Virus record (IMG/VR): IMGVR_UViG_3300027736_001324
Span: 62,001-126,000 of that record
Length of the DNA: 64,000 nucleotides
Reading direction: 5' to 3' (one strand)
Numbering within the stretch: the first letter of the stretch is position 1; every line of letters starts with the position of its first letter. Position numbers and translations under genes: made by a program. This document shows positions 1 through 64,000 of this stretch, in pieces. The notes below the pieces were generated by a model. The model worked only from the letters and a program-made list of their open reading frames with translations, was not told the DNA's origin and did no database searches.

Positions 1-3000
1 ACAAATGCTAAAGATTTAGATTACGGCTCACAACCATACTATGGCACTGCGCTAGATTTTAATGATAATCGTGTTACTGTAGGAACTCCTAACTTTGCGC
101 CAACAACTAACGCCAATGACACCAATGGACAAGTAATTACTTATGTAAGTTTAAGTAGCGAACCTGATTGGGCAGTATTTAGAAGTACAAGCGCAATTGT
201 TGATGTTAATAGTTTAGGGCCTATTCAGTTGTTTAGTGCAAGCACCAATCAAACACTAGAGAATTTAGATTATTTTGATCCCTTGCAAGGCAAATTATTG
301 GGGGCTATACAACAAAATATAGATGTTATATCTAATGTAGATCCAGCTGGATATAATAGTCCTAGCTATACCCAGGGTAATTTAGTTTGGGGGCCTGAAA
401 AATTAGGCATGATTTGGTTTAATACCAATAACACTAGATTTATGAATTATCATCAAAATGATGTAACATACAACAGTCAGTGGTGGGGTAGAGTATTCCC
501 GGGAAGTGATGTTTCAGTTTATTCTTGGGTTGTAAGCAATGTGCCGCCGGCACAATATCCAGGTCCTGGTGTACCATTTAGTCCAACTGATTATAGTGTA
601 CAAGGCGTAATTAATGCTGAGGGATTAGTAGTACCTGTTTATTACTTCTGGGCAAGAAACACTAATACTGTGTTTACCCGCAGAGATAAGACATTAGCTG
701 ACACTACATTGCAATTATATATTGCTAACCCACAGGGAACTGGCATTAGTTATTTCTCACCGTTATTACCAAATGTGTTTGGATTATATAACTGTTTTGA
801 TTATGTTAATGGAAATGATACAACATTACATATTGGATATGCAACAGCAAACAATGATGATGTAGCGCATAATCAATATAGTTTGATTAGAGCAAATTAT
901 GCTGATGACTTCTTGCCCGGCGTACCGGGCTCAGGCGCAGCATATCAATATCACGGGGCAGTAGGGATTACAGAGCCAACTAGTCTATACAATAGAATGT
1001 TAGATAGTATGTGTGGCGTAGATAATTTTGGAGCAGTGGTTCCTAATCCGCTATTGCCAAAACTAGTACAAACAGGTGTATTGGCTAAGCCAAGACAAGG
1101 TTTCTTCTACGACAGATTTGGTGCATTACAGAATTATTTACAGTATGCGAATGAAATATTAGCACAGTATCCTATAACTGAAACCAGAAATGCTGCATTT
1201 TTATCAAAAACCGGCACATTCTATGACACTAAAAATTATTGGAATTACATAAACTGGTGGGCAACAGGATATAATAATAATACTAAATCATCATTACAGG
1301 TTTCTATCTACGCAGACTTATCTACGTTGGATGTAGCAGCGGGCACAATTGTTACAGTAGCAGCAAATAGCGCCGGCAATAGCGAAACATACATCTATAA
1401 TGTTGATGGTACCTGGACACGAATTGGATTAACAAACGGCACAATAGAGTTCAGTAGCTATCTTTGGGATTATCCAAGTGCTAAATTAGGGTTTGGTGAT
1501 AATTTCTTTGATACAAACTTATATGATGAATATCCTAGTGAAGAAACACGTAACATAGTTCGTGCATTGAATGAAGAAATATATACCAATGAATTATTAA
1601 TTCATAGAAATAAAAGTTTAATATTATTATTTGAATATATTCAAAGTGAAACTGTTGAAAATCAAAATTATTTACCATGGTTAAACAAAACTTCATTGAT
1701 GGATGTTTCACATACTATTAGAGAATTATTACCATTGGAAGTATTTCGTTCTGATAATCAAGACTTCTTGGCAGGATATATTAATGAAGTTAAACCTTAT
1801 CACGTAGTAATTAAAGAATTCTTATTCAAGTATACAAAAACTGATGTATTTGAAGGAGACATAACTGACTTTGACATTCCATCACAATTTAACACAACTG
1901 TACAGCAATTCATATCTCCTGAGTTAGTATATGCTAATCCAAGTGGCGACAACCAATTCTTGCCAACTGATCCAATATGGCAAACTGCTCCTTATAGCCA
2001 ATGGTTTAGTAATTATGGATTGAGCATAGGATATAGAGTAGAAAACACAGTAGCAGGTGAGACTAATTATCCTATTACTAAATTAGCATCGTATGTTTCA
2101 TTAAGTTCTAACTCACTGTATGTTGATAATGTTAATGGTTTTCCAGTAACCGGTTCAATACTAATTGGGACAGAAGAAATTGCATACAGTTCTATAGATT
2201 TATTAACTAATCAATTATTAGGATTGGCTCGTGGATATAATAGTACTACTATAGAACAACATATTCCCGGCGAACAAATATATATTGATTTGCCAGCAGT
2301 AATAGTATTGAATTCAGGTAGAGGATATACTGAACCTCCTAGAGTTACTGCATATATTGACACTACGGTATATCCTGCACCAAGAGTAGTTGCACAACTT
2401 GAACCTATAATGAGTTTAGATTCAGTTATAGGTGTTAAAGTTTTAAATCCGGGCGAAGGCTATGCAGTTCTCCCAACAATTCAAATTGACCCTGCATTTA
2501 CAATTACATTTAATAGTACAAGTGTTAATGTTGATAATAGTACTATTGAAATAGAAGCACCATTATTACAAACAGGAGATTTATTAATATATAATATCCC
2601 AGCCGGATCTACTAAAATAGGTGGATTAGTTGATGGACAAAAATATTATGTTGGAGTTTTAGAAACTACCCCGTCTACTGTTATTGCATTGTATGATACA
2701 TATTTTACTTTATTAAATGATCACGACAGGGTGCCATTGACTAGTCAGGGTTCAGGAACTCAAACATTAAAAGTAGGAGCAGTAGCATCTTGCATAACAA
2801 GTTCTATTCCAACAAGAGAAAATTCAATAACCTTACGCTATGATAGAACCTCATATACCTCTCAAGTAATTGAGTGGGAACCATCTGGTTATTATGGGTC
2901 TTTTTATGCTGGATCATTCAACGATAGTTTAAGATTATCTTCATCTTCAATATCATTAGAAGCATCAAGCCCTCCAATCAGTTCGGTTTTAGCTAGTGCG

Positions 3001-6000
3001 CAGGGTGTTGGGTTCTCTATTTTAGATGTAGAAAATAATCAAACATTGACTTGGTCATCACGCACAAGAGATACTATACAAACATATGATAATACTACGT
3101 TGTATCCCAATGCGATAAGAATTAATCCAAGTACGGGCGGATCATCAGTAGATGCATTGTTAGGTTCTACCTTAGGATTCTATGTGGGTATGCCTGTGAA
3201 ATTTGTTGGTTCAATTCCAGCTGGTAGTCCAATCGTATCGTCAACTCCAATCGGTGTTACCCCGGAATCTACTACAATATATTATGTTAAGTCATTGCTT
3301 AAGTTACCTAAAATAATAGATGCAGGTTCTTTTGTATTCGGAAAAGTTTATACGATTGTTTCAGTAGGTAATACTGATTTTGTGGCAATAGGTGCTAGTG
3401 CTAATACAGTGGGTGTTGTTTTTACTGCAACTGGCACAGGATCTGGCACAGGTACAGCATCAGACGCAACATTATTAGAAGATACTGGATTTACAATTTC
3501 TGCCACAGTAGATACAGATGGTGTACCGGGCGCTACCTTTTCATTGACAACTGCAACAGTTGGAACCGCAGGGCTTACTTTGTATGTAGGTGAGTTAACT
3601 AATACTGCAATAATGACAGTTAATTATAATGGTATTAGAACAGTAACAGGAACAAGTTCTACAAATAATATCATTACAATACCATTAAATGCTATTGGGG
3701 AAAATGGAACAACAGGATTTTATCAAGGTCTTCCTATATTCTTCACTGGAAACGTATTTGGCGGTGTTGTTGAAAATGACACTTACTATGTAACTACAGT
3801 CATTGACTTGCAGAATTTCACTATGTCTACAATCAATGATCCATTAGTATTAACTGCAACTGCAACTAATGCATCCGGATATGCAATTACATGTAATACA
3901 ACATTGGGATTATCAGTAAATGATCCGATTATATTTACCGGAACAACATTTGGTGGTATAGTTGAAGGCACCATCTATTATGTAAGAGAGTTATTCTCTG
4001 GCAATTCAACATTCTCTATTTCAGCTTCTGTTAATGGAAGTGCAGTTGTTTTAACAACTGATTCAGGTTCATGTACTGTTACTAGTCAGGTTGATACTGT
4101 AGTATTAACTACATCAACCGGATCAATGACATTAAATATGGGCTTGCCAGTAAGTCCCGGACAAGTTAATGGACAACAATTTACATTGTATAAAACATCC
4201 GGGGAATACACTTCAGTATCTGGAACTGTTTCTAATTTAATAGAAAGAAATATTACTGCTACATTGGCTACAGTTAATAGAGTATGTTTAACTACAAACA
4301 GCGGTGGAATAACTAATATTTACACGAACATGGATTTTGATGTTGCTAGTAATATTGGTGGATTAACTACATCCGGCGGTCCATATACAGTTACTGGTAC
4401 AGGAACAACATCAATAACAGTTACCGCTACTTTTTCAAATAATAGATTAAGATGTACTGACACTGACATATTATACGAAGGAATGCCAATATATTTTAGT
4501 GGAACATCATTGGGTGGAGTATCACTTGATGAAGTATATTATGTATTAGATATTGTTAATTCTACTGATTTCACAATATCTGAATCACCTGCAGGATCAG
4601 AATTTGATACGTTAGGTGACAGTGGGTCAATGACTGGTACAGGTGAACCTTATCTAACTGTAGCAGATACATTATCTGATGCTACTGGATTAGTAACATT
4701 AACTCAATCAGTAGGAACTACTCCGACATTTAATGTAAGTTATATATTAGGTGGATATCAAGCTGTTGTTGCCACAGCTGGCACCGGCTATGCTGAAACT
4801 AATATTATAACTATTTTAGGAACTGCTATTGGCGGAACTACTCCTACAAATAATTTATCATTACAAGTATCGGCAGTTAATTCATCAGGCGGAATACTCG
4901 GCACTATTGCAAGTGGTGCTCCTGCAGGCGCAACAGAACAATATTATGTTAAAGTCTATTCTGAAACTCAGTTAGAATTATATGAAAATTCTAACTTAAC
5001 GGTTGCAGTAAGCGGACTAAACTTCCCATATACAGGAATAACAACAACTACTGCAACAGTAGCAACCGCATCTAATAATAGATTTACAGTTGGTAGTTCT
5101 GCTGGCTTCAATTTGAATGATTCTGTTGTGTTTACTGGAACAGTATTTGGTGGAGTCACACTAGGGGAAACTTATTATATTCTAGCTAAACCAACTTCAA
5201 CTACTGTTACTATTTCTACATCAATCGGTGGAACAGTTTTTGATATAACTGCTGATGACACTGGCTCAATGTCAATGGCTAAAGCTGGTGATTTTGCGTT
5301 GTTACCAGAACCGTTCTTCTTTGATGCATCTGTTGTAAAATATAATAATCGTCTATATCAATGTATTATTAGCAATAATGACCAAGACTTTATCTTTGGC
5401 AAGTGGGAATTGTTGCAAGCTGGAAACTATAACTTAAATGCACTAGATAGAATTGTTGGTTACTATAAGCCGAACAAAACAAATACTGAAGCATGGGCAC
5501 AATATATTAATATGCCCGGTGATGACTTGACGCAGTTAGTATCTGGAATAACATATCCAAATGCAACATACTTAGGTAATCCGTTTGCCCCAGCAGACGA
5601 ATTCACACTTGATACTATCTTAACTGATAGGCCATTCTATGCCACTGGATTAGATTTGAAAGCTGTAATTTGGAATGGCACAACTTATATTAGTGCAGCA
5701 GATACAACTTCATATACTTCATTGAATGTAAGTGCAAATAGTGTAACCTGGGCTATAACACAACTATCAAATTCAACTATCAATGTTACTGACATGATAT
5801 TTAATGGTTTGTATTATGTTATGACATGTAATAACAGTGCAACTCCTGTATTAACAAGTACAGATGGAATTAATTGGAGTACTATTACTTCATACACTCC
5901 ATATGGATTAACAGCTACTACGATACCATTATCATTGAATAGCATAGTGTATCAGACTAGTTTGCCATATGTTGCAGTAGGAAATACTATTCTTATTTGT

Positions 6001-9000
6001 GCTGATGTAATAAATCTAGCAGCATGGACTGAAGTTTACAGATTGCCAACTACAGCTACATTTAACGGCAACCCAGTTGCGGTAACTAATGTACTTAACG
6101 GAGTTACTTATGCACATACAACTGGTTACACTGGATTTGTTGCAGTTGGTTTAGGACAAACACCGTCTGGTTCTAATTTAGTTAATGTAGCATTAATATA
6201 TACTAGCGTTGATGGAATTACTTGGAATCAAGTAACATTCAATGCTACAACATACGGGTTTAATGCAATCGCATCTAACGGACAAACAATTGCAGCAGTC
6301 GGTGATCATGGCATCATCTACACAAGTACCAATGCAATTACTTGGTTTGCACAATCATCTGGAACTGTTCGTAATCTAACTAACATCATTTGGGACAGTG
6401 TTAATAATGTATTTGTTGCGCTTGGTGAAAACGGTGTAATTTTAACTTCTGATATATTTGGCATTACATGGACTGCCCGAACATCAGGCACAACTGAAAC
6501 ACTAGAAAGCGTTGTTTGGAACAATGATGATAGTGAATATGTAGTAGTTGGTTTAAACAATACTGTATTGAGAAGTACCGACCTGACCACATGGACATCA
6601 ACATCTAATTTTGTAACTCCAGAAGCTGTGTACACCGTACAGGGGGATGCATTTACAGCAGGTTACGGTCCAGAAGAAATGGTACCAGGCATAGTGTCTG
6701 ATACGATTACGATGATTACTAATACTCGTCCTGGATCAAACTGGGATGAAACAATATATCAACATGTTGGATATGGTGTAGTTTCTTTAGAATTGACTCC
6801 AACCTCAGGAAATCAAGTTGAATATAGTTTTGTCAACGCAACAATTGTTCCAACTCAAGTTAGTGTATTTGTAATAGATTACGCTACTGGATTAAGCACC
6901 ACTTTATATGAAGGTATTGATTATTCAGTTGATTGGATTAATAAAATAGTAACATTAGATACTCCTATTAATTACATTACTCCGGGTACTGATACTTTAC
7001 GCATTGACGTATATGAAGTTGGTAATGGAGATCAATTAGTTAAAGCAAATACAGAAACTGATCCTATCAGATTAAATTCAACAACAGGCTTCCATGAAAT
7101 TTATGTTAATGCAAATTATACTGCTGGTATATATCAAGGATCAGGGGTAATTAGACCCACTACTGAACCATTAAAAGCAATTGCACTTTTAACTAACGGA
7201 ACATCTGATGCGATAACTTGTGATTCTGTAGAAAACTTTGTGTTGAATAGTCCAATAACATTTAGCGGAACAGTATTTGGTAATATTGTAGAAGATCAAG
7301 TTTATTATGTTAAATCTATTAGTGGTGCAACAAACAGAATTACTATATCATTGACTGTCAACGGTGATACTTTTGCATTGGCTGATGCCACAGGATCCAT
7401 GACTGCAATTATACAAGTGGGTACTGGTATTGTGTGGACTCCCCCTGCAATGTATCACAATGGATCTCCGTTGACATTGGGTACTACTAGTATCGTTACT
7501 AGAACAAAATCAACTACTAATACTATCACAACCAATTCAACCGGAACGATGGTACCAAATCAATCAATCGTATTCAGTAATACAATGTTTGGGGATGTAA
7601 TTGTACCACAACAAGTGTATTATGTAAAAACAGTATATGATGCAAATGAGTTTACTGTATCAGAAACTCAAGGTGGAGATACATTAGAATTATCTGATGC
7701 AACCGGCGGCGCAATATTCATTACCAATGATTATGCAATCGGATTAGCAGATAATGGTGTCACTGCATCAATTATGCTAGCAGCAGATTATGATGTTACT
7801 ATAGATTATCTAGCATATACTTTAATGGGTGAAACATTGCCTATACAGTATGGTTATACATTGCCAATAGTAGAAACATTTGTCGGTGATGCTGTTGGAA
7901 CAGCATCATTCACTTTGACTAACTATTTGGGAGGAACTAACCCAACAAATGCAATTGTGGAAATTAATGGGGTAAGACAGAATAATTCTGCATACACAAT
8001 AAATGATATTAATAATACAATATTATTTTATAGTCCACCATCTGATGGAGATGTTATTTCAGTAACCACATATAACTTAACTGACCGTCAATATTTTAAT
8101 ACACAATACAATATTACAAGTTCCGGAGCAGGTGTAGCAAGTATTACAATAAGCAATACTACTGCAACAGCAATACCGTTTGATTACAGTGTTCTTGCTG
8201 GAAGTTTTGTTATTGGACAACTTTATACTATACAATCACTTAACGATGATGCATATCCTACTCCCGGAGCAAATACAAATTTCACTTTAATTGGGGCCTC
8301 TTCAAATACAGTAGGCGTTACATTTACTGCAACCGGCCCCGGAACTGGAACTGGATCAGCGATAATTGCCGGCAATGGATTTGATGCTACACAACAAACT
8401 GTATTACAAACGGCCGGATCATTTGTTTTGACTAATGTTTATTCTATTGTAACATTAGGAACAACGACTAATACACAATGGAATACTATTGCAGGAACAT
8501 CCGGCGTAACTTACAGCGTTGGTAGTACTTTTACTTGTGCTAATATTGGTACAGGTTTGGGGAACGGAACGGCCTATGCTTACTCATCTGGCTTGTATAG
8601 TCAATCATTATATTATTTGACATTGGCTTCAGGTACTACAAGTTCATTGATAATTAATAGTTCTATTGTATTTGAAAATGTAATAGGTGGAATAGTTGCT
8701 GGACAAACATATTATATAACAGAAATATTAAATTCTACTGACTTTGTTATCTCAAGTCAAGTGGGAGGATTACCATACGAAGTTACCACTGACAGTGGAG
8801 CAATGACTAGTGTTGTTGGTGAGCTAACTGTTTCTAACATTGTTGGAATAGATAATTCTATCACTACTCCTGTTGCAATTACTGTTTCAGGAACTATAGC
8901 CGCGGATGATTCAGTAATTTGTAGCACTACAAGTAATTTAACTGTTGGACAAGATATAATATTTAAAGCAGCAATTATAGGAGTTACTGAAGGAATAGTA

Positions 9001-10800
9001 AACAGTTATCAATATCAAATTATTGATTTAGGTACTACTACTAATGCTGAATGGAATGACATTGCATTAACGTCCGGTGTTACATATGAAGTAGGTAGCA
9101 CGTTCACCGTGCTTGCAGCTTCAGCAGCAGCGGGAACCGGCACTGTGTTACTTACTAATTTAGGTGGTATCAGCACACTTGGTGAAGTTTATTTTGTTAG
9201 AGCATTATTAGATAGCACACATTTTACTATAGAAGATCAATATGGTAATATAATTGAACTTACTGATACCTCAGGTAATTCATTATATGCATACAGCGGA
9301 GGCTTAGTAGCAGTTAGAGTTATAACTGGAATTGATCACGGTTTAACAGAAAATTCATTAATTCGTATTGACGGTGTAGTTGGATCAACCCAGTTAAACA
9401 ACAATACATATTATGCTAGAATAATAAGTAATACTGAATTTGATTTGTATACCTATCCATACAATCCTGCATATGGAGCTATTAATTACCCGGTCGTTGC
9501 AATATCTGCATATATCTCAGGTGGATATGCATGGTTAGATCAATTGTTTACTATTGCTACTACTGTAACAATTGGAACAAATTCTACTAATAACAGAATT
9601 GCTGTACAAGACGGAACTAAATTAATACATGGAACTCCGGTATACTTTACTCAATTTGGCGCTACTCAAAATGAAGATATATTGGGTAATATTTTAGCAC
9701 AGCATGAATATTATGTGTATGAAATTACACCGGCAACAAGTGTAGATGATTTTGTAATAGGGTACCAGTATCAAATTTTAGAATTGGGTGATACTGACTG
9801 GAACTTTGTTGCAGGTACAGTAGACGTTGATTATGTTGTAGAGGATATAATTACAGTTGAGGATGTTGATTCAGGAACAACAGGCGTTGCAAGTAGTTTA
9901 CAAGAATTTACTATTAGCGAAACTCGCTATCCAAATGAATCAATTTTTGCAGTAACAACAGCTACAGGTGTAGTAAATGTTTCTCAATTCCAACAAATCA
10001 ATGTTGATAGATTGTGGGTAACTGTAAATGGTTTACGAGTTCCGGCGTCGTCATTGAGACTAAATGAATATAATAATTTAAGTATTTTGACAACTATTCA
10101 AACTGGCGATGTAGTTATTATAACTAGTATGATGCCAACAGCTACTCCAAATGAAGAAACTTATTTATTAAATGTAACTACAAGCAATCAGCCATCTGTA
10201 TATAGAGCAAATTCACAGACTAGAACTTGGTTAACTCACCCATTAGAATACACTGATACTTTGATTTATTTAAATGATGTAAGTCGTATAACCGATACTA
10301 TTGTTCAGGATGTAACGTGTCCAGTTGCTGTAGACGGGTTATATAATATTGGATTAACTTCTAATAAGAACGTAATATGTCATTTGACAGTTTATAACAA
10401 TACAACTTCTACCTTAGTGGACCCAGTAAATTATTCAACAATTGTTGTAGATACCGCTCCAATATTGCAAATTTCTGCTCAAGTTTCAGTTGGGGATTCA
10501 TTGACAATCACTTCAGTTGAAGGTAGATTATTATATGTCAATGGGGAGCAAATTGGATTCAGAGAATGTGATTTGACCAACAATACAGTCAGTGATTTGC
10601 AACGCGGAACAAACGGCACAGGTACACAGACTTATATTCCGTTATATTCTGAAGCATACGGATTGGTTCCAAATAATCGTATGACAGACGTACTATATTC
10701 TTCTGCGTGGAATTCTTATGTATACAATACAGTTGAGGGCGATCCGTTGCAGATTAGTGACACATTGGGAGCAGGTTTCTTAAGAACGGATAGAACTTAA
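1..10800 (+). CDS. Giant virion structural protein (baseplate/tail-associated), 5'-truncated by the window edge
   Basis: The frame is open from base 1, so the track start at 229 is internal. T/G/S/V-rich beta-strand composition; repeated 'FxGxxFGGIxxxxxYYV...FTIS' and 'AGSFVxGxxYTIxxxGxT...G.GTG' modules; beta-propeller-like 'S.DG.TW' repeats near 5.7-6.6 kb; lies upstream of tail-fibre genes. Confidence 0.75.
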   Translation, partial: TNAKDLDYGSQPYYGTALDFNDNRVTVGTPNFAPTTNANDTNGQVITYVSLSSEPDWAVFRSTSAIVDVNSLGPIQLFSASTNQTLENLDYFDPLQGKLLGAIQQNIDVISNVDPAGYNSPSYTQGNLVWGPEKLGMIWFNTNNTRFMNYHQNDVTYNSQWWGRVFPGSDVSVYSWVVSNVPPAQYPGPGVPFSPTDYSVQGVINAEGLVVPVYYFWARNTNTVFTRRDKTLADTTLQLYIANPQGTGISYFSPLLPNVFGLYNCFDYVNGNDTTLHIGYATANNDDVAHNQYSLIRANYADDFLPGVPGSGAAYQYHGAVGITEPTSLYNRMLDSMCGVDNFGAVVPNPLLPKLVQTGVLAKPRQGFFYDRFGALQNYLQYANEILAQYPITETRNAAFLSKTGTFYDTKNYWNYINWWATGYNNNTKSSLQVSIYADLSTLDVAAGTIVTVAANSAGNSETYIYNVDGTWTRIGLTNGTIEFSSYLWDYPSAKLGFGDNFFDTNLYDEYPSEETRNIVRALNEEIYTNELLIHRNKSLILLFEYIQSETVENQNYLPWLNKTSLMDVSHTIRELLPLEVFRSDNQDFLAGYINEVKPYHVVIKEFLFKYTKTDVFEGDITDFDIPSQFNTTVQQFISPELVYANPSGDNQFLPTDPIWQTAPYSQWFSNYGLSIGYRVENTVAGETNYPITKLASYVSLSSNSLYVDNVNGFPVTGSILIGTEEIAYSSIDLLTNQLLGLARGYNSTTIEQHIPGEQIYIDLPAVIVLNSGRGYTEPPRVTAYIDTTVYPAPRVVAQLEPIMSLDSVIGVKVLNPGEGYAVLPTIQIDPAFTITFNSTSVNVDNSTIEIEAPLLQTGDLLIYNIPAGSTKIGGLVDGQKYYVGVLETTPSTVIALYDTYFTLLNDHDRVPLTSQGSGTQTLKVGAVASCITSSIPTRENSITLRYDRTSYTSQVIEWEPSGYYGSFYAGSFNDSLRLSSSSISLEASSPPISSVLASAQGVGFSILDVENNQTLTWSSRTRDTIQTYDNTTLYPNAIRINPSTGGSSVDALLGSTLGFYVGMPVKFVGSIPAGSPIVSSTPIGVTPESTTIYYVKSLLKLPKIIDAGSFVFGKVYTIVSVGNTDFVAIGASANTVGVVFTATGTGSGTGTASDATLLEDTGFTISATVDTDGVPGATFSLTTATVGTAGLTLYVGELTNTAIMTVNYNGIRTVTGTSSTNNIITIPLNAIGENGTTGFYQGLPIFFTGNVFGGVVENDTYYVTTVIDLQNFTMSTINDPLVLTATATNASGYAITCNTTLGLSVNDPIIFTGTTFGGIVEGTIYYVRELFSGNSTFSISASVNGSAVVLTTDSGSCTVTSQVDTVVLTTSTGSMTLNMGLPVSPGQVNGQQFTLYKTSGEYTSVSGTVSNLIERNITATLATVNRVCLTTNSGGITNIYTNMDFDVASNIGGLTTSGGPYTVTGTGTTSITVTATFSNNRLRCTDTDILYEGMPIYFSGTSLGGVSLDEVYYVLDIVNSTDFTISESPAGSEFDTLGDSGSMTGTGEPYLTVADTLSDATGLVTLTQSVGTTPTFNVSYILGGYQAVVATAGTGYAETNIITILGTAIGGTTPTNNLSLQVSAVNSSGGILGTIASGAPAGATEQYYVKVYSETQLELYENSNLTVAVSGLNFPYTGITTTTATVATASNNRFTVGSSAGFNLNDSVVFTGTVFGGVTLGETYYILAKPTSTTVTISTSIGGTVFDITADDTGSMSMAKAGDFALLPEPFFFDASVVKYNNRLYQCIISNNDQDFIFGKWELLQAGNYNLNALDRIVGYYKPNKTNTEAWAQYINMPGDDLTQLVSGITYPNATYLGNPFAPADEFTLDTILTDRPFYATGLDLKAVIWNGTTYISAADTTSYTSLNVSANSVTWAITQLSNSTINVTDMIFNGLYYVMTCNNSATPVLTSTDGINWSTITSYTPYGLTATTIPLSLNSIVYQTSLPYVAVGNTILICADVINLAAWTEVYRLPTTATFNGNPVAVTNVLNGVTYAHTTGYTGFVAVGLGQTPSGSNLVNVALIYTSVDGITWNQVTFNATTYGFNAIASNGQTIAAVGDHGIIYTSTNAITWFAQSSGTVRNLTNIIWDSVNNVFVALGENGVILTSDIFGITWTARTSGTTETLESVVWNNDDSEYVVVGLNNTVLRSTDLTTWTSTSNFVTPEAVYTVQGDAFTAGYGPEEMVPGIVSDTITMITNTRPGSNWDETIYQHVGYGVVSLELTPTSGNQVEYSFVNATIVPTQVSVFVIDYATGLSTTLYEGIDYSVDWINKIVTLDTPINYITPGTDTLRIDVYEVGNGDQLVKANTETDPIRLNSTTGFHEIYVNANYTAGIYQGSGVIRPTTEPLKAIALLTNGTSDAITCDSVENFVLNSPITFSGTVFGNIVEDQVYYVKSISGATNRITISLTVNGDTFALADATGSMTAIIQVGTGIVWTPPAMYHNGSPLTLGTTSIVTRTKSTTNTITTNSTGTMVPNQSIVFSNTMFGDVIVPQQVYYVKTVYDANEFTVSETQGGDTLELSDATGGAIFITNDYAIGLADNGVTASIMLAADYDVTIDYLAYTLMGETLPIQYGYTLPIVETFVGDAVGTASFTLTNYLGGTNPTNAIVEINGVRQNNSAYTINDINNTILFYSPPSDGDVISVTTYNLTDRQYFNTQYNITSSGAGVASITISNTTATAIPFDYSVLAGSFVIGQLYTIQSLNDDAYPTPGANTNFTLIGASSNTVGVTFTATGPGTGTGSAIIAGNGFDATQQTVLQTAGSFVLTNVYSIVTLGTTTNTQWNTIAGTSGVTYSVGSTFTCANIGTGLGNGTAYAYSSGLYSQSLYYLTLASGTTSSLIINSSIVFENVIGGIVAGQTYYITEILNSTDFVISSQVGGLPYEVTTDSGAMTSVVGELTVSNIVGIDNSITTPVAITVSGTIAADDSVICSTTSNLTVGQDIIFKAAIIGVTEGIVNSYQYQIIDLGTTTNAEWNDIALTSGVTYEVGSTFTVLAASAAAGTGTVLLTNLGGISTLGEVYFVRALLDSTHFTIEDQYGNIIELTDTSGNSLYAYSGGLVAVRVITGIDHGLTENSLIRIDGVVGSTQLNNNTYYARIISNTEFDLYTYPYNPAYGAINYPVVAISAYISGGYAWLDQLFTIATTVTIGTNSTNNRIAVQDGTKLIHGTPVYFTQFGATQNEDILGNILAQHEYYVYEITPATSVDDFVIGYQYQILELGDTDWNFVAGTVDVDYVVEDIITVEDVDSGTTGVASSLQEFTISETRYPNESIFAVTTATGVVNVSQFQQINVDRLWVTVNGLRVPASSLRLNEYNNLSILTTIQTGDVVIITSMMPTATPNEETYLLNVTTSNQPSVYRANSQTRTWLTHPLEYTDTLIYLNDVSRITDTIVQDVTCPVAVDGLYNIGLTSNKNVICHLTVYNNTTSTLVDPVNYSTIVVDTAPILQISAQVSVGDSLTITSVEGRLLYVNGEQIGFRECDLTNNTVSDLQRGTNGTGTQTYIPLYSEAYGLVPNNRMTDVLYSSAWNSYVYNTVEGDPLQISDTLGAGFLRTDRT

Positions 10801-10814
10801 AGATAAATAAATAT

Positions 10815-10967
10815 ATGAACGAAAAACTGGAAGAAAACAAAGAACAAACGCCCGTGGCACAGGAGAAAAAACCCAATGAACACGGGGGTTTTTACTTTTC
10901 TTCCAGCGTAAAGATAACGGACCCAAATACTAAGGAAGTCTTAGTACATACACGAGGCGATAATTAA
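10815..10967 (+). CDS. Small 50-aa protein (MNEKLEE...KITDPNTKEVLVHTRGDN), not in the ORF track
   Basis: ATG 5 nt after TAAATA; the stop abuts the next ATG; resembles the N-terminus of the next protein (KIYDPNNGEIFV). Confidence 0.7.
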   Translation: MNEKLEENKEQTPVAQEKKPNEHGGFYFSSSVKITDPNTKEVLVHTRGDN

Positions 10968-11588
10968 ATGTCAGTAATAACACTATCATATAAAGTAGAA
11001 GGATTTATCAAAATCTATGACCCTAACAATGGGGAAATATTTGTAGACAAGAAAAATGCTATAAATTATGAAACCATGTCTGAGGCCATTGCTGACACAT
11101 TAAGCAGTCGTGGTTACGGGGAAATCTATGAAATGGCGTTTGGGAACGGTGGCGCAAGCGTATCTGAGACCGGAGTTATTACTTATTTGCCCCCAAACGT
11201 AACCGGGCAAAATGCAGCACTATACAATCAAACTTACGCTAAAATCGTAGATGATACAAGTGTTTTTAATTTGGATCCTACACGCAACAAGATGACAGTT
11301 TCTCATACTACAGGGAAGTATTATACAGATATTTTGGTACAATGCTTGTTAGATTACGGTGAACCAGCTGGACAAGCAGCATTTGATAATAGTACACAAA
11401 CCGACAGTTCTTATATTTTTGATGAATTAGGTTTGCTTGCTAATTACGGGACTGATAGTTCGGGAGCAACTATCACTAGATTATTGACCCATGTGATTTT
11501 TCACCCGGTTCAAAAGAGTTTAAATAGACAGATACAAATTGATTACACGGTTAGAATTCAAAGTCTGACAAACTTAGTAACAATTTAA
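10968..11588 (+). CDS. Baseplate/tail-collar-like structural protein
   Basis: 'MAFGNGG', 'FDELGL' and 'HVIFHPVQKS...IQIDYTVRI' motifs typical of tail-fibre attachment proteins; structural gene context. Confidence 0.55.
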   Translation: MSVITLSYKVEGFIKIYDPNNGEIFVDKKNAINYETMSEAIADTLSSRGYGEIYEMAFGNGGASVSETGVITYLPPNVTGQNAALYNQTYAKIVDDTSVFNLDPTRNKMTVSHTTGKYYTDILVQCLLDYGEPAGQAAFDNSTQTDSSYIFDELGLLANYGTDSSGATITRLLTHVIFHPVQKSLNRQIQIDYTVRIQSLTNLVTI

Positions 11589-11619
11589 GATAAATAACAG
11601 ATATCGGAGTAATTTTAAA

Positions 11620-12870
11620 ATGGCATATACAATTGTAAAAAGTAATGGTTCAGTATTAACAACCATTGCTGACGGTACTATTAACACAAATAGTACCTCA
11701 CTAGCATTACCGGGTAGAAACTATGCAGGATATGGTTCCTATCTGGATACCAACTTTGTTCACGCCCTAGAAAATTTTGCAAATGCTTCACCCCCAACAA
11801 ATCCATTACAGGGTCAACTATGGTATAATACTAATGCTAATACATTATGTATTTGTCCAGCTGATGGCACTACTACTGCAAGTTCATGGATCACCCTGGC
11901 ACAATCAGGCAGCGGTGGAACAACAACATTTGGAACAGTTAACGTTACAGGAACATTAACAGCAGGAAATCTTTCTACTGGTGGAACAGTAACCGGGGCA
12001 AATGCAGTAGTTACTAATATATCTGTAAGTGCAAATGCTAATATAACTACCGGAAATCTTACTACCGCTAATATTGGAACAACAAATACTCAACTTATTT
12101 CTACTGGTGCTAATGCTACTAATGGAATACTACAAGGTACTTGGACATTAAACGGCGGTGGCATTGCAGGTAGTGTAGCAGGACTAAGTTTATTAGTTCA
12201 AAATGGTAATCTACAAATTGGAACTGAAGGCAGCACATTAGGAATTAGAACGGACAACTACAGATATGCTAACGGTACTACAGTTAGTTTTGCAGGTACA
12301 TACAACAATAGTAATGTATCTGACTATCTATCAAACGCATCGGTGGCAGGCGGCAGATTTGCAGGATCAATTTACCCGGCTAGTGTAACAACAGCCAATA
12401 TAACTACTGGTGCAAGTGGTACGGCAGGCCAATTTACTGGTAACTGGACATTGACTAGCGGTTCTAGGCTTAATGCAACATACGCTGACTTGGCCGAACG
12501 CTTTGAGGCAGATGCATATTATGATGCAGGAACAGTAGTTGAATTGGGCGGAGAAAAAGAAATCACTAGTGTAAGATACGAATTAAGTGAAGATATATTT
12601 GGTGTTATCTCTGATACTGCTGCTTATTTAATGAATTCAGGTGCAGGAGATAATACAACTCACCCGCCAGTAGCTATGACAGGACGGGTTCAAGTAAAAG
12701 TCACTGGTATAGTAAAGAAAGGTGATCGTTTAGTTAGTGCAGGCAACGGCATAGCACGAGCAGCACAAGCAGGCGAGGCAACTGCGTTTAACGTTATCGG
12801 ACGAGCATTAGAAAATAAAACAACAAATAGCATTGGAACAGTTTTAGCAATTGTTACTGTATCTAAATAA
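11620..12870 (+). CDS. Tail fibre/spike protein with C-terminal intramolecular chaperone (peptidase G2-like) domain
   Basis: N-terminal 'L.GRNYAGYG...NF...LENFA...P..P..GQLWY'; G/T/N-rich shaft; C-terminal 'YADLAERFEAD...GVIS...AMTGRV.VKV...GD.LVS'. Confidence 0.7.
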   Translation: MAYTIVKSNGSVLTTIADGTINTNSTSLALPGRNYAGYGSYLDTNFVHALENFANASPPTNPLQGQLWYNTNANTLCICPADGTTTASSWITLAQSGSGGTTTFGTVNVTGTLTAGNLSTGGTVTGANAVVTNISVSANANITTGNLTTANIGTTNTQLISTGANATNGILQGTWTLNGGGIAGSVAGLSLLVQNGNLQIGTEGSTLGIRTDNYRYANGTTVSFAGTYNNSNVSDYLSNASVAGGRFAGSIYPASVTTANITTGASGTAGQFTGNWTLTSGSRLNATYADLAERFEADAYYDAGTVVELGGEKEITSVRYELSEDIFGVISDTAAYLMNSGAGDNTTHPPVAMTGRVQVKVTGIVKKGDRLVSAGNGIARAAQAGEATAFNVIGRALENKTTNSIGTVLAIVTVSK

Positions 12871-12879
12871 GGATTAAAA

Positions 12880-13818
12880 ATGAGTTACGCACAATACGGA
12901 ACAATCGCAGCATCAGATTATAACACCTTGGTGGGTGGAGATCCGGTCACAAGTTCCGGAACTTTAAATGCAGTCTGGGCAACAGGTGGAACTAATACTG
13001 GGTATGGTCAAACAGCAGAAGCAAATGTGGCGGCGGGTGATTCAGTTACTGCTACAAAATGGGCTAATCTTGTAAATAAAACTGCAAACTCCGCATCGCA
13101 TCAAGGAACATCAATTAGTTCAGTTACTGCACCTGCAGCGGGCGGCACAGTTACTTACTTGTCTGCAATACCAACAAATTTAACTACAATTTATACCAAT
13201 AGATTAAATGCCACAAGTCAAGGTACTACAACTGCTAATACTGCAACTTATGCTAGTACATGGCAAGCAGCATTAACTTTTACACATACTGTAACATTTG
13301 CTAATGCAAATGCTGCTAGGTATTTCTTTAATGCAGGCGGACAACTAAAAGTTACTTGCGCTCATGCAAATACCGCAACTTCTATCAATACATTATATAA
13401 CGGACTAGCATCTAATATTGGTACAGTTGTATTAAGTTCACCCGTTACTGGCTCAATAACTGTGAATAGTGTCTCATTCAACGGTATCACTAAAGTTGGT
13501 GGAGGTGGTAATGCTCCTACTATTAGTACTAATACAGGGTATTATGCACTGACTACTAGTAATGCAAATGTATTCACCCAATTAGCATCAACTGGCCCAT
13601 CAGGATACTTAAGTTCATTCATTCGTATAATCGCTGTAAGTAATGGCTCCCCGGGCGCTACTGTTACTATCTATACAGTTTGGGATGAAGTTCCAGATGG
13701 ATTAACTGTTGGAACAGGCTCTGCTACTACGGTAACTATTGTAGCACCTGAAACAACTTATTTACCTACAGCAAGTTGGGGAACTCCAACCGTATCCGGA
13801 ACAGTAACCGGCTCATAA
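12880..13818 (+). CDS. Virion structural protein (T/A/G/S-rich)
   Basis: Composition, 'ARYFFNAGG' motif, AAGGA RBS, position after the fibre gene. Confidence 0.5.
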   Translation: MSYAQYGTIAASDYNTLVGGDPVTSSGTLNAVWATGGTNTGYGQTAEANVAAGDSVTATKWANLVNKTANSASHQGTSISSVTAPAAGGTVTYLSAIPTNLTTIYTNRLNATSQGTTTANTATYASTWQAALTFTHTVTFANANAARYFFNAGGQLKVTCAHANTATSINTLYNGLASNIGTVVLSSPVTGSITVNSVSFNGITKVGGGGNAPTISTNTGYYALTTSNANVFTQLASTGPSGYLSSFIRIIAVSNGSPGATVTIYTVWDEVPDGLTVGTGSATTVTIVAPETTYLPTASWGTPTVSGTVTGS

Positions 13819-13830
13819 TTTTTCACATCA

Positions 13831-13878
13831 TCTTTGTATCCATCTAAATACTCATAGGAGTACTCATGGATACAAAGA
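13831..13878 (+). promoter_or_regulatory. Late promoter (TAAATA 13845-13850) inside a 13-bp perfect inverted repeat that masks the start codon
   Basis: tctttgtatccat (13831-13843) is the reverse complement of atggatacaaaga (13866-13878). Confidence 0.7.
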
Positions 13879-14171
13879 CATTAATAAGTGAAGCTAAAGC
13901 CCGCTTCAATCATAACTCAGCTAAAGCCTATCTAAAAGACAAATACGACAGTAAATTTATTGTTGCTGATCAAAATGGACTTTGGCGCGCCAATCTAGAA
14001 ACCATTAACTTCTTAAATTCTTCTACTGAAGAATGGGTAATACTAATAGACACCTTTGATAATCCAGTTAAAGTAAAACGAGTAGATTTGCTAAGTAAAC
14101 TTTCTGATACTTACAAAATCACAATGGAAGAATGGTATAACGAATGGGCTGAATTAGAGAAGAAAAGATGA
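13866..14171 (+). CDS. Hypothetical protein, first gene of the glycan cluster
   Basis: AGGAG RBS; ATGA overlap with the next gene. Confidence 0.7.
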   Translation: MDTKTLISEAKARFNHNSAKAYLKDKYDSKFIVADQNGLWRANLETINFLNSSTEEWVILIDTFDNPVKVKRVDLLSKLSDTYKITMEEWYNEWAELEKKR

Positions 14172-14974
14172 GTAGAGGCGTATTACTTTTTGCATTCAAT
14201 AGCCCAAAATATAACTACTACAAAATGGCAGTAGCAACTGCTAAACGAGTAAATCACTTTTTGGATCTACCTGTTACAATCGTAACAGATAATGATTCAT
14301 TGCCTGAACAACAAACATATACATTTGATAAGGTTATCATAGCTGATGCTGATAAAACCAATAAAAGAGATTGGGGGATATGGTTCAACAAAGGTAGATA
14401 TCGTGCATATGCATTAAGTCCATATGATGAAACTATATTGCTAGACACAGATTACATGGTCAACTCAGACAAATTATTAAAGACATTTGATTTACTAACA
14501 GACTTTTGCTGCCACGATACTACTAGTTTTATTATGTACCCAAACGCCGAACAAGAACTATTGAGTGGTCGTAGCTTTAACACATTGTGGGCTACTGTAA
14601 TTATGTTTAAGAAAACAAAAAGAGTAGAACAAATATTCAATTGCTTAGAAATGGTTCAAAAGAACTTTGAACATTACTCAAATATACACGGATTCATATC
14701 ATCTACCTTTCGCAACGATTACGGATTGACACTAGCAACAAGAATAGTTAACGGACATCTTACTACTAAAGAAGATGTAATCCCATGGAACTTATTACAT
14801 GTGGGAAAAAACACAGTAGTGTACAGAAACAATGATGATGAATTTAATAATGAATATACAGTAATGTTTGATAATTGGAACCGCGGAAAGATTCGTAAAG
14901 AATATATCACTATCAAAGATACTGATTTTCATGTTATGAACAAAGAAAACTTTATGGAGCTGATAAGTGAATAA
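14168..14974 (+). CDS. Glycosyltransferase-like protein (GT-A fold)
   Basis: 'GVLLFAFN' first strand; 'LSPYDETILLDTD' DxD motif. Confidence 0.6.
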   Translation: MSRGVLLFAFNSPKYNYYKMAVATAKRVNHFLDLPVTIVTDNDSLPEQQTYTFDKVIIADADKTNKRDWGIWFNKGRYRAYALSPYDETILLDTDYMVNSDKLLKTFDLLTDFCCHDTTSFIMYPNAEQELLSGRSFNTLWATVIMFKKTKRVEQIFNCLEMVQKNFEHYSNIHGFISSTFRNDYGLTLATRIVNGHLTTKEDVIPWNLLHVGKNTVVYRNNDDEFNNEYTVMFDNWNRGKIRKEYITIKDTDFHVMNKENFMELISE

Positions 14975-15707
14975 AGGTTTTGTAATAATGGCTCAGGATA
15001 CCGAGAAAACAAGCTATACTAAGTGTGCTGAAACATTAAAGAAAAGTATATTAAGAGTAATGCCAGACGCTAGCATCACTATTATAACTAGTGATATGTT
15101 GCCCTACGGTGATCTAGGTGGCTTTGCAAATGATTGGCAAGTATATGAAGCTAGTCCATATGATTATACAATCAAGTTAGAAGCGGATATGTATATCCCG
15201 CGCAACATAGACCATTGGTGGGATGTACTCAACCACAGAGATGTTGTAGTTTCAAGTACAATTAGAAATTTCATGCAGGAGATATCTGATGTAAGGGTGT
15301 ATCGCAGATTCATTGATGATAACAATTTGCCAGACGTATATAATGCAATCACTTATTTTAAGAAATCTGATGTGGCTAACCAATTCTTTAGTATAGTTAA
15401 AGACATATTTGAGAACTGGGAAGAATACAAAAAGATATTGAAATGCAACCAAACAGAATTAGTTACTACAGACTGGGTTTATTCTATTGCTTGTCATATT
15501 ATGGGAGTAGAAAAAACTACAATGCCTACGTTTAATGAGATGAGCATGGTGCATATGAAAGCATTTGTTAATAATAATGTGACTGAAAACTGGACTGATA
15601 CTTTTGTATATGAATGCTTGCCCGATCAGATTAGAGTACAGACAGTTCCGCAGCAATATCCATTTCACTATCATGTGAAGAACTTTTGTGATAAAATAGT
15701 AATATGA
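14967..15707 (+). CDS. Glycosyltransferase-like protein, paralog of the upstream gene
   Basis: 'KGFVIMAQ'; 'ASPYDYTIKLEAD' (ExD variant); 'HYH' near the C-terminus. Confidence 0.6.
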   Translation: MNKGFVIMAQDTEKTSYTKCAETLKKSILRVMPDASITIITSDMLPYGDLGGFANDWQVYEASPYDYTIKLEADMYIPRNIDHWWDVLNHRDVVVSSTIRNFMQEISDVRVYRRFIDDNNLPDVYNAITYFKKSDVANQFFSIVKDIFENWEEYKKILKCNQTELVTTDWVYSIACHIMGVEKTTMPTFNEMSMVHMKAFVNNNVTENWTDTFVYECLPDQIRVQTVPQQYPFHYHVKNFCDKIVI

Positions 15708-16039
15708 CCGAAGAAGATTATATTATTATTTGGGAAGCACCTAAATTAATACCGCCGGAGTATAGATTATATTATGATGACAAGGGTAAAGTAATTTGCT
15801 ATTCAGGAGATAAATCGGTAGAGGGCAAGTACATTGTTATTGATGCACAAACTTTTGTTGAAGCAAGACCTGATCTAGTGGTTATCGATGAAAAACTATC
15901 CCGTGCTAGACCAAACGCAATGGTAAGTAAATTGATGCCTGACGATAGTGAAGGGGTCACTTGTCATCCAGAAGATATGAGTATAATAGTTGATGATGCC
16001 AATCACATTAAATGGAAATTAAATATATATGAACTCTAA
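15704..16039 (+). CDS. Hypothetical protein
   Basis: Overlaps both neighbours, consistent with translational coupling. Confidence 0.65.
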   Translation: MTEEDYIIIWEAPKLIPPEYRLYYDDKGKVICYSGDKSVEGKYIVIDAQTFVEARPDLVVIDEKLSRARPNAMVSKLMPDDSEGVTCHPEDMSIIVDDANHIKWKLNIYEL

Positions 16040-16979
16040 TATCGTAGATGTGGCAGACTTGGATTGTATCTATCTAAGTTATGATGAGCCACAGAAAGAA
16101 GAATTCTGGCTTAAGATAAAGAACATGGTTCCCTGGGCAAAGCGTGTTGATAGTGTTAAAGGTAGTGATGCCGCACATAAAGCCGCAGCAGAAGAATCTG
16201 ATACCGAAAGATTTATTCTTATTGATGGTGATAATATGCCTAATGAGAATTTCTTTAATATACAATTAGACTTTACTGATAAAGGTTCTGAATATCAGCT
16301 AGCACAATATCGTTGGAAAGCTGTTAATAGTATTAACGGACTACGTTATGGCAATGGCGGCATGAGTAGCTGGACTAAAACTTATGTGCGTGAAATGAAA
16401 ACTCACGAAAATCAAAAAGACGGAGATGTAGCACGTATTGCTGATTTCTGTATGGATGGAAAAGATAATTTATATTGGGCAATGCATGATTGTTATTCTA
16501 CTACTTATCCTAATTATACTCCGTTTCAAGCGTGGCGTGCTGGATTCCGAGAAGGAGTAAAAATGGTTCTTGATAAAGGTGCAAGACCTGATATTGACAC
16601 TTTTAAAGAAACTGTTGCTAGTCGCAACTTAAACAATTTAACAATCTGGCATAACGTAGGTGCTGATGTTGAGAATGGCATGTGGGCTATCTATGGTGCA
16701 AGACTTGGAACATATATGACTATGTTAACTGAGTGGGATCACGCAAATGTTCAATGGTTTGATAACTATATAACACTTTGGGAAGAACAAGAATACAGAG
16801 ATCCAGAACGTGAAGCAACATTGATTGGTGAAGCATTAAATGATAAACTAGGATTGCCAATGTGTACATTGAGTAGCGAACAAAGCAAATTCTTTAAGCG
16901 ACACTATAATGCTGATAAGTACAATATCGGTCCATTGATAAGAGAGATGGATGTAATAAGAAAGATTGAGGGTTGGTAA
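16029..16979 (+). CDS. GT2-like glycosyltransferase-family protein
   Basis: 'IYLSYDEP', 'GSDAAHKAAA', 'FILIDGDN' DxD, 'AWRAGFREGVKM'. Confidence 0.6.
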   Translation: MNSNIVDVADLDCIYLSYDEPQKEEFWLKIKNMVPWAKRVDSVKGSDAAHKAAAEESDTERFILIDGDNMPNENFFNIQLDFTDKGSEYQLAQYRWKAVNSINGLRYGNGGMSSWTKTYVREMKTHENQKDGDVARIADFCMDGKDNLYWAMHDCYSTTYPNYTPFQAWRAGFREGVKMVLDKGARPDIDTFKETVASRNLNNLTIWHNVGADVENGMWAIYGARLGTYMTMLTEWDHANVQWFDNYITLWEEQEYRDPEREATLIGEALNDKLGLPMCTLSSEQSKFFKRHYNADKYNIGPLIREMDVIRKIEGW

Positions 16980-18550
16980 TGAAAAAGCTAGATGATGTAA
17001 TTTGGATAAAAAATAATTCCGGTGATATTGTTTCTAATAAAGAAAATGTAGAAACTGTAAAAAATCTATTAAATGACACTGGATGTGGATTTTGTTTAGC
17101 AAAGTTTACACAAGTCACTATGCATTTGGGTACAGGATTAGTACATTCATGTCATCATCCAAAAGCACATGTTGTGCCATTGGAAGAATTAGAAAATAAC
17201 CCGGCTGCATTGTTTAATACAAGCAAGTTAAAAAAAGCACGAAAACAAATGTTGTCCGGCGAGAAACCAAGTGAGTGTGATTATTGCTGGCGCGTAGAAG
17301 ATAGAAATAGTCCAAGTGACAGATACTTCAAGAGCCTTGAAAATTGGGCATTATCAAGTCATGATATGGTACTTGATAATGGACATGAGATTGATTACTA
17401 TCCTACTTACTTAGAGGTTGACTTTAGCAACGTATGTAATTTTAGCTGTATCTATTGCGGGCCTGAGTATAGTAGCATTTGGGTAGAAGATTTAAAAAGA
17501 AACGGTCCAGTTAAAGTATTAGATAATACAAGCAAGGTACAATGGGTACAGGGATGGCAAGACTTAGATTCTATTACATATAAGAACAGAGAACATAATC
17601 CATATGTTGAAGCATTTTGGAAATGGTTCCCCGATGCATATAAGAAACTTAAGTTTTACCGTATTACGGGTGGAGAGCCATTACTAAGCAAAGAAACATT
17701 TAGAAGTATTGATTGGCTCATTGAGAATCCAAATACTGAATTAGATTTCAGTATTAACAGTAACATGGGTGTACCAGATAAGTTATGGTATTCATTTTTA
17801 GATAAGATAAAAGTATTAGCAAATGGAAATTATGTTAAGAAATTTACCTTGTTTACAAGCGTTGATGCCTGGGGAGAGAAAGCAGAATATCTACGCCCTG
17901 GATTAGATTTTGAATTATTCAAAAAACGATATGAAGAAGTCCTACAAATTGGTGGTGTAAGATGCGTAATCATGTGTACATTTAATCTATTGAGTGTTAC
18001 TAGTATACAAAAGTTATTAGAATGGCAGTCTGAGTTACGAAGCAAATATAATGTTGACAGAGAGTTGTTACATTTAGAAACACAATTTGGTGTTAATCTA
18101 GGTGGAGAAATTTCTCATACTGAAAGAAACAAATTATCCGGTGAGCATTTTGCAATAGTTGGTATTGATATTCCGTATCTGCGTCATCCTCAATGTTTAG
18201 ATGCACATTTCTCGGATAAAAATTTGATTGAGAAATATTTAGTGCCGGCGATTAATTTCATGGCAAAAAACACAGGAAGTTCGCATTGGGGATTACATCA
18301 AGGGTATGAGTCATATGAAGTTGAAAAAATGAAAAGAAATGTATTTGATATAATTCATTTCAATTCAATACATGATGAAGAAAATCCAGTTGTAGTTGAA
18401 GGTAGGGCGAAGTTTTATGATTTTGTTAATGATATGGATAGGCGGCATGGTAAAAATTTCGTAGATGTCTTCCCAGAGTTTAAATCATTTTATGAAAAAT
18501 GTAGACAAAACAAAAACGACATATTAAAAGAGGAACATAAACTACCATGA
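16979..18550 (+). CDS. Radical SAM protein with N-terminal Cys-rich (twitch/SPASM-like) domain
   Basis: CNFSCIYC (CxxxCxxC), 'TGGEPL', N-terminal 'FCLAKF...HSCHH...ECDYCW'. Start taken at the ATG overlapping the upstream TAA. Confidence 0.85.
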   Translation: MKKLDDVIWIKNNSGDIVSNKENVETVKNLLNDTGCGFCLAKFTQVTMHLGTGLVHSCHHPKAHVVPLEELENNPAALFNTSKLKKARKQMLSGEKPSECDYCWRVEDRNSPSDRYFKSLENWALSSHDMVLDNGHEIDYYPTYLEVDFSNVCNFSCIYCGPEYSSIWVEDLKRNGPVKVLDNTSKVQWVQGWQDLDSITYKNREHNPYVEAFWKWFPDAYKKLKFYRITGGEPLLSKETFRSIDWLIENPNTELDFSINSNMGVPDKLWYSFLDKIKVLANGNYVKKFTLFTSVDAWGEKAEYLRPGLDFELFKKRYEEVLQIGGVRCVIMCTFNLLSVTSIQKLLEWQSELRSKYNVDRELLHLETQFGVNLGGEISHTERNKLSGEHFAIVGIDIPYLRHPQCLDAHFSDKNLIEKYLVPAINFMAKNTGSSHWGLHQGYESYEVEKMKRNVFDIIHFNSIHDEENPVVVEGRAKFYDFVNDMDRRHGKNFVDVFPEFKSFYEKCRQNKNDILKEEHKLP

Positions 18551-19323
18551 GAGTAGCATTATGTATTAGTGGTCAGCCTAGAACATGGGAAAAATGCTAT
18601 CAAAATTGGATAGATAGTATTCTTCCCGGCGCAGAGAAAGACGTTTTTTTTCATTTATGGGATTACAATTCATTACCTAGTATAATTAATACTATCCCGG
18701 GCGCACCGACAAACTATAATAAAAAAATATCTGAGGATGAGAAAAATCTAATTGTGGATACATTAAAGCCAAAGAAGCATAAATTTGATAATAAGGAAAT
18801 TCCAAATCGTAGTGATGATCCTAGTTTTATTAATGAATTTGTTAAAACTCCTTTGGGATGGTGGTGCAGAGGACAATATTATAGTTTATGGTATGCTGCT
18901 CAATTAAAACGACAATATGAATTAGAAAATAACTTTGATTATGATGTAGTATTCAGATTGAGAACTGATTTGATTTTTACAGAACCAGTTATATTACCTG
19001 AAAAAGTTGAATATAATTCTATATATTCTACAAATAATGGATGGATGGAAAATGTTGGAACTTTTATGATAGGTGATACTTTTTATTTTGCTGATAGTTT
19101 TACCTACGATCAAATATCTCAATTTATACATGGATTAGATTTTATCGACACATTTAATGTAGTTGATTCACATATAACTTTTCACCCACCTGAAGTTGCG
19201 TTTTATCCTTTTATTAAATCACTTGGAATAAAAAACATAAATTCACCGCAGCATTTTAAAATAGCAAGAACACAAGAATATCTTGACATTAAGAAAGAAT
19301 TAGGTTCGTATGAAATCATATAA
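18547..19323 (+). CDS. Putative glycosyltransferase, 'A(V/L)CxSGxxR' family, paralog 1
   Basis: MRVALCISGQPR...FFHLW...YDVVFRLRTD. Confidence 0.6.
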   Translation: MRVALCISGQPRTWEKCYQNWIDSILPGAEKDVFFHLWDYNSLPSIINTIPGAPTNYNKKISEDEKNLIVDTLKPKKHKFDNKEIPNRSDDPSFINEFVKTPLGWWCRGQYYSLWYAAQLKRQYELENNFDYDVVFRLRTDLIFTEPVILPEKVEYNSIYSTNNGWMENVGTFMIGDTFYFADSFTYDQISQFIHGLDFIDTFNVVDSHITFHPPEVAFYPFIKSLGIKNINSPQHFKIARTQEYLDIKKELGSYEII

Positions 19324-20062
19324 TATTGCTGTTTGTTTTAGTGGTCAAATTAGGACCGGGGTTTATGCTGCACCAAATATAAAAAGATTTATAGGTGATT
19401 TATGGGACAATTGTGATTTTTTTATACACACGTGGAATGTTTCTAATGAAAAGCCTACTCCTAAACAAGCTAAAGATGGAAATATGTTTGGTGATGCGCA
19501 GGAAATAGATTTTGAAACACTTAATAAAATTTATAATTTTAAAAAAATAAACATTACCCCGAGAATTCTATTGGACATGGGACTATGGCTGTCTTGGCTA
19601 CTAAGTGTACATTTAAAACAACAACATGAAATAGAAAATAATAAAAAATATGATTATGTTGTGAAGTTAAGACCTGATATGATTTATCGCAACTCATTAA
19701 CGCTAGATGATATGATTAAAAATACTTCATCTAAATCGGTTTCTGTAATGGAAACTTTTATATACGACGGTGATCAAATTACCGATGATTCATTGTATAT
19801 TGCTGATTCAACAACTATGGATCTATTTGTAAATTTTGTAAATGAATTACCCCATCTAACTCCTCACAAGACACCCCATCATGCTTTATATAATTATGCA
19901 ATAGAACACGGTATCATCATTAATGATTTAAAATGCGGATATTTTTCTGGTAACTACACTATATTAAGACAACCCTGTATATCGTATTGTACGTTGACTG
20001 AATTTGAAAAATGTGAAAAAATGGATAAGTTAATATATTATCCTGGAATGGCTAACAGATAA
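19310..20062 (+). CDS. Putative glycosyltransferase, same family, paralog 2
   Basis: IAVCFSGQIR...FIHTW...YDYVVKLRPD. Confidence 0.6.
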   Translation: MKSYNIAVCFSGQIRTGVYAAPNIKRFIGDLWDNCDFFIHTWNVSNEKPTPKQAKDGNMFGDAQEIDFETLNKIYNFKKINITPRILLDMGLWLSWLLSVHLKQQHEIENNKKYDYVVKLRPDMIYRNSLTLDDMIKNTSSKSVSVMETFIYDGDQITDDSLYIADSTTMDLFVNFVNELPHLTPHKTPHHALYNYAIEHGIIINDLKCGYFSGNYTILRQPCISYCTLTEFEKCEKMDKLIYYPGMANR

Positions 20063-21036
20063 TGAAAATTGCTGTTTGTTTTAGCGGAGAACCAAGAACC
20101 TGGAAACATACCGCCGCCGCAATTAAATATTTTTTTAGTAGCGATGTACATGATTATAAATTTTTTGGACATGCATGGAATAGCAGTTATTTTAATAAAG
20201 AACGTCAATCTGCTATGAACTCTGTTATGAATTCTTTTAAATCATCCACTGTATCCACTGCAACACCGGAACAGTTATTATATAAAAATATTTTAATAAA
20301 TAAATTTAAAAATCGTAATGTACAGACAATAAGTAATTGGCAAGAGCAGTATGAGAACAAAACCCTAGCAGACAATTTAATTGATACTTTTGGAATGACT
20401 GATGTGTTAGTTGAAGATAAATTGGTTGTTACTGAAGCTATGTCAAAAGATGAACTCATTGATCCCAACCTGAGGATTAACATTCCTAGAGCCACTATGG
20501 CTAATATGCGAAAACCGACCGGATGGGCGTATCTATCTTATACTAAGATGAGGGCTAATGCGTTAAAAACTAAATATGAATTAGCAAACGAAATGCAATT
20601 TGATGTAGTAGTAAGTGCTAGGTATGATGTATGTTACCCTCCTGAAGCAAAATTTGATCATTTATTGAACTATCACGGGAAACTTCTCCCTATTGCAGTA
20701 TACGGCGAAACTAATTATTATCCCAACGAATTCTTTTTGCCGCATATAAATGAGTTATTGTATTTTGGAAATAGCAGAGTTATGAACATAGTTGACGATT
20801 TTTATCGTTATTATGCCTCAGGAAAATTTTGGGAAATGACAAATGAACCGTTTACTGACAGTTCATTGAAATTCTGTGGATATGGTCCTAATTTGTATCG
20901 TTGGCTTACTATGAAAAACATATTAATGGTTAGTAAATTTAACCCATATGGTGTTTTTAGAAAAACAGCGGAACATTTAACATGGCCCCAAGACTGGGAT
21001 AAAATCCTTAAGGCTAACTCTAATTTGTTTACATAA
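20062..21036 (+). CDS. Putative glycosyltransferase, same family, paralog 3
   Basis: MKIAVCFSGEPR...FGHAW...FDVVVSARYD. Confidence 0.6.
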   Translation: MKIAVCFSGEPRTWKHTAAAIKYFFSSDVHDYKFFGHAWNSSYFNKERQSAMNSVMNSFKSSTVSTATPEQLLYKNILINKFKNRNVQTISNWQEQYENKTLADNLIDTFGMTDVLVEDKLVVTEAMSKDELIDPNLRINIPRATMANMRKPTGWAYLSYTKMRANALKTKYELANEMQFDVVVSARYDVCYPPEAKFDHLLNYHGKLLPIAVYGETNYYPNEFFLPHINELLYFGNSRVMNIVDDFYRYYASGKFWEMTNEPFTDSSLKFCGYGPNLYRWLTMKNILMVSKFNPYGVFRKTAEHLTWPQDWDKILKANSNLFT

Positions 21037-21052
21037 CGTAACTGAAAGTAAT

Positions 21053-21850
21053 ATGATTAATCACTTATATACTAATGGTTGTAGCTGGACAGCAGGCAAC
21101 GGAATTGATTTTGATCCATTATTAGCACATATACGTTACCCAGAAAAATATAATTATTTAAATAAATTAAATTGGCCCAGTCAACTAGCAGATCACTTAA
21201 ACATTCTTTTTACTAATGAAGGTATGGGAGCCGGAAGTAATAAAAGAATAATTCGTACAACTTACGATTTTTTAAGAAATTATCCCAAGCAAGAATATAA
21301 AAATTTACTGGTAGTGTTGGGATGGACATCAGTTGATCGTAGTGAAATGTATTTCAAAGAAAATGAAAATTTAAAAGGCTGGTGCATGTTTAATGCATCT
21401 CAGCCTGCAAGTAGTCATGGTTTACTATTTCGTCCAAATTTCTCATCAAACTTTTTGGCTAGCATGGATCAATGGCAAAAACAATATATTACTGATTTTT
21501 TTGATGAATATCCTAATTATTCATATTATTTTCAAGAAATGTATTTAATGAGTAATTTGCTAGAAAATTTAGGAATTAAATATATATTCTTTAGTAGTTT
21601 GCCATGGAAAAATACAATATATAGCGCAGAAAATATTTTAGAATTATTTGAACAAGAAATCAAAGAACTCAAAAAACCAAATATTTTGCAAACAAGAGAG
21701 TGTGATGATTCATTAAATGTAATGTCAAATTTTTGTTTGAAAAATAATTTACCAATGGCACCGGATAATCATCCAATGATTGAAGGACATGCTAAATGGG
21801 CTATGCATTTATTCAATGAAATTAAAGGTATTTATCCAAATGACATTTAA
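21053..21850 (+). CDS. SGNH/GDSL-like hydrolase or acyltransferase
   Basis: 'NGCSWT' block I, 'GAGSN', 'GWTSVDR', C-terminal 'DNHP'. Confidence 0.7.
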   Translation: MINHLYTNGCSWTAGNGIDFDPLLAHIRYPEKYNYLNKLNWPSQLADHLNILFTNEGMGAGSNKRIIRTTYDFLRNYPKQEYKNLLVVLGWTSVDRSEMYFKENENLKGWCMFNASQPASSHGLLFRPNFSSNFLASMDQWQKQYITDFFDEYPNYSYYFQEMYLMSNLLENLGIKYIFFSSLPWKNTIYSAENILELFEQEIKELKKPNILQTRECDDSLNVMSNFCLKNNLPMAPDNHPMIEGHAKWAMHLFNEIKGIYPNDI

Positions 21851-22724
21851 ATTAATAACAAACGGTGATAGTTGGACTTTTGGTAGTGAAATAGCTGATC
21901 CAAAATTAGTGAGTAAATATATAGACAAAAAACATGTTACGGAATTTGATCATTTTCCAGAAAATGATTCTTACAGAATTACAAAAATTTGGCCCACATT
22001 CATGAGTAAACTTGTGGATTGTGAGGTAATTAATTTATCCTGGCCTGCTGATGATAACGGATCTATCCTTAGGCGAACTATAAATTATATAACCAATACA
22101 TATATTGCAAATAATATTCCAATGAATGATTTATTTGTAATAATTGGATGGAGTAGCCCTGAACGTAATTCATTCTGGTATAAGGATGAATCTATGACAA
22201 GGCCATTTAGATTATGGCCGCAGAATAACCATTTTGATGCAAAGCCCCAAGAAAAGTTTTGGGATTTATATACTAGATACTTATGGAACGCTGAAGAATA
22301 CATGCCCAGGTATGTATTAGATGTATTACAATTTCAAAATTTTTGTAAGGCTCATGATATTAAATGGATGTGCTTTAATAGCTTTTATCAAACCCCTAAT
22401 AGTAATATTGAAGATTGGAATGACTTAGATGTTTCCGCAGAATTAAAAAATTTACAAAATAAACTCTCCGGGTATCAATATCAATCTACAACTGATATGT
22501 TACGCCGGTATGATCAAATAGATTATCAAACACTTTGGAAAACAATTGATCCTATTCGTTTTTATAAGAAAGATCAGCCTTGTAATACTTTTAAGAGTTA
22601 TATTGAAAACGTTGAACCTAAAATTGAACCGGTGTTCAATGGGTGGCATCCTAGTCCTGCTTCACATGAAATGTGGGCATACGAATTAGTAAATTATATT
22701 ACAACTAATAATTTAATAAAATGA
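21840..22724 (+). CDS. SGNH/GDSL-like hydrolase or acyltransferase, paralog
   Basis: 'NGDSWT', 'GWSSPER', 'GWHP'. The ATG at 21840 is the likely start rather than 21780. Confidence 0.7.
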   Translation: MTFKLITNGDSWTFGSEIADPKLVSKYIDKKHVTEFDHFPENDSYRITKIWPTFMSKLVDCEVINLSWPADDNGSILRRTINYITNTYIANNIPMNDLFVIIGWSSPERNSFWYKDESMTRPFRLWPQNNHFDAKPQEKFWDLYTRYLWNAEEYMPRYVLDVLQFQNFCKAHDIKWMCFNSFYQTPNSNIEDWNDLDVSAELKNLQNKLSGYQYQSTTDMLRRYDQIDYQTLWKTIDPIRFYKKDQPCNTFKSYIENVEPKIEPVFNGWHPSPASHEMWAYELVNYITTNNLIK

Positions 22725-22739
22725 AGCATTATTGTGTAA

Positions 22740-24041
22740 TTATTTGAACTTGACATTCATCGAACAGGCGCCTGCATTTGACCAACAACCGCCGGTGTAG
22801 GCAACAAACGCTCCAGAAGTAGTGGGTTTAATTTGTGCCGAATATGGCTTTAACGTAACGCTAGGGTTATAAAAAGTATGTATAACACTGGCAGTAACTG
22901 TATCAGTTGAGTATTTAATAATAGCCCATTCTACTCCTTCTATTGGTACTCCTGCCCACCCGTCAGTAACGTAGAAATAAAAATACCCATTATCGTATAC
23001 AACATCTAGCGCGGTGCTATATCTAGTGCCATGAGAAGTTGATAATGGCATGATAAATTTTTTAATAGTTGACCAATCAAAACCTCCTTTTTTGTCCCCC
23101 TTGACCCAAATCGTAAATGACTCTTTAGACAAAATCAAATCCAATCGACCATCAATTGGAATTACCATGAGGTTCCACATTATATTTAAATCTGGCATTG
23201 AAGAAGATTTTGGAATTATTTTGGTATCTTGTTTAAATGTACCGTCGCCATTCCCCAACAAAACTGCCACACTATCAACTCCGCTATTAGAATCGGGGAA
23301 AATAGTATTACCAAAAACATTAATAGTTACTATATCAATATTTCCGTCACCGTTTATATCGGCTGCTGCTGCTTGGTGAGCGTATATGTTAAATGGAACT
23401 TCTACTCGTTTGTACGTATTGTCTTTTTGGCTTAAAAAAATAATTTGATTACTACTCTTATAATTTATTAATTCGGACATAGAAAATCCAAAATTATAGA
23501 AATCATTGTCAACCCCACTACATGAAATATAAACATCAGGTTTACCGTCATTGTTGAAATCCGCGGTCATAGAATAACTTGCTGATATACAAGTTGCCCT
23601 ATCTGAGTTCGTCTTTAATAATTCGTTTGTTCTATCTCGCCACTTTCCATTAATATCCTGACTAAGAAAATAAGCCACCCCTGGCGCATCAGGTAAATTT
23701 TCAATACCGTACTTATTGGTAGCCCGCATAGATGAAACGAAAGCTGAATATTTCCCTTCTTGAAAAAAATCCCCAAATGTAACAGACCTTTCATTTGAAT
23801 CTAATTCGTCGGAATATACTTTTGGTATTCCTAAATTACGTACTCCGGGCATTTGAGTTTGATCAAAATTAATTGAGTTTTTATTTTCGTAAGAAGTACC
23901 AAATACAGCAAACGGTACTATTTTGGCAGGTATATTAGCTGGCGCAGTAGTATTACTAATAGAACCGCCCCCGCCCCCACCCCCACACGCAACTAATGCA
24001 AAAATGGAATATGCTATTGCTGTATACTTGATATAGTTCAT
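22740..24041 (-). CDS. Lipoprotein with FG-GAP/VCBS-like Ca-binding repeats
   Basis: Lipobox 'LVA-C' followed by poly-Gly; 'ADFNNDGKPD', 'ADINGDGNID', 'GNGDGTF'. Confidence 0.8.
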   Translation of the reverse strand: MNYIKYTAIAYSIFALVACGGGGGGGSISNTTAPANIPAKIVPFAVFGTSYENKNSINFDQTQMPGVRNLGIPKVYSDELDSNERSVTFGDFFQEGKYSAFVSSMRATNKYGIENLPDAPGVAYFLSQDINGKWRDRTNELLKTNSDRATCISASYSMTADFNNDGKPDVYISCSGVDNDFYNFGFSMSELINYKSSNQIIFLSQKDNTYKRVEVPFNIYAHQAAAADINGDGNIDIVTINVFGNTIFPDSNSGVDSVAVLLGNGDGTFKQDTKIIPKSSSMPDLNIMWNLMVIPIDGRLDLILSKESFTIWVKGDKKGGFDWSTIKKFIMPLSTSHGTRYSTALDVVYDNGYFYFYVTDGWAGVPIEGVEWAIIKYSTDTVTASVIHTFYNPSVTLKPYSAQIKPTTSGAFVAYTGGCWSNAGACSMNVKFK

Positions 24042-24067
24042 ACGAATTTCACTATGTTAAATAACGT

Positions 24068-24096
24068 ATTATACTGTATTTCTGCAATAAAGTCAA
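24068..24096 (-). promoter_or_regulatory. sigma70-type promoter of the lipoprotein gene
   Basis: Minus strand TTGACT-17 nt-TATAAT. Confidence 0.7.
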
Positions 24097-24125
24097 GTGT
24101 CTCGGGTTGCACACTAAATAATACT

Positions 24126-24905
24126 ATGAAAATTGCAGTATGTTTTTGGGGACAAATAAGAACCGGTATACATTCGCATCCGAGTATATTATCTTATTTT
24201 GATGGATTATTGGGCAATATAGATTTTTTTACACACACATGGGATACGGAAACAATTTCTTATTGTGAAATAAATGAAAATCCCATGCTTCCAGATTATC
24301 AGTCATTAAAAGAAAAAATATATAATGACTTGTCAACCTTTCAAATTGAAGTGCCAAAGGAAAAATTGAATAATTTTTTAAATATATATCAGCCAAAAAG
24401 ATTTAAAATTGACAATCCACTCAATTTTAAATTTAGTTTACCGGCGCATTATAGAAGCAGATATGAAGTCAATTTGCTGAAACAAGATTATGAAAAAAAT
24501 AATAATTTTGAGTATGATGTAGTTATTAGTATGCGCCCAGACCTTATATTTAATTCTTCTACTAAATTAAGTGCTGATTTAAATAAAGTAAATTTAAATG
24601 GTACTAATATTTACAATCGACACCATACTGATTTAGAAAACAAAGAAGAATTGATTGAAAGTTTATTTATTATAGGAAATTCAAAAAACATGGATTTGTT
24701 TTCCAGCTTTAAAACTTGCGATACAAACACGGGGGAAGATACACAACGATTGGATTATAAATATTCAACCAGTCGAGGATTAAATTTGAAAAGAATAATT
24801 AACTATGACTTTAGGGTGTTTCGATATTATAATAAATTTATGTTTGATATGGGAATATCATTTGATCAAATGATACAAAATTTTTATCTAGGTAAAATAA
24901 TATGA
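24126..24905 (+). CDS. Putative glycosyltransferase, same family, paralog 4
   Basis: MKIAVCFWGQIR...FTHTW...YDVVISMRPD. The start at 24126 matches the paralog N-termini and follows TAAATA-N5. Confidence 0.6.
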   Translation: MKIAVCFWGQIRTGIHSHPSILSYFDGLLGNIDFFTHTWDTETISYCEINENPMLPDYQSLKEKIYNDLSTFQIEVPKEKLNNFLNIYQPKRFKIDNPLNFKFSLPAHYRSRYEVNLLKQDYEKNNNFEYDVVISMRPDLIFNSSTKLSADLNKVNLNGTNIYNRHHTDLENKEELIESLFIIGNSKNMDLFSSFKTCDTNTGEDTQRLDYKYSTSRGLNLKRIINYDFRVFRYYNKFMFDMGISFDQMIQNFYLGKII

Positions 24906-25729
24906 GAATTGCAGTATGTTTTAGTGGTATGGTTAGGACTGCCAACTATGTTACCCCCAATCTATTAAATTATTTTGGAGATTTACTTCCTAATATTGAT
25001 TTTTTTATGCATACATGGGATGTAACACAACATAAACAATACACTCAGGGTGCAATGGGAGTGCTATCACACAACTACAGACAATGTCCAATGGAACCTA
25101 GTTATCCAATAGTATGTACGATTACAAATGACTATAAAAATTTTAAAAAAATAAAAATTGAATCATATTCAGTTCACTGTCAGTCGTATGTTCGTTTTCC
25201 ACTGTGGTATTCATGGGCCAAAAGTATAGAGTTAGCAAAAGAATATGAAAAAGAATATAATTTTACATATGATGTAGTATTAAAAATGAGACCGGAAATG
25301 ATTTTTCCTGCAAAAAGTACACTGCAACAGGAAATAGATAATTTTTTAATTAATCCTGAAATATTTTATGTTATGGGAGGCGATGACACCCGTTTAAATG
25401 ATGTATATTTTTTATCATCTTCACTAAACATGTCTACTGCTACTAACATAATACATAACACAACCCATTGGAAAAACAATGAATTTAATATGCATCTTTT
25501 AAGTAATAATATTAAATATTCACAAGTTTATAGACCAGCATATGCTATATACAGAGAAGAATGTGTTGGAGTTTCTCCAATGGATTGGTTAGGATGTCAT
25601 GTAGTTGAAACGTATTATTACTCTCCAAAAGAAACATTTGAGATATATTGCAGACAACAAAATTTTTTAACTAAATTTGTAGAACTATACGAATTTTTAA
25701 TGAAAAAAACAAAAAATGAAATTAATTAA
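24902..25729 (+). CDS. Putative glycosyltransferase, same family, paralog 5
   Basis: MRIAVCFSGMVR...FMHTW...YDVVLKMRPE. Confidence 0.6.
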   Translation: MRIAVCFSGMVRTANYVTPNLLNYFGDLLPNIDFFMHTWDVTQHKQYTQGAMGVLSHNYRQCPMEPSYPIVCTITNDYKNFKKIKIESYSVHCQSYVRFPLWYSWAKSIELAKEYEKEYNFTYDVVLKMRPEMIFPAKSTLQQEIDNFLINPEIFYVMGGDDTRLNDVYFLSSSLNMSTATNIIHNTTHWKNNEFNMHLLSNNIKYSQVYRPAYAIYREECVGVSPMDWLGCHVVETYYYSPKETFEIYCRQQNFLTKFVELYEFLMKKTKNEIN

Positions 25730-26855
25730 CAGGAACACTGATGTAATCACTAATAGTGCAAATCTTGAAGATTTACATGCTGTCACGGATGTTCCTATAT
25801 TGATGAGTTGTACAGCAGAAAAAGAATCAACTGATATTAAGAAAGATTTAATTTGGCAAATAAGTAAAGACTCCGGGATCATACAATTAAAAAATCTCAT
25901 CCCATTGAATGTGCTATATTCCGTGCCTCATAGCGGCACAACAGGTGGAATGTGGTTACAACATCATCAAGAATTTTCTAAATTCTTAAGTAAATTCAAC
26001 CCTACCTCAGTGTTAGAAATTGGCGGAGCACATGGTATATTGGCTACTGATTATTTGAAAAATAATATGATTCCCTGGACTATAATTGAACCTAATCCCT
26101 GCCCAATAGATAAGTGTCTGGCTAAATTTATTAAAAGATTTTTTGATGATAAGTTTTCTGTTAACGAAATTAACGAAAAAATTGACACAATAGTACATAG
26201 TCATGTGTTTGAACATGTTTATGACCCGACGGAATTTATGCAAAACATTTCAAATATAATGCATAACGGTAATAAATTAATATTTACCTTGCCCAATCTA
26301 CAAATTATGTTAGAAAACAAATATACTAACTGTATAAATTTTGAACATACTATTTTCTTGTCTGAACCGTACATAGAATACTTATTATCAAAATTTGGGT
26401 TTCGGGTCATAGAAAAAACATACTTTAGCAATCATAGCATTTTTTATTCAACTGTCAGAGATGATACGGTTGCCCCGTTTGAATTAGATCCCAATCTGTA
26501 TGAACAGAACAAACAACTGTACTTGGACTATGTAAAATATTATGAGGATCTTATAATAGAATTAAATAATAAATCAAAGGATACTACTCTTCCCATTTAT
26601 TTGTTTGGGGCACATGTGTTCTCGCAATATTTGTTAACATTAGGATTGGATAGCACTAAAATTAATAGTATCTTGGATAATGATCCAAAGAAACACGGCA
26701 AGCGTTTATATGGCACTGGTTTGAAAATTCAATCACCTAGTGTACTAAGCAGCGTAGAACCAATGATTGTTATTTTAAAAGCAGGGTTTTATAATGAAGA
26801 AATTAAACAAGATATATTGAAAAACATAAATCCAAATATAATATTTTGGGAATAA
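25716..26855 (+). CDS. Class I SAM-dependent methyltransferase (sugar C-methyltransferase-like)
   Basis: 'VLEIGGAHG', 'HSHVFEH', C-terminal 'LFGA...DND..KHGK.LYG'. Confidence 0.75.
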   Translation: MKLINRNTDVITNSANLEDLHAVTDVPILMSCTAEKESTDIKKDLIWQISKDSGIIQLKNLIPLNVLYSVPHSGTTGGMWLQHHQEFSKFLSKFNPTSVLEIGGAHGILATDYLKNNMIPWTIIEPNPCPIDKCLAKFIKRFFDDKFSVNEINEKIDTIVHSHVFEHVYDPTEFMQNISNIMHNGNKLIFTLPNLQIMLENKYTNCINFEHTIFLSEPYIEYLLSKFGFRVIEKTYFSNHSIFYSTVRDDTVAPFELDPNLYEQNKQLYLDYVKYYEDLIIELNNKSKDTTLPIYLFGAHVFSQYLLTLGLDSTKINSILDNDPKKHGKRLYGTGLKIQSPSVLSSVEPMIVILKAGFYNEEIKQDILKNINPNIIFWE

Positions 26856-26857
26856 AG

Positions 26858-27310
26858 ATGATCACAAAAGATAAAAAGTTAGTTAAAAAACACTGGGGAC
26901 AGGAAGAATGGTTTGCAGATGGAGTAGCTACCCCATTTGCATTGAAACGTATATTGTTCTTAGCTGGGAACAGAACAAGTCTACAAGTGCATCAATATAA
27001 GTTTGAAACAACTTTTGTATTGTCTGGCACTGGCAAATTATATAAGTCTAAAGAACCATTGGATATAGAAAATTTCCTACATGTAGGAATGACCTCTAAG
27101 CAAGTTGAAGAATATGAAGCAACGTTTGATGTACTAGATTTGCATGAGGGTGTTTTATTCGACCTCAGCCCAGGATACGTTCATCGTGTTGTGGCTACTA
27201 CCGACTTAACTTTTATCGAAGCTAGCACTTGTGAATTGGATGATGTATTTCGTTTACAAGATGATGGTGGAAGAACACACGGGCGCATAAGCTACGAACA
27301 TGAAAATTAA
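26858..27310 (+). CDS. Cupin-domain protein (mannose-6-phosphate isomerase type II-like)
   Basis: 'V.K.WG.E', 'TSLQVH..K.ET', 'PGYVHR', 'DDVFRLQD'. Confidence 0.75.
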   Translation: MITKDKKLVKKHWGQEEWFADGVATPFALKRILFLAGNRTSLQVHQYKFETTFVLSGTGKLYKSKEPLDIENFLHVGMTSKQVEEYEATFDVLDLHEGVLFDLSPGYVHRVVATTDLTFIEASTCELDDVFRLQDDGGRTHGRISYEHEN

Positions 27311-28829
27311 TACAGTAATTATACCTACTGCAGGTACAGGTAGTAGAATGGGTAACTATACAAAGAATCTCAACAAAGCATTATTGCCCTATAAAAATAA
27401 ACCAGTGATATCACATATCATTGACAGTTTCCCCCAAGACACAAAATTTATTCTACCAGTTGGTTACTTAGCAGATCAAATCAAAGACTTCTGTAAAATA
27501 GCATATGCTGATAGAGATATTGAATTTGTTCAGATAGATGATTATCTTAGTAGCAAATCAGGCACTTCATATACATTGCGACATTGTAGAGACAAAGTAA
27601 ACGCACCGTTTTGGTATGTGCCGTGTGATACTTATTTTAATGAATCAGTTGTTGACAAAGTAAACGAAAGTAATTGTTACTTTGTAAAAAAAGTTCCAGA
27701 GAAAGACAGCTATCTCTATACTATGTTTGATGTAGATACCAACAAAAATATAACTGAGATAACATTTAAAAAACACACCCCAGAATCATATGAAGCCTTT
27801 ACTGGGTTAATGTACATACATGATTATGTAGAATTCTTTGATAGTTTGGAAACAATCAATTCAACTGAATTAATTTATTCCATACAGTTAGGTGACAAAG
27901 TAGCTAAGTTGGACACTTGGCAAGACTTTGGAGATCCAGTCAACTATCAAACTGAATTGGGGAAAAGTCAAAAGTTTGACTTTAGTAAAAAAGATGAACT
28001 AACCTATATCTGTAACAATCGTGTAGTCAAATGGTGGATAGATGATGCTACCCCAAAAAAGAAATATATTAAGACATTAAAAAATCCCTCTGTATTTCCT
28101 GCTAACTGTCAACACATTGGCAACTTCATGGCTTACGATTACTTTGATGGCCAAACACTATATGAGTATAATAACCCAGTAGCATTTACTTCATATCTTA
28201 ATTGGCTAAAAGATGAAGTTTGGTTGCCAGTTGATGCGGATATTACCAGTGCTGCAACTGAATTCTATAAAAACAAAACACTAGCACGAGTTAATAAGTT
28301 TTTAGAAAAGTACCCAGACCTCAAACAAATTAACTTTATTGATGGTATAAAAGTTAATGATTATAGTTACTACTTGAATAAGATTGATTGGGACTATTTA
28401 AGCACTACCACATTACCAGGGTTTGTGCATGGGGATTTACATTTTGATAATACTGTTATCAATGATGAGGGTAAATTTAAAGTGATAGATTGGAGACATG
28501 AATTTGCTAATATAGTAGAGTATGGGGATATCTATTATGACCTAGCTAAACTAGCAGGTGGATTTATAATCAACTATGCTAACATCAAAGAACATAACTT
28601 CAATATTGAAATAGATAATGATAATGTCACACTAGCTATCCCTAGTGTAGACCATGTTAATGTTTATCAACGTCAACTTAAAGAATTCGTAATAAGTCAG
28701 GGGTACGATTACAAAAAAGTACAAACGCTAATTCCAATTATATATTGGAATATGAGTCCATTACATACTGCGCCATTTGATGTATTCTTATGGTACTTGG
28801 GTATTAAATTGTTCCAAGAATTAGAATGA
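27300..28829 (+). CDS. Nucleotidyltransferase fused to a choline/aminoglycoside kinase-like phosphotransferase
   Basis: N-terminal 'PTAGTGSRM...NKALLP'; C-terminal 'HGDLHFDN', 'VIDW', 'GDIYYDLAKL'. Confidence 0.8.
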   Translation: MKINTVIIPTAGTGSRMGNYTKNLNKALLPYKNKPVISHIIDSFPQDTKFILPVGYLADQIKDFCKIAYADRDIEFVQIDDYLSSKSGTSYTLRHCRDKVNAPFWYVPCDTYFNESVVDKVNESNCYFVKKVPEKDSYLYTMFDVDTNKNITEITFKKHTPESYEAFTGLMYIHDYVEFFDSLETINSTELIYSIQLGDKVAKLDTWQDFGDPVNYQTELGKSQKFDFSKKDELTYICNNRVVKWWIDDATPKKKYIKTLKNPSVFPANCQHIGNFMAYDYFDGQTLYEYNNPVAFTSYLNWLKDEVWLPVDADITSAATEFYKNKTLARVNKFLEKYPDLKQINFIDGIKVNDYSYYLNKIDWDYLSTTTLPGFVHGDLHFDNTVINDEGKFKVIDWRHEFANIVEYGDIYYDLAKLAGGFIINYANIKEHNFNIEIDNDNVTLAIPSVDHVNVYQRQLKEFVISQGYDYKKVQTLIPIIYWNMSPLHTAPFDVFLWYLGIKLFQELE

Positions 28830-29524
28830 AACAATTTTATAGTCTAAGTCAATATCCTGGCAAAACCGGAGAAACTTACTATCGTAAGTTTTTTAATTTA
28901 AAGAATTTGCCACACTCTTACAATGCATTAAAATGCGAAAATATAGTTGATAGTGTTACTGAATTAAAAAATATTAAAGCTAGTGGGTTCAGTGTCAGTA
29001 TGCCCTACAAGGCATCAGTCATACCTTTACTTGATGAAGTGGATAATTTAGTTACACAATTCAATAGTTGTAACACAGTAGTGAACGTCGACGGAAAGTA
29101 TATTGGTTACAATGCTGATTACTATGGGGCAATACATGTACTAAAAACTATCCTAGAACATGAACCAATTAACATATTGGGCAACGGTGCAATGGGCAAT
29201 ATGTTTAAAAAAATACTAGGTTCTAGGGCTAACATCTACAGTCGTTCATTGGGCAATTGGGACCAAATACAATCATTATCTGGAACTATAATAAACTGTA
29301 CTAGTTTAGGTACCTCTACTAAGGATAGTCCCTTCATTAAGTTGCCAAATATAAGCCATGTGATTGACTTGGCTATGAATGACAATGATTTAAAAAAACA
29401 AACCATCTCATCTGATATTAAATATATAGGCGGAAAAGAGTTTTACCAGCAGCAATTCAAAAAACAATTTGAAATTTACACCGGTATAACATTAAGCCAA
29501 TCAGAACTTGAAGATGATAATTAA
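28826..29524 (+). CDS. Shikimate dehydrogenase (AroE)-like oxidoreductase
   Basis: 'GFSVSMPYK', 'CNTV', 'GYNAD', 'ILGNGAMG', 'INCTSLG'. Confidence 0.75.
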   Translation: MKQFYSLSQYPGKTGETYYRKFFNLKNLPHSYNALKCENIVDSVTELKNIKASGFSVSMPYKASVIPLLDEVDNLVTQFNSCNTVVNVDGKYIGYNADYYGAIHVLKTILEHEPINILGNGAMGNMFKKILGSRANIYSRSLGNWDQIQSLSGTIINCTSLGTSTKDSPFIKLPNISHVIDLAMNDNDLKKQTISSDIKYIGGKEFYQQQFKKQFEIYTGITLSQSELEDDN

Positions 29525-29999
29525 TAAATTAGTTTTAGACGTTGACGGAGTACTTAACACCGGGCATATTTTATATAGCAGTCAGGGTAAGATGTATAAA
29601 GTCTTTGGTCCACACGACAAAGATGGATTCAAAATAATAAAAAAATATCTAAATGATATTACCTTTATCACAGCAGATGTGACTGGCTGGGATATAACCT
29701 ACGCCCGAATAGTAAACGATTGGAAGTATGATCCTTCACAATTAATATTGGTTACAGAAGAAGATCGTATGAGATGGTTTGAAAAGAATTGTGATTTTGA
29801 AACTACAGCATATATAGCAGACGGATACAATGATGCCCCTATACTAGATAGAGTTAAAGTTGGCATTGCACCCAAATCAGCAAGAATAGAAGCAAGATCA
29901 GCAGCAATATATGTAACACCTTCAAAAGCAGGACAAGGTGCTGTGTTAGATGCTTGCTTATACTTAGAAAGATTAATTAATGGACTTGAAGAAATTTAA
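29514..29999 (+). CDS. HAD phosphatase, KdsC-like
   Basis: 'LDVDGVL', 'K.F..HD..G', 'YIADGYND', 'AGQGAV'. Confidence 0.8.
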   Translation: MIINKLVLDVDGVLNTGHILYSSQGKMYKVFGPHDKDGFKIIKKYLNDITFITADVTGWDITYARIVNDWKYDPSQLILVTEEDRMRWFEKNCDFETTAYIADGYNDAPILDRVKVGIAPKSARIEARSAAIYVTPSKAGQGAVLDACLYLERLINGLEEI

Positions 30000-30996
30000 A
30001 TTGGGCGTGGGCCCTATGAGTCCAGAAGTAGTTGATATTTGTTTGGAATACAGCAAGGTACATAATTTTCCAATTATGATTATTGCTAGTAGAAATCAAG
30101 TTGATGCTAATAATGGATATTCATTTACCACTGAGAAATTAGTAGATTTTGTCAAATCTAATACAAACTATGATCCTGAAAGAATACTTATATGCAGAGA
30201 TCATTGCGGACCATACTACGGTGATGTTGACACTGGCTTATCAGTAGAGGATGCACTAAAGAATTGTATCAACACAATTGATTCTGACGTTAAGAATGGA
30301 TTTAATTTGATACATGTGGATATCAGCAGAGTAGCTAAAGAAGAAAGATACACAATAGCACACGAAATTATCAATTACATTTTGAAATTGAATCCCAATA
30401 TTATGTTAGAATTTGGTAGTGAGGACAATCTTAGCGTAGAAGAAAACAACAATCAAATACATTATGATGTTGAGTTTAGTAGACGCTATCTAAATCAGAT
30501 TAAATTTGTTGTTGGTCGTACAGGTAGTCTCACTAAACATAAACAAGTGGGTCATTTTGATGTGGAAGATAATATCAAACTAGCAGAGGTTATACACAAG
30601 CATGGATTCTTATTTAAAGAACATAATGCTGATTACTTAACTGAACAAGATATTGTATTAAGAAAACAAGCCGGAGTAGATTCGTTAAATATTGCACCAC
30701 AATTAGGAGTGGTACATACTAATGTACTTGTTAAGTTAGGTAAAGAATTTGAGGATGAGTATAATACATTTAAGAAATCTGTAATTGAAAAAGAAGTATG
30801 GAAGAAATGGATTACTCCTGAGATAACAGATGACGAAACTAAGTTATCAGTAAGCGGACATTATTTCTTAAACACAGTTGAAGCCAAACAGTTGTTAGAA
30901 AAAATTGATATAGCAAAGTTTAAAAATGTTTTGAAAACAGAGATATTTGAAGTACTTGATATATATAGAAAAGGACTTGGCAATGAGCATACTTAA
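29980..30996 (+). CDS. GatZ/KbaZ-family (tagatose-bisphosphate aldolase subunit / tagatose-6-P epimerase-like) TIM-barrel enzyme
   Basis: 'IASRNQVD...GY', 'RDHCGP', 'GFNLIHVD', 'KEHNADY', 'NIAPQLG'. Confidence 0.7.
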   Translation: MDLKKFKLGVGPMSPEVVDICLEYSKVHNFPIMIIASRNQVDANNGYSFTTEKLVDFVKSNTNYDPERILICRDHCGPYYGDVDTGLSVEDALKNCINTIDSDVKNGFNLIHVDISRVAKEERYTIAHEIINYILKLNPNIMLEFGSEDNLSVEENNNQIHYDVEFSRRYLNQIKFVVGRTGSLTKHKQVGHFDVEDNIKLAEVIHKHGFLFKEHNADYLTEQDIVLRKQAGVDSLNIAPQLGVVHTNVLVKLGKEFEDEYNTFKKSVIEKEVWKKWITPEITDDETKLSVSGHYFLNTVEAKQLLEKIDIAKFKNVLKTEIFEVLDIYRKGLGNEHT

Positions 30997-31108
30997 AAAA
31001 ATTAAATACTTCATTGTAGAACGATTGTTTGGTAAAATTACCAGAGAATTGCGCTATAGAAAAAGATTAAAAGAATTACGCAAACGAGACCCGTTTATTT
31101 ACAAATGA
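30983..31108 (+). CDS. Small basic 41-aa protein ending RKRDPFIYK, not in the ORF track
   Basis: AAGGA RBS; ATGA-coupled to the carbamoyltransferase gene. Confidence 0.65.
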   Translation: MSILKKIKYFIVERLFGKITRELRYRKRLKELRKRDPFIYK

Positions 31109-32586
31109 ACTATATAGGTATAAGTGCCGGTTTTCATGACGCTGCAATCAGCGTAGTTGATGACCATGGCAACATCTTGTTTGCTGGACATAGTGAACGC
31201 TATAGTAAGAATAAGCATGACAAAGATGTATGTGAAGAATTATTAACGGATGCATTAAAGCACACTAATTCATCATACTTAGAGTATCATTACTATGAAC
31301 GCCCGTGGTTAAAGTCATTACGTCAATTACGCACTGGTGAAGGCTTTACTTGGCCGTCATGGGAAAAGATATTAGGTAGTACATATCATCAGATGGGTAC
31401 ACCTAAAATACATACACATAGTCATCATCTATGTCATGCGGCTGCAGGATTTCAAACAAGTCCATTTGAAGATGCCACTGTTGTTGTGATTGATGCTATA
31501 GGAGAATTTGATACTATCACTATCTGGGATGCTTGGTACGATTTCTCAACGGGCAAAGCACAATACAAAAAACTATGGAGTCTTAAATATCCAGATAGCA
31601 TTGGATTATTCTATTCAGCAATGACTGAACGAGTTGGACTACGCCCATTAGATGAAGAATACATTCTAATGGGTATGGCTGCGTACGGAGAACCTAATCA
31701 TGTTGCTGATATGATTAATGAGTTAGTAGATAAAAAAGATATATTAACCTTCAAGCAAAATCTACACACTGGGGTTAGTAAAGATTTCTTAAAAGATGCT
31801 GATCCATTGGACATTGCTAGCAGTAGTCAACACTTAGTTGAGTACATGATTACTAGAGTAATGAGTAAAGCTAGAACATTGGGTCGTAGTAGAAATCTAG
31901 TATACGGCGGCGGGGTAGCATTGAATTGTTTAGCGAACAGACTATTAGGGAACTTCTATGAAAATATTTGGATTATGCCTAACCCTGGCGATGCGGGTAA
32001 TAGTCTCGGTGCAGCATGTCTTGGGCACAGTCGTAAAACTAATTGGACTGATGCTTTTCTTGGTCATAACATTCCTGGTAAGTATCCTGTTAACGGTTTA
32101 CTTGATGTGTTACTTACTGATAGGATTGTTGGTGTCGCTTCAGGACGAGCAGAGTTCGGCCCGAGAGCATTGGGAAATAGAAGTCTACTCGCAGACCCAA
32201 GAGGCGATGAAATTAAAGATAAAGTAAATGAGATTAAACGTAGACAAAAGTTTAGACCATTTGCTCCTGTCATATTAGAAGAATATGCTCATCAGTATTT
32301 TGAAATGCCTAAGCACTGGCATGATAGTAGATATATGCAGGTTATTAGTAAATGTAAATATCCTGAGAAATTCCCTGCTATTGCACATCACGATTGGACT
32401 AGTAGAGTACAAACTGTACCAAAAGATGGGTCTGGCATCAGAGAGTTATTAGAAAAATGGTATGTAATGACCGAATGCCCAATGTTATTGAACACAAGTT
32501 TAAACATACGTGGCGAGCCAATGGTCAACGACCATAGTGATGCTGATAGGTTTGAAAAACTATATGGAGTTAAGGTTTTGTCATAA
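31105..32586 (+). CDS. O-carbamoyltransferase (NodU/CmcH family)
   Basis: 'HDAA', 'ER...KH', 'HHLCHAA', 'GGVALNC', 'EFGPRALGNRS', 'RPFAP', 'LNTSLN.RGEP'. Confidence 0.92.
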   Translation: MNYIGISAGFHDAAISVVDDHGNILFAGHSERYSKNKHDKDVCEELLTDALKHTNSSYLEYHYYERPWLKSLRQLRTGEGFTWPSWEKILGSTYHQMGTPKIHTHSHHLCHAAAGFQTSPFEDATVVVIDAIGEFDTITIWDAWYDFSTGKAQYKKLWSLKYPDSIGLFYSAMTERVGLRPLDEEYILMGMAAYGEPNHVADMINELVDKKDILTFKQNLHTGVSKDFLKDADPLDIASSSQHLVEYMITRVMSKARTLGRSRNLVYGGGVALNCLANRLLGNFYENIWIMPNPGDAGNSLGAACLGHSRKTNWTDAFLGHNIPGKYPVNGLLDVLLTDRIVGVASGRAEFGPRALGNRSLLADPRGDEIKDKVNEIKRRQKFRPFAPVILEEYAHQYFEMPKHWHDSRYMQVISKCKYPEKFPAIAHHDWTSRVQTVPKDGSGIRELLEKWYVMTECPMLLNTSLNIRGEPMVNDHSDADRFEKLYGVKVLS

Positions 32587-32594
32587 GTAATTAA

Positions 32595-35500
32595 ATGCTA
32601 AGAGATGTATTTTATTACGGCGCCAAACCCAACGTTCACCCAAGAGAAAAATTTGCAACTTCACTAGAAGATGCTAGACAACAATCTACCACAGAACATT
32701 TTTGGATAATAAACGAATATTGTGATTATCGTAATTTTGATTGGGACTTTGATTTTGAATTTCTACCCGACGAAGATGTATGGGCAGAAGAACATAACAA
32801 CGTATGGCCTAGTATACATCAAAAAGATAGCGGCACATGGCTATGCACATCAAACCCAACCGAGATAATTATATATCGGGCTGACGTTGAACCAGTAAAA
32901 CGTAAAAACGAAACACACAAAAATTGGGTACTACTAGATTTAGTAGATGAAACTAAATTTGATTTTAGTTGGCATCCAGACCCAACTGACCCTCCCTATA
33001 TCTATACATGGGGATGTAAATATTTCCCAGTAGAATTGCAAGCCTGCTTAGAATATCATGTTCCGGGTGCAACAACCGTGAAGTACATGGATAGTATTGT
33101 AGAGTTGTTGCCACATACAGATCGATGGGTTGAAGTACAGAATATTGACAAATCATTATTTGATATGTCATGGAGACCTAGTCCATTGGATCCTCCTATG
33201 AATTATGTTTGGGGTAACAAACACATTGATGGCAAATTGAAATCTACACTAGAGTATCATATGCCCGGTGCGACTGATACAAAGTATATGTCTTATCCTT
33301 TGCCAGTATTACCTGAGTGGGATAGATGGCAAATCCATGACGAGATAGATAAAACTAGTTTTGATTTTAGTTGGAGACCAGATCCAAGAGAGCCGGCTTA
33401 TATATACCAATGGGGTAATAAACATTATAGTAGTGAATTATCTCCTACTATTTCCTATACTGCCCCGGGAGCAACTGAAGTTAAACATATGTCACAAGAT
33501 GTTAATCTAGCAGTAAGTAAAAATTGGGTTTTCTATCACGCAGTAAATAAAACTAAATTTGATTTGACATGGAGACCTGATCCAACTAGCCCACCTTATA
33601 TCTATGCATGGGGAAATAAATATGATCCAGCAGAAGTTAAACCTACGCTAGAATATATTGTACCCGGGGCAACCGAATACAAGTATATGGACGTTGTTGA
33701 TTTAGAGCCAGAATGGGATAGATGGAAAGAACATATTTTTGTTGATCATTCTAAATTTGATTTTAGTTGGAGACCAGATCCTAATCTACATGAGCCACCT
33801 TATATCTATGTGTGGGGCAACAAGTATGATCCGGCAGAAGTTAAGCCTACGCTAGAATATCATGTGCCCGGAGCAACTGAATATAAGTATATGAACATTG
33901 TTGATTTAGAGCCAGAATGGGATAGATGGCAAGAAATTCAACCAGTAGATAAAAGTAAGTTTGATTTTAGTTGGAGACCTGATCCTAACTTACACGAACC
34001 ACCTTATATCTATGTGTGGGGTAATAAACATATATCAGCAGAACTTAAATCAACAATAGAATATCATGTGCCGGGCGCTACAGAACGCAAGTACATGAGT
34101 CAGTTAGTAGAAGTGTTGCCTGAATTCAATCGGTGGAAAGAAATACAATCTATTGATAGAAACAAGTTTGATTTAACATGGAGACCAGATCCAAGAGAAC
34201 CAGCATATATTTATGTATGGGGAAATAAACATATACCGGGTGAACTGAAATCAACAATAGAATATCAATGTGACGGGGCTACTGAATATAAGTATATGGA
34301 TGAACTTGTTGAAGTATTACCTGAACAAGAACACTGGAAAGTTACGCAAGAAGTAAAAAACTTTGACTTTACCTGGAGACCTGATCCACGTGAACCTGCA
34401 TACATTTACACTTGGGGTAATAAACATATAGCAGCAGAACTTAAACCCACAATAGAGTATTATTGTGAGGGTGCAACAGAACACAAGTATATGGGTGAAG
34501 TTGATGTTGTTCCTGAAATGGATCGTTGGAATATTGTACAAGAAATTTCTAACACATTTGATTTGTCATGGAGACCTGACCCACGTGAACCTGCATATAT
34601 CTATACATGGGGTAACAAATATATACCCGGAGATATAAAACCTACACTTGAATATCATTGTGAGGGTGCTACCGAACGAAAGTATATGGGTGATGTTGAT
34701 GTATTGCCTGAGTTAGACAAGTGGAAAGAAATTCAATCAATAGATAAAACTAAGTTTGATATGTCGTGGAGACCAGACCCGCGTGAACCGGCATACATTT
34801 ACGTGTGGGGTAATAAACACGTTGAAGCTGAATTAAAGTCAACTATTGAATATCATTGTCCTGATGCAACCGAACGCAAGTACATGGGTGATGTTGAAGT
34901 ATTACCTGAATTAGATAAATGGAATATTGTACAACAAGTAGAAAACTTTGATTTTACATGGAGACCAGATCCAAGAGAACCTGCATATATCTACACATGG
35001 GGTAACAAGCATGTTAGTGCTGAATTGAAACCGACACTTGAATATCATTGTCCTGATGCAACTGAACGAAAATACATGGGTGATGTTGAAGTGTTACCGG
35101 AGTTTGACAAATGGAAAGAAATACAGCCAATAGATAACACTAAGTTTGATATGTCGTGGAGACCTGATCCACGTGAACCTGCATATATTTACACATGGGG
35201 TAATAAACATGTTAGTGCTGAGTTTAAGCCAACACTTGAATATTATTGTGAAGGTGCAACAGAGCGCAAGTACATGGGTGATGTTGAAGTTTTACCTGAG
35301 TTTGACAAATGGAATATTGTACAACAAGTAGAAAACTTTGATTTTACATGGAGACCAGATCCAAGAGAACCTGCATATATTTATGTATGGGGTAACAAAT
35401 GGATACAAGGAGATTTAAAATCTACACTTGAGTATCACTGTGAAGGGGCAACTGAATTCAAGTATATGAAAGAATTATTAGATGTTGCACCAATACACGA

Positions 35501-38500
35501 CCACTGGAACATTATACAAAAAGTAGAAAACTTTGATTTTAGTTGGAGACCTGATCCACGTGAACCTGCATATATTTATATATGGGGTAATAAACATATA
35601 GCAGGTGAATTAAAACCAACACTTGAATTTCATTGCCAAGGTGCTATTGAACGTAAATTTATGGGTACTGCTGAAGTAGCACCAGAATGGGATAGATATC
35701 AAATATTAATACCAGTAGATAAAACTAGCTTTGACTTCACGTGGAGACCAGATCCCAGAGAACCTGAATTTATATATGTATGGGGTAATCAATCTAACAT
35801 TGCAGAAAAAGAACCTACTATTGAATATCATTGTCCTGGCGCTACTGAACGAAAATACATGAATGACAATGTGGCTAAGACATTACCTGTAGTTGAAAAT
35901 TGGAAGATATTAATTTCAGTAGAAAACTTTGATTTTAGTTGGAGACCTGATCCTAATAGCCCTCCCTACATCTATATATTTGGTAATCAATGGCATGATG
36001 CTATGACAGAGCCTACATTAGAATATCATGTAGAGGGCGCTGCCGAAAAGAAATATGTCACAGAGATTGTTCCTACTGCAACAAAGACTCAGGAGTATTG
36101 GAAAACTCTTATTCCAATCGAATCATTTGATTATAGCTGGAGACCCAATCCACATTCAACCCCTTACATATATGTATTTGGTAATCAATGGCATGATAGC
36201 ATAACTGAACCCACAATAGAATATCATTGTCCTGGCGCAACGGATAAGAAATACATTACTGATGTAATTGCATTAGCCAAATCAACAGCAACAGACAATC
36301 ATTGGAAACGATTAATACCGATTGAATCATTTGATTATAGCTGGAGACCTGATCCTAATAGTCCTCCTTATATCTATGTGTTTGGTAATAAATGGAACGA
36401 TGCTGCAACTGAACCATCGGTTGAATATTATGTTGACGGCGCAACTGAACACAAATATGTATCTGACCCTGTTGCTATTCCTAAAGCAGAGATACAATAC
36501 TGGGCTATCAATAATAATGATGACTTAGAAACATTTGATTTTACATGGAGACCCAATCCACATAGTCCATCACAAATATATCAATGGCAAGATAATGGAC
36601 CAAGGTATACGGTTCCTGGCGCAACAGATGTGGTGTTAATGGAACACACTGGAAAGACAAAGAAAGTAATCGTTAATCGTTACAAGATTAAAACAACATT
36701 GGAAGATTTAATTAACGAACATCCGGAAGAAGTATTCTGGGCTATCAACCCTGATTTGAATTATGATAAGTTTGACTTTAGTTGGCGACCCAACGAAGAA
36801 AACTTTAGACATATAAATGTATTTGGCAATGAGTATAGCAAAAATACACAAACGTATTATATTAATAGTCCAATGTATATGCTTGGAAACAAAGAATATA
36901 ATTATGTAGAGGATCAATCAGTGCAGGTTGATAGTAATCTAAGTATGTTCTTTATTGATAAAAGTAATAAGGAAAGTACAAGTAGATTTAATGAATTAAA
37001 ATTACGCTATCCACAATTACAAAAGACAAGATATCTTAATAGTTGGGTAGATACAATCAATCGTTGTATTACTAAATCAGAAACTAAATTGTTCTGGGTA
37101 CTGAATAGTGAATTAGATTATAGTGAGTTTGATTTTGACTTCTATCCTAGCCCATGGCAAATGAATATGATACATGTGTTTGGAACACAATGGAGTCATT
37201 GGGGTAACACCTACATGGTTAATAAAGAAACCTTTGCAGAAGATACAAAGTATGTAAAGATTATTGAACATCTATCTAACTTGAATTTTGTAAAACAAAG
37301 AAAAGCAAAAGCAACAAATGTATTGTATGACATTGTTTATATTGACCATGGTAATAAAGATTTGTCTGATATTAATAACTTAATCATCAAGTATGAAAAG
37401 AGTTATTTGACTACTTTTAGAAACATGTTAGATAAACTTTCAGTAAAGAAAGAACATTATGTTTGGGTAGCTAGTACTATATGTGATTACACAAACTTTG
37501 ACTTTACCTATATATGTGATCCGTTTGCCAAAGAGCAATTACATGTATTTCCAAGTGATAAGCAGAAGTTTGGTGATACGTTTTTAATTGATGTGAATAG
37601 ATTACGTGAATTAGTAGATGATATGACTACATTGGAAGACTACAATAAGATTAACTTTAATCAAAGTCAAAGAGTAAAAAGATTAGAAGCACCTGTGATT
37701 ATTACTGAGGAAGATACTCATGTATCTAGTATTAACACGGAGTTTGATTTTCCGTATGCTGTATTCACCACAGTTGATAATAAAGACATTAAAGTATTGG
37801 ATAATGAACCAATGAACATATGGAGTTATGAGACTAAAAATATCATAATAACCAGTGAAGGTGGAACAAGAATTATTGTTCCCAAAGAAGCAAGAAAATA
37901 TATTAAAAACGAATTATATGATTATCCATATATAATGCCCAATGACAAATTAGCAAAGTCTAATCCGTTGGACATTGTTTTCTTTAGTAACGGTGAAGCC
38001 TGTGCTGAGGCAAATTATAAACATTTGCTTAAACTAACTGAAAAGCTACCCAACAATGTATTAAGAATTGACGGTATAAATGGTCGTGTAAAAAGCCAAC
38101 ATGCTGCTGCTGAAAGTAGTGCTACCCCATGGTACTTCTTAGTCAATGCTAAACTGAAAGTAGATTCAAAGTTTAATTTTAATTGGCAACCGGACAGATT
38201 GCAGATACCTAAGCATTATATTTTCCATGCCACCAACCCTGTAAACGGATTAGTATATGGTCACCAAGCTATCGTTGCTAACAACAAGAAACTTACCTTA
38301 GCAAACTTTGGAACTGGATTAGACTTTACTATGGACAGTGAGCATGAAGTTGTTGCTATTAATAGCGGCATTGGTATGTATAATAGTAGTGAGTGGGATA
38401 CATGGCGTACTGCATTCCGCGAATGTATTAAACTTAAATTATCCAAAACTATGGAAAATAAAGAACGTCTAGATGTATGGTTAAACGTTGGCCTTGGTGA

Positions 38501-38639
38501 GTTTGCCCAATATAGTATACAAGGTGCCAAAGATGCAGTAGAATACTATTATGAAGTTGAAAGTGACTTTAAAAAATTGCGTTTAAGTTATGATTGGGAT
38601 TGGTTAAGAACATTCTATGAGACTAAATACAAACTATGA
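32595..38639 (+). CDS. 2014-aa protein with ~19 tandem ~65-aa W-R-P-D-P repeats and terminal GT-like domains
   Basis: Repeat unit FD(F/L/M)(S/T)WRPDPREPAYIY.WGNK....KPT(L/I)EYH..GATE.KYM; the C-terminal domain resembles ORF 16029-16979. Confidence 0.8.
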   Translation: MLRDVFYYGAKPNVHPREKFATSLEDARQQSTTEHFWIINEYCDYRNFDWDFDFEFLPDEDVWAEEHNNVWPSIHQKDSGTWLCTSNPTEIIIYRADVEPVKRKNETHKNWVLLDLVDETKFDFSWHPDPTDPPYIYTWGCKYFPVELQACLEYHVPGATTVKYMDSIVELLPHTDRWVEVQNIDKSLFDMSWRPSPLDPPMNYVWGNKHIDGKLKSTLEYHMPGATDTKYMSYPLPVLPEWDRWQIHDEIDKTSFDFSWRPDPREPAYIYQWGNKHYSSELSPTISYTAPGATEVKHMSQDVNLAVSKNWVFYHAVNKTKFDLTWRPDPTSPPYIYAWGNKYDPAEVKPTLEYIVPGATEYKYMDVVDLEPEWDRWKEHIFVDHSKFDFSWRPDPNLHEPPYIYVWGNKYDPAEVKPTLEYHVPGATEYKYMNIVDLEPEWDRWQEIQPVDKSKFDFSWRPDPNLHEPPYIYVWGNKHISAELKSTIEYHVPGATERKYMSQLVEVLPEFNRWKEIQSIDRNKFDLTWRPDPREPAYIYVWGNKHIPGELKSTIEYQCDGATEYKYMDELVEVLPEQEHWKVTQEVKNFDFTWRPDPREPAYIYTWGNKHIAAELKPTIEYYCEGATEHKYMGEVDVVPEMDRWNIVQEISNTFDLSWRPDPREPAYIYTWGNKYIPGDIKPTLEYHCEGATERKYMGDVDVLPELDKWKEIQSIDKTKFDMSWRPDPREPAYIYVWGNKHVEAELKSTIEYHCPDATERKYMGDVEVLPELDKWNIVQQVENFDFTWRPDPREPAYIYTWGNKHVSAELKPTLEYHCPDATERKYMGDVEVLPEFDKWKEIQPIDNTKFDMSWRPDPREPAYIYTWGNKHVSAEFKPTLEYYCEGATERKYMGDVEVLPEFDKWNIVQQVENFDFTWRPDPREPAYIYVWGNKWIQGDLKSTLEYHCEGATEFKYMKELLDVAPIHDHWNIIQKVENFDFSWRPDPREPAYIYIWGNKHIAGELKPTLEFHCQGAIERKFMGTAEVAPEWDRYQILIPVDKTSFDFTWRPDPREPEFIYVWGNQSNIAEKEPTIEYHCPGATERKYMNDNVAKTLPVVENWKILISVENFDFSWRPDPNSPPYIYIFGNQWHDAMTEPTLEYHVEGAAEKKYVTEIVPTATKTQEYWKTLIPIESFDYSWRPNPHSTPYIYVFGNQWHDSITEPTIEYHCPGATDKKYITDVIALAKSTATDNHWKRLIPIESFDYSWRPDPNSPPYIYVFGNKWNDAATEPSVEYYVDGATEHKYVSDPVAIPKAEIQYWAINNNDDLETFDFTWRPNPHSPSQIYQWQDNGPRYTVPGATDVVLMEHTGKTKKVIVNRYKIKTTLEDLINEHPEEVFWAINPDLNYDKFDFSWRPNEENFRHINVFGNEYSKNTQTYYINSPMYMLGNKEYNYVEDQSVQVDSNLSMFFIDKSNKESTSRFNELKLRYPQLQKTRYLNSWVDTINRCITKSETKLFWVLNSELDYSEFDFDFYPSPWQMNMIHVFGTQWSHWGNTYMVNKETFAEDTKYVKIIEHLSNLNFVKQRKAKATNVLYDIVYIDHGNKDLSDINNLIIKYEKSYLTTFRNMLDKLSVKKEHYVWVASTICDYTNFDFTYICDPFAKEQLHVFPSDKQKFGDTFLIDVNRLRELVDDMTTLEDYNKINFNQSQRVKRLEAPVIITEEDTHVSSINTEFDFPYAVFTTVDNKDIKVLDNEPMNIWSYETKNIIITSEGGTRIIVPKEARKYIKNELYDYPYIMPNDKLAKSNPLDIVFFSNGEACAEANYKHLLKLTEKLPNNVLRIDGINGRVKSQHAAAESSATPWYFLVNAKLKVDSKFNFNWQPDRLQIPKHYIFHATNPVNGLVYGHQAIVANNKKLTLANFGTGLDFTMDSEHEVVAINSGIGMYNSSEWDTWRTAFRECIKLKLSKTMENKERLDVWLNVGLGEFAQYSIQGAKDAVEYYYEVESDFKKLRLSYDWDWLRTFYETKYKL
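32960..36620 (+). repeat. Intragenic tandem repeat array, period ~190-205 bp
   Basis: 'tggagacc' anchors recur about every 195 bp; 34917-34990 and 35307-35380 are identical over 74 bp. Confidence 0.9.
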
Positions 38640-38827
38640 TAGTTAAACTCGCAAACAAAATTGGGCAAGCACATGCCAAGTTCTTTATGTGGTTGGGTCA
38701 CAAAGCCGAAACTAACCCATGGTGGGCAGTCGCATTAACTGTTTGGGCATTATATGAAATTGGCGAGCATATTGCTGGTCCAGTTATGGCAATCATGTAT
38801 GCTACCGGACATCTTGTTGTCCAATAA
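38636..38827 (+). CDS. Small membrane protein
   Basis: Hydrophobic 63 aa; ATGA-coupled to the upstream gene. Confidence 0.55.
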   Translation: MIVKLANKIGQAHAKFFMWLGHKAETNPWWAVALTVWALYEIGEHIAGPVMAIMYATGHLVVQ

Positions 38828-38877
38828 TGTCAACTAAATACATATCTAGCACGTTATATATGTATAGGAGATAAAAT

Positions 38878-39204
38878 ATGAAAAAATTACTTTTGGTTGC
38901 TTTAACATTAATGGTCAGTAATATGGCTTTTGCTCAAGATTGCCGTTGGGGATTAGATCATCGTCATCACAATTGTGGACCTCGTTGGGAACCTCGCACA
39001 GTTATTGTTGAACGTAATGATTGGATAGCCCCATTAATCATCGGCGGAATTGCAGGAGCAGTTATTGCTAATCAAAATCAACAGCAACCAGTTGTTCAAC
39101 AACCGCAGACGGTAATAGTTCAGACTCAAAATGTGTGTACAGCATGGAAAGAGATTCAACAACCAGATGGTCAAATTTACCGTGAGCGTACCTGTACAAA
39201 ATAA
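38878..39204 (+). CDS. Secreted protein with glycine-zipper-like segment
   Basis: Signal peptide 'MKKLLLVAL...AFA'; 'APLIIGGIAGAVIA'; AGGAG RBS. Confidence 0.7.
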   Translation: MKKLLLVALTLMVSNMAFAQDCRWGLDHRHHNCGPRWEPRTVIVERNDWIAPLIIGGIAGAVIANQNQQQPVVQQPQTVIVQTQNVCTAWKEIQQPDGQIYRERTCTK

Positions 39205-39350
39205 TGTATCGTTATAAAGTTTGGGTTAGGTTAAATCAATATCAGACGGCTGATGTAACAATCAATGCTGATAATGATTTACAAGCCAAGATGTTAGCAG
39301 AATCTATATATGGTCAGGGCATGGTACTAAACTATACTCGCATTGACTAA
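39204..39350 (+). CDS. Small 48-aa hypothetical protein (MYRYKVWVRL...)
   Basis: TAATG coupling with the upstream gene; fills the gap. Confidence 0.6.
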   Translation: MYRYKVWVRLNQYQTADVTINADNDLQAKMLAESIYGQGMVLNYTRID

Positions 39351-39360
39351 AGGAGAACTT

Positions 39361-39507
39361 ATGTTTATTGGGTTAATGGGTGTTGATAATGATGGCAAAA
39401 CCATGTATACTCCAAATGGTAATAAGATATGGTTCACATTGCCATGGGGACTAGCGTGGAAATTACAAGAGATACAACATTGGATCGCTAAGAAAACTTG
39501 GCGATAA
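39361..39507 (+). CDS. Small 48-aa hypothetical protein (MFIGLMGVD...)
   Basis: Strong AAGGAG RBS. Confidence 0.6.
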   Translation: MFIGLMGVDNDGKTMYTPNGNKIWFTLPWGLAWKLQEIQHWIAKKTWR

Positions 39508-39514
39508 ATAGTAG

Positions 39515-39818
39515 TTATTGCTGTATGAAGCAAAGAGAAAAGTGTTCTGGACGCGGGTTCGACTCCCGCCAGGTCCACCATAAACATAATGTCTACTGGT
39601 GAATGAGATAACAATGCTCATAATAAAAGTCCAAACAGTATGTTTATGATGGGCCTGACATTGGTTTCGACAGGGCAACAAGTAAATGAGTGGACAGCAC
39701 AAGAGCAACCTTGTAAAAAGAAGAAAAACCGTAAACGCAAACGACGAATTGTTCGCATTAGCAGCCTAAACGCTGCTTAGGGTTTCGGTAGGTTTCCTCG
39801 TAACAGAATAACCTACCA
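39515..39818 (+). ncRNA. ssrA: Circularly permuted (two-piece) tmRNA: acceptor piece ~39515-39580, intervening segment 39581-39650, coding piece from 39651, tag ANDELFALAA (39737-39769)
   Basis: The T-arm and CAGGTCC-ACCA end lie upstream of the 5' end GGGCCTG...TTCGAC. The acceptor stem pairs with a G3-U70 alanine determinant. The tag ORF is gca aac gac gaa ttg ttc gca tta gca gcc taa. Confidence 0.92.
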
Positions 39819-39832
39819 TTAAGTTAATACGT

Positions 39833-40504
39833 ATGAACAAAGAAATTATTTACGATAGTCCATTGATTATAAAATATCACAATTTTTTAACTTATGATGA
39901 GTGTAAATCCATAATAGATGCAATTGATGCAAAAGAATATGATAAAGCAACCGTATATTCCGTACCGGCTAGAGATTATTATAAGTCTGAGGGTAGAACT
40001 AATTCGACCTATGTAGACCGTACTAAAAAATTATTGCAACTAGAGATAAAAATTACTGATTTTTTTAATACTGAATTAAATGCAATCAATGGTAAAAATA
40101 CTCAGTATAATCCGGAAACACCACTTGCAATACAAAAATATGGAGTTGGCGAACAATACAAGGTACATGTAGATTATTTTAATAACACAGAAAAAGTTCA
40201 TAATAATGATAGACTTGCAACCTGCATTTTATACCTTAATGATGATTTTGAAGGTGGACACACATTTTTTAAACAGCTTAATATTAGTATTAAACCTAAG
40301 TCAGGAATGATATTATTTTTTAAGTATGATAGTAAATATTCACACGAAAATTATAAAACGATACATGCAGGTTTGCCAGTGGAGTCAGGAACCAAGTATA
40401 TTATATCAGCGTTCATGCGTGAAGGAAGTATACCGGACTGGAAACCCACTGCATCGGATAAAATAATTAAATTAAATCATGTTTACCCACATATAACTGC
40501 ATAA
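39833..40504 (+). CDS. 2OG-Fe(II) oxygenase, prolyl 4-hydroxylase-like
   Basis: 'HVD' (HxD), 'R.AT..LYLND.FEGG.T.F', 'HAGLPV..G.K'. Confidence 0.85.
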   Translation: MNKEIIYDSPLIIKYHNFLTYDECKSIIDAIDAKEYDKATVYSVPARDYYKSEGRTNSTYVDRTKKLLQLEIKITDFFNTELNAINGKNTQYNPETPLAIQKYGVGEQYKVHVDYFNNTEKVHNNDRLATCILYLNDDFEGGHTFFKQLNISIKPKSGMILFFKYDSKYSHENYKTIHAGLPVESGTKYIISAFMREGSIPDWKPTASDKIIKLNHVYPHITA

Positions 40505-40650
40505 ATATAATTTTCCTTTATCAACTAGCATACATTACGCAAACAGTATACTTACTTTGCGAGAATACATAATTTATTTGACTGTATTTCTACTACTAAA
40601 TATTAGTCTAGCCTGAGTAATATCAGGTTTTTATTTAAAGGAAATTTAAT

Positions 40651-41535
40651 ATGAAGAAAATCGCACTTGCGACAATTTTAGCCGCTGCATCTCTTGCAGC
40701 ATCAGCACAAGTAGCCGTTTACGGTAAAATGCGTGTGTATGAAGAATCAGTAACAGTTGGATCTGCGGCAGCAGTAACAGCACTAACCAACGATACAAGT
40801 CGTTTAGGTTTTAAAGGTACTGAAGCATTAGGTGGCGGACTATCTGCTAACTTCACAATTGAAACTGGTATCGGTGCAGATGCTCCAGCAGCATCAACAT
40901 TGGGCGACAGAACTATGATTGTAGGTTTGTCAAACAGTTTAGGTTCAGTTAATGTTGGTCGTGACAAGCACACAATCGCACGTACACTTGATAACTATGA
41001 CGCAATGGGTAATGTATACGGTTCTAGTACCGCAGTCATTCACGCTGCTCAAGGTTCACGTTTCAGTAATGCGTTGTTTGTTTCAGCTACTCCAATGGCT
41101 GGTTTAACTGTTAACTACATCAATAGCAATAGCGAAGTAGCAGGCGTTAATAACCCACAAGCTGCTAGTATTGAATTTACTCGTGGTCCAATCAGTGCTA
41201 CTGTAGCAAATTTTGATAACGGTACAACAAGTACTTCAACAATCTATGGTGCAAAAGTTAAAGTTGAAAAGACTGGTACTACAGTTTTCGCTACATACTC
41301 TGATGACAAAGTTTCAGGTGTAACTACAAGTGGTAAAAGTATTGGTGTTAATCACCCAGTTACTGGTTCATTGATGGCACTTGCTAGCTATGGTGAGAAC
41401 AATACTACTAAAGCATTAGACTTAGGCGCAAGCTATAGTTTAAGCAAGCGTACAACAGTTCACGCTCGTTACATCAAAGAAGATGCAGCAGCAACAACTA
41501 CTAAGTACGCATTGGGTATGGAACACAATTTCTAA
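40651..41535 (+). CDS. Outer-membrane porin (betaproteobacterial general porin type)
   Basis: Signal peptide; 'SRLGFKGTEALGGGLSA.F.IE'; 'YSLSKRT'; C-terminal 'GMEHNF'. Confidence 0.9.
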   Translation: MKKIALATILAAASLAASAQVAVYGKMRVYEESVTVGSAAAVTALTNDTSRLGFKGTEALGGGLSANFTIETGIGADAPAASTLGDRTMIVGLSNSLGSVNVGRDKHTIARTLDNYDAMGNVYGSSTAVIHAAQGSRFSNALFVSATPMAGLTVNYINSNSEVAGVNNPQAASIEFTRGPISATVANFDNGTTSTSTIYGAKVKVEKTGTTVFATYSDDKVSGVTTSGKSIGVNHPVTGSLMALASYGENNTTKALDLGASYSLSKRTTVHARYIKEDAAATTTKYALGMEHNF

Positions 41536-41557
41536 TCCAATCTAATCACATTGATTA

Positions 41558-41578
41558 TAAAGGGGCTTTGCCCCTTTA
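41558..41578 (+). terminator. Hairpin after the porin gene
   Basis: taaaggggc-ttt-gccccttta. Confidence 0.6.
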
Positions 41579-41583
41579 GCCAT

Positions 41584-41601
41584 ATGTAACATTACTGTCA
41601 C
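41584..41601 (+). promoter_or_regulatory. Pho box (PhoB-binding site) upstream of pstS
   Basis: ATGTAAC-ATTA-CTGTCAC: two half-sites 11 bp apart, matching the CTGTCAT-N4-CTGT(C/A)A(C/T) consensus, 39 nt before the pstS ATG. Confidence 0.75.
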
Positions 41602-41640
41602 AATTCAATAACTAAATATTTGTGTAACAAAGGAGATTAC

Positions 41641-42636
41641 ATGAAAAAACTATTTGCTATTCTATTAGCGGCTGTAACATTTGCAGCATCAGCACAAGAC
41701 ATTACAGGAGCCGGGGCAACATTCCCGGCTCCGTTGTATTCAAAGTGGGCAAGTGAATATAACAAAGCAACTGGCACTAAAATCAACTATCAATCAGTTG
41801 GTTCAGGAGCTGGCATTAAACAAATTGAAGCAAAGACAGTTACATTCGGTGCAAGTGATATGCCACTTACAGATGACAAACTAGCAGCGTCAGGGTTGTT
41901 TCAGTTTCCGACAGCAATCGGCGGAGTTGTCCCAGTTATCAATGTCAATAACATTGCTCCAGGACAATTGAAATTAACAGGCACAGTTATCGCTGATGTC
42001 TTTTTAGGTAAGATCACTAAATGGGATGACAATGCTATTAAGGCATTGAACCCAACATTAGTTTTGCCTAATCAAGATATTACTGTAGTTCGTAGAGCAG
42101 ATGGTAGTGGTACTACATTTATTTGGACAAACTATCTAAGCAAAGTAAGCAAAGAGTTTAAAGAAGTTATCGGTGAAGGTACTGCTGTAAATTGGAAAGT
42201 TGGAGCAGGCGGTAAGGGCAATGAAGGCGTAGCACAAATGGTTCGTCAACTACCGGGCTCATTGGGATATGTAGAGTTTGCTTATGTTAAACAAACTAAA
42301 ATGAATTGGGTTAACGTACAAAATAGTGCTGGAACTTGGGTGGCCCCAACAGAAGATGCTTTTAAAGCAGCGGCTGCTAATGCTGATTGGAACAAAAGTT
42401 ACTATCAGATACTAACTAATCAAGCAGGCAAAGAAGCATGGCCTATCAGTGGTGCTACATTTATTCTTGTTTACATCAAACCAGAAGATGTTGCTAAGTC
42501 TAAAGCAGCAATGACATTCTTTGATTGGGCATTCAGTAACGGAGATAAAGCAGCAGATGATTTAGATTATGTTGCACTACCAACATCAGTTAAGAACAAG
42601 ATTCGTGCTGATTGGAAACATTTAGGATTATTTTAA
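41641..42636 (+). CDS. pstS: Phosphate ABC transporter substrate-binding protein PstS
   Basis: 'ITGAGATFP', 'GSGAG', 'FGASD', 'RRADGSGTT', 'GKGNEG', 'WPI'. AAGGAG RBS precedes the ATG at 41641. Confidence 0.96.
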   Translation: MKKLFAILLAAVTFAASAQDITGAGATFPAPLYSKWASEYNKATGTKINYQSVGSGAGIKQIEAKTVTFGASDMPLTDDKLAASGLFQFPTAIGGVVPVINVNNIAPGQLKLTGTVIADVFLGKITKWDDNAIKALNPTLVLPNQDITVVRRADGSGTTFIWTNYLSKVSKEFKEVIGEGTAVNWKVGAGGKGNEGVAQMVRQLPGSLGYVEFAYVKQTKMNWVNVQNSAGTWVAPTEDAFKAAAANADWNKSYYQILTNQAGKEAWPISGATFILVYIKPEDVAKSKAAMTFFDWAFSNGDKAADDLDYVALPTSVKNKIRADWKHLGLF

Positions 42637-42681
42637 ACCGACCGCAAGATTGAGCGGAAGCTGGAACTCGTAACCAGTACT

Positions 42682-42703
42682 AAGGGCCGAAAGGCTCTTT
42701 TTT
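42682..42703 (+). terminator. Intrinsic terminator after pstS
   Basis: aagggcc-gaaa-ggctctt followed by a T-run. Confidence 0.75.
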
Positions 42704-42734
42704 ATTATAACAATAAGAGTGAGAACAACAATGT

Positions 42735-43496
42735 ATGAAAACTTACCGATCAATATTTGTATCCGATGTTCATTTGGGTACAAAAGATAGTCAAGCCGAA
42801 AAATTAAATAACTTTCTGAAACACAATTCATGTGATACATTATACTTAATAGGAGATATAATCGATGCCTGGAGAATTCAACAAAACAAATGGAGATGGA
42901 AACAAAGCCACACTAATGTGGTCCGTCGTGTTCTCGGTCATGCTAAACGCGGCACTCGTGTTGTTTATATTGCAGGTAATCACGATGAATTTTTAAGACC
43001 TATGATACCATATGGGTTCAGTTTTGGACTCATTGAGATACATAATCAAATAGAACATATAGGTGCAGATGGTAATCATTATCTTGTAGTACACGGAGAT
43101 ATGTTTGACGGTATAACTAGATTGGCACCTTGGATAGCATTTTTAGGAGACAAAGCATATGATGTCATTTTATCAGTTAATAGCAAATTCAATTGGCTAC
43201 GCCATCGCATGGGTTTTGGGTATTTTAGTCTTAGTAAATATCTCAAAGCAAGAGTAAAGAAAGCAGTAGACTTCATATTCCACTTTGAAAAAAATCTCGC
43301 AACCTATTGTAAAAAACGTGGGTTTGATGGTGTTATCTGTGGACACATTCACCATGCAGAGATTAAAGACATTGATGGTATTAAATACATGAATGATGGT
43401 GACTGGGTTGAATCCTGTACAGCACTTGTAGAACATTGGGACGGTCGTTGGGAAATAGTTACTTGGACTAAGGAGAAGGACAATGAAATTAAGTGA
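42735..43496 (+). CDS. plcP: PlcP-like metallophosphoesterase (intracellular phospholipase C; family often annotated UDP-2,3-diacylglucosamine diphosphatase)
   Basis: 'YRSIFVSDVHLG', 'LYLIGDIID.W', 'W.W.QSH..VV', 'GNHDEFLR', 'HGD.FD', 'CGHIH', 'YMNDGDWVESCTALVE'. Confidence 0.75.
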   Translation: MKTYRSIFVSDVHLGTKDSQAEKLNNFLKHNSCDTLYLIGDIIDAWRIQQNKWRWKQSHTNVVRRVLGHAKRGTRVVYIAGNHDEFLRPMIPYGFSFGLIEIHNQIEHIGADGNHYLVVHGDMFDGITRLAPWIAFLGDKAYDVILSVNSKFNWLRHRMGFGYFSLSKYLKARVKKAVDFIFHFEKNLATYCKKRGFDGVICGHIHHAEIKDIDGIKYMNDGDWVESCTALVEHWDGRWEIVTWTKEKDNEIK

Positions 43497-44193
43497 TAAA
43501 ATTACTATAGTTGTACCCTGTAAGAATGAAGAAGATTATATTCATCATCTATTAGATTCATTACGTTCACAAAACATAGGTGATACTAGAGTCATTATTG
43601 CTGATTGCTCTACGGATAACACCAGACAAGTTATACGTGATAACAGTTTTGAATTGAATGTTGAGATCATTGAGGGAGGGCCTGTTTCAGTGGCCAAGAA
43701 TAATGGAGCAAGATTAGTTACTACTCCCTACATCTTATTCATTGACGCCGATGTTCGTTTTTTTAAATACGATGTGATCCATGATGCTGTCAATAAAATT
43801 GAATCTATGAACTTGGATTTAGTTGGATTGAACATCAAGTGCTATGACAATGACATAAGAGCAAAATTTGGGTTTACTATTTTTAACACTATAAATCACA
43901 CATTGAAATATTTCTCACCCTTTGCGGTTGGAGCATTTATGCTAACTCGGAAAGATAAGTTTGATGAGTATGGTGGATTCCCTGAACAGTTTTCAACGTC
44001 AGAGGACTATTTCTTGTCTAGGAAATATAGTCCTAAGAAGTTTAGAATAGTCAAACATCACTTTGGGCAAGACAGTCGTAGATTTAAGAAAATGGGTTAT
44101 ATGGGAATGGCTAAGTATCTAGTTAAGAACTTTGTCAATCGCAACAATAAGAAGTACTGGGACAGTTTAGACTCATCTAAATATTGGAATTAA
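43483..44193 (+). CDS. Glycosyltransferase family 2
   Basis: 'IVVPCKNEE', 'STDNT', 'A.NNGA', 'FIDAD', 'GGF', 'SED', 'SRRF'. Overlaps the plcP-like gene. Confidence 0.9.
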   Translation: MKLSDKITIVVPCKNEEDYIHHLLDSLRSQNIGDTRVIIADCSTDNTRQVIRDNSFELNVEIIEGGPVSVAKNNGARLVTTPYILFIDADVRFFKYDVIHDAVNKIESMNLDLVGLNIKCYDNDIRAKFGFTIFNTINHTLKYFSPFAVGAFMLTRKDKFDEYGGFPEQFSTSEDYFLSRKYSPKKFRIVKHHFGQDSRRFKKMGYMGMAKYLVKNFVNRNNKKYWDSLDSSKYWN

Positions 44194-44834
44194 CGTTTCA
44201 TTAAATCGTTAGTAAAATCTAACAGCAACTCATGGTGTCTACCACCATGCCATTTGTCACGCATATAACTATAACTATCATACCAAAATGGTTCTGATTC
44301 TGGATGACAACCAATTAGTCCTATGCGTTTTTGATATATTGCCATTGGATCGCCGTTAGCGTATGTAGCAATTGTTTTGAATTTATGTCTATTACCAACT
44401 AAAGCACACCCATCATAGAAGAACATATTCATGCGTTCATCTTTCCATGTTATTGGTAAATTTTTAGCATGTGGTCTACGTGTATCAGTTCCGGGTTGTT
44501 TGATGTATTGTACGGCATCAACATCATCTAACACATTTAGGTAATAACTACCCGCCCAATATGCACCCATACAGATACCTAAATATCTGCCACCGCCGTG
44601 GATAAAATCTTTTACCCGTTTTCCGTTATTTTTGAATAGTTGTTTGAATGTATCACTATCACCTATTCCGCCGGGAACGGCAATCATGTCTACATCATCA
44701 AAGAAATCATATTCCAATTTGTTTTTGCTAAAGATTTTGAAGTTATAGTATTCACTCAAAGCCTTCATCATCCCATTTCCAGATTGCACGGAACATTTTG
44801 GGTCATACAAAAATAATGCGATTGTGGGTTTCAT
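44190..44834 (-). CDS. Class I glutamine amidotransferase-like (BPL_N-type) protein
   Basis: 'VPGG', 'GGRYLGICMGAY' nucleophile elbow, 'GCHPE'. Confidence 0.8.
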   Translation of the reverse strand: MKPTIALFLYDPKCSVQSGNGMMKALSEYYNFKIFSKNKLEYDFFDDVDMIAVPGGIGDSDTFKQLFKNNGKRVKDFIHGGGRYLGICMGAYWAGSYYLNVLDDVDAVQYIKQPGTDTRRPHAKNLPITWKDERMNMFFYDGCALVGNRHKFKTIATYANGDPMAIYQKRIGLIGCHPESEPFWYDSYSYMRDKWHGGRHHELLLDFTNDLMKR

Positions 44835-44861
44835 CACAACTATTTATGTTAGGGAAAACAC

Positions 44862-44890
44862 TTGACATAAATATCTCAGGATAGTATAAT
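44862..44890 (+). promoter_or_regulatory. Early sigma70-type promoter
   Basis: TTGACA-17-TATAAT. Confidence 0.85.
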
Positions 44891-44896
44891 GTTATT

Positions 44897-45151
44897 ATGA
44901 GAATAGAAAAGTCTTTGGATTGGCAACAGGTGTCTAGTAAAATACGCACTGATTTGAATAATATTGGGTACAATCCAGACTTAAAACGGATGTTTAATAA
45001 CATCAACACTATGGTATCAGAATTAAGTAAATTAGAAGTAAATGGGCGTAGATTACATACTGATAATTTTACTAAAGAGCCATTAGAAAAAATTAACAAA
45101 GCAATAGACCATTTAGAAAAATTAATTCTAATGGGTTTACTTATGAAATGA
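44897..45151 (+). CDS. Hypothetical protein
   Basis: ATG 6 nt after the -10 box; coupled to the next gene. Confidence 0.65.
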   Translation: MRIEKSLDWQQVSSKIRTDLNNIGYNPDLKRMFNNINTMVSELSKLEVNGRRLHTDNFTKEPLEKINKAIDHLEKLILMGLLMK

Positions 45152-46008
45152 ATCATTCAGAATTAACAATCGTTGCCGTATACGGTCATAATAGTGGAGC
45201 AAGTGCAATCCCATCAATAGTAAAAAGCATGACTGAATTACCTGGTAGTCGTGGATTGCTACTATCAGTAATTAAGCCAGATGACTTGCCTGAGGAAATT
45301 GAATGGAAACATATTTACCCCTTCAACTATAATCGTTATAGTGTTTTTATGATGCATTCATTGTATGCATTTATTGAAACTGAATATTGTTTGGTGGTGC
45401 AAGATGATGGATGGGTGTTGAATGGCAAAAACTTTAAACCTGAATTTTATAATTATGATTATATTGGGTCACCGGGACATTGTGCATTAACATTAAACGA
45501 GAAATCAGAAATAACAGGTATCTATCTTAACTTTAGATGGACTGAACCTGAGTTTGCTGATGTTGAAAATTTACATATAGTGCAAAATGGTGGGTTTAGT
45601 TTACGTTCTAAAAGATTTTTAGAATCTTGTAATAAACATGGATTACCACATTGGGGAGTAGAATCTATTCCAATGAAACAACCCGATGGAACTGATAAAC
45701 CCTGGAACCCAATTTGGAATGAGGATGTACATCTTACTGCATTGTTCAAACCAAAATTAGAAAAGATTGGGTATAGGTTTGCGCCACTTGAAGTGGCAAA
45801 ATCTTTTAGTATAGAATATTTGTTCCCGGCATTACATACTGAAGGATTTGATATAGCACTTAGTAATGCTTTAGGACAACATGGCCCAACTAGAAAATTG
45901 GCTACACTCAATGAGGTTCATTTCAAAAAACATACAGTTGGTATTGGCGGCGAACATCATGTTGTAAATTGGTTCATAGAGAACGGGTACAAAGTAAAAA
46001 TGGTCTAA
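45148..46008 (+). CDS. DUF5672-like glycosyltransferase-family protein
   Basis: 'LVVQDDG', 'YDYIG', 'NGGFSLRSK', 'NEDV', 'A..FS.E'. Confidence 0.7.
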   Translation: MNHSELTIVAVYGHNSGASAIPSIVKSMTELPGSRGLLLSVIKPDDLPEEIEWKHIYPFNYNRYSVFMMHSLYAFIETEYCLVVQDDGWVLNGKNFKPEFYNYDYIGSPGHCALTLNEKSEITGIYLNFRWTEPEFADVENLHIVQNGGFSLRSKRFLESCNKHGLPHWGVESIPMKQPDGTDKPWNPIWNEDVHLTALFKPKLEKIGYRFAPLEVAKSFSIEYLFPALHTEGFDIALSNALGQHGPTRKLATLNEVHFKKHTVGIGGEHHVVNWFIENGYKVKMV

Positions 46009-46037
46009 AATTGCTCAAAAATTAAGCAATTTTGAGG

Positions 46038-46066
46038 TTGACATTAAATGGTTTTGGGCTTATAAT
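46038..46066 (+). promoter_or_regulatory. Early sigma70-type promoter (copy 1)
   Basis: TTGACA-17-TATAAT. Confidence 0.85.
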
Positions 46067-46099
46067 AGAGGCTTAGACAGTCAACAAACGGAGTTAATT

Positions 46100-46357
46100 A
46101 TGTCAGCATTGCAAAAATACATAGACCAGAAAAATCGTTGGAACGCTATCTTTAAGGGTAAGCAGTATGAGATCCAAACTGCCGAAGGTCGTCAGGAAAT
46201 TGCTAATTGTTTGGACAGCGACCTCAGCCCCGAAAACTTGACTTGCGACGGTGAATTGTCCCGTAGTCAGGTCAATGTGAAGTATAATTCACTGACAAAA
46301 GCCGCAAAAGAACTGCAAAAACTGGATCCTAAAGTGAAATTCTACGAATTCGCTTGA
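46100..46357 (+). CDS. Early hypothetical protein
   Basis: GGAG RBS; 'LSPENLTCDGE' motif. Confidence 0.7.
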   Translation: MSALQKYIDQKNRWNAIFKGKQYEIQTAEGRQEIANCLDSDLSPENLTCDGELSRSQVNVKYNSLTKAAKELQKLDPKVKFYEFA

Positions 46358-46382
46358 CATTAAATGGATTTGGGTATATAAT
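46354..46382 (+). promoter_or_regulatory. Early sigma70-type promoter (copy 2)
   Basis: TTGACA-17-TATAAT; near-duplicate of 46038-46081. Confidence 0.85.
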
Positions 46383-46415
46383 ATAGACTTAGACAGTTAG
46401 ATAAAGGACTAGAAA

Positions 46416-46694
46416 ATGGCTTATTATGTTATCGCTCGTGGCACTGGACTTATCGTTACAGACGGCAAAAATCGTACCCAGACTTACAAAACGTTTGCGG
46501 CTGCCCGTGCTACACGGACCCGTCTATGTAACAAGTCAGGTTGGTCTGCTGGTGAACTGAGTATCGTTGATACCAAAACTTACAAACCTAACATGGTGAC
46601 TCGCAAGAATCTCATGAGTGGTATTGAATATCAGGAAGATGTTAACACTCCCCTGTGCTGTTCCCCAGCTAGCGAAACTTTTTGGAGCATGTAA
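46416..46694 (+). CDS. Early hypothetical protein
   Basis: AAGGA RBS; ends 'NTPLCCSPASETFWSM'. Confidence 0.7.
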   Translation: MAYYVIARGTGLIVTDGKNRTQTYKTFAAARATRTRLCNKSGWSAGELSIVDTKTYKPNMVTRKNLMSGIEYQEDVNTPLCCSPASETFWSM

Positions 46695-46834
46695 TGAATT
46701 TACATATTGAATACGATTCGGTACTTAGTTGCTATACCCTGCATTACAAAGGTGAGATTGTTTGCTTAGGTGCAAACACTAAGGCAGAGGCAAAGGAAGA
46801 AGCTATGCAATTGATTGAAAATGGATTAGTATAA
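46694..46834 (+). CDS. Small 46-aa hypothetical protein
   Basis: TAATG coupling at both ends; GGAG upstream. Confidence 0.55.
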   Translation: MNLHIEYDSVLSCYTLHYKGEIVCLGANTKAEAKEEAMQLIENGLV

Positions 46835-47244
46835 TGGAAATAGAAGTAGAAGGGTCCGCCCGTAGCAAAAAATTTGTTGAGGCAATGCTCCCTTCAATGG
46901 TCCGTCAACTTGGATTGGAAAAAAGTCGCAAGGCTTTATTGATCCGAATTAAAAACGAAACTGAAGGTACGGACGAAGGAATGACAATTGACTTGTCTAA
47001 ATGGACAGGTGCATATTTGGTGGTACTTAAACCCAAACGTAACCTAGTGCAATTGGGTTTGACATTGGCCCACGAAATGGTCCACGTGAAACAGTTGGCA
47101 AAAGGTACCTTGAAACAAAGGCGCAGTGGTCATACTTGGTTAGGTAAAATGTACAGTAAGAAAACTCCTTACTTGCAAATGCCCTGGGAGATTGAGGCAT
47201 TCAGTAAACAAGAATTGATTCTACGCCGTGCATTTGAGGAATAA
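46834..47244 (+). CDS. Zn-metallopeptidase-like protein
   Basis: 'LAHEMVHVKQ' HExxH and 'PWEIEA'. Confidence 0.7.
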   Translation: MEIEVEGSARSKKFVEAMLPSMVRQLGLEKSRKALLIRIKNETEGTDEGMTIDLSKWTGAYLVVLKPKRNLVQLGLTLAHEMVHVKQLAKGTLKQRRSGHTWLGKMYSKKTPYLQMPWEIEAFSKQELILRRAFEE

Positions 47245-47272
47245 TCTCTTACCCAAAATGTATAACAGATAT

Positions 47273-47301
47273 TTGACGATAAATCAATTTTCTGTTATAC
47301 T
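47273..47301 (+). promoter_or_regulatory. sigma70-type promoter
   Basis: TTGACG-17-TATACT. Confidence 0.7.
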
Positions 47302-47347
47302 ATGTTTTTAGTTTGTTAGTGTTAGTAAATATCTTAAAGGAAACAAA

Positions 47348-48454
47348 ATGGCATATTCAGTAGTTAGCGACAATCTTACAGTTACTTCAGTACAAGCCCG
47401 TAAGGCTATGCTGAAAGCATTTAAATCTAAGCGCCCACTCTTTCTCTGGGGCCCTCCCGGTATCGGTAAATCAGAAGTTGTGGCAGAAGTAACTGCTGAA
47501 CTTGGCGGTCATATGATTGACTTGCGTATGGCACAAATGGAGCCTACTGACATTCGCGGTATCCCATACTTCAATAAGGACCTCAATAAGATGGATTGGG
47601 CATCTCCCGTAGACTTGCCTGACGAGGATCTCGCATCACAATACCCTATCGTTGTTCTTTTCTTAGATGAAATGAATAGCGCATCACCCGCAGTACAGGC
47701 TGCTGGCTATCAATTGATTCTTAATCGCCGTGTAGGTAAGTATGTACTGCCTGATAACGTTGTTATCGTAGCAGCAGGTAATCGTGAATCTGACAAAGGT
47801 GTTACTTATCGTATGCCGATGCCCCTTGCTAATCGTTTCTTGCACTTGGAAATGCGCCCTGACTTTACAGCATGGCAAAACTGGGCAGTGAACAAAGGCA
47901 TTCACAAGGATGTGGTTGGTTACTTGTCGTTTGCTAAACAAGACTTGTACGATTTTGATAGCAAAAGTTCAAGCCGTGCTTTCGCTACACCACGCACTTG
48001 GTGCTTTGTTTCTGACTTGCTAGATGACGAGGCAGATACTGATACTGATACGTTGTTCAATCTGATTGCAGGTTCAGTTGGTGAAGGTCTCGCAGTTAAG
48101 TTTGCGGCCCATCGCAAAACATCAGGCAAGATGCCCGACCCGGCAGATATTCTTTCTGGCAAAGTAACTACATTGTCTGTGAAAGAAATTTCGGCAATGT
48201 ATTCATTGACAATTTCAATGTGCTATGAGTTGAAGGATGCATTGGAAGTACAAAAAGTGAACAACAAAAAGTTTCACGAAATGGCTGACAATTTCTTCAC
48301 ATACATCATGGCTAACTTTGAAACAGAGTTGGTTGTAATGGGTGCTAAAATTGCGCTTAAGACTTACAAGTTGCCGATTGAGCCTAGTCAATTGAAACAC
48401 TTTGATGAGTTTCACAAAAAGTACGGTAAGTACATTGTAGACGCAGGCAATTGA
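47348..48454 (+). CDS. MoxR-like AAA+ ATPase
   Basis: Walker A 'GPPGIGKS', Walker B 'LFLDE', 'AAGN', 'LANRF', 'TPRTW'. Confidence 0.9.
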   Translation: MAYSVVSDNLTVTSVQARKAMLKAFKSKRPLFLWGPPGIGKSEVVAEVTAELGGHMIDLRMAQMEPTDIRGIPYFNKDLNKMDWASPVDLPDEDLASQYPIVVLFLDEMNSASPAVQAAGYQLILNRRVGKYVLPDNVVIVAAGNRESDKGVTYRMPMPLANRFLHLEMRPDFTAWQNWAVNKGIHKDVVGYLSFAKQDLYDFDSKSSSRAFATPRTWCFVSDLLDDEADTDTDTLFNLIAGSVGEGLAVKFAAHRKTSGKMPDPADILSGKVTTLSVKEISAMYSLTISMCYELKDALEVQKVNNKKFHEMADNFFTYIMANFETELVVMGAKIALKTYKLPIEPSQLKHFDEFHKKYGKYIVDAGN

Positions 48455-48460
48455 TTTTAT

Positions 48461-48494
48461 GGGTGAGAATGGTGTGAACATTCTCACTCTTTTT
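48461..48494 (+). terminator. Hairpin/terminator after the AAA gene
   Basis: gtgagaatg...cattctcac followed by a T-run. Confidence 0.6.
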
Positions 48495-48496
48495 AC

Positions 48497-48525
48497 TTGC
48501 GTTTAAATAGATGTTGTGCTATAAT
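48497..48525 (+). promoter_or_regulatory. sigma70-type promoter
   Basis: TTGCGT-17-TATAAT with TG upstream of the -10. Confidence 0.65.
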
Positions 48526-48553
48526 ATAGCATATTTTAGATAAAGGATTGTAT

Positions 48554-49825
48554 ATGAGTAGCGTAATTGCAAAAAAGAAAACACGTAGCAAAAAATATGA
48601 AAATCTTATTGGACCTACTGATCCTAAGATTGATATGCTAGCCCGTGAACGATTGATTTCGGCACGTGTGGGTTTGCTATTGCGTCATTCATTCTTTGGC
48701 AATCTTGCTACCCGTCTCAAGTTAACTAATGCTGATGACTGGTGTGGTACTGCGGCTACTGATGGATTGAAATTCTACTACAATAGTCGTTTCATTATGC
48801 TATTGAAACCCAAAGAAGTTGAGTTTCTAGTTGGTCATGAAGTATTGCACGTTGTATACGAACACATGGACCGTCGTGGTAATCGTGATCCACAAATGTG
48901 GAATATTGCTGATGACTACGCAGTTAATGCTGACTTGAAGCGGCACAATGTTGGTCAGTTTATCACAAGCGTCCCATGCTTGTATGAAAAGAAATATGAC
49001 GGCAAGCCTGCTGAGGAAATCTATGATGATTTGATGTCAAATGTTCAGAAGATTAACATTGATGACTTGATTGAACAAATGCTGGATGATCACATGGATA
49101 GTGATGGTGATAGCGCAGGCGACGGTGAAGGTCCTGAAAGTCAAGGCAACGGTCGTCCCAAAATGACTGACGAGGAACGTGAACGTGCCCGTCAAGAAAT
49201 GAAGCAAGCAATTATCAGTGCGGCACAAAGTGCAGAAGCTGGTCAATTGCCCGCAGGTGTTGAACGCTTAATCAAGCAACATACTGACCCAGTTATGCCC
49301 TGGCGTGAACTGATTCAAACTAACTTGACTAGCAGTATTCGTACTGACTACACATGGATGCGTCCCTCACGTAGAGGTTGGCACATGGATGCTATCATGC
49401 CCGGCATGACTCCCGGAGAAGAAATTGATGTTGTAGTTTCACTTGATATGAGTGGTTCTATCAGCAACAAACAAGCACAGGCATTCTTGGGTGAGATTGG
49501 TGGCATGATGGATTCGTTTGATGGTTACAAGGTTCATGTATTCTGTTTTGATACTGATACATACAACCCGCAAGACTTTCATAGTGATAACATGGACAGT
49601 ATTGATGAATACGAACCACAAGGTGGTGGTGGTACTGACTTTGATTGTATCTTTAAATACTTGAAAGATAATGCAATTGACCCTAAGCGACTGATTGTAT
49701 TTACTGATGGATATCCCAATGGTTCATGGGGCGACCCAGACTACTGCGACACTACATGGATCATTCATGGTGACAAGAATCCCAATCCCCCGTTTGGTAC
49801 ATACGCATTGTATGACGAGGCATAA
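48554..49825 (+). CDS. Metallopeptidase + vWA-like (DUF2201-type) protein
   Basis: 'TAATDG', 'HEVLH', MIDAS 'DMSGS', 'GGGGTDF', 'FTDG'. Confidence 0.85.
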   Translation: MSSVIAKKKTRSKKYENLIGPTDPKIDMLARERLISARVGLLLRHSFFGNLATRLKLTNADDWCGTAATDGLKFYYNSRFIMLLKPKEVEFLVGHEVLHVVYEHMDRRGNRDPQMWNIADDYAVNADLKRHNVGQFITSVPCLYEKKYDGKPAEEIYDDLMSNVQKINIDDLIEQMLDDHMDSDGDSAGDGEGPESQGNGRPKMTDEERERARQEMKQAIISAAQSAEAGQLPAGVERLIKQHTDPVMPWRELIQTNLTSSIRTDYTWMRPSRRGWHMDAIMPGMTPGEEIDVVVSLDMSGSISNKQAQAFLGEIGGMMDSFDGYKVHVFCFDTDTYNPQDFHSDNMDSIDEYEPQGGGGTDFDCIFKYLKDNAIDPKRLIVFTDGYPNGSWGDPDYCDTTWIIHGDKNPNPPFGTYALYDEA

Positions 49826-49936
49826 ATGACATTTGAAGCATTGATTGCGTTAGGCGGTGTAGCATTGGTGGTGATTTTAATTATCATCAAGTGCTACACT
49901 TTTTTTATTAGCACTGACGATGAACTTCCAAAATAA
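49826..49936 (+). CDS. Small membrane peptide (36 aa)
   Basis: Single hydrophobic helix; GAGG RBS. Confidence 0.45.
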   Translation: MTFEALIALGGVALVVILIIIKCYTFFISTDDELPK

Positions 49937-50159
49937 TAAAGTATATGAAAGTCCGGACGGTGGTCAAACTATCTATGAGCGTGATGTAGGTTCCTCTGAA
50001 CGTACCTTGATTAAAGAGAATATCTCAATGAGAGACCAAGTAAGAGAACAGCAATTGTGGCATGAGATTCGTATAGCAGCAAGAACAAACACCACATTAG
50101 CAGATATTTTAGAACAGGCAAAGATGGTATATGCCCTCATCAAAAAAGAAACTAACTAG
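49920..50159 (+). CDS. Hypothetical protein
   Basis: 'YESPDGGQTIY.R' motif seen in T4-like phage proteins. Confidence 0.6.
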   Translation: MNFQNNKVYESPDGGQTIYERDVGSSERTLIKENISMRDQVREQQLWHEIRIAARTNTTLADILEQAKMVYALIKKETN

Positions 50160-50502
50160 ATTTGTAGTAATGTGGGACATGACTGGGCTTGAAGCCTTGA
50201 TCAATGTTACACAAATTGAAAAAGAACATGAACAATGGGAAAAAGAAAATATCTTTCGTATCCTAAAGGATCAAGATAAAACACTTAAGCCAGCACATGT
50301 TCCATTAGATATGATGATATTGCGGGCTAGAGTAAATAGTCAACGACATTATGAAATTTATACCTTTGATTCAGAATTGGCTGAAGAAGATATTAGAGAA
50401 ACATTTGAAACTAGTCCACAAGTAATAGTTGATGCTATTCGTAATGTAGGGCATGAATTGTATAGTGATAGAGTATTAAAGAAAACACAGGTGATTGTAT
50501 GA
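50131..50502 (+). CDS. Hypothetical protein
   Basis: Densely packed ORF; 'LRARVNSQRHYEIY'. Confidence 0.65.
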   Translation: MPSSKKKLTRFVVMWDMTGLEALINVTQIEKEHEQWEKENIFRILKDQDKTLKPAHVPLDMMILRARVNSQRHYEIYTFDSELAEEDIRETFETSPQVIVDAIRNVGHELYSDRVLKKTQVIV

Positions 50503-50909
50503 TGTATATTGGCACAAGTTTGGGTAGATGTTTACGTAGTATCTTGTTGGACGAAGTGTCCGAGGATGATGTACTATTGCTTATTACTCGGACACAAACT
50601 AAGGACTATGAGGCCTTCCTTGCTATTGTAAAACAATATTATGAGGATGGCAATTGGTCCTCACGCCGCCCAGAAGATTATGATCTTGCAGTCAAGCCAT
50701 GGAATGAAGTAGAAGAACTTGCTAGTAGATTGTATAAAGGCGGTAAGATTCATCAGCCTAGAAACTTTGTAGGTTTGGGTAATCAATTTATACATCCTGA
50801 TTTGAGAGATGATGTTTGGGTAGAAGTATCTCCTAAAAATCGTAACACAACACCTGCGGTTGTGCAAGCATATGAGCAATATAAATTGCTTGATTCATTG
50901 ACCAAATAA
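50499..50909 (+). CDS. Hypothetical protein
   Basis: ATGA-coupled ORF; 'GKIHQPR'. Confidence 0.65.
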   Translation: MMYIGTSLGRCLRSILLDEVSEDDVLLLITRTQTKDYEAFLAIVKQYYEDGNWSSRRPEDYDLAVKPWNEVEELASRLYKGGKIHQPRNFVGLGNQFIHPDLRDDVWVEVSPKNRNTTPAVVQAYEQYKLLDSLTK

Positions 50910-50975
50910 TACTTATAGAAAATATTTCATTGAGTATAATAGATATTAAATATCTATGCACTCTAGGAGAATAAT

Positions 50976-51704
50976 ATGAGTTTTTTAAAACATGTCGGTA
51001 AACAAGGTGATCGTAAGGTTGCTATCATTTTTCGTGAGATTCCAGGTGAACCTCACATGTGTCTTGTAACATATACAGAAACACTAAATCAACACATTCA
51101 CGATCCATTGATCCGTTGTATTGAAAGTGATATTGGGCAACATTCTGAATCATTATCAGATGCACTAAACCGCACATTGGGTTTAGATGGTCGTCCTATC
51201 TTACAAGTATTACATGCTGAAGGTTTACTAAAGAAAGTAAACACAGAAAATATTATTGTCACCCCAAATCCTCAAACTAAAATCAAGTTAAATGAACTTA
51301 ATAAGATTTTAACTGAGATGAAGCAAGGAGAAGAAGCAGTTAAACGTATGGCTGATATTGATCAAAGCAGAGGAATGCAAACTCCTGCAGAGGTAGCACG
51401 TAGACAACGTGAAAACAAAACCCGTGATGCTAAGGTTCAACAACCACCATTGATGGCTAGTGGCAATGATGCATTAGGCGATCAAATGTTAGCAAACAAT
51501 TTGCGTCAACAAGCAGCTAGAATGGCAGCAGAGGCTAAAGGATTGATGGCTGAAAGTCAAGACCTATTAAAGCAAGCAGCAGCAATGGATCCTCCTGTAA
51601 TGGAGAAGAAGCCACGTGCATCTAAGAAAGCAGTTGTAGTTGAAGCCCCAGTAGCAACACCTGCACCTAAGGTAAAGAAAACAAGAGCAAAAGTTAGTGC
51701 ATAA
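50976..51704 (+). CDS. Hypothetical protein
   Basis: AGGAG RBS; late motif upstream; K/A/P-rich tail. Confidence 0.7.
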   Translation: MSFLKHVGKQGDRKVAIIFREIPGEPHMCLVTYTETLNQHIHDPLIRCIESDIGQHSESLSDALNRTLGLDGRPILQVLHAEGLLKKVNTENIIVTPNPQTKIKLNELNKILTEMKQGEEAVKRMADIDQSRGMQTPAEVARRQRENKTRDAKVQQPPLMASGNDALGDQMLANNLRQQAARMAAEAKGLMAESQDLLKQAAAMDPPVMEKKPRASKKAVVVEAPVATPAPKVKKTRAKVSA

Positions 51705-52000
51705 TGAGCCCAGACTTCATCGAAAAGTGGGAACATATCCTTGAAGATGTTGAGAAAAATAAAATACCCGTAGAGTTTATTAAGAAATTAGTAGTCAAAC
51801 TACAGGGTAAAAAACAACATACTATAAACATTGAAAAGTTTTTAACTCAAGGATTAGACCCAGATCAGATAGAGGATATTGTCAGTAGAAAATTGCAAGA
51901 ATTAGATGAATCAGTGGTTGGTGTTGAATTTATTCTTAACGTCCAAAGCATTGCTGATACTGTACAGCCTGAAACAGATAAACTATTGAATAGACTATGA
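51704..52000 (+). CDS. Hypothetical protein
   Basis: Coupled to neighbours at both ends. Confidence 0.65.
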   Translation: MSPDFIEKWEHILEDVEKNKIPVEFIKKLVVKLQGKKQHTINIEKFLTQGLDPDQIEDIVSRKLQELDESVVGVEFILNVQSIADTVQPETDKLLNRL

Positions 52001-52908
52001 AACAATACTTAGAATTATTAAAAGATATTCTAGAAAACGGAGAAACAAAAGATGATAGAACTGGCACAGGGACTATTAGTGTGTTTGGACGTCACCTTCG
52101 CTTTGATTTGCGTAGGGGTTTTCCAGCCGTCACAACTAAAAAACTTGCTTGGAAAGCGTGTGTAGGAGAATTAATCTGGTTCATTGAGGGTAGCCGAGAT
52201 GAACGCAGATTAGCAGAACTTACACATGGTACCCGTGATGGTGTTGTTACTATATGGACACCAAACGCATTAGCAAGTTACTGGAAACCTAAAGCAAAGT
52301 TTGAGGGTGACTTAGGTCGTGTATACGGAGTACAATGGAGACATTGGCTTACCCCTGTATCACATAAAAGCGAAGTCTTTATGGATGAGTTTGGCTCAAC
52401 ATACAACCGCAAAGGTAGTATACATCATAAAGAAATTGACCAATTAAAAAATCTAATTGAGGGTATTAAAAATGACCCCAATGGTCGTAGACATATACTC
52501 ACTGCATGGAACCCAGGTGAGTTAGACCAAATGGCATTGCCACCATGTCATGTATTATGCCAATTCTATGTCAACAAGAATAAAGAACTATCTTGCCATA
52601 TGTATCAGCGTAGTGTTGATGTTTTCTTGGGGTTACCTTTTAACATTGCTAGCTATGCGTTACTCACTCATTTAATAGCACAAGTATGTGGATTGGGTGT
52701 AGCTGAATTAGTTATCAGTACAGGTGATACACATATCTATACCAATCACGTTGAGCAGGTTAAAGAACAATTAAGCCGTGAACCATTACCGTTGCCCACA
52801 TTGAAGATTAATCAATCTATAAAAAACATAGATGATTTCTTACCCGAAGATATTGAGTTAGTTGATTACAAGTGCTATACTGCTATTAAAGCAGATATGG
52901 CAGTATGA
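51997..52908 (+). CDS. thyA: Thymidylate synthase
   Basis: 'DRTGTGT', 'TTKK', 'YGVQWR', 'MALPPCH', 'YQRSVDVFLGLPFNIASY', 'HIY.NH'. Confidence 0.97.
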   Translation: MKQYLELLKDILENGETKDDRTGTGTISVFGRHLRFDLRRGFPAVTTKKLAWKACVGELIWFIEGSRDERRLAELTHGTRDGVVTIWTPNALASYWKPKAKFEGDLGRVYGVQWRHWLTPVSHKSEVFMDEFGSTYNRKGSIHHKEIDQLKNLIEGIKNDPNGRRHILTAWNPGELDQMALPPCHVLCQFYVNKNKELSCHMYQRSVDVFLGLPFNIASYALLTHLIAQVCGLGVAELVISTGDTHIYTNHVEQVKEQLSREPLPLPTLKINQSIKNIDDFLPEDIELVDYKCYTAIKADMAV

Positions 52909-53162
52909 CACTAGAACCAGATACAATTGAATGCGTAGTACACACCATTAAGATGGGTGATGTAGAAGATCCTGATTTGTATGTTGCTGAACCAATTTGG
53001 AAATGGCAACAAACAGAAGAAGGACAATGGCTTATGAAAAATAGTAAGCCGGCTCCAATTTGGAAAAGATATCACGATCCAATGATATATGGTTATTCAT
53101 ACACCATCCATGCCTTTTTAAAATCAAAAGATTACGTATTTTGGAGTTTAAAGTATAAATGA
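52905..53162 (+). CDS. Hypothetical protein
   Basis: 'MGDVEDPDLY' motif; coupled to neighbours. Confidence 0.65.
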   Translation: MTLEPDTIECVVHTIKMGDVEDPDLYVAEPIWKWQQTEEGQWLMKNSKPAPIWKRYHDPMIYGYSYTIHAFLKSKDYVFWSLKYK

Positions 53163-54175
53163 ATATATTAATAACAGGTGGACTTGGACTTATTGGACAT
53201 AACGTAGTCACACGATTACAAGATTTGGGACATCAAGTATCAATTGTTGATAACAAAACTAATTATGGTATTATACCTCAAAGTGAAATTGATTATCTTA
53301 TAAGCGAACGAGAAAAGAAAGTTGTTAATGATAAATTTATTAACACCTTAAGTTTTATCTATAACAAAGATATTGCAGATGTTGGGGAAATGGATAATGT
53401 CCTTCATATTGAAGAACCCGAAATTGTTATTCACATGGCTAGCTTTCCTAGGCAGAAAGTAGTTAATAGTAATCCAGCATTGGGCAGTCGTACAATGAGT
53501 GAAGGGTTACTAAATTTATTAGAATTATCTAATAAGTACGAAGTCCGTAAATTTATATATCTTAGTAGTTCAATGGTATACGGAGACTTTACAGACGATG
53601 TAAAAGAAGATGCTATTTGTAAACCGCAAGGTCAGTATGGCATTATGAAATTAGCAGGTGAGTGGCTAGTGCGTGATTATTCTCGCAAAACCAATCTTGT
53701 ACATACTATTATTCGTCCAAGTGCAGTATACGGTCCATTAGATGTAGAAGATAGAGTTATCAGTAAATTCTTACTTACAGCAATGCGAGGTGACGCAATA
53801 AAAGTAAACGGTGAAAAAGAAACACTAGACTTTACTTATGTTGATGACGCTGCTGATGGAATTGTTGCGGCTACACTAAGCGATAACACCGAGAACAAAA
53901 CATACAATATTACAAAGAGCCATAGCGTTACATTATTAGAAGCTGCACAGATGGCACTAAAATTAGCAGGTGGTGGTACACTATCTGTGTATCCCAAGGA
54001 CAGTGATTTCCCATCACGGGGAGCATTGAACATTGATGCTGCACGTAGAGACTTTGGGTATGATCCTAAAGTTGATGTAGCTGAAGGATTTCAGAAATAT
54101 TATGAGTGGTTAATTAATGATCCATACTTCAATAAAGATAAATATATGAATGTGGATTCTATCATATCTTCCTGA
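53159..54175 (+). CDS. NAD-dependent nucleotide-sugar epimerase/dehydratase
   Basis: 'ITGGLGLIG', 'SSSMVYG', YxxxK 'YGIMK', 'DFTYVDD'. Confidence 0.9.
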   Translation: MNILITGGLGLIGHNVVTRLQDLGHQVSIVDNKTNYGIIPQSEIDYLISEREKKVVNDKFINTLSFIYNKDIADVGEMDNVLHIEEPEIVIHMASFPRQKVVNSNPALGSRTMSEGLLNLLELSNKYEVRKFIYLSSSMVYGDFTDDVKEDAICKPQGQYGIMKLAGEWLVRDYSRKTNLVHTIIRPSAVYGPLDVEDRVISKFLLTAMRGDAIKVNGEKETLDFTYVDDAADGIVAATLSDNTENKTYNITKSHSVTLLEAAQMALKLAGGGTLSVYPKDSDFPSRGALNIDAARRDFGYDPKVDVAEGFQKYYEWLINDPYFNKDKYMNVDSIISS

Positions 54176-54662
54176 TTTCGTAACTCATATCATCTTTACT
54201 GTCGGAGTTGTAGGAACTATCGCTGGATTTGTTCTAGGTTTTATCCCTTTTATTGCTACATATAAACTCCCTATACAGATTATCAGTATTTTAGTATTAA
54301 GTTTTGGTTTATTCTTAGAGGGCGGATTAGCTGACCAAGCAGTTTGGCAGCTTAAAGTCAAAGAAATGGAAGCTAAAGTTGCTAAAGCTGAGACTGAATC
54401 ACAGAAAGTAAACACAGAAGTTGTTACCAAGATACTTACCAAGAAGCAAGTAATCAAAGAAAAGGGTGATGACATAGTGCAATTTATTGACAGGGAAATT
54501 GTCAAATATAACAATATCTGCGAAATCCCAGAGATAGTTATCACTACTCACAACGCAGCAGCAAAGAATGACCCAACCTTATTAAAGAAACAGATAGAAG
54601 TTCCTACTGATTTACATAATCAATTGGCTACCCCACCGATGATATTGGCCCCAAGAAAATGA
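54150..54662 (+). CDS. Inner-membrane spanin (Rz-like) candidate
   Basis: N-terminal TM helices plus coiled coil and C-terminal Cys; overlaps a downstream lipoprotein gene. Confidence 0.6.
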   Translation: MWILSYLPDFVTHIIFTVGVVGTIAGFVLGFIPFIATYKLPIQIISILVLSFGLFLEGGLADQAVWQLKVKEMEAKVAKAETESQKVNTEVVTKILTKKQVIKEKGDDIVQFIDREIVKYNNICEIPEIVITTHNAAAKNDPTLLKKQIEVPTDLHNQLATPPMILAPRK

Positions 54663-54931
54663 AAAAACTACTACTATTATCGGTAATCTTTTTGTCAGCC
54701 TGTAGCACAGTAGTTCCTGTGCAGCAAAAGTTCCCTGAATTGCCGGAACCACTGACACAAACCTGCAAACCTTTACAAACTATTGAGGGTAAAACTACAA
54801 CATTAAGCAACTTAATGGAAGTTGTAGCAAAAAACTACGCTACAAGACACGAATGTGCGGCTCAATTAGAAGCAATACTAGAGTGGTATACAGAACAGAA
54901 GAAGATTTTTGAGCAGGTCAATTCTGACTAA
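54659..54931 (+). CDS. Outer-membrane spanin (Rz1-like lipoprotein) candidate
   Basis: Lipobox 'LSA-C', Pro-rich segment, two further Cys. Confidence 0.65.
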   Translation: MKKLLLLSVIFLSACSTVVPVQQKFPELPEPLTQTCKPLQTIEGKTTTLSNLMEVVAKNYATRHECAAQLEAILEWYTEQKKIFEQVNSD

Positions 54932-54964
54932 ACTGATAAATACACTATAGTTTAGGATATAGAG

Positions 54965-55510
54965 ATGACCCAAGAAATAATCAATATAGGTGCACAACCC
55001 AACGATGGGGAAGGTGATCCGTTACGTACAGCCTTTGAGAAGATTAACAATAATTTTTCACAATTATACGGTACAGGGTTTTTTACTAGCAATGCGTACA
55101 CAGTGGGAAACACCTCTCAAGTTATATATGAAACCCCTGCAAATGCATTTACACAGGCAACATTTCAAATTAATTCTCAAAACGTAGATAACATGGATAG
55201 TCAAAACATTACGTTAAATGCCAGTATACTTAATGACTTAGACGGCGTAAGATGGAATGGTCACAGTACAATGTTTAACGGTAATTACCTTACACAATAT
55301 GATATGGATGTTTTTGATTCAAATGTTCGTATATTAGTTACTCCATTGACAGATAATGCTGCTACGTTATTTCACTTTATCTCATCACAGGTTACCTGGA
55401 TTGGAGAACCTGTTCCAGGATTGAATATTCAATTAAATGATTATCCTGATAGTATCATGGAAACAGAAAATTATTTGGATATGCAAACCGAGACCGATAG
55501 TATAATATGA
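54965..55510 (+). CDS. Structural protein with T4 gp9/gp10-like N-terminal motif
   Basis: 'INIG..PNDG.GDPLR.AF.KIN.NF'. Confidence 0.65.
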   Translation: MTQEIINIGAQPNDGEGDPLRTAFEKINNNFSQLYGTGFFTSNAYTVGNTSQVIYETPANAFTQATFQINSQNVDNMDSQNITLNASILNDLDGVRWNGHSTMFNGNYLTQYDMDVFDSNVRILVTPLTDNAATLFHFISSQVTWIGEPVPGLNIQLNDYPDSIMETENYLDMQTETDSII

Positions 55511-55881
55511 GAGCAAAAGAATTTATAACCGAACAAAGCAATTTACCTCAACGTATTGCTAATCCGTTGCCGGCTACCTGGGTAATACCAGAGTTACAAA
55601 ATCAAAATGCATATTTACAATATAGATTTTCCGTAGCATTAGCGGGGGCAAAAGCAGCACGTAATGGAGATATACCTAGAGTGAGCAAAGATTCAGTTTG
55701 GGGAGAAAATCAAATTGTGTCAGGTTATATGAATCCAGGAACCGCAGAAGATATTGATTTTGCATTAGGTGAAATGGGTCTTAGTGGTAAAGAATTAGTT
55801 ACATCTGAAAAGAGTGAAGAAACAAGTGATACTGGTATAATTAGCCCACTTAACGCCTTTAAGGGATATAAAAGAAAATGA
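55507..55881 (+). CDS. Putative internal head protein A
   Basis: N-terminal MRAKEFITE resembles the T4 capsid-targeting sequence; ends FKGYKRK. Confidence 0.5.
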   Translation: MRAKEFITEQSNLPQRIANPLPATWVIPELQNQNAYLQYRFSVALAGAKAARNGDIPRVSKDSVWGENQIVSGYMNPGTAEDIDFALGEMGLSGKELVTSEKSEETSDTGIISPLNAFKGYKRK

Positions 55882-56264
55882 GAGCAAATGAATTTATAGT
55901 TGAAGGCGGTGCCGGATCTAATAACGGTTCTAAAGGAAAACTACATCCACATCAAGAATCTGCAATGGGTATGATACATAAATTTGCAGGAACCGCTGAT
56001 AGAATTTATGATTTAAATCGTGCTATGATGGCTGTAGCCAGTAGTGATGGCAAAACTATGAGCCATGAACCGAAAGAAGAAAGTTGGATCGGTAGAAACA
56101 ATATGGCTGCACCGTATACTAAAGTAGAACATGATATGTTACATCATGCATATAAATCAATTGGTACTCCAATTGAATCTGCACTAAGTGATGACCGTTC
56201 TGAGCCTGATGACACAAACAAAGTAAGTCCACATAAACCATTTAAAGGTTACAAAAGAAAATAA
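55878..56264 (+). CDS. Putative internal head protein B (paralog)
   Basis: N-terminal MRANEFIVE; ends FKGYKRK. Confidence 0.5.
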   Translation: MRANEFIVEGGAGSNNGSKGKLHPHQESAMGMIHKFAGTADRIYDLNRAMMAVASSDGKTMSHEPKEESWIGRNNMAAPYTKVEHDMLHHAYKSIGTPIESALSDDRSEPDDTNKVSPHKPFKGYKRK

Positions 56265-56316
56265 TCAGAACATCAAATCCTAGAATAAGTAATTATATCA
56301 AATTATAGGATTCTTG

Positions 56317-57018
56317 ATGCTAATCGATATTAACAAAACACTAGATTTAATTAAACTTAAATTTTACAACGAATGGTTATACACCGCTCATATCTATGAA
56401 GAAGGTGATAGCGAACTACACAAGGGGTTAACCGAAACTGTAGTTAAACAATACATTGACCCACTTGAAATTCCCAAAGATGCTAAAATCTTAGATTTAG
56501 GCTGCGGCCCGGGCTATTTCTTAGACGAGATGAAATCTAGAGGTTATACTGATTTAACTGGGGTAACATTAAGCCCAGGTGATATAAAAATCTGTGAAGA
56601 TAAAGGGCATACAATTAAAAAGTATGATTTAACTTTCATCCCGCAAAGTGAAGGTTACTATGATGAATCAGTAGATATGATATTCTTGCGTCATGCATTA
56701 GAACATAGTCCATATCCTATCTTTAGTTTAATGGAATATAATCGTATATTAAAGCAGGGTGGCAAGATTTACATTGAAGTCCCGCAACCTGATTGTGAAA
56801 GACGCCATGAAGATAACTTAAATCATTACAGTATTTTGGGGCAAACTCAACTAGCAGCATTGATTGTTAGAACTGGATTTAACATTGATAAATTCGATAA
56901 TTTTGAATTTGATGTTGAATTCCCTGATCAGGAGAACCCAGGGGAACCTAATCTTAAAGCAAAAGAGAAATTCTATTGCATCGTTGCTACTAAGCAACGA
57001 CCTTTAGATATCAAGTAA
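56317..57018 (+). CDS. Class I SAM-dependent methyltransferase
   Basis: 'ILDLGCGPG', 'RHALEHS', 'RILKQGG'. Confidence 0.85.
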   Translation: MLIDINKTLDLIKLKFYNEWLYTAHIYEEGDSELHKGLTETVVKQYIDPLEIPKDAKILDLGCGPGYFLDEMKSRGYTDLTGVTLSPGDIKICEDKGHTIKKYDLTFIPQSEGYYDESVDMIFLRHALEHSPYPIFSLMEYNRILKQGGKIYIEVPQPDCERRHEDNLNHYSILGQTQLAALIVRTGFNIDKFDNFEFDVEFPDQENPGEPNLKAKEKFYCIVATKQRPLDIK

Positions 57019-57053
57019 AACAATAAATACTCACTACATGTGAGTATTTTTTT

Positions 57054-57332
57054 ATGTTCGATCCATTTAAACAAGCAAAAATTCAAAACGGTTATGCCAA
57101 ACTCAGAGGCATTAAACTCCCTGAGAAGGATATGACATTAGATGAACTAAAACAATTGAGTGGGTCTGGACAAGTCACTGGTGAATATTCATATACACTA
57201 TTACATGAATTAGCGCAAAAGAAACAACAATATATGCGTGAGAATAATATCAAGCCAGGTGACAAAGAATGGTTTAGAGTTATGTTTGCTAAAACACATC
57301 TTACAGGTGAAGATCCGTTTTCTAAAAACTAG
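57054..57332 (+). CDS. Hypothetical late protein
   Basis: 'ELKQLSG' and 'MRENNIKPG..EWF' motifs; directly upstream of terminase. Confidence 0.6.
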   Translation: MFDPFKQAKIQNGYAKLRGIKLPEKDMTLDELKQLSGSGQVTGEYSYTLLHELAQKKQQYMRENNIKPGDKEWFRVMFAKTHLTGEDPFSKN

Positions 57333-57355
57333 TAGTTACCGTAATAAATACATTT

Positions 57356-58912
57356 ATGGCAACCAATAATGCAGGACCTTCGTTAGTAAAGAATCCCTAT
57401 ACAAAGACGAAATTTAAGAATGATAAGGAATTACAGGACTTTATAAAGTGCTGTGACCCAGACACAGGTTATCTATACTTCATGGATAACTTCTTTATGA
57501 TACAACACCCTACCATGGGCAGCTTAGTATATCATCCATACGGATATCAAAAACGATTAATAGAAACTTATCATAACTATCGCTATAGTATTAGCTTGAT
57601 GCCACGACAGTCAGGTAAATCAACAAGCGCAGCCGGATACTTACTCTGGTATGCCATGTTCAAACCAGACAGTACGATTCTTATCGCAGCACATAAGTAC
57701 ACGGGCGCACAAGAGATCATGCAGCGTGTTCGTTACGCATATGAAAACTGTCCAGACTATATCAAAGCAGGTGTAACAACATATAACAAAGGCTCATTGG
57801 ACTTTGAGAATGGTAGTCGTATTGTAAGTGCAACTACAACTGAAAACACAGGTCGTGGTATGAGTATTACACTACTATACCTTGACGAGTTTGCGTTCGT
57901 TAGACCAAGTATCGCTAAAGAATTCTGGACAGCTATTACTCCAACATTAAGTACTGGTGGTAAAGCTATTATCACAAGTACACCAAACAGTGACGAAGAT
58001 CAGTTTGCCTTCATCTGGAAAGGTGCTAACAAAACTGAAGATGAATTTGGTAACACAACTGAATTAGGTATCAATGGCTTTAGAGCATATAGAGCAGAGT
58101 GGCATGAACAACCAGGTAGAGATCAGAAGTGGGCTGATGAAATGAAAGCACAGCTTGGTGAGGATCGTTTCAACCGAGAGATTGGTTGCGAATTCATTAT
58201 CGCTGATGAAACACTTATTAATCCTAATACATTATTAATGTTAGAAGGAATAGAACCAGTTAGTCGTATGGGACAAGTTCGTTGGTATCAGAAGCCAAAA
58301 AAGGGCAGTATCTATACAGTATCATTAGATCCAAGTCTTGGTACAGGTAGTGATCCAGCGGCAATACAAATCTTTGAAGCAAATACTGTTACACAGATTG
58401 GTGAGTGGAAACACAACAAAACTGATATCCCAACACAGATTAAACTTATTGCACAAATAAACAAATACATAGTTGAATGTACAGGTGAACCAAACAATTT
58501 ATATTATTCTGTAGAGAATAACAGTATCGGTGAGGCCTCATTAGTGTCATTAAACGAATATGGAGAGAACAATATCCCCGGAACATTCATTAGCGAACCG
58601 GGCAAGAAGCGTAAGGGCTTTAATACTACAAACAAGAGTAAATTAACCGCTTGCGCCAAGTTTAAGACATTACTAGAAAGCAAGAAACTAACCATTAATA
58701 GTCGTAGTCTTATCAGCGAGTTGAAAGCGTTTGTAGCACATGCGGGTAGTTATGCTGCCAAGATCGGTGATACAGATGATTTAATTATGGCCAGCTTATT
58801 AAATGTCAGAATGATTCAAGAATTAGGGTCATATCACTTTGAATTAGATAGTTATGTCAAGGACCACGAGGAATTTATTGCACCCTTGCCCTTCTTTGCC
58901 GTGCTAAGTTGA
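57356..58912 (+). CDS. Terminase large subunit (T4 gp17-like)
   Basis: Walker A 'PRQSGKS', 'GRG.S', Walker B 'LLYLDEFAF', 'ITSTPN', nuclease 'SLDP...DDLIMA'. Confidence 0.95.
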   Translation: MATNNAGPSLVKNPYTKTKFKNDKELQDFIKCCDPDTGYLYFMDNFFMIQHPTMGSLVYHPYGYQKRLIETYHNYRYSISLMPRQSGKSTSAAGYLLWYAMFKPDSTILIAAHKYTGAQEIMQRVRYAYENCPDYIKAGVTTYNKGSLDFENGSRIVSATTTENTGRGMSITLLYLDEFAFVRPSIAKEFWTAITPTLSTGGKAIITSTPNSDEDQFAFIWKGANKTEDEFGNTTELGINGFRAYRAEWHEQPGRDQKWADEMKAQLGEDRFNREIGCEFIIADETLINPNTLLMLEGIEPVSRMGQVRWYQKPKKGSIYTVSLDPSLGTGSDPAAIQIFEANTVTQIGEWKHNKTDIPTQIKLIAQINKYIVECTGEPNNLYYSVENNSIGEASLVSLNEYGENNIPGTFISEPGKKRKGFNTTNKSKLTACAKFKTLLESKKLTINSRSLISELKAFVAHAGSYAAKIGDTDDLIMASLLNVRMIQELGSYHFELDSYVKDHEEFIAPLPFFAVLS

Positions 58913-58930
58913 GTTTAAGATAAATACATT

Positions 58931-61900
58931 ATGCCTACGAATACAGAATCACTAAACCGCGAATTGTTTAGATTATTGTCTAAATATAAACCAAAACCCC
59001 TGGATGCTGAGGGCAAAGCCACTCCTGTTCCAGAAGAAGCAGATATTTTCAAGTTTGAATTCACTAAAGACGGAGAAGATTACGGAACTGTTTATGTTAC
59101 ATTAGATGATGAACGTGTACTGACTGTCTATTTTGGCGATGACGTATCCGATAGTCCCGGCGACAAAACACCTGGATTAGATTATGATGACACATGGAGT
59201 GGGTTACTACATCAATTAAGTTCTTGGAGAATGACCAAGGGCCTAAGAGGATTCAAAACACAAAACAAAGACCGAGTCGGAGATGACATGGCAAGAAGGA
59301 ACCATATGAGAAACAAAGATAAAATAGCAGAGGGTTACTACCCAATGGGCAAGAGTCGCAGTTATAGTGATGCTGTACCTAGCGTAAAGATTGTTATTGA
59401 ACATAGCCGTGTCATTGAAGAAGGTGAACAACGCTATCGTAATATCAATAGAATTTTCTTAGAGAATCAAGACGGTGAACGCTATTTACTTGATACTAAG
59501 AAGCCTGGTATTGCCCGTGTCTATGCTAGACATATTGCTGAAGGTGGCAAAGTCAATGATGACCGTTGGAGTCATATTGGTAATCTTTGTGAAGAATATC
59601 AAAAGATGGCTGGATTTGTCCGTGCTACACGTAATGGACAATTCAATGAATCAGCACAAGCATTAGTTAACGAAGGACTAGAACACTATCAAAGTCTACG
59701 TGAATCATTAAGCCGTATGACTGGTAAGCGTGGATATAACGCTTATTTTGAAAGTTGGACTCCACCTTTGATGGAAGATGGAACTGAAGAAAACAATCTA
59801 AACGAATTGTTTGTACAAGAGACATTAGATCCACGCATTGAAAGCGTAATGCCAATATTGAATAGAATACATAAAAAAGTTTCTGAATCAATAGTTGATA
59901 AAGAAATGAACAAGTTAGCAGAGTGGGCTGATAGTTTAGTTGAAGAAGAAAGTCTAACAAGTAATAATCCAGGTGGCATTCCTGAAGATCGCAGTTTAAA
60001 GACAGAGGCCAAGTACGATCCAACCGTCGATGGTTCACACAGCTACGGCACAGATTTGCTATTCAATATTCGTATGCTATACATATATGCTAGAGACGGT
60101 AGGGACACCCGTCATCAGATTGCATCGTTGAAGAATTTAAAAGATGGAATTGAACAAAGTGAAGAACCGCGTCTTATCCAGTGCTACGACTACCTAATGA
60201 AGAATCTTGCTGGTGGAACAGTGACTGATCCTAAAATGATAATGCAAATAGCAGATAAGGCTCATCAATTATTTCACCCAAGCCTTGAACCCATTGCACA
60301 AGCAACTCGTGAGGGTGTAGAAATGGAAGAAGCTATTACTCCAGGTGCTTCTTTACAAAGATTTAGAAACGATCCTAGAGGTAATGAAAAATTACCTGCA
60401 AAAGAAGTTGACGAAGGCAGTTCAGAAAACAAATATTCTAACTTATCTAACCGCGGAGTAACTCGTGGAATAAATCGTGCCGCTGATGATTTTGACAGAT
60501 TTATGGACCTTGACCAAGTAGAATCACCACATTATAAAACACAACATCAACAAGATACAAAGCAAAGACTAAAAACAAAACCAATGGCAGGTCCTAAGGG
60601 GCAATTACCTGAAGAGCAAGGTGTGGCGGAAGAAGGTCTTGATGCTAATCAAAAGCGTGTAGGTCAATTAGGCCCAACAGAGAAAGTTAAAAACAATAAC
60701 ATTGGTAAACTAGTCGGTGCTAATGAAAACTTTATCAACCAAGCTAGCCAAGCAGTTACAACTGAAGAAGATGAGGGTATGTTTGGTAGATCCAAAAACG
60801 ATAAACGTTATTTAGATAAATTTGATCCAACTGAAGTGATGAACATCAGTGATGATCCTAGTAAGGCACATAAAACAACGGGCAAGGGTTCATTAAGAAC
60901 ATCTAAGGAAGATTTAGAATTTGCATTTGGACCACCCGGAGAAGATGATACATGGGTTTTAGAATTTGGTAATGGATTAATTGCTACTATATATCCTCAA
61001 TCTAACAGTGGTGGCATGGATTGGATCATAGGTGGTAATCATCCAGACACTGAAGATTTTGTGCATATGGCTTATTCGGCTGCGCTTGATGATGAACTTG
61101 AAGAAGGTGAACATACTCAACATGCCATGCGCGGCCGCAATCCTGGTGCTAACGAATTTGAACATGATTTTGAAAATGATAAGATTGATAACATCCATGA
61201 CAAGATATCAAAGATGTTAAAGAGATTAGAGAAACCAAAACATGAACCAAGTATGAAAGATACCGATCTTGGCAATACATTACATGAAGTAGACACTGGT
61301 GAATATGATGCCCGTAAATCAACTCATAAGGGTGAAACTACTCCAGAACAGGAAAAGGAATTCCGTAAGAAAGTAGACACATACGGCAAAGAATTAGAAC
61401 AGAGACAAAAAGAAAAGGGTAATGTAAAAGAAGGGCAAGAAGATTTTGATGCTATTCTAAGAATCATTAGCAAGAAAAATGTGAAAGAAAGCATCCAATT
61501 AAATGAAAGTCTCATGGATTCATTGAACAGTATGATTGCTAAAATTAAAGCAATGCCAGGAATACAAAAATATATTCAAATGGCACAATCCAAGAAAGCA
61601 GAATTGACTCAAGCATTACAACATAGTGCAAATGGTAAAGATTTAGTTGCAAACATTCAACAAGCAGTTGGCGGACAACAAGCTGTAGCTGAAGGTTGGG
61701 GTCAAAAAATCGGCGGCGCTGTGGCTGCTAGTGCAGGCGGCGGTCTATTAGCAGGTGCTGCCGACATTATGATGAGAGCATATATTGCTATGGGTAAACC
61801 AGATTTAACACAGATGATGAATGACCCTAATGGTAAAAATGCTTTGGTACTAGTATCAATGTTAGTTGTATTGGGTGCATTAGCAATGTTTGCCGGCGGC

Positions 61901-61996
61901 CATCAAGTTAAACAAGGTATGGACAATGATATCGGACAACAAATGCGTGAAGGTCAAGAGGACCTAGACGCTATTCTAAGAATCATTAGAAAATAA
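58931..61996 (+). CDS. Modular acidic head-associated protein (putative prohead-core / internal polyprotein)
   Basis: Follows terminase, late motif upstream, many (V/L/I)xE-(G/S/E) junctions, duplicated C-terminal 'EGQED.DAILRII'. Confidence 0.5.
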   Translation: MPTNTESLNRELFRLLSKYKPKPLDAEGKATPVPEEADIFKFEFTKDGEDYGTVYVTLDDERVLTVYFGDDVSDSPGDKTPGLDYDDTWSGLLHQLSSWRMTKGLRGFKTQNKDRVGDDMARRNHMRNKDKIAEGYYPMGKSRSYSDAVPSVKIVIEHSRVIEEGEQRYRNINRIFLENQDGERYLLDTKKPGIARVYARHIAEGGKVNDDRWSHIGNLCEEYQKMAGFVRATRNGQFNESAQALVNEGLEHYQSLRESLSRMTGKRGYNAYFESWTPPLMEDGTEENNLNELFVQETLDPRIESVMPILNRIHKKVSESIVDKEMNKLAEWADSLVEEESLTSNNPGGIPEDRSLKTEAKYDPTVDGSHSYGTDLLFNIRMLYIYARDGRDTRHQIASLKNLKDGIEQSEEPRLIQCYDYLMKNLAGGTVTDPKMIMQIADKAHQLFHPSLEPIAQATREGVEMEEAITPGASLQRFRNDPRGNEKLPAKEVDEGSSENKYSNLSNRGVTRGINRAADDFDRFMDLDQVESPHYKTQHQQDTKQRLKTKPMAGPKGQLPEEQGVAEEGLDANQKRVGQLGPTEKVKNNNIGKLVGANENFINQASQAVTTEEDEGMFGRSKNDKRYLDKFDPTEVMNISDDPSKAHKTTGKGSLRTSKEDLEFAFGPPGEDDTWVLEFGNGLIATIYPQSNSGGMDWIIGGNHPDTEDFVHMAYSAALDDELEEGEHTQHAMRGRNPGANEFEHDFENDKIDNIHDKISKMLKRLEKPKHEPSMKDTDLGNTLHEVDTGEYDARKSTHKGETTPEQEKEFRKKVDTYGKELEQRQKEKGNVKEGQEDFDAILRIISKKNVKESIQLNESLMDSLNSMIAKIKAMPGIQKYIQMAQSKKAELTQALQHSANGKDLVANIQQAVGGQQAVAEGWGQKIGGAVAASAGGGLLAGAADIMMRAYIAMGKPDLTQMMNDPNGKNALVLVSMLVVLGALAMFAGGHQVKQGMDNDIGQQMREGQEDLDAILRIIRK

Positions 61997-62006
61997 AAAG
62001 GGTAAA

Positions 62007-62033
62007 TAAACCTCACTTAAAAGGTGAGGTTTA
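62007..62033 (+). terminator. Hairpin after the modular protein gene
   Basis: taaacctcac-N7-gtgaggttta. Confidence 0.55.
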
Positions 62034-62045
62034 CCACATCTGGCA

Positions 62046-62082
62046 TAAATACATTGACAGGTTGAGAAAGTAGTGCTATACT
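62046..62082 (+). promoter_or_regulatory. Tandem late motif (TAAATA 62046-62051) and sigma70 promoter for the SSB gene
   Basis: TTGACA (62054)-17-TATACT (62077). Confidence 0.75.
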
Positions 62083-62161
62083 TACTCATCGTGTTAGTTA
62101 CTTCATAGTGAAGTAGCGAATTAAAAACGAGACCATCTCAAATTTATAAGGAAATATTATT

Positions 62162-63166
62162 ATGGCATCATTAGCAGAAATCCGCGCACGTATCGCAGCG
62201 CAAGACAATAAGTCAACAACAAAGAGTTCTAACACTCAATCAGATAATTCTATCTACCCCCACTGGAATATGGACGAAGGCACAACAGCCGCAATTCGTT
62301 TCTTGCCCGATGGCGACACAAAGAACGAATTCTTCTGGGTAGAAAAACAAATCATTAAACTTCCATTCAATGGAGTTAAAGGACATCCTGAAATGAAACA
62401 GGTTGTTGTTCAAGTACCTTGCGTTGAAATGTATAACGATGGTTCAACTTGTCCTATTTTGGCTGAGGTTCGCCCTTGGTACAAAGATGAGACATTGAAA
62501 GAAATGGCAAACAAATATTGGAAGAAGCGTAGTTACATCTTTCAAGGCTTTGTACGTCAGAACCCACTTGGTGATGACAAGACTCCTGCGAATCCAATTC
62601 GTAGATTCGTTATCAGCCCACAAATTATCCCAATCGTTAAGAGTGGATTACTTGATCCTGAAATCATGGAATTGCCTACAGATTATACACGTGGTCTTGA
62701 CTTCAATATTAAGAAGTCTAGCAAAGGTGGCTATGCTGATTACAGTACAAGTAACTGGGCACGTAGAGAAACAGCATTGACTGAGGTTGAACAAACAGCA
62801 ATCGAGGCACATGGATTGTTTGACCTTAGTACATTTTTACCGAAGAAGCCAGGTGAAGCTGAATTGCGTATTTTGAAAGAAATGTTTGAAGCATCAGTAG
62901 ATGGTCAACCATACGACAACGAACGTTGGGGACAATACTATCGTCCATGGGGCTTAGATGCTCCAGCTGGTTCACAAACTGAAGCAGCGCCCTTGCCAAC
63001 TCGCACTGCACCAGCAGCACCCGCAGGTCTACCCGCTTGGGAAGATGATGTTGCGGCAGCAGAAGCATCTTTCACTAGTCCAGTTGTAGTTCCTACAGCG
63101 GCTCCGTCAAGTGATAAAGCACAAGACATTCTAGCAATGATTCGTGCTAGACAAAACAAGTCTTAA
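62162..63166 (+). CDS. Single-stranded DNA-binding protein (T4 gp32-like)
   Basis: 'LAEIRA', 'IRFLP', 'PC.E...CPI', 'G.DF...K..KGGYADYSTS', acidic tail, next to uvsX. Confidence 0.88.
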   Translation: MASLAEIRARIAAQDNKSTTKSSNTQSDNSIYPHWNMDEGTTAAIRFLPDGDTKNEFFWVEKQIIKLPFNGVKGHPEMKQVVVQVPCVEMYNDGSTCPILAEVRPWYKDETLKEMANKYWKKRSYIFQGFVRQNPLGDDKTPANPIRRFVISPQIIPIVKSGLLDPEIMELPTDYTRGLDFNIKKSSKGGYADYSTSNWARRETALTEVEQTAIEAHGLFDLSTFLPKKPGEAELRILKEMFEASVDGQPYDNERWGQYYRPWGLDAPAGSQTEAAPLPTRTAPAAPAGLPAWEDDVAAAEASFTSPVVVPTAAPSSDKAQDILAMIRARQNKS

Positions 63167-63171
63167 TCTAA

Positions 63172-63191
63172 ATAGGGGCTACGGCCCCTAT
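63172..63191 (+). terminator. cUACGg-capped hairpin after the SSB gene
   Basis: ataggggc-tacg-gcccctat. Confidence 0.7.
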
Positions 63192-63205
63192 CTTAGGAGA
63201 ACACT

Positions 63206-63445
63206 ATGACATTACCAGACGAAAGATATCGTGCCTTAAAGCAAGGCAAAAAATTATTAGAGGAGTTGTGTGATCCTGGACGTACACCACGTGTACCTAG
63301 TTTAATCAGAGACCGCGCAAGAGCCGCACTACGTCACTATCCGCAAGATTGGGAAATTGATTCAATTGCAGAAAAATGTCCCGATATACTTGATAAAATA
63401 TCATATTCTGATAGAATGTATCTTAATGGTACAAATAACCGATAA
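63206..63445 (+). CDS. Hypothetical protein
   Basis: AGGAG RBS; 'MTLPDERYRA...TPRVP...LRHYP'. Confidence 0.7.
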   Translation: MTLPDERYRALKQGKKLLEELCDPGRTPRVPSLIRDRARAALRHYPQDWEIDSIAEKCPDILDKISYSDRMYLNGTNNR

Positions 63446-63465
63446 CAAAGAAAGAGAGATTATCA

Positions 63466-64000
63466 ATGGCAAAACCATTTGACGTATCGAAATTTAGAAA
63501 AGAAATTACTAAGTCAATTGAAGGACTTAGCATAGGATATAACGATCCAACAGATTGGATCAGTACAGGAAATTATGGACTTAATTATCTCATTAGCGGG
63601 GATTTTAATAAAGGCGTTCCTCTTGGTAAAGTTACTGTCTTTGCCGGAGAGTCTGGATCAGGAAAATCATTCATCTGCTCAGGAAACCTCGTCAGACACG
63701 CACAACAACAAGGAATCTACGTTGTCTTAATTGATAGCGAAAACGCCTTAGATGAAAAATGGCTACACGCATTGGGTGTAGATACAAGCGAAACTAAATT
63801 GCTTAAACTAAACATGGCTATGATTGATGATGTGGGTAAGACTATATCAGAATTTATGAAGTCATACAAACTAATGGCAGAAGATGATAAACCAAAAGTA
63901 TTGTTTGTCATTGACAGTCTTGGTATGCTATTGACTCCAACTGACGTTAATCAGTTTGAAGCAGGTGATATGAAAGGTGATATGGGTCGTAAGCCTAAAG
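63466..64000 (+). CDS. uvsX: RecA-like recombinase (UvsX), 3'-truncated by the window edge
   Basis: Translated by hand: 'ISTG...LN', Walker A 'GESGSGKS', 'DSENALD', Walker B 'FVIDSLG'. Confidence 0.93.
   Translation, partial: MAKPFDVSKFRKEITKSIEGLSIGYNDPTDWISTGNYGLNYLISGDFNKGVPLGKVTVFAGESGSGKSFICSGNLVRHAQQQGIYVVLIDSENALDEKWLHALGVDTSETKLLKLNMAMIDDVGKTISEFMKSYKLMAEDDKPKVLFVIDSLGMLLTPTDVNQFEAGDMKGDMGRKPK

What the first reader, a model, noticed from the sequence alone, without database searches (positions are those of the whole stretch)
25716..30996. Unusual sugar-precursor sub-pathway: methyltransferase, cupin, nucleotidyltransferase-kinase fusion, AroE-like, KdsC-like and GatZ-like enzymes
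Seen: six contiguous, mostly overlapping genes. Established: these families isomerise or epimerise, phosphorylate, dephosphorylate, reduce and nucleotide-activate sugars. AroE and GatZ homologs are out of their normal pathways here, since no other shikimate or galactitol genes lie in this window. Inference: a self-contained route to an unusual NDP-sugar or cyclitol donor for the adjacent GTs, with the AroE-like protein repurposed.
Basis: partly seen in the sequence, partly recalled or inferred. Interest (0 to 1): 0.6.

Follow-up and report, generated by a model that had tools for sequence, protein, structure and literature searches.

The report
Rare-sugar activation cassette in jumbo phage
An uncultured giant phage carries a tightly packed block of sugar-pathway genes that also travels as a unit in hundreds of bacteria and archaea. 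It most likely builds and nucleotide-activates a still unidentified rare sugar, and its 'shikimate' and 'galactitol' look-alikes are repurposed parts of that route.

Summary
The six ORFs are real, at exactly the stated coordinates, all on the + strand, and every junction overlaps by 4-20 nt. The record is a 263.7-kb virus contig (terminase, ThyA, SSB), not a bacterial capsule locus.

The conserved unit is five genes: a type-II-PMI-like cupin, a nucleotidyltransferase-kinase fusion (NTK), an SdhL-class 'AroE-like' oxidoreductase, a KdsC-like HAD phosphatase and a GatZ-like Zn enzyme. They stay together in all 13 full-flank viral loci (KdsC in only 4 of them). They also stay together in 80 loci from very diverse Bacteria and Archaea, where they sit in polysaccharide loci. 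The methyltransferase (sugar 3-C-methyltransferase-like) and the carbamoyltransferase are accessories.

Three results argue for one pathway:
- The AroE-like gene is replaced by a FabG-like SDR in 16 loci and never co-occurs with it.
- Natural cupin-NTK and NTK-GatZ fusions exist.
- All genes are under purifying selection (dN/dS 0.07-0.17).

Best reading: a route from central ketose phosphates to a nucleotide-activated rare sugar. Its logic matches the ADP-heptose and lincomycin GDP-octose pathways, but the isomerase, kinase, C-C enzyme and oxidoreductase come from unrelated families. The identity of the sugar and the exact role of the reductase remain open. No curated family or searched paper describes the cassette.

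The parts
25716..26855 (+). SAM-dependent methyltransferase related over its full length to NDP-sugar 3-C-methyltransferases (TylC3/TcaB9/KijD1 type). It is an accessory tailoring gene.
   Evidence: Pfam Methyltransf_23 plus Methyltransf_14. The family profile A7 matches PDB 4rv9, D-mycarose 3-C-methyltransferase, at E 1.2e-11 over residues 11-364, and also TcaB9 and KijD1. Present in 9 of 48 cellular and 1 of 13 viral full-flank loci, with up to 59% identity to cellular copies.
26846..27310 (+). Small cupin homologous to the type II phosphomannose-isomerase domain. Predicted metal-dependent aldose/ketose isomerase acting on the sugar phosphate or the free sugar.
   Evidence: hhalign of family profile A2 against the PMI domain of a Marinomonas ManC: probability 96.4%, E 1e-9, covering all motifs. 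Q47, H49, E54 and H113 are invariant. The AF2 model has pLDDT 90.8 with a cupin fold. The Legionella-MAG orthologue passes the Pfam PF01050 threshold.
27300..28829 (+). Bifunctional protein (NTK). Residues about 1-230 form a sugar-phosphate nucleotidyltransferase; residues about 230-509 form an APH/choline-kinase-fold kinase.
   Evidence: Pfam NTP_transf_3 plus APH. Invariant GxGxR...K, HGD...N and DW motifs. AF2 pLDDT 92. VIA Z 24.6 to LicC, 24.2 to G1P thymidylyltransferase, 21.8 to HddC; Z 16.9 to APH(4)-Ia and 16.6 to LicA. HMM against PDB gives G1P thymidylyltransferase as best hit, E 2.7e-9.
28826..29524 (+). SdhL-class (HI0607-like) member of the shikimate dehydrogenase family, shortened in the Rossmann domain. 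Predicted NADP(H)-dependent oxidoreductase acting on a sugar intermediate.
   Evidence: Family profile A4 matches 1npy (HI0607) at E 3e-81, against 2e-63 or weaker for genuine AroE. K62, D98, N83 and Q210 are invariant, and the AroE Tyr of DxxY is replaced. Mutually exclusive with a FabG-like SDR (0 of 47 against 16 of 33; Fisher p 4e-8). dN/dS 0.11-0.17.
29508..29999 (+). KdsC/YrbI-type (C0) HAD phosphatase. Predicted to remove the distal phosphate of the sugar (bis)phosphate intermediate.
   Evidence: TIGR01670 E 2.8e-16, below its cut-off. DxDG and GYND motifs are intact. Present in 42 of 48 cellular loci but only 4 of 13 viral loci. 84-90% identical in the closest viral loci.
29980..30996 (+). 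Short (338 aa) GatZ/KbaZ-like class-II-aldolase-fold Zn enzyme. Predicted retro-aldol/aldol catalyst (C4 epimerase or transaldolase-like) that makes the unusual ketose phosphate.
   Evidence: PF08013 at 58.3 bits. R73-D74-H75, E144, H215 and D218 are invariant, and E148 is kept in 23 of 24 sequences. D74/H75 align with GatZ Asp87/His88 and H215 with His257. By inspection of A3, not computed, the GTE Glu E148 corresponds to GatZ Glu171. It is the only PF08013 hit in the record and there is no GatY/FBA. NTK-GatZ fusions exist.
31105..32586 (+). NodU/CmcH-type O-carbamoyltransferase. A frequent downstream tailoring gene in the phage versions.
   Evidence: Pfam Carbam_trans_N and Carbam_trans_C, E 1e-38 to 1e-47. 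Follows GatZ in 9 of 13 viral full-flank loci but in only 2 of 48 cellular ones.
14168..25729 (.). Surrounding soluble 'glycan island'. It holds five DUF7796/phrog_13607 paralogues, two DUF6071 proteins carrying a GDS(W) motif, a radical SAM enzyme, other unknowns and one opposite-strand FG-GAP protein. These are the candidate users and tailoring enzymes of the product.
   Evidence: Pfam, PHROG and Atlas hits. The same families accompany the cassette in viral loci and occasionally in cellular ones (L101, L104). No TM-like segment in any ORF. The link to the cassette is by neighbourhood only.

Best explanation
The block is a phage-borne copy of an ancient, widely distributed and so far uncharacterised cassette. 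It converts a central ketose phosphate into a nucleotide-activated rare sugar.

Proposed order (inferred, not shown):
1. The GatZ-like Zn enzyme remodels a ketose phosphate by retro-aldol/aldol chemistry. This is either C4 epimerisation, as GatZ does on fructose-6-P, or transfer of the C3 unit onto another aldose phosphate to give a longer ketose.
2. The PMI-like cupin isomerises the ketose phosphate to the aldose phosphate.
3. The kinase half of NTK phosphorylates C1.
4. The KdsC-like phosphatase removes the distal phosphate. Steps 3 and 4 could run in the other order, through the free sugar.
5. The nucleotidyltransferase half of NTK makes the NDP-sugar.
6. The SdhL-class 'AroE-like' enzyme carries out an NADP(H)-dependent redox step on an intermediate, either a ketoreduction or an HldD-like epimerisation. 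It is not a shikimate-pathway enzyme.

The 3-C-methyltransferase-like protein and the carbamoyltransferase tailor the sugar. In the phage the island has no membrane proteins, so the donor probably serves soluble transferases that modify phage components.

Functionally this maps one-to-one onto the ADP-heptose route (GmhA, HldE, GmhB, HldD) plus the LmbR-type first step of GDP-octose synthesis. The isomerase, kinase, C-C enzyme and oxidoreductase belong to unrelated families.
For: Shown:
- Exact ORFs with overlapping junctions.
- The block is conserved in 23 viral loci and in 80 cellular loci from many phyla. Full-flank counts: GatZ 46, cupin 46, KdsC 42, reductase 43 of 48.
- Cellular copies lie in polysaccharide loci with Wzx, Wzz, glycosyltransferases, ManC and PMM. 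In 15 loci a GT-A-like gene sits inside the cassette.
- Cupin-NTK and NTK-GatZ fusions exist.
- A classical SDR replaces the AroE-like gene in 16 loci and never co-occurs with it.
- Catalytic residues are invariant in all families.
- dN/dS is 0.07-0.17.
- The cupin is a type II PMI homologue.
- The NT domain is closest by HMM to sugar-1-P nucleotidyltransferases.
- The AroE-like family is closest to SdhL HI0607.
- The record has no aro, gatY, kdsA or kdsB genes.

From the literature:
- GatZ/KbaZ are F6P-to-T6P C4 epimerases acting by Zn retro-aldol chemistry, and together with a phosphatase they yield tagatose (PMC11907403).
- The route LmbR transaldolase, LmbN isomerase, LmbP kinase, LmbK phosphatase, LmbO guanylyltransferase gives GDP-octose (PMC4351081, PMC5854111).

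From my own knowledge: HldE is a kinase/nucleotidyltransferase fusion and HldD is an NADP-dependent epimerase.
Against: - No step has been tested biochemically.
- The order of steps, the nucleotide and the sugar are inferences.
- A redox-neutral route from ketose-P to NDP-aldose needs no reductase, yet the reductase is nearly universal. An SDH or FabG-type enzyme acting as an epimerase has no precedent that I know of.
- By fold, the two NTK halves resemble LicC and LicA (CDP-choline enzymes) about as well as they resemble sugar enzymes.
- KdsC-like is missing from 9 of 13 viral loci. Several of those carry a SnoaL-like ORF between NTK and AroE instead.
- The GatZ-family markers Glu44, Lys279 and Cys20 are not conserved here, so the GatZ-like chemistry may differ.
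- The record is only an estimated 69% complete.
Confidence: 0.6

Rival explanations
1. The product is a CDP-activated alditol or other polyol, made by a Kennedy-type route. GatZ-like and the cupin set the stereochemistry of a ketose phosphate. The SdhL or SDR enzyme reduces it to an alditol phosphate. KdsC-like removes the phosphate. The LicA-like kinase re-phosphorylates, at the other end, and the LicC-like nucleotidyltransferase makes the CDP-alditol for phosphodiester-linked decoration.
For: - A near-universal NADP-type reductase means a net reduction, which an alditol explains simply.
- A phosphatase together with a kinase makes sense if the phosphate must move.
- The best structural neighbours of the two NTK halves include LicC (Z 24.6) and LicA (Z 16.6).
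- Source names for the homologues read 'choline kinase' and 'CTP:phosphocholine cytidylyltransferase-like'.
- Known CDP-ribitol, CDP-glucitol and CDP-2-glycerol routes all contain a reductase (my own knowledge).
Against: - A PMI-like aldose/ketose isomerase would be superfluous if a stereospecific ketoreductase acted directly on the ketose, yet the cupin is present in 46 of 48 loci.
- By HMM the NT domain ranks sugar-1-P nucleotidyltransferases above LicC.
- The transferase embedded in type A loci looks GT-A/GT2-like, not TagF- or LicD-like.
- No TagF- or LicD-type phosphotransferase was seen among the frequent neighbour families scanned against Pfam.
Confidence: 0.2
2. The sugar, for example a 6-deoxyhexose, is assembled bottom-up by an aldol reaction. 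GatZ-like condenses DHAP with a keto-aldehyde or with a reductase-made aldehyde, giving a ketose-1-phosphate. SdhL reduces the extra keto group, as the SDH-family 5-ketofructose reductase does. KdsC-like removes the 1-phosphate. The cupin isomerises the free ketose to an aldose. NTK then adds the anomeric phosphate and the nucleotide.
For: - Every enzyme, including the reductase and the phosphatase/kinase pair, has a necessary role.
- An SDH-family enzyme that reduces 5-ketofructose has a solved structure (7cok).
- In SDR-type loci the SDR gene sits between GatZ and the cupin.
- Cupin sugar isomerases that act on free ketoses appear among the structural neighbours.
Against: - No gene for supplying the aldehyde partner, such as methylglyoxal synthase, is conserved near the cassette.
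- The GatZ-like metal site is of the GatZ type (His, Glu, His), which works on C1-unphosphorylated ketose-6-phosphates.
- The cupin is homologous to PMI, which acts on 6-phosphates.
Confidence: 0.1
3. The pathway is the same, but in the phage the NDP-sugar is used to hypermodify DNA, as arabinosyl- or pentosyl-hydroxymethylcytosine is in T-even-like phages, rather than proteins or glycans.
For: - Distant NTK homologues (22-23% identity over 82% of the query) occur in Klebsiella phage Marfa and Shewanella phage Thanatos.
- The Thanatos one is TH1_060, which lies next to dCMP hydroxymethyltransferase in the DNA-pentosylation cluster. Its RB69 homologue is presumed to make UDP-arabinose.
- The phage island has no membrane proteins.
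Against: - No dCMP hydroxymethylase-like gene lies next to the cassette.
- The neighbouring ThyA matches ordinary thymidylate synthase families.
- The island lies between giant structural-type ORFs and includes a carbamoyltransferase, SGNH-like proteins and many paralogous transferase-like proteins, which suggests a complex glycan.
- In cells the same cassette serves exported polysaccharides.
Confidence: 0.07
4. The genes are independent auxiliary metabolic genes doing their textbook jobs: shikimate dehydrogenase, tagatose/galactitol catabolism, Kdo-8-P phosphatase and CDP-choline synthesis.
For: The family names from Pfam, NCBIfam and source annotations.
Against: - All NCBIfam scores are far below the curated cut-offs.
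- The record holds no partner genes of any of those pathways.
- The block is strictly conserved across phyla, with gene fusions and SDR displacement.
Confidence: 0.02

Closest known systems
ADP-L-glycero-beta-D-manno-heptose pathway (GmhA isomerase, HldE bifunctional kinase/nucleotidyltransferase, GmhB HAD phosphatase, HldD NADP-dependent epimerase)
   Same: The set of activities is the same: ketose-phosphate isomerase, a fused kinase and nucleotidyltransferase, a HAD phosphatase that removes the distal phosphate, and one NADP-dependent oxidoreductase. The end product is likewise a nucleotide sugar for surface glycans. HAD and nucleotidyltransferase superfamily membership is shared in a broad sense; the related GDP-heptose enzyme HddC is a structural neighbour of the NT domain (Z 21.8).
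   Different: The isomerase is a PMI-like cupin, not a SIS domain. The kinase has an APH/choline-kinase fold, not PfkB. The domain order is NT then kinase. The phosphatase is the KdsC/YrbI type, not the GmhB type. The oxidoreductase is SdhL or a FabG-like SDR, not an extended SDR. There is an extra GatZ-like step at the start. The mapping rests on my knowledge of the heptose pathway, not on a test.
[quoted passage not shown]
   Same: A C-C-bond enzyme first builds an unusual ketose omega-phosphate from F6P or S7P plus R5P. Isomerase, kinase, phosphatase and nucleotidyltransferase then follow (PMC4351081, PMC5854111). A KdsC-type enzyme, whose known substrates carry an 8- or 9-phosphate, would fit such a long sugar.
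   Different: LmbR is a class I transaldolase, whereas the enzyme here has a Zn class-II-aldolase fold of the GatZ type. No enzyme is orthologous. The lincomycin route belongs to an antibiotic cluster in Streptomyces, whereas this cassette sits in polysaccharide loci and phages. There is no evidence yet that the sugar here has more than six carbons.
E. coli GatZ/KbaZ (fructose-6-P to tagatose-6-P C4 epimerases) combined with the phosphatase HxpA
   Same: The Pfam family (PF08013) is the same. The catalytic Asp-His pair and the second His are conserved and aligned, and the Glu ligand corresponds by inspection. The pairing with a sugar-phosphate phosphatase is also shared (PMC11907403).
   Different: The protein has 338 aa, not 420, and only the first 130 residues match the Pfam model. 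The family markers Glu44, Lys279 and Cys20 are replaced by a hydrophobic residue, Asn and Met. There is no GatY partner and no galactitol genes. NCBIfam scores are about 10% of the cut-off.
Haemophilus influenzae HI0607 (SdhL, shikimate dehydrogenase-like; PDB 1npy)
   Same: It is the best solved relative of the AroE-like family (E 3e-81, full length). It shares the N-terminal motif, the catalytic Lys/Asp and the loss of the AroE DxxY tyrosine. From my own knowledge, SdhL oxidises shikimate only very slowly and its physiological role is unknown.
   Different: The phage protein is shorter (232 aa, about 20 residues missing from the Rossmann domain) and scores below the NF009202 cut-off. Whether HI0607 itself lies near such a cassette was not tested.
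LicC/LicA (and LicCA fusions) of the CDP-choline pathway
   Same: The closest folds for the two NTK halves include LicC (Z 24.6, rmsd 2.3 over 212 residues) and LicA (Z 16.6). The NT-then-kinase order is the same as in LicCA fusions (my own knowledge).
   Different: NTK is invariably linked to sugar-phosphate enzymes, which a choline pathway does not need. By HMM it ranks sugar-1-P nucleotidyltransferases higher.
NT-kinase-like fusion of T-even-like phages (Shewanella phage Thanatos TH1_060, RB69 ORF052_053c) in the arabinosyl/pentosyl-hmC DNA modification clusters
   Same: It is phage-encoded, has the same N-terminal nucleotidyltransferase plus C-terminal kinase-like architecture, and is 22% identical over 82% of NTK. 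It is presumed to make an activated pentose (PMC12838424).
   Different: The relationship is very distant. Those clusters have no GatZ-, cupin-, SdhL- or KdsC-like partners, and their target is DNA.
NDP-sugar 3-C-methyltransferases (TylC3, TcaB9, KijD1)
   Same: The methyltransferase family matches them over the full length (E 1.2e-11) and carries the C-methyltransferase C-terminal domain.
   Different: Only one Cys (C32) is invariant, where my recollection of TcaB9 is a four-Cys zinc site. No 4,6-dehydratase that would supply the usual 4-keto substrate is in the cassette. The regiochemistry, and even whether methylation is on C or O, is unknown.

Membership tests
AroE shikimate dehydrogenase (EC 1.1.1.25) | Score above the curated equivalog cut-off (TIGR00507, 200 bits, and related NCBIfam models) | tested here: not met
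   74.1 bits against 200.2 for TIGR00507. The best model, NF009202, gives 84.8 against 306.
AroE shikimate dehydrogenase (EC 1.1.1.25) | Catalytic Lys/Asp dyad and the NT/Q hydroxyl-binding residues | tested here: met
   K62, D98, N83, T84 and Q210 are invariant in alignment A4.
AroE shikimate dehydrogenase (EC 1.1.1.25) | Carboxylate-binding Tyr of the DxxY motif, and both serines of the SxS motif | tested here: not met
   The Tyr is replaced by Val, Ala or Met in alignments with AroE of M. jannaschii and A. aeolicus. The second Ser is variable. The role of these residues is from my own knowledge.
AroE shikimate dehydrogenase (EC 1.1.1.25) | Genomic company of other shikimate-pathway genes | tested here: not met
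   No EPSP synthase, DHQ synthase or DAHP synthase in the 263.7-kb record. The record is an estimated 69% complete.
SdhL class of the SDH family (HI0607-like) | Closest solved relative is HI0607, over the full length | tested here: met
   Profile A4 against 1npy gives E 3.1e-81 over positions 2-262, against 2.4e-63 for the best AroE. The phage protein alone is weaker.
GatZ/KbaZ (PF08013) | Pfam gathering threshold and full-length match | tested here: inconclusive
   58.3 bits exceeds 26.7, but only residues 14-131 match profile positions 23-141 of 420. The NCBIfam equivalogs reach 38-49 bits against cut-offs of 569-707.
GatZ/KbaZ (PF08013) | Zn ligands His88, Glu171 and His257 and the catalytic Asp87 | tested here: met
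   D74-H75 and H215 are invariant and aligned to the GatZ residues. The Glu corresponds to the GTE Glu (E148) by inspection. GatZ numbering is from PMC11907403.
GatZ/KbaZ (PF08013) | Family markers Glu44, Lys279 and Cys20 | tested here: not met
   The aligned positions hold Ile or another hydrophobic residue, N237 and M13.
GatZ/KbaZ (PF08013) | Partner GatY/KbaY aldolase or galactitol/GalNAc genes | tested here: not met
   No PF01116 match in the record and none seen in related loci.
KdsC (Kdo-8-P phosphatase, YrbI family) | Curated cut-off of TIGR01670 or NF007019 | tested here: not met
   59.8 against 106.95, and 48.7 against 208.
KdsC (Kdo-8-P phosphatase, YrbI family) | HAD catalytic motifs (DxD...; GDxxxD) | tested here: met
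   LDVDGVL and ADGYND are present.
KdsC (Kdo-8-P phosphatase, YrbI family) | Company of KdsA and KdsB | tested here: not met
   No PF00793 or PF02348 match in the record.
Type II phosphomannose isomerase domain (PF01050) | Homology across the whole domain, with the Q-x-H...E...H metal ligands | tested here: met
   hhalign gives 96.4% probability, E 1e-9, against the PMI domain of a bona fide ManC. Q47, H49, E54 and H113 are invariant. The window protein alone is below the Pfam threshold (18.9 against 23.6), while the L038 orthologue is above it (30.4).
Type II phosphomannose isomerase domain (PF01050) | Activity on mannose-6-P/fructose-6-P | not testable with these tools
   Needs an enzyme assay.
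Sugar-1-phosphate nucleotidyltransferase (RmlA/GalU/HddC type) | N-terminal GxGxR...K signature and fold | tested here: met
   Motifs are invariant. HMM E 2.7e-9 to 3hl3. Z 21-25 to many members. No NCBIfam cut-off is reached.
LicC/LicA CDP-choline enzymes | Specific recognition of choline or phosphocholine | not testable with these tools
   Only fold similarity was obtained. The conserved sugar-enzyme neighbours argue against choline.
ADP-heptose / GDP-octose pathways | Orthology of the isomerase (SIS), kinase (PfkB or LmbP type) and first enzyme (transaldolase) | tested here: not met
   The families found are a cupin, an APH fold and a GatZ-like protein. The cassette therefore works like these pathways but is not a member of them.
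NDP-sugar 3-C-methyltransferase (TcaB9/TylC3) | Full-length homology including the C-terminal domain | tested here: met
   E 1.2e-11 over residues 11-364 against 13-393 of 4rv9. Pfam Methyltransf_14.
NDP-sugar 3-C-methyltransferase (TcaB9/TylC3) | N-terminal four-Cys zinc site | tested here: inconclusive
   Only C32 is invariant in A7. The four-Cys site of TcaB9 is recalled from memory.

The most novel reading that the evidence does not exclude
The cassette is an undescribed, domain-spanning pathway found in Bacteria, in Archaea including DPANN, in CPR bacteria and in jumbo phages. It would lead to a nucleotide sugar not yet in the textbooks, possibly a higher-carbon (C7-C9) or C4-epimeric aldose. 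The pathway would have been built by convergent recruitment of a GatZ-type Zn enzyme, a PMI-type cupin, an APH-type kinase fused to a nucleotidyltransferase, a KdsC-type phosphatase and an SdhL-type oxidoreductase. If so, it gives the SdhL class of 'shikimate dehydrogenases' its first physiological role, and it shows that phages carry a complete de novo sugar pathway to glycosylate their own components.
Probability: 0.35. Interest if true: 0.8.

Novelty: new variant of a known kind. Interest (0 to 1): 0.62.

Why it matters
Nucleotide-sugar pathways define which glycans microbes and their viruses can display. If this reading is right, it matters in five ways.

1. It adds a widespread route that is currently annotated only as choline kinase, shikimate dehydrogenase, tagatose aldolase subunit and Kdo phosphatase. 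Those mis-annotations affect hundreds of genomes, including CPR bacteria, DPANN archaea, SAR11, SAR86 and Thaumarchaeota.
2. It offers a testable physiological role for the SdhL class of SDH-like enzymes. To my knowledge that role has been open since the HI0607 structure.
3. It is an example of a whole pathway logic (isomerase, kinase/NT fusion, HAD phosphatase, NADP enzyme) re-invented with unrelated folds.
4. It shows a jumbo phage carrying a self-sufficient sugar supply line inside a membrane-free glycan island. That bears on virion glycosylation and on phage-host recognition.
5. The enzymes could be useful for making rare NDP-sugars.

Tried and rejected
- **DNA similarity to known phages.** It gave only an 80-nt match to cyanophage S-SKS1. 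An early idea that the record is a T4-like cyanophage was dropped. The record is an IMG/VR jumbo-phage fragment with weak ties to other jumbo phages.
- **Single-sequence and profile searches of the cupin against PDB sequences.** These were uninformative. Foldseek gave only generic cupins: CapF, ectoine synthase and sugar isomerases, TM 0.5-0.6. The decisive link to type II PMI came from hhalign.
- **Fold searches of NTK.** They could not separate sugar-1-P from alcohol-phosphate specificity.
- **NCBIfam scans.** Neither the phage proteins nor the cellular ones reach any curated cut-off.
- **Literature searches.** Searches for the gene combination, for SdhL and for talose/tagatose-6-P nucleotide sugars found no description of the cassette. 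Subscription journals are mostly not covered.
- **hhalign of the embedded GT-A-like family** against the phage's unknown neighbours found no relation.
- **Promoter and terminator scan** was at chance level.
- **A simple 'F6P to T6P to talose-6-P to NDP-talose' scheme** was considered and set aside as incomplete, because it gives the near-universal reductase no role.
- **A cyclitol product** was rejected for lack of any sugar-phosphate cyclase.
- **A RuBisCO-inhibitor (CA1P-like) idea** was rejected because the cassette is common in non-phototrophs and ends in a nucleotidyltransferase.

Full report
**Observation.**
- 25716-26855 (379 aa)
- 26846-27310 (154 aa)
- 27300-28829 (509 aa)
- 28826-29524 (232 aa)
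- 29508-29999 (163 aa)
- 29980-30996 (338 aa)

Their junctions overlap by 10, 11, 4, 17 and 20 nt, and a 108-nt gap precedes the next gene.
- Methyltransf_23 plus the C-methyltransferase C-terminal domain
- a weak cupin/MannoseP_isomer match
- NTP_transf_3 plus APH kinase
- Shikimate_dh_N
- a KdsC/YrbI-type HAD
- GatZ_KbaZ-like

None of the six reaches an NCBIfam curated cut-off. The next gene, 31105-32586, is a clear NodU/CmcH-type carbamoyltransferase.

**Context.** The window is bases 62001-126000 of a single 263,709-bp contig. It is an IMG/VR virus record, linear, with an estimated completeness of 69%.
- The window encodes a terminase large subunit, thymidylate synthase, an SSB, a phage ATPase and a virion protein.
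- It also encodes a porin, a PstS-like binding protein and a 2OG-Fe(II) oxygenase.
- Two giant ORFs without Pfam hits flank the sugar region: at least 3599 aa ending at 10800, and 2014 aa at 32595-38639.
- Between them lie about 20 small soluble proteins: five DUF7796/phrog_13607 paralogues, two DUF6071 proteins with a GDS(W) motif, a radical SAM enzyme and an FG-GAP protein on the other strand.
- None of these ORFs has a TM-like segment.

So this is a jumbo phage, not a bacterial capsule locus.

**Out of their usual pathways.** The whole record has no class II FBP/GatY aldolase, EPSP synthase, DHQ synthase, DAHP/Kdo8P synthase or CMP-Kdo synthetase. The same searches ring in 11-14 of the control genomes, and the single PF08013 hit in the record is the gene under study.

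**Co-occurrence elsewhere.**
- *Protein database.* The fusion protein (NTK) has 617 relatives in the protein collection. They carry only generic source names such as choline kinase, NDP-sugar pyrophosphorylase and thiamine-kinase-like.
- *Metagenomic contigs.* Contigs carrying relatives of 60-65% identity keep cupin-NTK-AroE-(KdsC)-GatZ-(carbamoyltransferase). One of them is a 351-kb contig with a T4 gp9/10-like giant protein.
- *Viral loci.* A scan of IMG/VR gave 23 loci with the same order, including two distant ones at 37% NTK identity. The 'Marine virus AG-345-E15' record keeps NTK and GatZ adjacent.
- *Cellular loci.* A scan of one genome per prokaryotic species found at least 293 relatives. 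The best 80 loci come from Gemmatimonadota, Planctomycetota, Bdellovibrionota, Legionella, Pelagibacteraceae, SAR86, a Marinomonas isolate, many CPR bacteria, Thaumarchaeota and DPANN archaea.
- *Counts.* Of the 48 cellular loci with at least 5 kb on both sides, 46 have the GatZ-like gene, 46 the cupin, 42 the KdsC-like gene, 33 the AroE-like gene, 9 the methyltransferase and 2 the carbamoyltransferase.
- *Gene orders.* Two orders recur: KdsC-GatZ-(GT-A-like)-cupin-NTK-AroE, and KdsC-AroE-NTK-GatZ-cupin.
- *Neighbours.* In a Legionella MAG and in Marinomonas colpomeniae the neighbours are Wzx, Wzz, a PglF-like dehydratase, ManC, PMM, UDP-sugar dehydrogenase, FkbM methyltransferase and NeuB. 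These are polysaccharide loci.

**Evidence that the genes form one pathway.**
1. Natural fusions exist: cupin-NTK (L035, L042) and NTK-GatZ (L058, L064).
2. A classical FabG-like SDR of about 240 aa is present in 16 of 80 loci. All 16 lack the AroE-like gene: 0 of 47 against 16 of 33, Fisher p 4e-8, although the loci are not phylogenetically independent. The SDR is embedded in the operon, usually between GatZ and the cupin. A redox enzyme is thus present in 43 of 48 complete loci, and two unrelated folds can supply it. This is the strongest argument that the AroE-like protein is a pathway oxidoreductase and not a shikimate enzyme.
3. All phage genes, including the shortened AroE-like one, show dN/dS of 0.07-0.17 against two related viral loci.

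**The individual enzymes.**

*Cupin.*
- Alignment A2 has invariant Q47, H49, E54 and H113, together with KPWG and DDV-R motifs.
- hhalign against the C-terminal PMI domain of a genuine ManC gives 96.4% probability and E 1e-9 across the whole domain.
- The AF2 model (pLDDT 90.8) is a cupin whose structural neighbours are uninformative.
- I therefore read it as a type-II-PMI-like metal-dependent aldose/ketose isomerase.

*GatZ-like.*
- R73-D74-H75, H112, D114, E144, K213-H215, D218-Y219 and N237 are invariant, and the GTE Glu (E148) is kept in 23 of 24 sequences.
- D74/H75 and H215 align with GatZ Asp87/His88 and His257. E148 matches Glu171 by inspection of A3.
- E. coli GatZ and KbaZ were recently shown to be F6P-to-T6P C4 epimerases working by Zn retro-aldol/aldol chemistry. 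With the phosphatase HxpA they give tagatose (PMC11907403).
- The GatZ markers Glu44, Lys279 and Cys20 are replaced here, so the substrate or outcome may differ.

*AroE-like.*
- The family profile hits H. influenzae HI0607 (SdhL) at E 3e-81, ahead of all AroE structures. The SDH-family 5-ketofructose reductase 7cok is also a clear relative.
- The catalytic K62 and D98 are kept, and the AroE DxxY tyrosine is lost.
- An Arg at the NR(T/S) position points to NADP(H), by inference. The motif is NRx in cellular members and SRS in the phage protein.

*KdsC-like.* The HAD motifs are intact.

*NTK.*
- Motifs of both halves are invariant. The AF2 model has pLDDT 92.
- The NT half is closest by HMM to a G1P thymidylyltransferase, then UGPase, then LicC.
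- By structure it is equally close to LicC, UGPase, RmlA-like enzymes, GMPPB, MurU and HddC (Z 22-25).
- The kinase half resembles APH(4)-Ia and choline kinases (Z 15-17).

*Methyltransferase.* It is a full-length homologue of sugar 3-C-methyltransferases.

**How it most likely works.** The activity set is a C-C/epimerase enzyme acting on a ketose phosphate, an aldose/ketose isomerase, a kinase fused to a nucleotidyltransferase, a HAD phosphatase and one NADP enzyme.
- It maps function-for-function onto the ADP-L-glycero-D-manno-heptose pathway: GmhA, the HldE fusion, GmhB and HldD (my own knowledge).
- The GatZ-like step takes the place that the transaldolase LmbR holds in the lincomycin route. 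There LmbR, LmbN, LmbP, LmbK and LmbO convert F6P or S7P plus R5P into GDP-octose (PMC4351081 Table 2; PMC5854111).
- I therefore propose: ketose-P remodelling (GatZ-like), then isomerisation (cupin), then C1 phosphorylation (kinase half), then removal of the distal phosphate (KdsC-like), then NDP-sugar formation (NT half). One redox step (SdhL or SDR) and optional C-methylation and carbamoylation are added to this.

*What is shown:* the families, their conserved catalytic residues, their linkage, the fusions, the displacement and the purifying selection.

*What is inferred:* the order of steps, the substrates, the nucleotide and the product.

A redox-balance argument matters here. A ketose-P-to-NDP-aldose route is redox-neutral, so the near-universal NADP enzyme must be one of three things:
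- an epimerase-type catalyst, like HldD;
- evidence that the product is reduced, that is an alditol or a deoxy sugar;
- a reductase for an extra keto group introduced by the aldol partner.

This is why the CDP-alditol rival (favoured by the LicC/LicA-like folds) and the bottom-up aldol rival stay alive. Against the alditol rival stand the core PMI-like isomerase, the HMM ranking of the NT domain, and the GT-A-like transferase embedded in 15 cellular cassettes.

**Phage-specific points.**
- KdsC-like is absent from 9 of 13 complete viral loci. Several of them, for example L016, carry a 112-aa SnoaL-like ORF between NTK and AroE instead. A host phosphatase may serve there.
- The carbamoyltransferase is typical of the viral versions (9 of 13).
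- The island has no flippase, polymerase or polyprenyl-phosphate transferase. The target in the phage is therefore probably cytoplasmic: virion proteins, possibly the flanking giant proteins, or less likely DNA.
- The DNA idea comes from very distant NTK relatives in T-even-like phages. One is Thanatos TH1_060, next to dCMP hydroxymethyltransferase, whose RB69 homologue is presumed to make UDP-arabinose (PMC12838424).

**Novelty.** No NCBIfam model names any cassette protein. Source annotations are generic. Eight literature searches found no description of the combination. The searched library lacks most subscription journals, so prior description cannot be excluded. The finding belongs to a known kind, a nucleotide-sugar biosynthesis cassette, but its enzyme composition is new. 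It has a very wide distribution and a phage copy, and it suggests a role for the SdhL class.

**Limits.** There is no biochemical evidence. The sugar is unidentified. The kinase domain was not folded alone. The cellular loci are mostly MAGs, although several lie on contigs of 0.4-1.9 Mb and one is from an isolate. Counts rest on tblastn at E of 1e-4 or better with at least 40% coverage, so divergent members may be missed.

Noticed in passing
window 1-10800 and 32595-38639: Two giant + strand ORFs (at least 3599 aa, open at the window start, and 2014 aa) bracket the sugar island. The 2014-aa one has no Pfam hit; the other was not scanned. A Peptidase_G2 (tailspike intramolecular chaperone-like) protein lies at 11620-12870. 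These are possibly virion fibres and candidate glycosylation targets.
   Followed up: partly
window 18547-19323, 19310-20062, 20062-21036, 24054-24905, 24902-25729: Five paralogous soluble proteins of 250-324 aa share an N-terminal (K/R)IAVCFSGQxRT motif (phrog_13607, DUF7796; the Atlas name is 'capsular polysaccharide biosynthesis protein family', mostly viral). Homologues lie near the cassette in a few cellular loci (L101, L104, L076, L095). Their function is unknown.
   Followed up: partly
window 21053-21850 and 21780-22724: Two DUF6071 paralogues carry an N-terminal NGCSWT/NGDSWT motif resembling block I of SGNH/GDSL hydrolases. They are possibly glycan acyl-esterases or transferases. One of them accompanies the cassette in most viral loci.
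   Followed up: no
window 16973-18550: A 525-aa radical SAM protein lies in the island and is conserved in the viral loci. B12-binding radical SAM enzymes also sit next to the cassette in 9 cellular loci (for example L032:2930-4594). They may be methylases or other tailoring enzymes.
   Followed up: no
window 22740-24041 (- strand): This is the only opposite-strand gene inside the island. It is a 433-aa FG-GAP repeat protein with no TM-like segment.
   Followed up: no
window 39833-42636 and 51997-54175: Host-like genes are present: a 2OG-Fe(II) oxygenase, a Gram-negative porin, a PstS-like phosphate-binding protein, thymidylate synthase and a separate nucleotide-sugar epimerase (53159-54175). 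The porin and PstS suggest a Gram-negative, phosphate-limited host.
   Followed up: no
L016:11520-11858 (and the same about 340-nt slot in L007-L025): Viral loci that lack the KdsC-like gene carry a 112-aa SnoaL/NTF2-like ORF between NTK and the AroE-like gene. Whether it replaces a step or adds one is unknown.
   Followed up: partly
L035:7290-9584, L042:7245-9548, L058:7986-10697, L064:7911-10817: Natural gene fusions occur in cellular genomes: cupin-NTK in the first two loci and NTK-GatZ in the last two.
   Followed up: yes
L076, L079, L081, L082, L084, L086, L087, L093, L095 (DPANN and other archaeal loci): These loci carry an additional stand-alone copy of the nucleotidyltransferase half, about 210 aa, just upstream of or near the full NTK gene.
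   Followed up: no
L028-L053 type A loci, e.g. L038:6363-7187 and L038:7234-8001: Type A cellular cassettes contain a 274-aa GT-A/GT2-like gene between GatZ and the cupin. Their cupin also carries an extra N-terminal domain of about 110 residues with unknown function.
   Followed up: partly
window 26658-26737: The only DNA-level match of the region to a cultured phage is an 80-nt stretch, 79.8% identical, inside the methyltransferase gene. It matches a hypothetical protein of Synechococcus phage S-SKS1.
   Followed up: no

What the first reader, a model, noticed from the sequence alone, without database searches (positions are those of the whole stretch)
32595..38639. 2014-aa protein built from ~19 tandem ~65-aa 'WRPDP' repeats that look derived from a GT-like domain
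Seen: the repeat core (FDFSWRPDP..P.YIY.WGN...PT.EY..PGA...KY) also appears in degenerate form inside the terminal domains (FDFEFLPD, FDFDFYPS, FNFNWQPD). The last domain aligns by eye with ORF 16029 (LDIVFFSNGE/LDCIYLSYDE; QHAAA/AHKAAA; WRTAFRECIKL/WRAGFREGVKM), but its DxD position reads 'VNAK', suggesting it is catalytically dead. A 390-bp two-unit duplication (74 identical bp) indicates recent expansion. Inference: an aromatic-rich glycan-binding scaffold or molecular ruler for the upstream glycosylation enzymes.
Basis: partly seen in the sequence, partly recalled or inferred. Interest (0 to 1): 0.65.

Follow-up and report, generated by a model that had tools for sequence, protein, structure and literature searches.

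The report
Stalked glycosyltransferase-derived giant phage protein
A 2014-residue protein of a freshwater jumbo phage joins a rigid rod of 19 copies of a small beta module, itself a duplicated fragment of a glycosyltransferase fold, to four degenerate glycosyltransferase-like domains; the family is very common in metagenomes, unnamed and of untested function.

Summary
ORF 32595-38639 encodes 2014 aa with 19 tandem 64-69-aa 'FDFSWRPDP' repeats (aa 122-1370), and the 74-nt exact repeat at 390-bp spacing is there.

AlphaFold2 and fold searches show three GT-A (GT2-like) domains in the C-terminal 570 aa. Two truncated copies form the N-terminal domain and the domain just after the repeats. The repeat is homologous to the segment after the DxD strand of these domains. 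Six repeats model as a confident all-beta rod (pLDDT 94) with no solved structural relative.

The last domain is homologous to ORF 16029 (HMM E 3e-18). It carries V-N-A-K where ORF 16029 and the stand-alone relatives in Ralstonia phage RsoM2USA carry D-G-D. The Lys and the other shared polar residues are invariant, so 'dead' is not shown.

Relatives number in the thousands, all from metagenomes. They carry 1-38 repeats and always sit in a sugar-nucleotide, carbamoyltransferase and radical-SAM island. All parts are under purifying selection (dN/dS about 0.1).

The most likely role is a stalked, non-canonical glycan-handling head serving that island. A virion fibre with lectin-like heads is the main rival. 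Function is untested.

The parts
32595..38639 (+). Whole gene, 2014 aa (P0001); acidic (pI 5.1, net charge -99), 15% aromatic residues. No hydrophobic N-terminus by eye and GRAVY -0.72; no signal-peptide or TM predictor was run.
32595..32957 (+). N-terminal domain, aa 1-121: a truncated GT-A-like unit (beta-alpha-beta 'FWIINEY', then a degenerate FDF module 'FDFEFLPD...NVWPS.HQKDSGTW')
   Evidence: AF2 model of the 1-repeat orthologue P0145; the N profile hits domains A, B and C at 1e-6 to 1e-9; the start and length are conserved in about 250 relatives
32958..36704 (+). Array of 19 tandem 64-69-aa repeats, aa 122-1370. Consensus: FD.sWRPDP.eP.YIY.wGNk....e.kpT.EYh..GATe.KYm. The model has four beta strands per unit.
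   Evidence: AF2 of six units gives pLDDT 94 and pTM 0.73; dN/dS 0.11 against L028
34557..35336 (+). Repeats R9-R12: the youngest part, a two-unit (390-bp) duplication. R9 and R11 are 81% and R10 and R12 85% identical at the DNA level. The 74-nt exact repeat lies at 34917 and 35307.
36705..36935 (+). Domain A, aa 1371-1447: a truncated GT-A-like unit ('FWAINPD..YDKFDFSWRPNE'), the closest relative of the repeat
   Evidence: hhalign repeat versus A: 97% probability, E 2e-11
36936..37325 (+). Domain B, aa 1448-1577: GT-A / nucleotide-diphospho-sugar-transferase fold; the DxD position reads 'LNSE'
   Evidence: VIA Z 10.1-10.4 to MobA and Aq1419 over 126-130 residues; B and C match at 1e-14 to 1e-19
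37326..37799 (+). Domain C, aa 1578-1735: GT-A-like; the DxD position reads 'ASTI'; conserved 'LHVFPSD.QKFGDTF'
   Evidence: (CHSY3-CHPF and R699 alignments span it)
37800..38636 (+). Domain D, aa 1736-2014: GT2-like GT-A domain plus a helical C-terminal bundle; paralogue of ORF 16029
   Evidence: VIA Z 11.8 to B4GALNT1 and Z 10-11 to GT2 enzymes
38142..38153 (+). 'VNAK' (aa 1850-1853) at the position of the DxD motif. The Lys is invariant in all 18 aligned orthologues and present in 131 of the 150 best representatives of the wider family.
16029..16979 (+). ORF 16029 (316 aa): stand-alone, DxD-bearing ('LIDGDN') paralogue of domain D; highly conserved (82-93% identity in the 120 best of at least 8000 cluster representatives)
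16973..18550 (+). Radical SAM gene overlapping the end of ORF 16029. In one relative (P0512) a D-type (xxK, 'FAVFAKIE') domain of this superfamily is fused to a radical SAM domain.
31105..32586 (+). Carbamoyltransferase (NodU/TobZ type) ending 8 nt before the gene. It is directly upstream in the L029 and L030 relatives and within 2.6-4 kb in relatives of 36-38% identity.

Best explanation
**Proposal.** The protein is a stalked, GT2-derived glycan-handling protein that belongs to the phage's conserved sugar island.

**Anatomy (shown by sequence comparison and modelling).** A 121-aa N-terminal domain is followed by a rigid all-beta rod of 19 modules, and then by a head of one truncated and three full GT-A-fold domains (A to D). 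All of these parts descend from one GT-A-like ancestor by internal duplication at three grain sizes: whole domain, half domain and a 65-aa module. The rod module is the segment that follows the DxD strand.

**Mechanism (inferred).**
- The head no longer uses the canonical metal-dependent DxD chemistry, because every domain lacks DxD. It still binds a nucleotide-sugar or the growing glycan through the residues it shares with its DxD-bearing paralogue ORF 16029.
- It therefore acts as a non-catalytic, or metal-independent, partner for the neighbouring sugar-nucleotide pathway. That pathway comprises a kinase-nucleotidyltransferase, an aldolase, a HAD phosphatase, a sugar C-methyltransferase, radical SAM enzymes and a carbamoyltransferase.
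- The N-terminal domain anchors the protein. The rod, whose length changes quickly between relatives (1-38 units), sets the distance between the anchor and the head.
- The target of the glycan is most likely a virion surface protein, but it is not known.
For: - **Fold of the head:** the AF2 model of the 1-repeat orthologue has pLDDT 84.8. Foldseek matches tandem-GT-A proteins: LH3, K4CP, Mimivirus R699, LARGE1, SunS and WrtF (E 5e-5 to 1e-2). VIA gives Z 11.8 for domain D and Z 10.4 for domain B. The best BFVD matches outside the family are multi-GT-domain proteins of giant viruses.
- **Internal homology:** N, A, B and C match one another at 1e-6 to 1e-19, and A matches the repeat.
- **Link to GT2:** D is homologous to ORF 16029. 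One wider relative reaches the Pfam GT2 cut-off (P0437, 29.8 bits against 23.3).
- **Loss of DxD goes with repeats:** it is specific to the D type of domain and universal in repeat-bearing proteins (43 of 43), with an invariant Lys in its place.
- **Rod:** pLDDT 94 and pTM 0.73.
- **Selection:** dN/dS is about 0.1 on every part.
- **Architecture:** an N-terminal domain of about 121 aa and a head of 570-710 aa are constant among the long relatives, while the repeat number varies from 1 to 38.
- **Context:** the sugar island is conserved down to 36-38% identity. In those distant loci no canonical Pfam glycosyltransferase lies within 10 kb.
- **No export signal seen by eye:** the N-terminus is not hydrophobic, the protein is hydrophilic (GRAVY -0.72) and the rod is strongly acidic; no signal-peptide or TM predictor was run.
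Against: - No experiment, virion proteome or annotated relative exists. The only isolate with any relative (Ralstonia phage RsoM2USA) has just the stand-alone DxD-bearing domains, annotated as hypothetical.
- Binding of domain D to ORF 16029 was not supported by the complex prediction, which is not evidence either way.
- Invariant polar residues, including a candidate catalytic Asp in 'LDFT', would also fit a fully active enzyme.
- A conserved N-terminus, a length-variable rod and a somewhat more divergent C-terminal head (53-63% against 69-72% identity in three orthologues) is also the classic layout of a phage fibre.
- The model coordinates could not be inspected, so the surface or core position of the conserved aromatic residues and the rise per repeat are unknown.
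Confidence: 0.4

Rival explanations
1. Virion fibre or capsid-decoration adhesin. The N-terminal domain docks on the particle, the beta rod projects outward, and the degenerate GT-A domains have been exapted as lectin-like receptor-binding heads that recognise host surface polysaccharide. Repeat-number change would then tune reach.
For: - The layout is a conserved N-terminus, a variable-length rigid rod and a slightly more divergent C-terminal domain.
- Repeat number changes rapidly among close relatives: 15-26 units at 77-85% identity.
- Loss of DxD with retention of the binding residues fits a lectin-like role.
- A 3523-aa ORF and a Peptidase_G2 / intramolecular-chaperone protein, typical of fibres and spikes, lie 19-32 kb upstream on the same strand.
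Against: - The gene always sits inside the enzyme island, not among recognisable structural genes.
- The rod is modelled confidently as a monomer, whereas most phage fibres are trimers. Oligomerisation was not tested.
- No match to any fibre, Ig-like or beta-helix fold.
- No virion proteome is available.
Confidence: 0.25
2. Active, metal-independent glycosyl- or sugar-phosphate transferase or polymerase. The invariant Lys at the DxD position neutralises the leaving (di)phosphate in place of Mn2+. From my own knowledge, basic residues do this in metal-independent GT-A enzymes such as GT14 C2GnT. The tandem GT-A domains would build the glycan and the rod would hold the acceptor.
For: - The Lys is invariant, as are E, Q-P-D, N, Y-G, D-F and W-R..F-R-E..K, all shared with the DxD-bearing paralogue.
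- The xxK type is the majority of the superfamily, 131 of the 150 best representatives.
- Distant loci have a complete sugar-nucleotide pathway but no canonical GT within 10 kb.
- The fold matches include bifunctional polymerases: K4CP, CHSY3-CHPF, LARGE1 and hyaluronan synthase.
Against: - Every domain lacks DxD, while close stand-alone relatives keep it strictly.
- ORF 16029 and other unassigned ORFs could be the real transferases.
- No Pfam GT model matches the protein at E below 1.
Confidence: 0.2
3. Molecular ruler, or the acceptor itself. Either the rod measures the chain length of a polymer made between the two ends, as the WbdD coiled coil does for the E. coli O9a antigen (my own knowledge), or the repeats (conserved S/T in FDF[ST]W, P-T and G-A-T) are the glycosylated substrate, giving a giant glycoprotein.
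For: - A rigid rod with two conserved ends, and repeat numbers of 1-38.
- Conserved Ser/Thr positions in each unit.
- A glycan island next door.
Against: - No polymerase activity or polymer is known.
- The conserved residues of the repeat may all be structural.
- Orthologues with a single repeat exist. That fits a spacer of arbitrary length, but it makes a ruler or a multi-site substrate non-essential to the family's basic function.
Confidence: 0.1
4. Part of a DNA hypermodification pathway. The adjacent carbamoyltransferase and the thymidylate-synthase-like gene 13 kb downstream would make 5-carbamoyloxymethyl-cytosine or a glycosylated base, and the giant protein would be a DNA glycosyltransferase.
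For: - Phage carbamoyltransferases next to ThyA-like genes make 5cmdC (PMC8670742).
- GT-A-fold DNA glycosyltransferases, and kinase plus nucleotidyltransferase sugar-activation genes, occur in phage DNA-glycosylation clusters (bioRxiv 10.1101/2023.12.21.572611).
- ThyA lies at 51997-52908 here, and ThyX lies near the distant relatives.
Against: - The protein is strongly acidic (net -99; rod -73), which is unfavourable for DNA binding.
- The GT-A DNA glycosyltransferases aligned in that preprint share conserved R...DDD...EDY/F active-site motifs, and nothing of this size or repeat architecture turned up in the passages I read there.
- In the MetaGPA study, carbamoyltransferases flanked by glycosyltransferases were on unmodified contigs.
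- The island contains a sugar C-methyltransferase, an aldolase and epimerases, typical of complex glycans.
Confidence: 0.05

Closest known systems
Tandem GT-A proteins with a non-catalytic GT-A-like accessory domain: human LH3/PLOD3 and Mimivirus R699 collagen glucosyltransferase
   Same: They are the best Foldseek matches (E 5e-5 to 3e-4). Both have several consecutive GT-A-fold domains in one chain, of which only some are catalytic. R699 is viral and modifies a structural (collagen-like) protein (PMC9546862, PMC12279948).
   Different: Sequence identity is 8-10% and alignment rmsd is high (16-27 A over the multi-domain span). Those proteins keep a DxD in the catalytic domain, whereas every domain here lacks it. 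They have no repeat rod, and this protein has no lysyl-hydroxylase domain.
Bifunctional GT-A polymerases (E. coli K4 chondroitin polymerase K4CP, CHSY3-CHPF, LARGE1) and multi-GT-domain proteins of giant viruses (BFVD hits from Megavirus, Moumouvirus, CeV-01B)
   Same: Tandem arrangement of GT-A domains. In CHSY3-CHPF one partner is a weakly active or inactive paralogue (my own knowledge), which is the kind of enzyme plus pseudo-enzyme pairing proposed here for ORF 16029 and domain D.
   Different: The polymerases have two DxD-bearing active sites. There is no Pfam family match here. No known member carries a rod built from a GT-A fragment.
Pfam PF00535 Glycos_transf_2 (GT2, inverting GT-A enzymes such as SpsA)
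   Same: Domain D and ORF 16029 have the GT2-like order of elements: beta1 'FFSNGE / LSYDE', beta2 'RVDG', the helix 'HAAAE', the DxD strand, and later D-F and W-R motifs. SpsA, WrtF, SunS and a Leptospira GT2 align at Z 10-11.3. One superfamily member passes the PF00535 cut-off.
   Different: Neither P0001 nor ORF 16029 matches PF00535 in the scans run (P0001: nothing at E below 1; ORF 16029: nothing at E below 0.01). The DxD is replaced by N-A-K in domain D.
Ralstonia phage RsoM2USA gp348 and gp350 (hypothetical proteins)
   Same: They are the only relatives found in a cultured phage. They are stand-alone homologues of domain D (32% identity, tblastn E 1e-18) and of ORF 16029, and lie 1.4 kb apart.
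   Different: Both keep DGD. The isolate has no N-terminal domain, no repeats and no B or C domains. Their function is unknown.
Length-variable rods of tandem small domains in phage proteins (for example T4 Hoc Ig-like arrays) and the WbdD coiled-coil ruler
   Same: Only the principle is shared: a rigid spacer whose unit number varies between relatives and that separates two functional ends.
   Different: The fold is unrelated. The repeat model has no significant match in the PDB (best Foldseek E 0.35; best VIA Z 2.7) or among non-family ESM Atlas clusters.

Membership tests
GT-A fold glycosyltransferases (GT2-like) | Single Rossmann-like alpha/beta/alpha nucleotide-diphospho-sugar-binding fold | tested here: met
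   Tested on the AF2 model of an orthologue. Domain D: Z 11.8 (B4GALNT1; 142 aligned, rmsd 2.8) and Z 10-11 to many GT2 enzymes. Domain B: Z 10.4. Domain C is covered by two-domain alignments. This is a prediction, not an experimental structure.
GT-A fold glycosyltransferases (GT2-like) | DxD (or a variant) metal- and diphosphate-binding motif at the end of the fourth beta strand | tested here: not met
   The positions read INEY (N), INPD (A), LNSE (B), ASTI (C) and VNAK (D). ORF 16029 and RsoM2USA gp348 and gp350 have DGD at the aligned position.
GT-A fold glycosyltransferases (GT2-like) | Significant match to a curated family model (Pfam PF00535 or related) | tested here: not met
   No Pfam family at E below 1 apart from a chance SNAP hit. 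PHROGs gives only two weak matches (E 1e-4) over 12-36 residues of the repeats to families of unknown function and nothing for the separate domains; the PDB sequence profile finds nothing. A distant superfamily member (P0437) does pass PF00535.
GT-A fold glycosyltransferases (GT2-like) | Glycosyl-transfer activity | not testable with these tools
   Needs a biochemical assay.
Paralogue family of ORF 16029 / RsoM2USA gp348 and gp350 (unnamed phage GT2-like family) | Shared motif set: E (S-x-x-E), G, H/K-AAA, Q-x-D, N..NGL.YG, D-F, W-R..F-R-E..K | tested here: met
   23 columns are invariant across 9 D domains and 7 ORF 16029-type proteins. HMM E 3.4e-18. 1483 representatives at E up to 1e-3 in the 50% library.
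Known protein repeat families (Pfam repeats; Ig-like, beta-helix, cell-wall- or choline-binding, PASTA) | Sequence or fold match of the repeat unit or array | tested here: not met
   - Pfam: none.
- Foldseek against the PDB: best E 0.35.
- VIA against 48,161 chains: best Z 2.7. Seven of the nine weak hits are GT-A enzymes or related transferases (FKRP, CesA, a glucan synthase) aligned to one unit.
- ESM Atlas: only clusters of the same viral family (TM 0.55); the PASTA and InlB-B rows have TM 0.18-0.26.
Phage tail fibre, receptor-binding or decoration proteins | Presence in the virion; trimeric fibre or Ig-like decoration fold | not testable with these tools
   No cultured phage carries the full protein. 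No fold match to fibres. Oligomeric state was not tested.

The most novel reading that the evidence does not exclude
The 65-aa module is a new, autonomous beta-rod fold that arose by repeated duplication of an internal fragment of an enzyme domain (the post-DxD segment of GT-A). The whole protein would then be a new type of stalked pseudo-glycosyltransferase whose rapidly changing rod length (1-38 units) sets the geometry of glycan deposition, or of glycan recognition, on jumbo-phage particles. That would make it a protein-encoded length determinant for viral surface glycans, widespread in freshwater phages.
Probability: 0.2. Interest if true: 0.8.

Novelty: new variant of a known kind. Interest (0 to 1): 0.6.

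Why it matters
- **Size of the family.** It is among the larger uncharacterised protein families of aquatic jumbo phages: about 3300 90%-identity cluster representatives in two length-limited searches, and 1483 representatives at 50% identity for the head domain. It has no Pfam model, only marginal sub-domain PHROG matches, no name and no solved structure.
- **Evolutionary mechanism.** It shows an unusual route to a new structure. A fragment of an enzyme fold was amplified into a confidently modelled rigid rod, and relatives show the same amplification at the half-domain and whole-domain scales.
- **Possible biology.** If the head handles the product of the adjacent, equally conserved sugar island, these phages would make and place a complex carbamoylated and methylated glycan with their own machinery, as chloroviruses and mimiviruses do. 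The rod would then be a simple, evolvable length parameter.
- **If it is a fibre instead.** It would be the first receptor-binding protein built from glycosyltransferase domains.
- **Practical value.** Either way, a Pfam-style model of the repeat and of the D/ORF 16029 domain would annotate thousands of 'hypothetical' proteins.

Tried and rejected
- **Family scans of the protein and its separate domains.** Pfam: no family. PHROGs: only two weak matches (E 1e-4) over 12-36 residues of the repeats to families of unknown function, and nothing for the separate domains. PDB sequence profile: 0 hits at E up to 1.
- **Cultured phages.** megablast against the phage collection found nothing. tblastn found only the stand-alone domain in RsoM2USA.
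- **Complex prediction.** Domain D with ORF 16029 scored 0.06 against a mark of 0.32, which is no verdict and is not used as evidence either way.
- **Promoter and terminator scan.** No more sites than in shuffled sequence; nothing was learned about the operon structure beyond the 8-nt gap to the carbamoyltransferase.
- **Literature.** Five full-text searches found no description of the repeat or the family. The 'moraphage' lineage paper (PMC12619734) and the huge-phage envelope preprint (10.64898/2026.10.24.761521) do not mention it in the passages found. The published Cell Reports version of Pyle et al. was not held, so the preprint was read instead.
- **Repeat number against genome size.** No relation was apparent from contig lengths: 11-26 units on contigs of 340-370 kb, 7-19 units on contigs of 211-303 kb. 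Many contigs may be incomplete.
- **Direct link from the repeat to ORF 16029.** hhalign finds none (probability 0.4%). The link is only transitive, through domains A, B and D.
- **Alignment A2.** MAFFT slid several rows by whole repeats (973 columns). It was still used as an alignment of homologous positions, but inter-repeat covariation from it is not independent evidence.

Full report
**Observation**

The ORF at 32595-38639 (+) is open and encodes 2014 aa. A motif scan and a MAFFT alignment give 19 in-register repeats of 64-69 aa between aa 122 and 1370. The consensus is FD.sWRPDP.eP.YIY.wGNk....e.kpT.EYh..GATe.KYm.

An HMM of the repeats scores 59-120 bits on each copy. It finds a twentieth, degenerate copy at aa 1393 and matches no other ORF of the 263,709-bp genome that holds the window. 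Tandem Repeats Finder reports periods of 195, 204 and 390 nt.

At the DNA level R10/R12 are 85%, R9/R11 81% and R4/R5 80% identical, but most pairs are 50-75%. The array is therefore mostly old, with one recent two-unit duplication.

Contigs from three independent freshwater runs cover the stretch without a mismatch. Identical 2014-aa products occur on other contigs. The array is not an assembly artefact.

**Family and architecture**

Word-index searches found 785 relatives of 1108-3524 aa and 2513 relatives of 462-1470 aa (cluster representatives). Every relative that carries a source name is called 'hypothetical protein', and all listed sources are metagenome or assembly collections. They sit on contigs of up to 370 kb.

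In about 250 fetched sequences and 27 IMG/VR loci the architecture is constant: an N-terminal domain of about 121 aa, then n repeats, then a C-terminal region of 570-710 aa. The number n ranges from 1 (P0145, 841 aa) to 38 (P0038, 3330 aa). It differs among close relatives, for example 15-26 units at 77-85% identity.

Against the orthologue in L028 (dS about 1), dN/dS is 0.22 for the N domain, 0.11 for the repeats, 0.10 for A-C and 0.12 for D. Every part is under purifying selection.

**Structure**

An AlphaFold2 model of the one-repeat orthologue P0145 (38-row alignment) has mean pLDDT 84.8. Foldseek against the PDB returns proteins with tandem GT-A domains: LH3, K4CP, Mimivirus R699 and LARGE1. 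It also returns single GT-A enzymes: SunS, WrtF, PcManGT and PBCV-1 A64R.

VIA-align places the matches as follows:
- Domain D (model 613-758): Z 11.8 to B4GALNT1 and Z 10-11.3 to GT2 enzymes.
- Domain B (model 270-401): Z 10.1-10.4 to MobA-type proteins.
- Domain C: covered by two-domain alignments such as CHSY3-CHPF over 402-755.

BFVD returns two members of the same family from uncultured freshwater phages, then multi-GT-domain proteins of giant viruses.

A model of six repeats (P0001 aa 590-979) has pLDDT 94 and pTM 0.73 and is all-beta, with four strands per unit. It has no significant relative:
- Foldseek against the PDB: best E 0.35.
- VIA against 48,161 chains: best Z 2.7.
- ESM Atlas: only clusters of the same viral family.

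Seven of the nine weak VIA rows are GT-A enzymes or related transferases (FKRP, CesA, a glucan synthase), each aligned to a single repeat. That fits the sequence evidence below but is not significant by itself.

**Internal homology**

Profiles cut from the orthologue alignment show that N, A, B and C are mutually homologous (1e-6 to 1e-19). The A profile matches almost every repeat, mostly at 1e-3 to 4e-6. hhalign gives these probabilities for the repeat:
- versus A: 97% (E 2e-11)
- versus B: 84%
- versus C: 72%
- versus N: 61% over the whole 67-column module
- versus D: 49% over 'FNFNWQPDRLQIPKHYIF'
- versus ORF 16029: none

B versus D is 81% over 83 columns. The repeat is therefore the segment that follows the DxD strand of a GT-A-like unit, and its link to a bona fide GT is transitive.

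Relatives show the same process at other grain sizes: 65-aa units with the older-looking motif 'FIHQFGTQWQRTGGP' (P0498), roughly 118-aa half-domain units (P0448) and 138-aa whole-domain units (P0485).

**The last domain and ORF 16029**

BLASTP gives E 9e-10 and the D profile gives E 3.4e-18 against ORF 16029. Across 9 D domains and 7 ORF 16029-type proteins, 23 columns are invariant: E of SNGE/SYDE, Q-x-D, N, Y-G, D-F and W-R..F-R-E..K.

At the DxD position ORF 16029 reads IDGD. The two stand-alone relatives in Ralstonia phage RsoM2USA read VDGD. Domain D reads V-[NFP]-[AG]-K, with the Lys invariant.

A profile search of 1.84 billion representatives found 1483 relatives. Among the best 150, 131 are of the Lys type and 15 of the DxD type. 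All 43 that carry WRPDP-type repeats are of the Lys type.

One relative passes the Pfam GT2 cut-off. Another is a fusion of a Lys-type (D-like) domain of this superfamily with a radical SAM domain, which recalls the overlapping gene pair at 16029-18550.

Loss of the DxD is thus real and lineage-wide. But the invariant Lys and the retained polar constellation argue that the site is still used. 'Catalytically dead' is possible, not shown.

**Context**

The TerL is of the T4 type and closest (48-50% identity) to Sinorhizobium phage Phosso and Pseudomonas phage PA5oct. The runs that hold the sequence are freshwater metagenomes.

Upstream genes include:
- ORF 16029 and a radical SAM gene
- three phrog_13607 paralogues and two DUF6071 genes
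- a sugar-type C-methyltransferase
- an NTP-transferase fused to an APH-like kinase
- a shikimate-DH-like reductase and a HAD phosphatase
- a GatZ/KbaZ-like aldolase
- a carbamoyltransferase that ends 8 nt before the gene

Downstream lie a 2OG-Fe oxygenase, a porin, PstS, a metallophosphatase, a GT2 and a DUF5672 gene.

The association with carbamoyltransferase, radical SAM/SPASM and sugar-nucleotide enzymes (epimerases, DegT, GFO/MocA, PMM) holds in relatives of only 36-38% identity. In those loci no canonical Pfam GT lies within 10 kb.

**Interpretation**

Shown:
- a multi-domain GT-A-derived protein with a confidently modelled rod
- all parts under constraint
- hypervariable unit number
- fixed residence in a sugar island

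Inferred: the head binds a nucleotide-sugar or glycan and works with the island's enzymes, and the rod is a spacer between an N-terminal anchor and the head. I put this at about 0.4.

Rivals:
- a virion fibre with lectin-like heads (0.25)
- an active metal-independent transferase (0.2)
- a ruler or a self-acceptor (0.1)
- a DNA-modification enzyme (0.05). This is prompted by the 5hmC carbamoyltransferase of PMC8670742 and the DNA glycosylation clusters of bioRxiv 10.1101/2023.12.21.572611, and disfavoured by the net charge of -99.

A complex prediction of domain D with ORF 16029 gave no verdict.

**Novelty**

No paper, Pfam family, named PHROG (only two marginal sub-domain hits to unknown-function PHROGs) or solved structure describes the repeat or the D/ORF 16029 family. 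The GT-A part is a divergent branch of a known fold. The rod built from an enzyme fragment, and the stalked, DxD-less architecture, are new variants.

Noticed in passing
window 229-10800 (+): A 3523-aa ORF with no Pfam match. It is followed by a 416-aa protein with a Peptidase_G2 / intramolecular-chaperone autoproteolytic domain (11620-12870), so this is probably a giant fibre or spike module.
   Followed up: partly
window 16029-18550 (+): ORF 16029 (a DxD-bearing GT2-like protein, 82-93% identical in the 120 best of at least 8000 metagenomic cluster representatives) overlaps by 7 nt a 525-aa radical SAM gene. One relative (P0512, 625 aa) fuses a Lys-type (D-like, 'FAVFAKIE') domain of the same superfamily to a radical SAM domain. 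This suggests that GT-like domains of this superfamily and radical SAM enzymes work together.
   Followed up: partly
window 31105-32586 and 51997-52908 (+): A NodU/TobZ-type carbamoyltransferase and a thymidylate-synthase-family gene lie in one genome. This pairing makes 5-carbamoyloxymethylcytosine DNA in other phages (PMC8670742). Here they are 19 kb apart and the carbamoyltransferase sits in a sugar island, so sugar carbamoylation seems more likely.
   Followed up: partly
window 40651-42636 (+): A Gram-negative porin (Porin_4) and a PstS-type phosphate-binding protein are encoded side by side. The same pair lies downstream of the orthologue in a Lake Mendota contig (L029). These are auxiliary genes for phosphate uptake through the host envelope.
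   Followed up: no
window 18547-21036 (+): Three consecutive paralogues (258, 250 and 324 aa) all match phrog_13607 (unknown function). Two consecutive DUF6071 genes follow at 21053-22724. This is local gene amplification inside the sugar island.
   Followed up: no
window 22740-24041 (-): A 433-aa FG-GAP-repeat protein is the only sizeable minus-strand gene in the island. FG-GAP proteins also flank the distant relatives (L033, L034).
   Followed up: no
window 47348-49825 (+): A MoxR-type AAA ATPase is followed by a DUF2201_N metallopeptidase-like / VWA protein. The DUF2201 gene is also near the distant relative in L031.
   Followed up: no
window 33693-33898: One 1551-nt contig of freshwater run X3 skips exactly 204 bp (one repeat unit). 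The joint lies in a 32-nt exact repeat. It could be a real one-unit-shorter allele or a de Bruijn graph shortcut.
   Followed up: partly
L001 (Ralstonia phage RsoM2USA, MG752970.1 216629-219688): This isolate carries two stand-alone DxD-bearing members of the D/ORF 16029 family (gp348 of 233 aa and gp350 of 317 aa), 1.4 kb apart and annotated as hypothetical. It is a cultured system in which the family could be tested.
   Followed up: partly
P0448, P0485, P0498 (representatives): Relatives amplify different pieces of the same ancestral unit: 21 x 65-aa modules, 9 x about 118-aa half domains, and 3 x 138-aa near-identical whole GT-like domains.
   Followed up: partly

What the first reader, a model, noticed from the sequence alone, without database searches (positions are those of the whole stretch)
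39515..39818. Circularly permuted, two-piece tmRNA gene in a phage
Seen: the 3' acceptor end (GGTTCGACTCC...CAGGTCCACCA, ending 39580) precedes the 5' end (GGGCCTG at 39651). The 70-nt intervening segment is closed by cataaacata/tatgtttatg. Inter-piece pairings are tgttctg/cagggca and tgctgt/acagca, and the tag reads ANDELFALAA. Established: permuted ssrA genes occur in Alphaproteobacteria, some cyanobacteria and one betaproteobacterial lineage, and the tag resembles betaproteobacterial ANDERFALAA. The RNA looks very compact (~65 + ~170 nt), with pseudoknot 1 apparently reduced to a hairpin. A late motif TAAATA ends 5 nt before the predicted acceptor-piece start. Inference: the phage supplies its own ribosome-rescue RNA late in infection, possibly against host RNase-toxin defences.
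Basis: partly seen in the sequence, partly recalled or inferred. Interest (0 to 1): 0.85.

Follow-up and report, generated by a model that had tools for sequence, protein, structure and literature searches.

The report
Phage-borne two-piece tmRNA gene
This is a real, complete, circularly permuted ribosome-rescue RNA (tmRNA) gene carried by a large aquatic phage, but phages with this kind of gene have already been described, so it is a good new example rather than a new kind of thing.

Summary
ARAGORN calls a permuted tmRNA with the tag ANDELFALAA. Rfam matches tmRNA_permuted (129 bits, threshold 47) and beta_tmRNA (112 bits, threshold 84). The CCA end at 39580, the 5' end at 39651, the 10-bp stem closing the 70-nt intervening segment and both inter-piece helices are all present. 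An alignment with 42 related viral-contig genes supports them through compensatory changes.

The window is part of a large myophage. Its large terminase is 48-50% identical to those of PA5oct, Phosso and Atu_ph07.

The ATAAATA motif upstream is a genuine regulatory motif of this phage. Ten of its 15 plus-strand copies are non-coding, and several lie just before the terminase and structural genes. Fifteen of the 43 aligned genes, this one included, carry TAAATA at the same distance.

The kind is already known. Buchholz et al. 2022 counted 53 two-piece tmRNAs in phage genomes. Cultured phages Marzo and vB_Af_QDWS595 carry the same beta-type gene. I found more than 214 IMG/VR contigs with permuted tmRNAs.

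Working trans-translation is the likely function. Late timing is plausible. The anti-toxin role is untested. Verdict: new member of a known kind, modest interest.

The parts
39504..39510 (+). ATAAATA promoter-like motif (T4-late-type, NATAAATA), about 6 nt upstream of the conserved A at 39517
   Evidence: Ten of 15 plus-strand copies in the window are non-coding, against 11% for same-composition 7-mers, P = 5e-7. TAAATA lies at the same spacing in 15 of the 43 aligned genes, this one included; 11 others have TTGACA-N17-TATAAT there instead.
39517..39580 (+). Predicted acceptor piece (about 64 nt). It holds the P2 outer strand 39519-24, mid-P2 39530-31, P2a strand 39543-49, T arm 39553-57/39565-69 with loop UUCGACU, acceptor 3' strand 39570-76, discriminator A39577 and encoded CCA 39578-80.
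   Evidence: Rfam alignments; covariation counts; A39517 and T39518 are nearly invariant in A1. The 5' end is inferred, not measured.
39581..39650 (+). Intervening segment (70 nt) removed on maturation. Its closing stem 39579-88/39639-48 stacks on the acceptor stem.
   Evidence: The stem covaries (for example 39584/39643: GC 21, GT 14, AT 7), while the interior is not conserved in sequence or length.
39651..39818 (+). Predicted coding piece (about 168 nt). It holds the acceptor 5' strand 39651-57 (G3 at 39653 pairs with U at 39574), GGUUUCGAC D-loop analogue 39663-71, P2a strand 39671-77, AGUA 39681-84, P2 outer strand 39694-99, the hairpin at the PK1 site 39700-13, the tag frame, the stop-codon hairpin 39760-77 and the 3' pseudoknot/hairpin 39780-39817.
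   Evidence: The 3' end is inferred from the last conserved hairpin.
39737..39769 (+). Tag reading frame, GCA (resume codon) to TAA, encoding ANDELFALAA. UA lies at -5/-4 before the resume codon.
   Evidence: ARAGORN; sequence; GTAAAC before GCA is nearly invariant in A1.
39787..39817 (+). 3' hairpin of 8 bp (stem 2 of a probable H-type pseudoknot whose stem 1 is GGG 39780-82 with CCU 39796-98)
   Evidence: Stem 2 shows many compensatory variants among relatives (GGTAGGTT/AACCTACC, GGTTGGTT/AACCAACC, GCCGGGTT/AACCCGGC and others). Stem 1 is invariant here, but is extended with compensatory TA/TA or CA/TG in the other architecture.

Best explanation
The region is a functional, phage-encoded, circularly permuted ssrA gene of the betaproteobacterial type.

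Proposed mechanism:
1. A single precursor of about 300 nt is transcribed from roughly 39517, under a phage ATAAATA promoter of the T4-late type (inferred).
2. The precursor folds so that the 7-bp acceptor stem (39570-76 with 39651-57) is prolonged by the stem closing the 70-nt intervening segment.
3. RNase P cuts 5' of G39651, and 3' trimming stops at the encoded CCA (39580). This releases the segment (inferred from how two-piece tmRNAs mature in bacteria).
4. The result is a 64-nt acceptor piece and a 168-nt coding piece. They are held together by the acceptor stem, P2a (39543-49/39671-77), a 2-bp middle helix and the outer P2 helix (39519-24/39694-99) (shown by covariation).
5. The G3.U70 pair lets alanyl-tRNA synthetase charge the RNA.
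6. With SmpB, presumably the host's, it enters stalled ribosomes. Translation resumes at GCA 39737, adds ANDELFALAA and stops at UAA.
7. The ribosome is freed and the peptide is marked for ClpXP-type proteolysis (inferred from the family).

The likely benefit is to keep ribosomes available while messages are being broken down during infection, probably in the late phase.
For: - Detectors: ARAGORN tmRNA* with the tag; RF04321 at 129 bits and RF01850 at 112 bits, both full length.
- Covariation in 43 sequences. All 7 acceptor pairs are kept in 43/43 sequences, with G.U invariant and three pairs switching type (for example GC 31 / CG 12). The T arm pair 39554/39568 shows CG 24 / GC 11 / TA 7. Outer P2 shows CG 27 / TA 16 and GC 35 / AT 8. 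RNAalifold predicts 40 pairs, 21 of them with compensatory changes.
- The minimum-energy fold of the precursor gives the same architecture, z = -3.4.
- Phage context: terminase, structural, baseplate-like, gp32-like, thymidylate synthase, CobS-like and PstS genes, nearly all on one strand.
- The gene sits at the same place in independent assemblies: L245, L247, L147, L069, L097, L175.
- More than 214 IMG/VR contigs carry permuted tmRNAs.
- The promoter motif is supported statistically and comparatively.
Against: - Nothing here shows expression, processing, alanylation or tagging.
- No SmpB was found among the ORFs tested: 40 against PHROGs and 20 against Pfam. The window is only part of the genome, so dependence on host SmpB is assumed.
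- The host is unknown, so compatibility with its SmpB, AlaRS and proteases cannot be judged.
- No late sigma factor (gp55-like) was seen in the window, so 'late' rests on the motif's resemblance to T4 and on its position before the terminase and structural genes.
- The PK1 site is only a hairpin, and there is no clear intrinsic terminator after 39817.
Confidence: 0.85

Rival explanations
1. The gene is a recently captured host ssrA that rides along as a passenger, or is a leftover of integration at the host ssrA (an attP-like fragment). It has no role for the phage.
For: ssrA is a common integration site, and fragments of it occur in prophages (PMC9004378, PMC4383910). IMG/VR contigs can include host flanks.
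Against: - The gene is complete, with both pieces, the tag and CCA.
- It is flanked on both sides by co-oriented phage genes, and no integrase was found among the ORFs tested.
- It is kept at the same locus in diverged relatives, with compensatory changes that preserve the helices.
- It has a phage-type promoter motif.
- A 30-mer of the acceptor piece is shared by 29 of 214 viral loci and is absent from all 185,579 bacterial species genomes scanned.
- The 29 bacterial beta-type genes retrieved align with it only over 36-54 nt stretches.
Confidence: 0.04
2. The RNA is made but acts against the host system rather than as a plain rescue RNA. It might compete for SmpB or for stalled ribosomes, or it might redirect tagged proteins to a fate that suits the phage, through a tag that differs from the host's.
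For: - A phage tRNA-like-domain-only molecule (DS6A) inhibits tmRNA in E. coli (PMC4131195, PMC11915505).
- Tags in viral contigs are very diverse: 105 distinct tags in 212 calls, including tags of 23-33 residues.
- Close relatives of this gene differ in the tag: ANDELFALAA, ANDEIFALAA, ANDSQFALAA, ANDSQYLLAANA.
- Cultured Stenotrophomonas phages carry this permuted type although, from my memory only, their hosts have a one-piece gene.
Against: The tag here is a canonical proteolysis tag ending in ALAA. All elements needed for normal function are kept under purifying selection. Nothing in the sequence points to a defect.
Confidence: 0.1
3. The permuted order is an assembly artefact or a chimera of two tmRNA halves.
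For: None found.
Against: The same order and the same junctions occur in independent assemblies from different samples and pipelines (JGI 3300023184, JGI 3300043504, IMG/VR contigs). They also occur in complete genomes of cultured phages.
Confidence: 0.01

Closest known systems
Betaproteobacterial two-piece tmRNA (Rfam RF01850 beta_tmRNA; Sharkady and Williams 2004, cited from PMC9004378; examples retrieved here from Dechloromonas, Propionivibrio, Accumulibacter, Rhodocyclus and Oligella)
   Same: - Acceptor piece before coding piece.
- The same tRNA-like domain, and P2a with UUCUGG/CAGGG.
- Tag of the ANDExFAxAA type.
- A hairpin where PK1 would be.
- One structured element after the tag.
- Full-length match above the family threshold.
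   Different: - The intervening segment is 70 nt, against roughly 25-45 nt.
- CCA is fully encoded, while the Dechloromonas and Rhodocyclus examples encode only CC.
- The middle of P2 is a conserved purine-rich internal loop with AGUA opposite GAA, instead of the paired stretch of the model.
- There is no terminal G+C-rich hairpin.
- BLAST similarity to the 29 bacterial genes is limited to 36-54 nt stretches.
Phage-encoded two-piece tmRNAs: Methylophilales phage Melnitz, and the 53 two-piece genes found among 18,146 phage genomes (Buchholz et al. 2022, PMC9004378)
   Same: A complete permuted ssrA in a large, lytic-looking aquatic myophage, sitting among auxiliary genes. The same proposed role of sustaining the hijacked translation machinery.
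   Different: - Melnitz's gene is of the alphaproteobacterial type. It lies behind an early promoter and is associated with a glutamine riboswitch.
- This gene is beta-type and lies behind a late-type motif.
- Rfam found no riboswitch anywhere in the window.
tmRNA genes of cultured phages: Stenotrophomonas phage Marzo (Menderavirus; also hit in Moby, Mendera, YB07, IME-SM1) and Alcaligenes phage vB_Af_QDWS595
   Same: - Both are permuted by ARAGORN and match RF01850 (94.6 and 93.8 bits) and RF04321.
- Marzo shares the acceptor-piece signature GTATGAAGC...GAAAGG with the window.
- Marzo's gene is annotated as tmRNA in GenBank.
   Different: - They lie in tRNA gene clusters, whereas the window has no tRNA gene.
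- Their tags are VAANDDSYTVRIAA and ANDNVYAAAA.
- Similarity to the window is about 81% over 68 nt only.
One-piece phage tmRNAs (mycobacteriophage Bxz1 group, Bacillus phage G) and the tRNA-like-domain-only RNA of phage DS6A (PMC4131195)
   Same: Phage-borne members of the same RNA family. tmRNA and SmpB genes are also reported in huge phages (PMC7162821).
   Different: Those are standard, unpermuted genes, or lack the tag frame altogether.

Membership tests
tmRNA (ssrA) | tRNA-like domain: 7-bp acceptor stem with G3.U70, discriminator A, CCA end, 5-bp T stem and 7-nt T loop | tested here: met
   Acceptor stem 39651-57/39570-76, with G39653.U39574 invariant in 43/43 sequences. A39577 and CCA 39578-80 are present. 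T arm is GCGGG-UUCGACU-CCCGC.
tmRNA (ssrA) | Internal tag reading frame without a start codon. It begins at an alanine resume codon, ends in a hydrophobic xLAA-type C-terminus, and has its stop codon in or next to a hairpin. | tested here: met
   GCA at 39737 to TAA at 39767-69 gives ANDELFALAA. The stop lies in the loop of GCAGC/GCUGC, 39761-65/39772-76.
tmRNA (ssrA) | Pseudoknot PK1 between P2 and the resume codon | tested here: not met
   Only a 4-bp hairpin is present (39700-03/39710-13), and it covaries as CAAG/CTTG, CATC/GATG and CGTC/GACG in A1. No segment downstream is complementary to its loop AGCAAC. The Rfam models also draw only a hairpin here, because they cannot encode pseudoknots, so this does not count against membership.
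tmRNA (ssrA) | Works with SmpB; is alanylated; tags peptides | not testable with these tools
   No SmpB was found among the 20 ORFs tested against Pfam. The window is partial. Biochemistry is needed.
Permuted (two-piece) tmRNA, RF04321 / RF01850 | The gene order is 3' tRNA-like half, then intervening segment, then 5' tRNA-like half and coding part | tested here: met
   ARAGORN reports the permuted form. Both covariance models match over their full length, 1-213/213 and 1-331/331, above threshold.
Permuted (two-piece) tmRNA, RF04321 / RF01850 | The pieces are held together by P2 helices formed between the acceptor piece and the coding piece | tested here: met
   Outer P2 39519-24/39694-99 shows compensatory changes (CG 27 / TA 16; GC 35 / AT 8). 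P2a 39543-49/39671-77 is paired in 43/43 sequences. The middle 2 bp 39530-31/39690-91 show 10 double changes. A competing hairpin within the acceptor piece is not compensated (TG in 14 sequences).
Permuted (two-piece) tmRNA, RF04321 / RF01850 | The precursor is cut into two stable RNAs | not testable with these tools
   The only support is structural. The intervening segment has a covarying closing stem that stacks on the acceptor stem, and its interior is variable.
T4-type late promoter (TATAAATA / NATAAATA read by a gp55-type factor) | Motif at a fixed short distance upstream of transcript starts, enriched before late (structural and packaging) genes | tested here: inconclusive
   - The ATAAATA enrichment in non-coding DNA is strong (10 of 15, P = 5e-7).
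- Copies lie just before the terminase (57344), structural genes (11590, 58920) and a baseplate-like gene (54936).
- Full TATAAATA is not enriched (2 copies against 12.9 expected).
- No gp55-like gene was seen in the window, and there are no transcript data.

The most novel reading that the evidence does not exclude
The gene belongs to a tmRNA lineage that is propagated among phages rather than repeatedly captured from hosts. Several observations point this way:
- A signature 30-mer is present in 29 viral contigs and in no bacterial species genome.
- Related genes occur in phages of hosts from different orders.
- The lineage has traits of its own: an encoded CCA, a conserved AGUA/GAA internal loop in P2 that fits a sarcin-ricin-like motif, and a hairpin instead of PK1.
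- Early-type and late-type promoters are exchanged at the same position.
- Tags change fast and are sometimes very long.

On this reading, phages have adapted trans-translation to their own programme, in timing and in the fate of tagged proteins, instead of merely topping up the host system.
Probability: 0.3. Interest if true: 0.55.

Novelty: new member of a known kind. Interest (0 to 1): 0.3.

Why it matters
Phage-encoded tmRNAs are annotated more and more often, but no one has shown what they do for the phage. This example is clean and complete. It has a well-defined precursor architecture and a phage-type promoter, and many natural variants have different tags and promoters. It is therefore a convenient entry point for testing whether phages use trans-translation to keep ribosomes free during infection, and when.

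It also shows that gene callers often lay spurious 'hypothetical proteins' over such genes. That matters for phage annotation.

It does not change what is known about the kinds of tmRNA that exist.

Tried and rejected
1. An alternative hairpin inside the acceptor piece (39519-22 with 39529-32) looked plausible, because AGCA resembles the coding-piece partner. The C-to-T change at 39521 is compensated in the coding piece (TA 16) but not in the acceptor piece (TG 14), so I rejected it.
2. I looked for a second stem that would make the 39700-13 hairpin into PK1. Nothing downstream is complementary to its loop in this gene. Some relatives with other loop sequences may form 3-5 pairs, which I left open.
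3. Host identification failed:
   - The porin next to the tmRNA has hundreds of metagenomic homologues at 55-97% identity, but none could be traced to a named organism.
   - An exact 30-mer of the acceptor piece is absent from the bacterial genome collection.
   - The second, degenerate scan only returned Rhodocyclaceae and Alcaligenaceae genes that are distant.
4. No SmpB, late sigma factor or integrase turned up among 40 ORFs tested against PHROGs and 20 against Pfam.
5. Megablast of 20 kb around the gene against 50,697 phage records found no close relative.
6. The sigma-70 consensus scan gave no convincing promoter directly upstream and no terminator after the gene.
7. The full T4 octamer TATAAATA is not enriched. 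Only the 7-mer is.

Full report
**What is there**

ARAGORN finds one tRNA-like gene in the whole 64-kb window. It is a permuted tmRNA (tmRNA*) at 39488-39860 on the plus strand, with the tag ANDELFALAA. Rfam at gathering thresholds returns two full-length matches and nothing else in the window:
- RF04321 tmRNA_permuted: 129.3 bits against a threshold of 47, E = 5e-25.
- RF01850 beta_tmRNA: 112.2 bits against a threshold of 84, E = 2e-33.

The precursor 39517-39818 folds by energy alone into the expected architecture, with z = -3.4 against 100 shuffles. Co-folding the two predicted pieces gives the same inter-piece helices.

**Anatomy**

- Acceptor piece, predicted 39517-39580:
  - outer P2 strand UGCUGU, 39519-24;
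  - a purine-rich stretch;
  - P2a strand UGUUCUG, 39543-49;
  - T arm GCGGG-UUCGACU-CCCGC, 39553-69;
  - acceptor 3' strand CAGGUCC, 39570-76;
  - discriminator A, then an encoded CCA ending at 39580.
- Intervening segment, 39581-39650 (70 nt): its closing 10-bp stem (39579-88 with 39639-48) stacks on the acceptor stem, leaving AU before G39651.
- Coding piece, predicted 39651-39818:
  - GGGCCUG, whose G3 pairs with U39574;
  - the GGUUUCGAC D-loop analogue;
  - CAGGGCA, 39671-77;
  - ACAGCA, 39694-99;
  - a 4-bp hairpin, 39700-13;
  - an A-rich linker;
  - GUAAAC followed by the tag frame, GCA 39737 to UAA 39769;
  - a hairpin holding the stop codon;
  - GGG 39780-82, then an 8-bp hairpin at 39787-39817 whose loop begins with UCCU.

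**Is it a phage?**

Yes. Nearly all ORFs lie on one strand. They include:
- a large terminase (57356-58909), 48-50% identical to those of Sinorhizobium phage Phosso, Pseudomonas phage PA5oct and Agrobacterium phage Atu_ph07, all 286-490 kb;
- virion structural and baseplate-like proteins, a gp32-like single-strand DNA-binding protein, thymidylate synthase and a CobS-like ATPase;
- typical aquatic auxiliary genes next to the tmRNA: a 2OG-Fe(II) oxygenase, a porin, PstS, a metallophosphoesterase, a glycosyltransferase and a carbamoyltransferase.

No record among 50,697 phage genomes is close at the DNA level. Related IMG/VR contigs reach 223 kb (L097).

**Comparative evidence**

The pattern was a T arm and CCA, then a gap of 45-106 nt, then the D-loop analogue. 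ARAGORN permuted tmRNAs in these contigs, with 105 different tags.

The nearest gene (L147) is 90% identical to the window's. Several contigs share flanking genes with the window: L069, L097, L124, L144, L175, L200 and L213. Contigs found through the neighbouring porin (L245 and L247, from other samples and assemblers) have the tmRNA at the same locus, with tags ANDEIFALAA and ANDSQYLLAANA. This disposes of an assembly artefact.

In an alignment of the window with 42 distinct relatives (A1), the helices are kept by compensatory changes:
- The acceptor stem is paired in 43/43 sequences at all seven positions. G.U is invariant, and three pairs switch type (AT 29 / TA 12 / CG 2; GC 32 / TA 7 / CG 4; GC 31 / CG 12).
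- The T stem pair 39554/39568 shows CG 24 / GC 11 / TA 7 / AT 1.
- Outer P2 shows CG 27 / TA 16 and GC 35 / AT 8.
- A 2-bp middle helix (39530-31 with 39690-91) shows ten double changes.
- The stem closing the intervening segment covaries, while its interior is unalignable.
- RNAalifold predicts 40 pairs, 21 of them with compensatory changes.

A rival hairpin inside the acceptor piece is not compensated, and I rejected it. The 3' hairpin shows many compensatory variants. The GGG/CCU pairing that would make it a pseudoknot is invariant in this architecture, and is extended with compensatory pairs in the other one.

**The PK1 site**

The hairpin at 39700-13 covaries (CAAG/CTTG, CATC/GATG, CGTC/GACG and others). 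Nothing downstream can pair with its loop AGCAAC.

Relatives fall into several versions of this region, including one with an extra hairpin of about 30 nt. The total size (64 + 168 nt) is close to that of the beta-type family model, so the gene is not unusually compact for its family.

**Promoter**

ATAAATA occurs 22 times in the window against 43 expected. However, 10 of its 15 plus-strand copies are non-coding, in the 8% of the window that is not coding. For the 20 other 7-mers of the same composition the figure is 11% (P = 5e-7).

Copies lie 4-23 nt before the starts of the terminase gene, two structural genes and a baseplate-like gene, and before the tmRNA at 39504-10.

In the 43 aligned genes:
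- 15, this one included, have TAAATA ending 6-9 nt before the first P2 base;
- 11 have TTGACA-N16-18-TANNNT ending at nearly the same place (8-9 nt before it in ten, 18 nt in one).

Both fix the transcript start near the conserved A39517. The acceptor piece would then begin with the primary transcript.

The resemblance to T4 late promoters, and the genes the motif precedes, make late expression a fair inference. But the full octamer TATAAATA is not enriched, and no gp55-like gene was seen in the window.

**Relation to bacteria**

A 30-mer of the acceptor piece is shared by 29 of the 214 viral loci and occurs in none of 185,579 bacterial and archaeal species genomes.

A degenerate scan for beta-type permuted genes returned 29 genomes, from Dechloromonas, Propionivibrio, Azonexus, Accumulibacter, Rhodocyclus, Sulfurisoma, Oligella and other Alcaligenaceae. 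Their tags are ANDERFALAA, ANDERFAIAA or ANDESYALAA. They align with the window only over stretches of 36-54 nt. They also differ in the length of the intervening segment, in the middle of P2 and in a terminal hairpin, and in Dechloromonas and Rhodocyclus the A of CCA is not encoded.

The host stays unknown: the neighbouring porin has hundreds of metagenomic homologues but no named source.

**What is already known**

- Phage tmRNAs have been listed since the Bxz1-group mycobacteriophages and phage G (PMC4131195).
- tmRNA and SmpB genes are reported in huge phages (PMC7162821).
- The current tmRNA database holds 79 unique bacteriophage sequences and 11,946 permuted ones (PMC11915505).
- Buchholz et al. 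described a two-piece ssrA in the OM43 myophage Melnitz. They counted 53 two-piece genes among 133 unique tmRNAs in 18,146 phage genomes, 50 of them from aquatic phages (PMC9004378).
- I also found that cultured phages carry this same beta-type permuted gene. It is annotated as tmRNA in Stenotrophomonas phage Marzo and is unannotated in Alcaligenes phage vB_Af_QDWS595. Both match RF01850 and RF04321.

**Verdict**

The observation and the identification are right. The gene is most likely a working two-piece tmRNA made from a phage promoter, probably late in infection.

The finding is a new member of a known kind. The most interesting open reading is that this is a tmRNA lineage maintained by phages, with its own structural and regulatory traits.

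Noticed in passing
IMG/VR loci L004, L013, L020, L049, L009, L025, L033, L067 and others: Many viral-contig permuted tmRNAs encode very long tags of 23-33 residues. Examples start ANADTFDFSAMSFTGNTV... or ANASTFEYFTVEGF..., and others end in FAV. Some of these contigs (such as L013) share the metallophosphoesterase gene with window 42737-43486. I do not know whether such tags occur in bacteria.
   Followed up: no
window 39537-39540 and 39681-39684: The middle of P2 is a purine-rich internal loop that is more conserved than the helices around it. GAAA on the acceptor piece and AGUA on the coding piece are each at least 90% conserved in 43 sequences. The covarying helices on either side are offset by exactly one nucleotide. 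This is what a bulged-G (sarcin-ricin / loop E) motif would give, with G39682 as the bulge. The bacterial beta-type consensus has no AGUA here.
   Followed up: partly
upstream of the tmRNA in A1 members: Related genes use either a TAAATA-type motif (15 of the 43 aligned genes, the window's included) or a textbook TTGACA-N17-TATAAT promoter (11), at nearly the same distance from the RNA start. This suggests that the timing of tmRNA expression has been switched repeatedly between phages.
   Followed up: partly
L168, L148, L163 (A1 columns about 130-150): The intervening segments of some relatives contain a T-arm-like GGTTCGATTCC or GGTTCGAATCC with flanking complementarity. This may be a tRNA-like element inside the excised segment.
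   Followed up: no
L249 (Stenotrophomonas phage Marzo) and L250 (Alcaligenes phage vB_Af_QDWS595): Cultured phages carry beta-type permuted tmRNAs inside tRNA clusters. Under the same match, several GenBank phage records annotate 'hypothetical protein' or nothing at all. From memory, Xanthomonadales hosts have one-piece tmRNA, so phage and host forms may differ. I did not test this.
   Followed up: partly
window 57023-57060: An ATAAATA motif is followed at once by the hairpin ctcactacatgtgag and a run of seven T. That is a promoter-like site abutting a terminator-like site, between a methyltransferase gene and the terminase gene.
   Followed up: no
window 229-10800 and 32595-38639: Two giant ORFs of 3523 and 2014 residues have no Pfam match (the second was tested). 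The second has internal repeats, judged from multiple overlapping BLAST matches to L069. A homologue of 1884 residues is called at the same position in L247, and one of about 1819 residues (cut by the locus end) in L245.
   Followed up: no
window 40651-41535: A Gram-negative porin gene (Porin_4) lies beside pstS in the phage. Its family of hundreds of metagenomic homologues (55-97% identity) includes members on contigs up to 155 kb, so it seems to be largely phage-borne.
   Followed up: partly
L245 8900-9162: The closest syntenic relative has GTGCGAA in the T loop where all others have GTTCGAN. It also has an insertion of about 14 nt in the acceptor piece after the outer P2 strand. This copy may be impaired or differently folded.
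   Followed up: no
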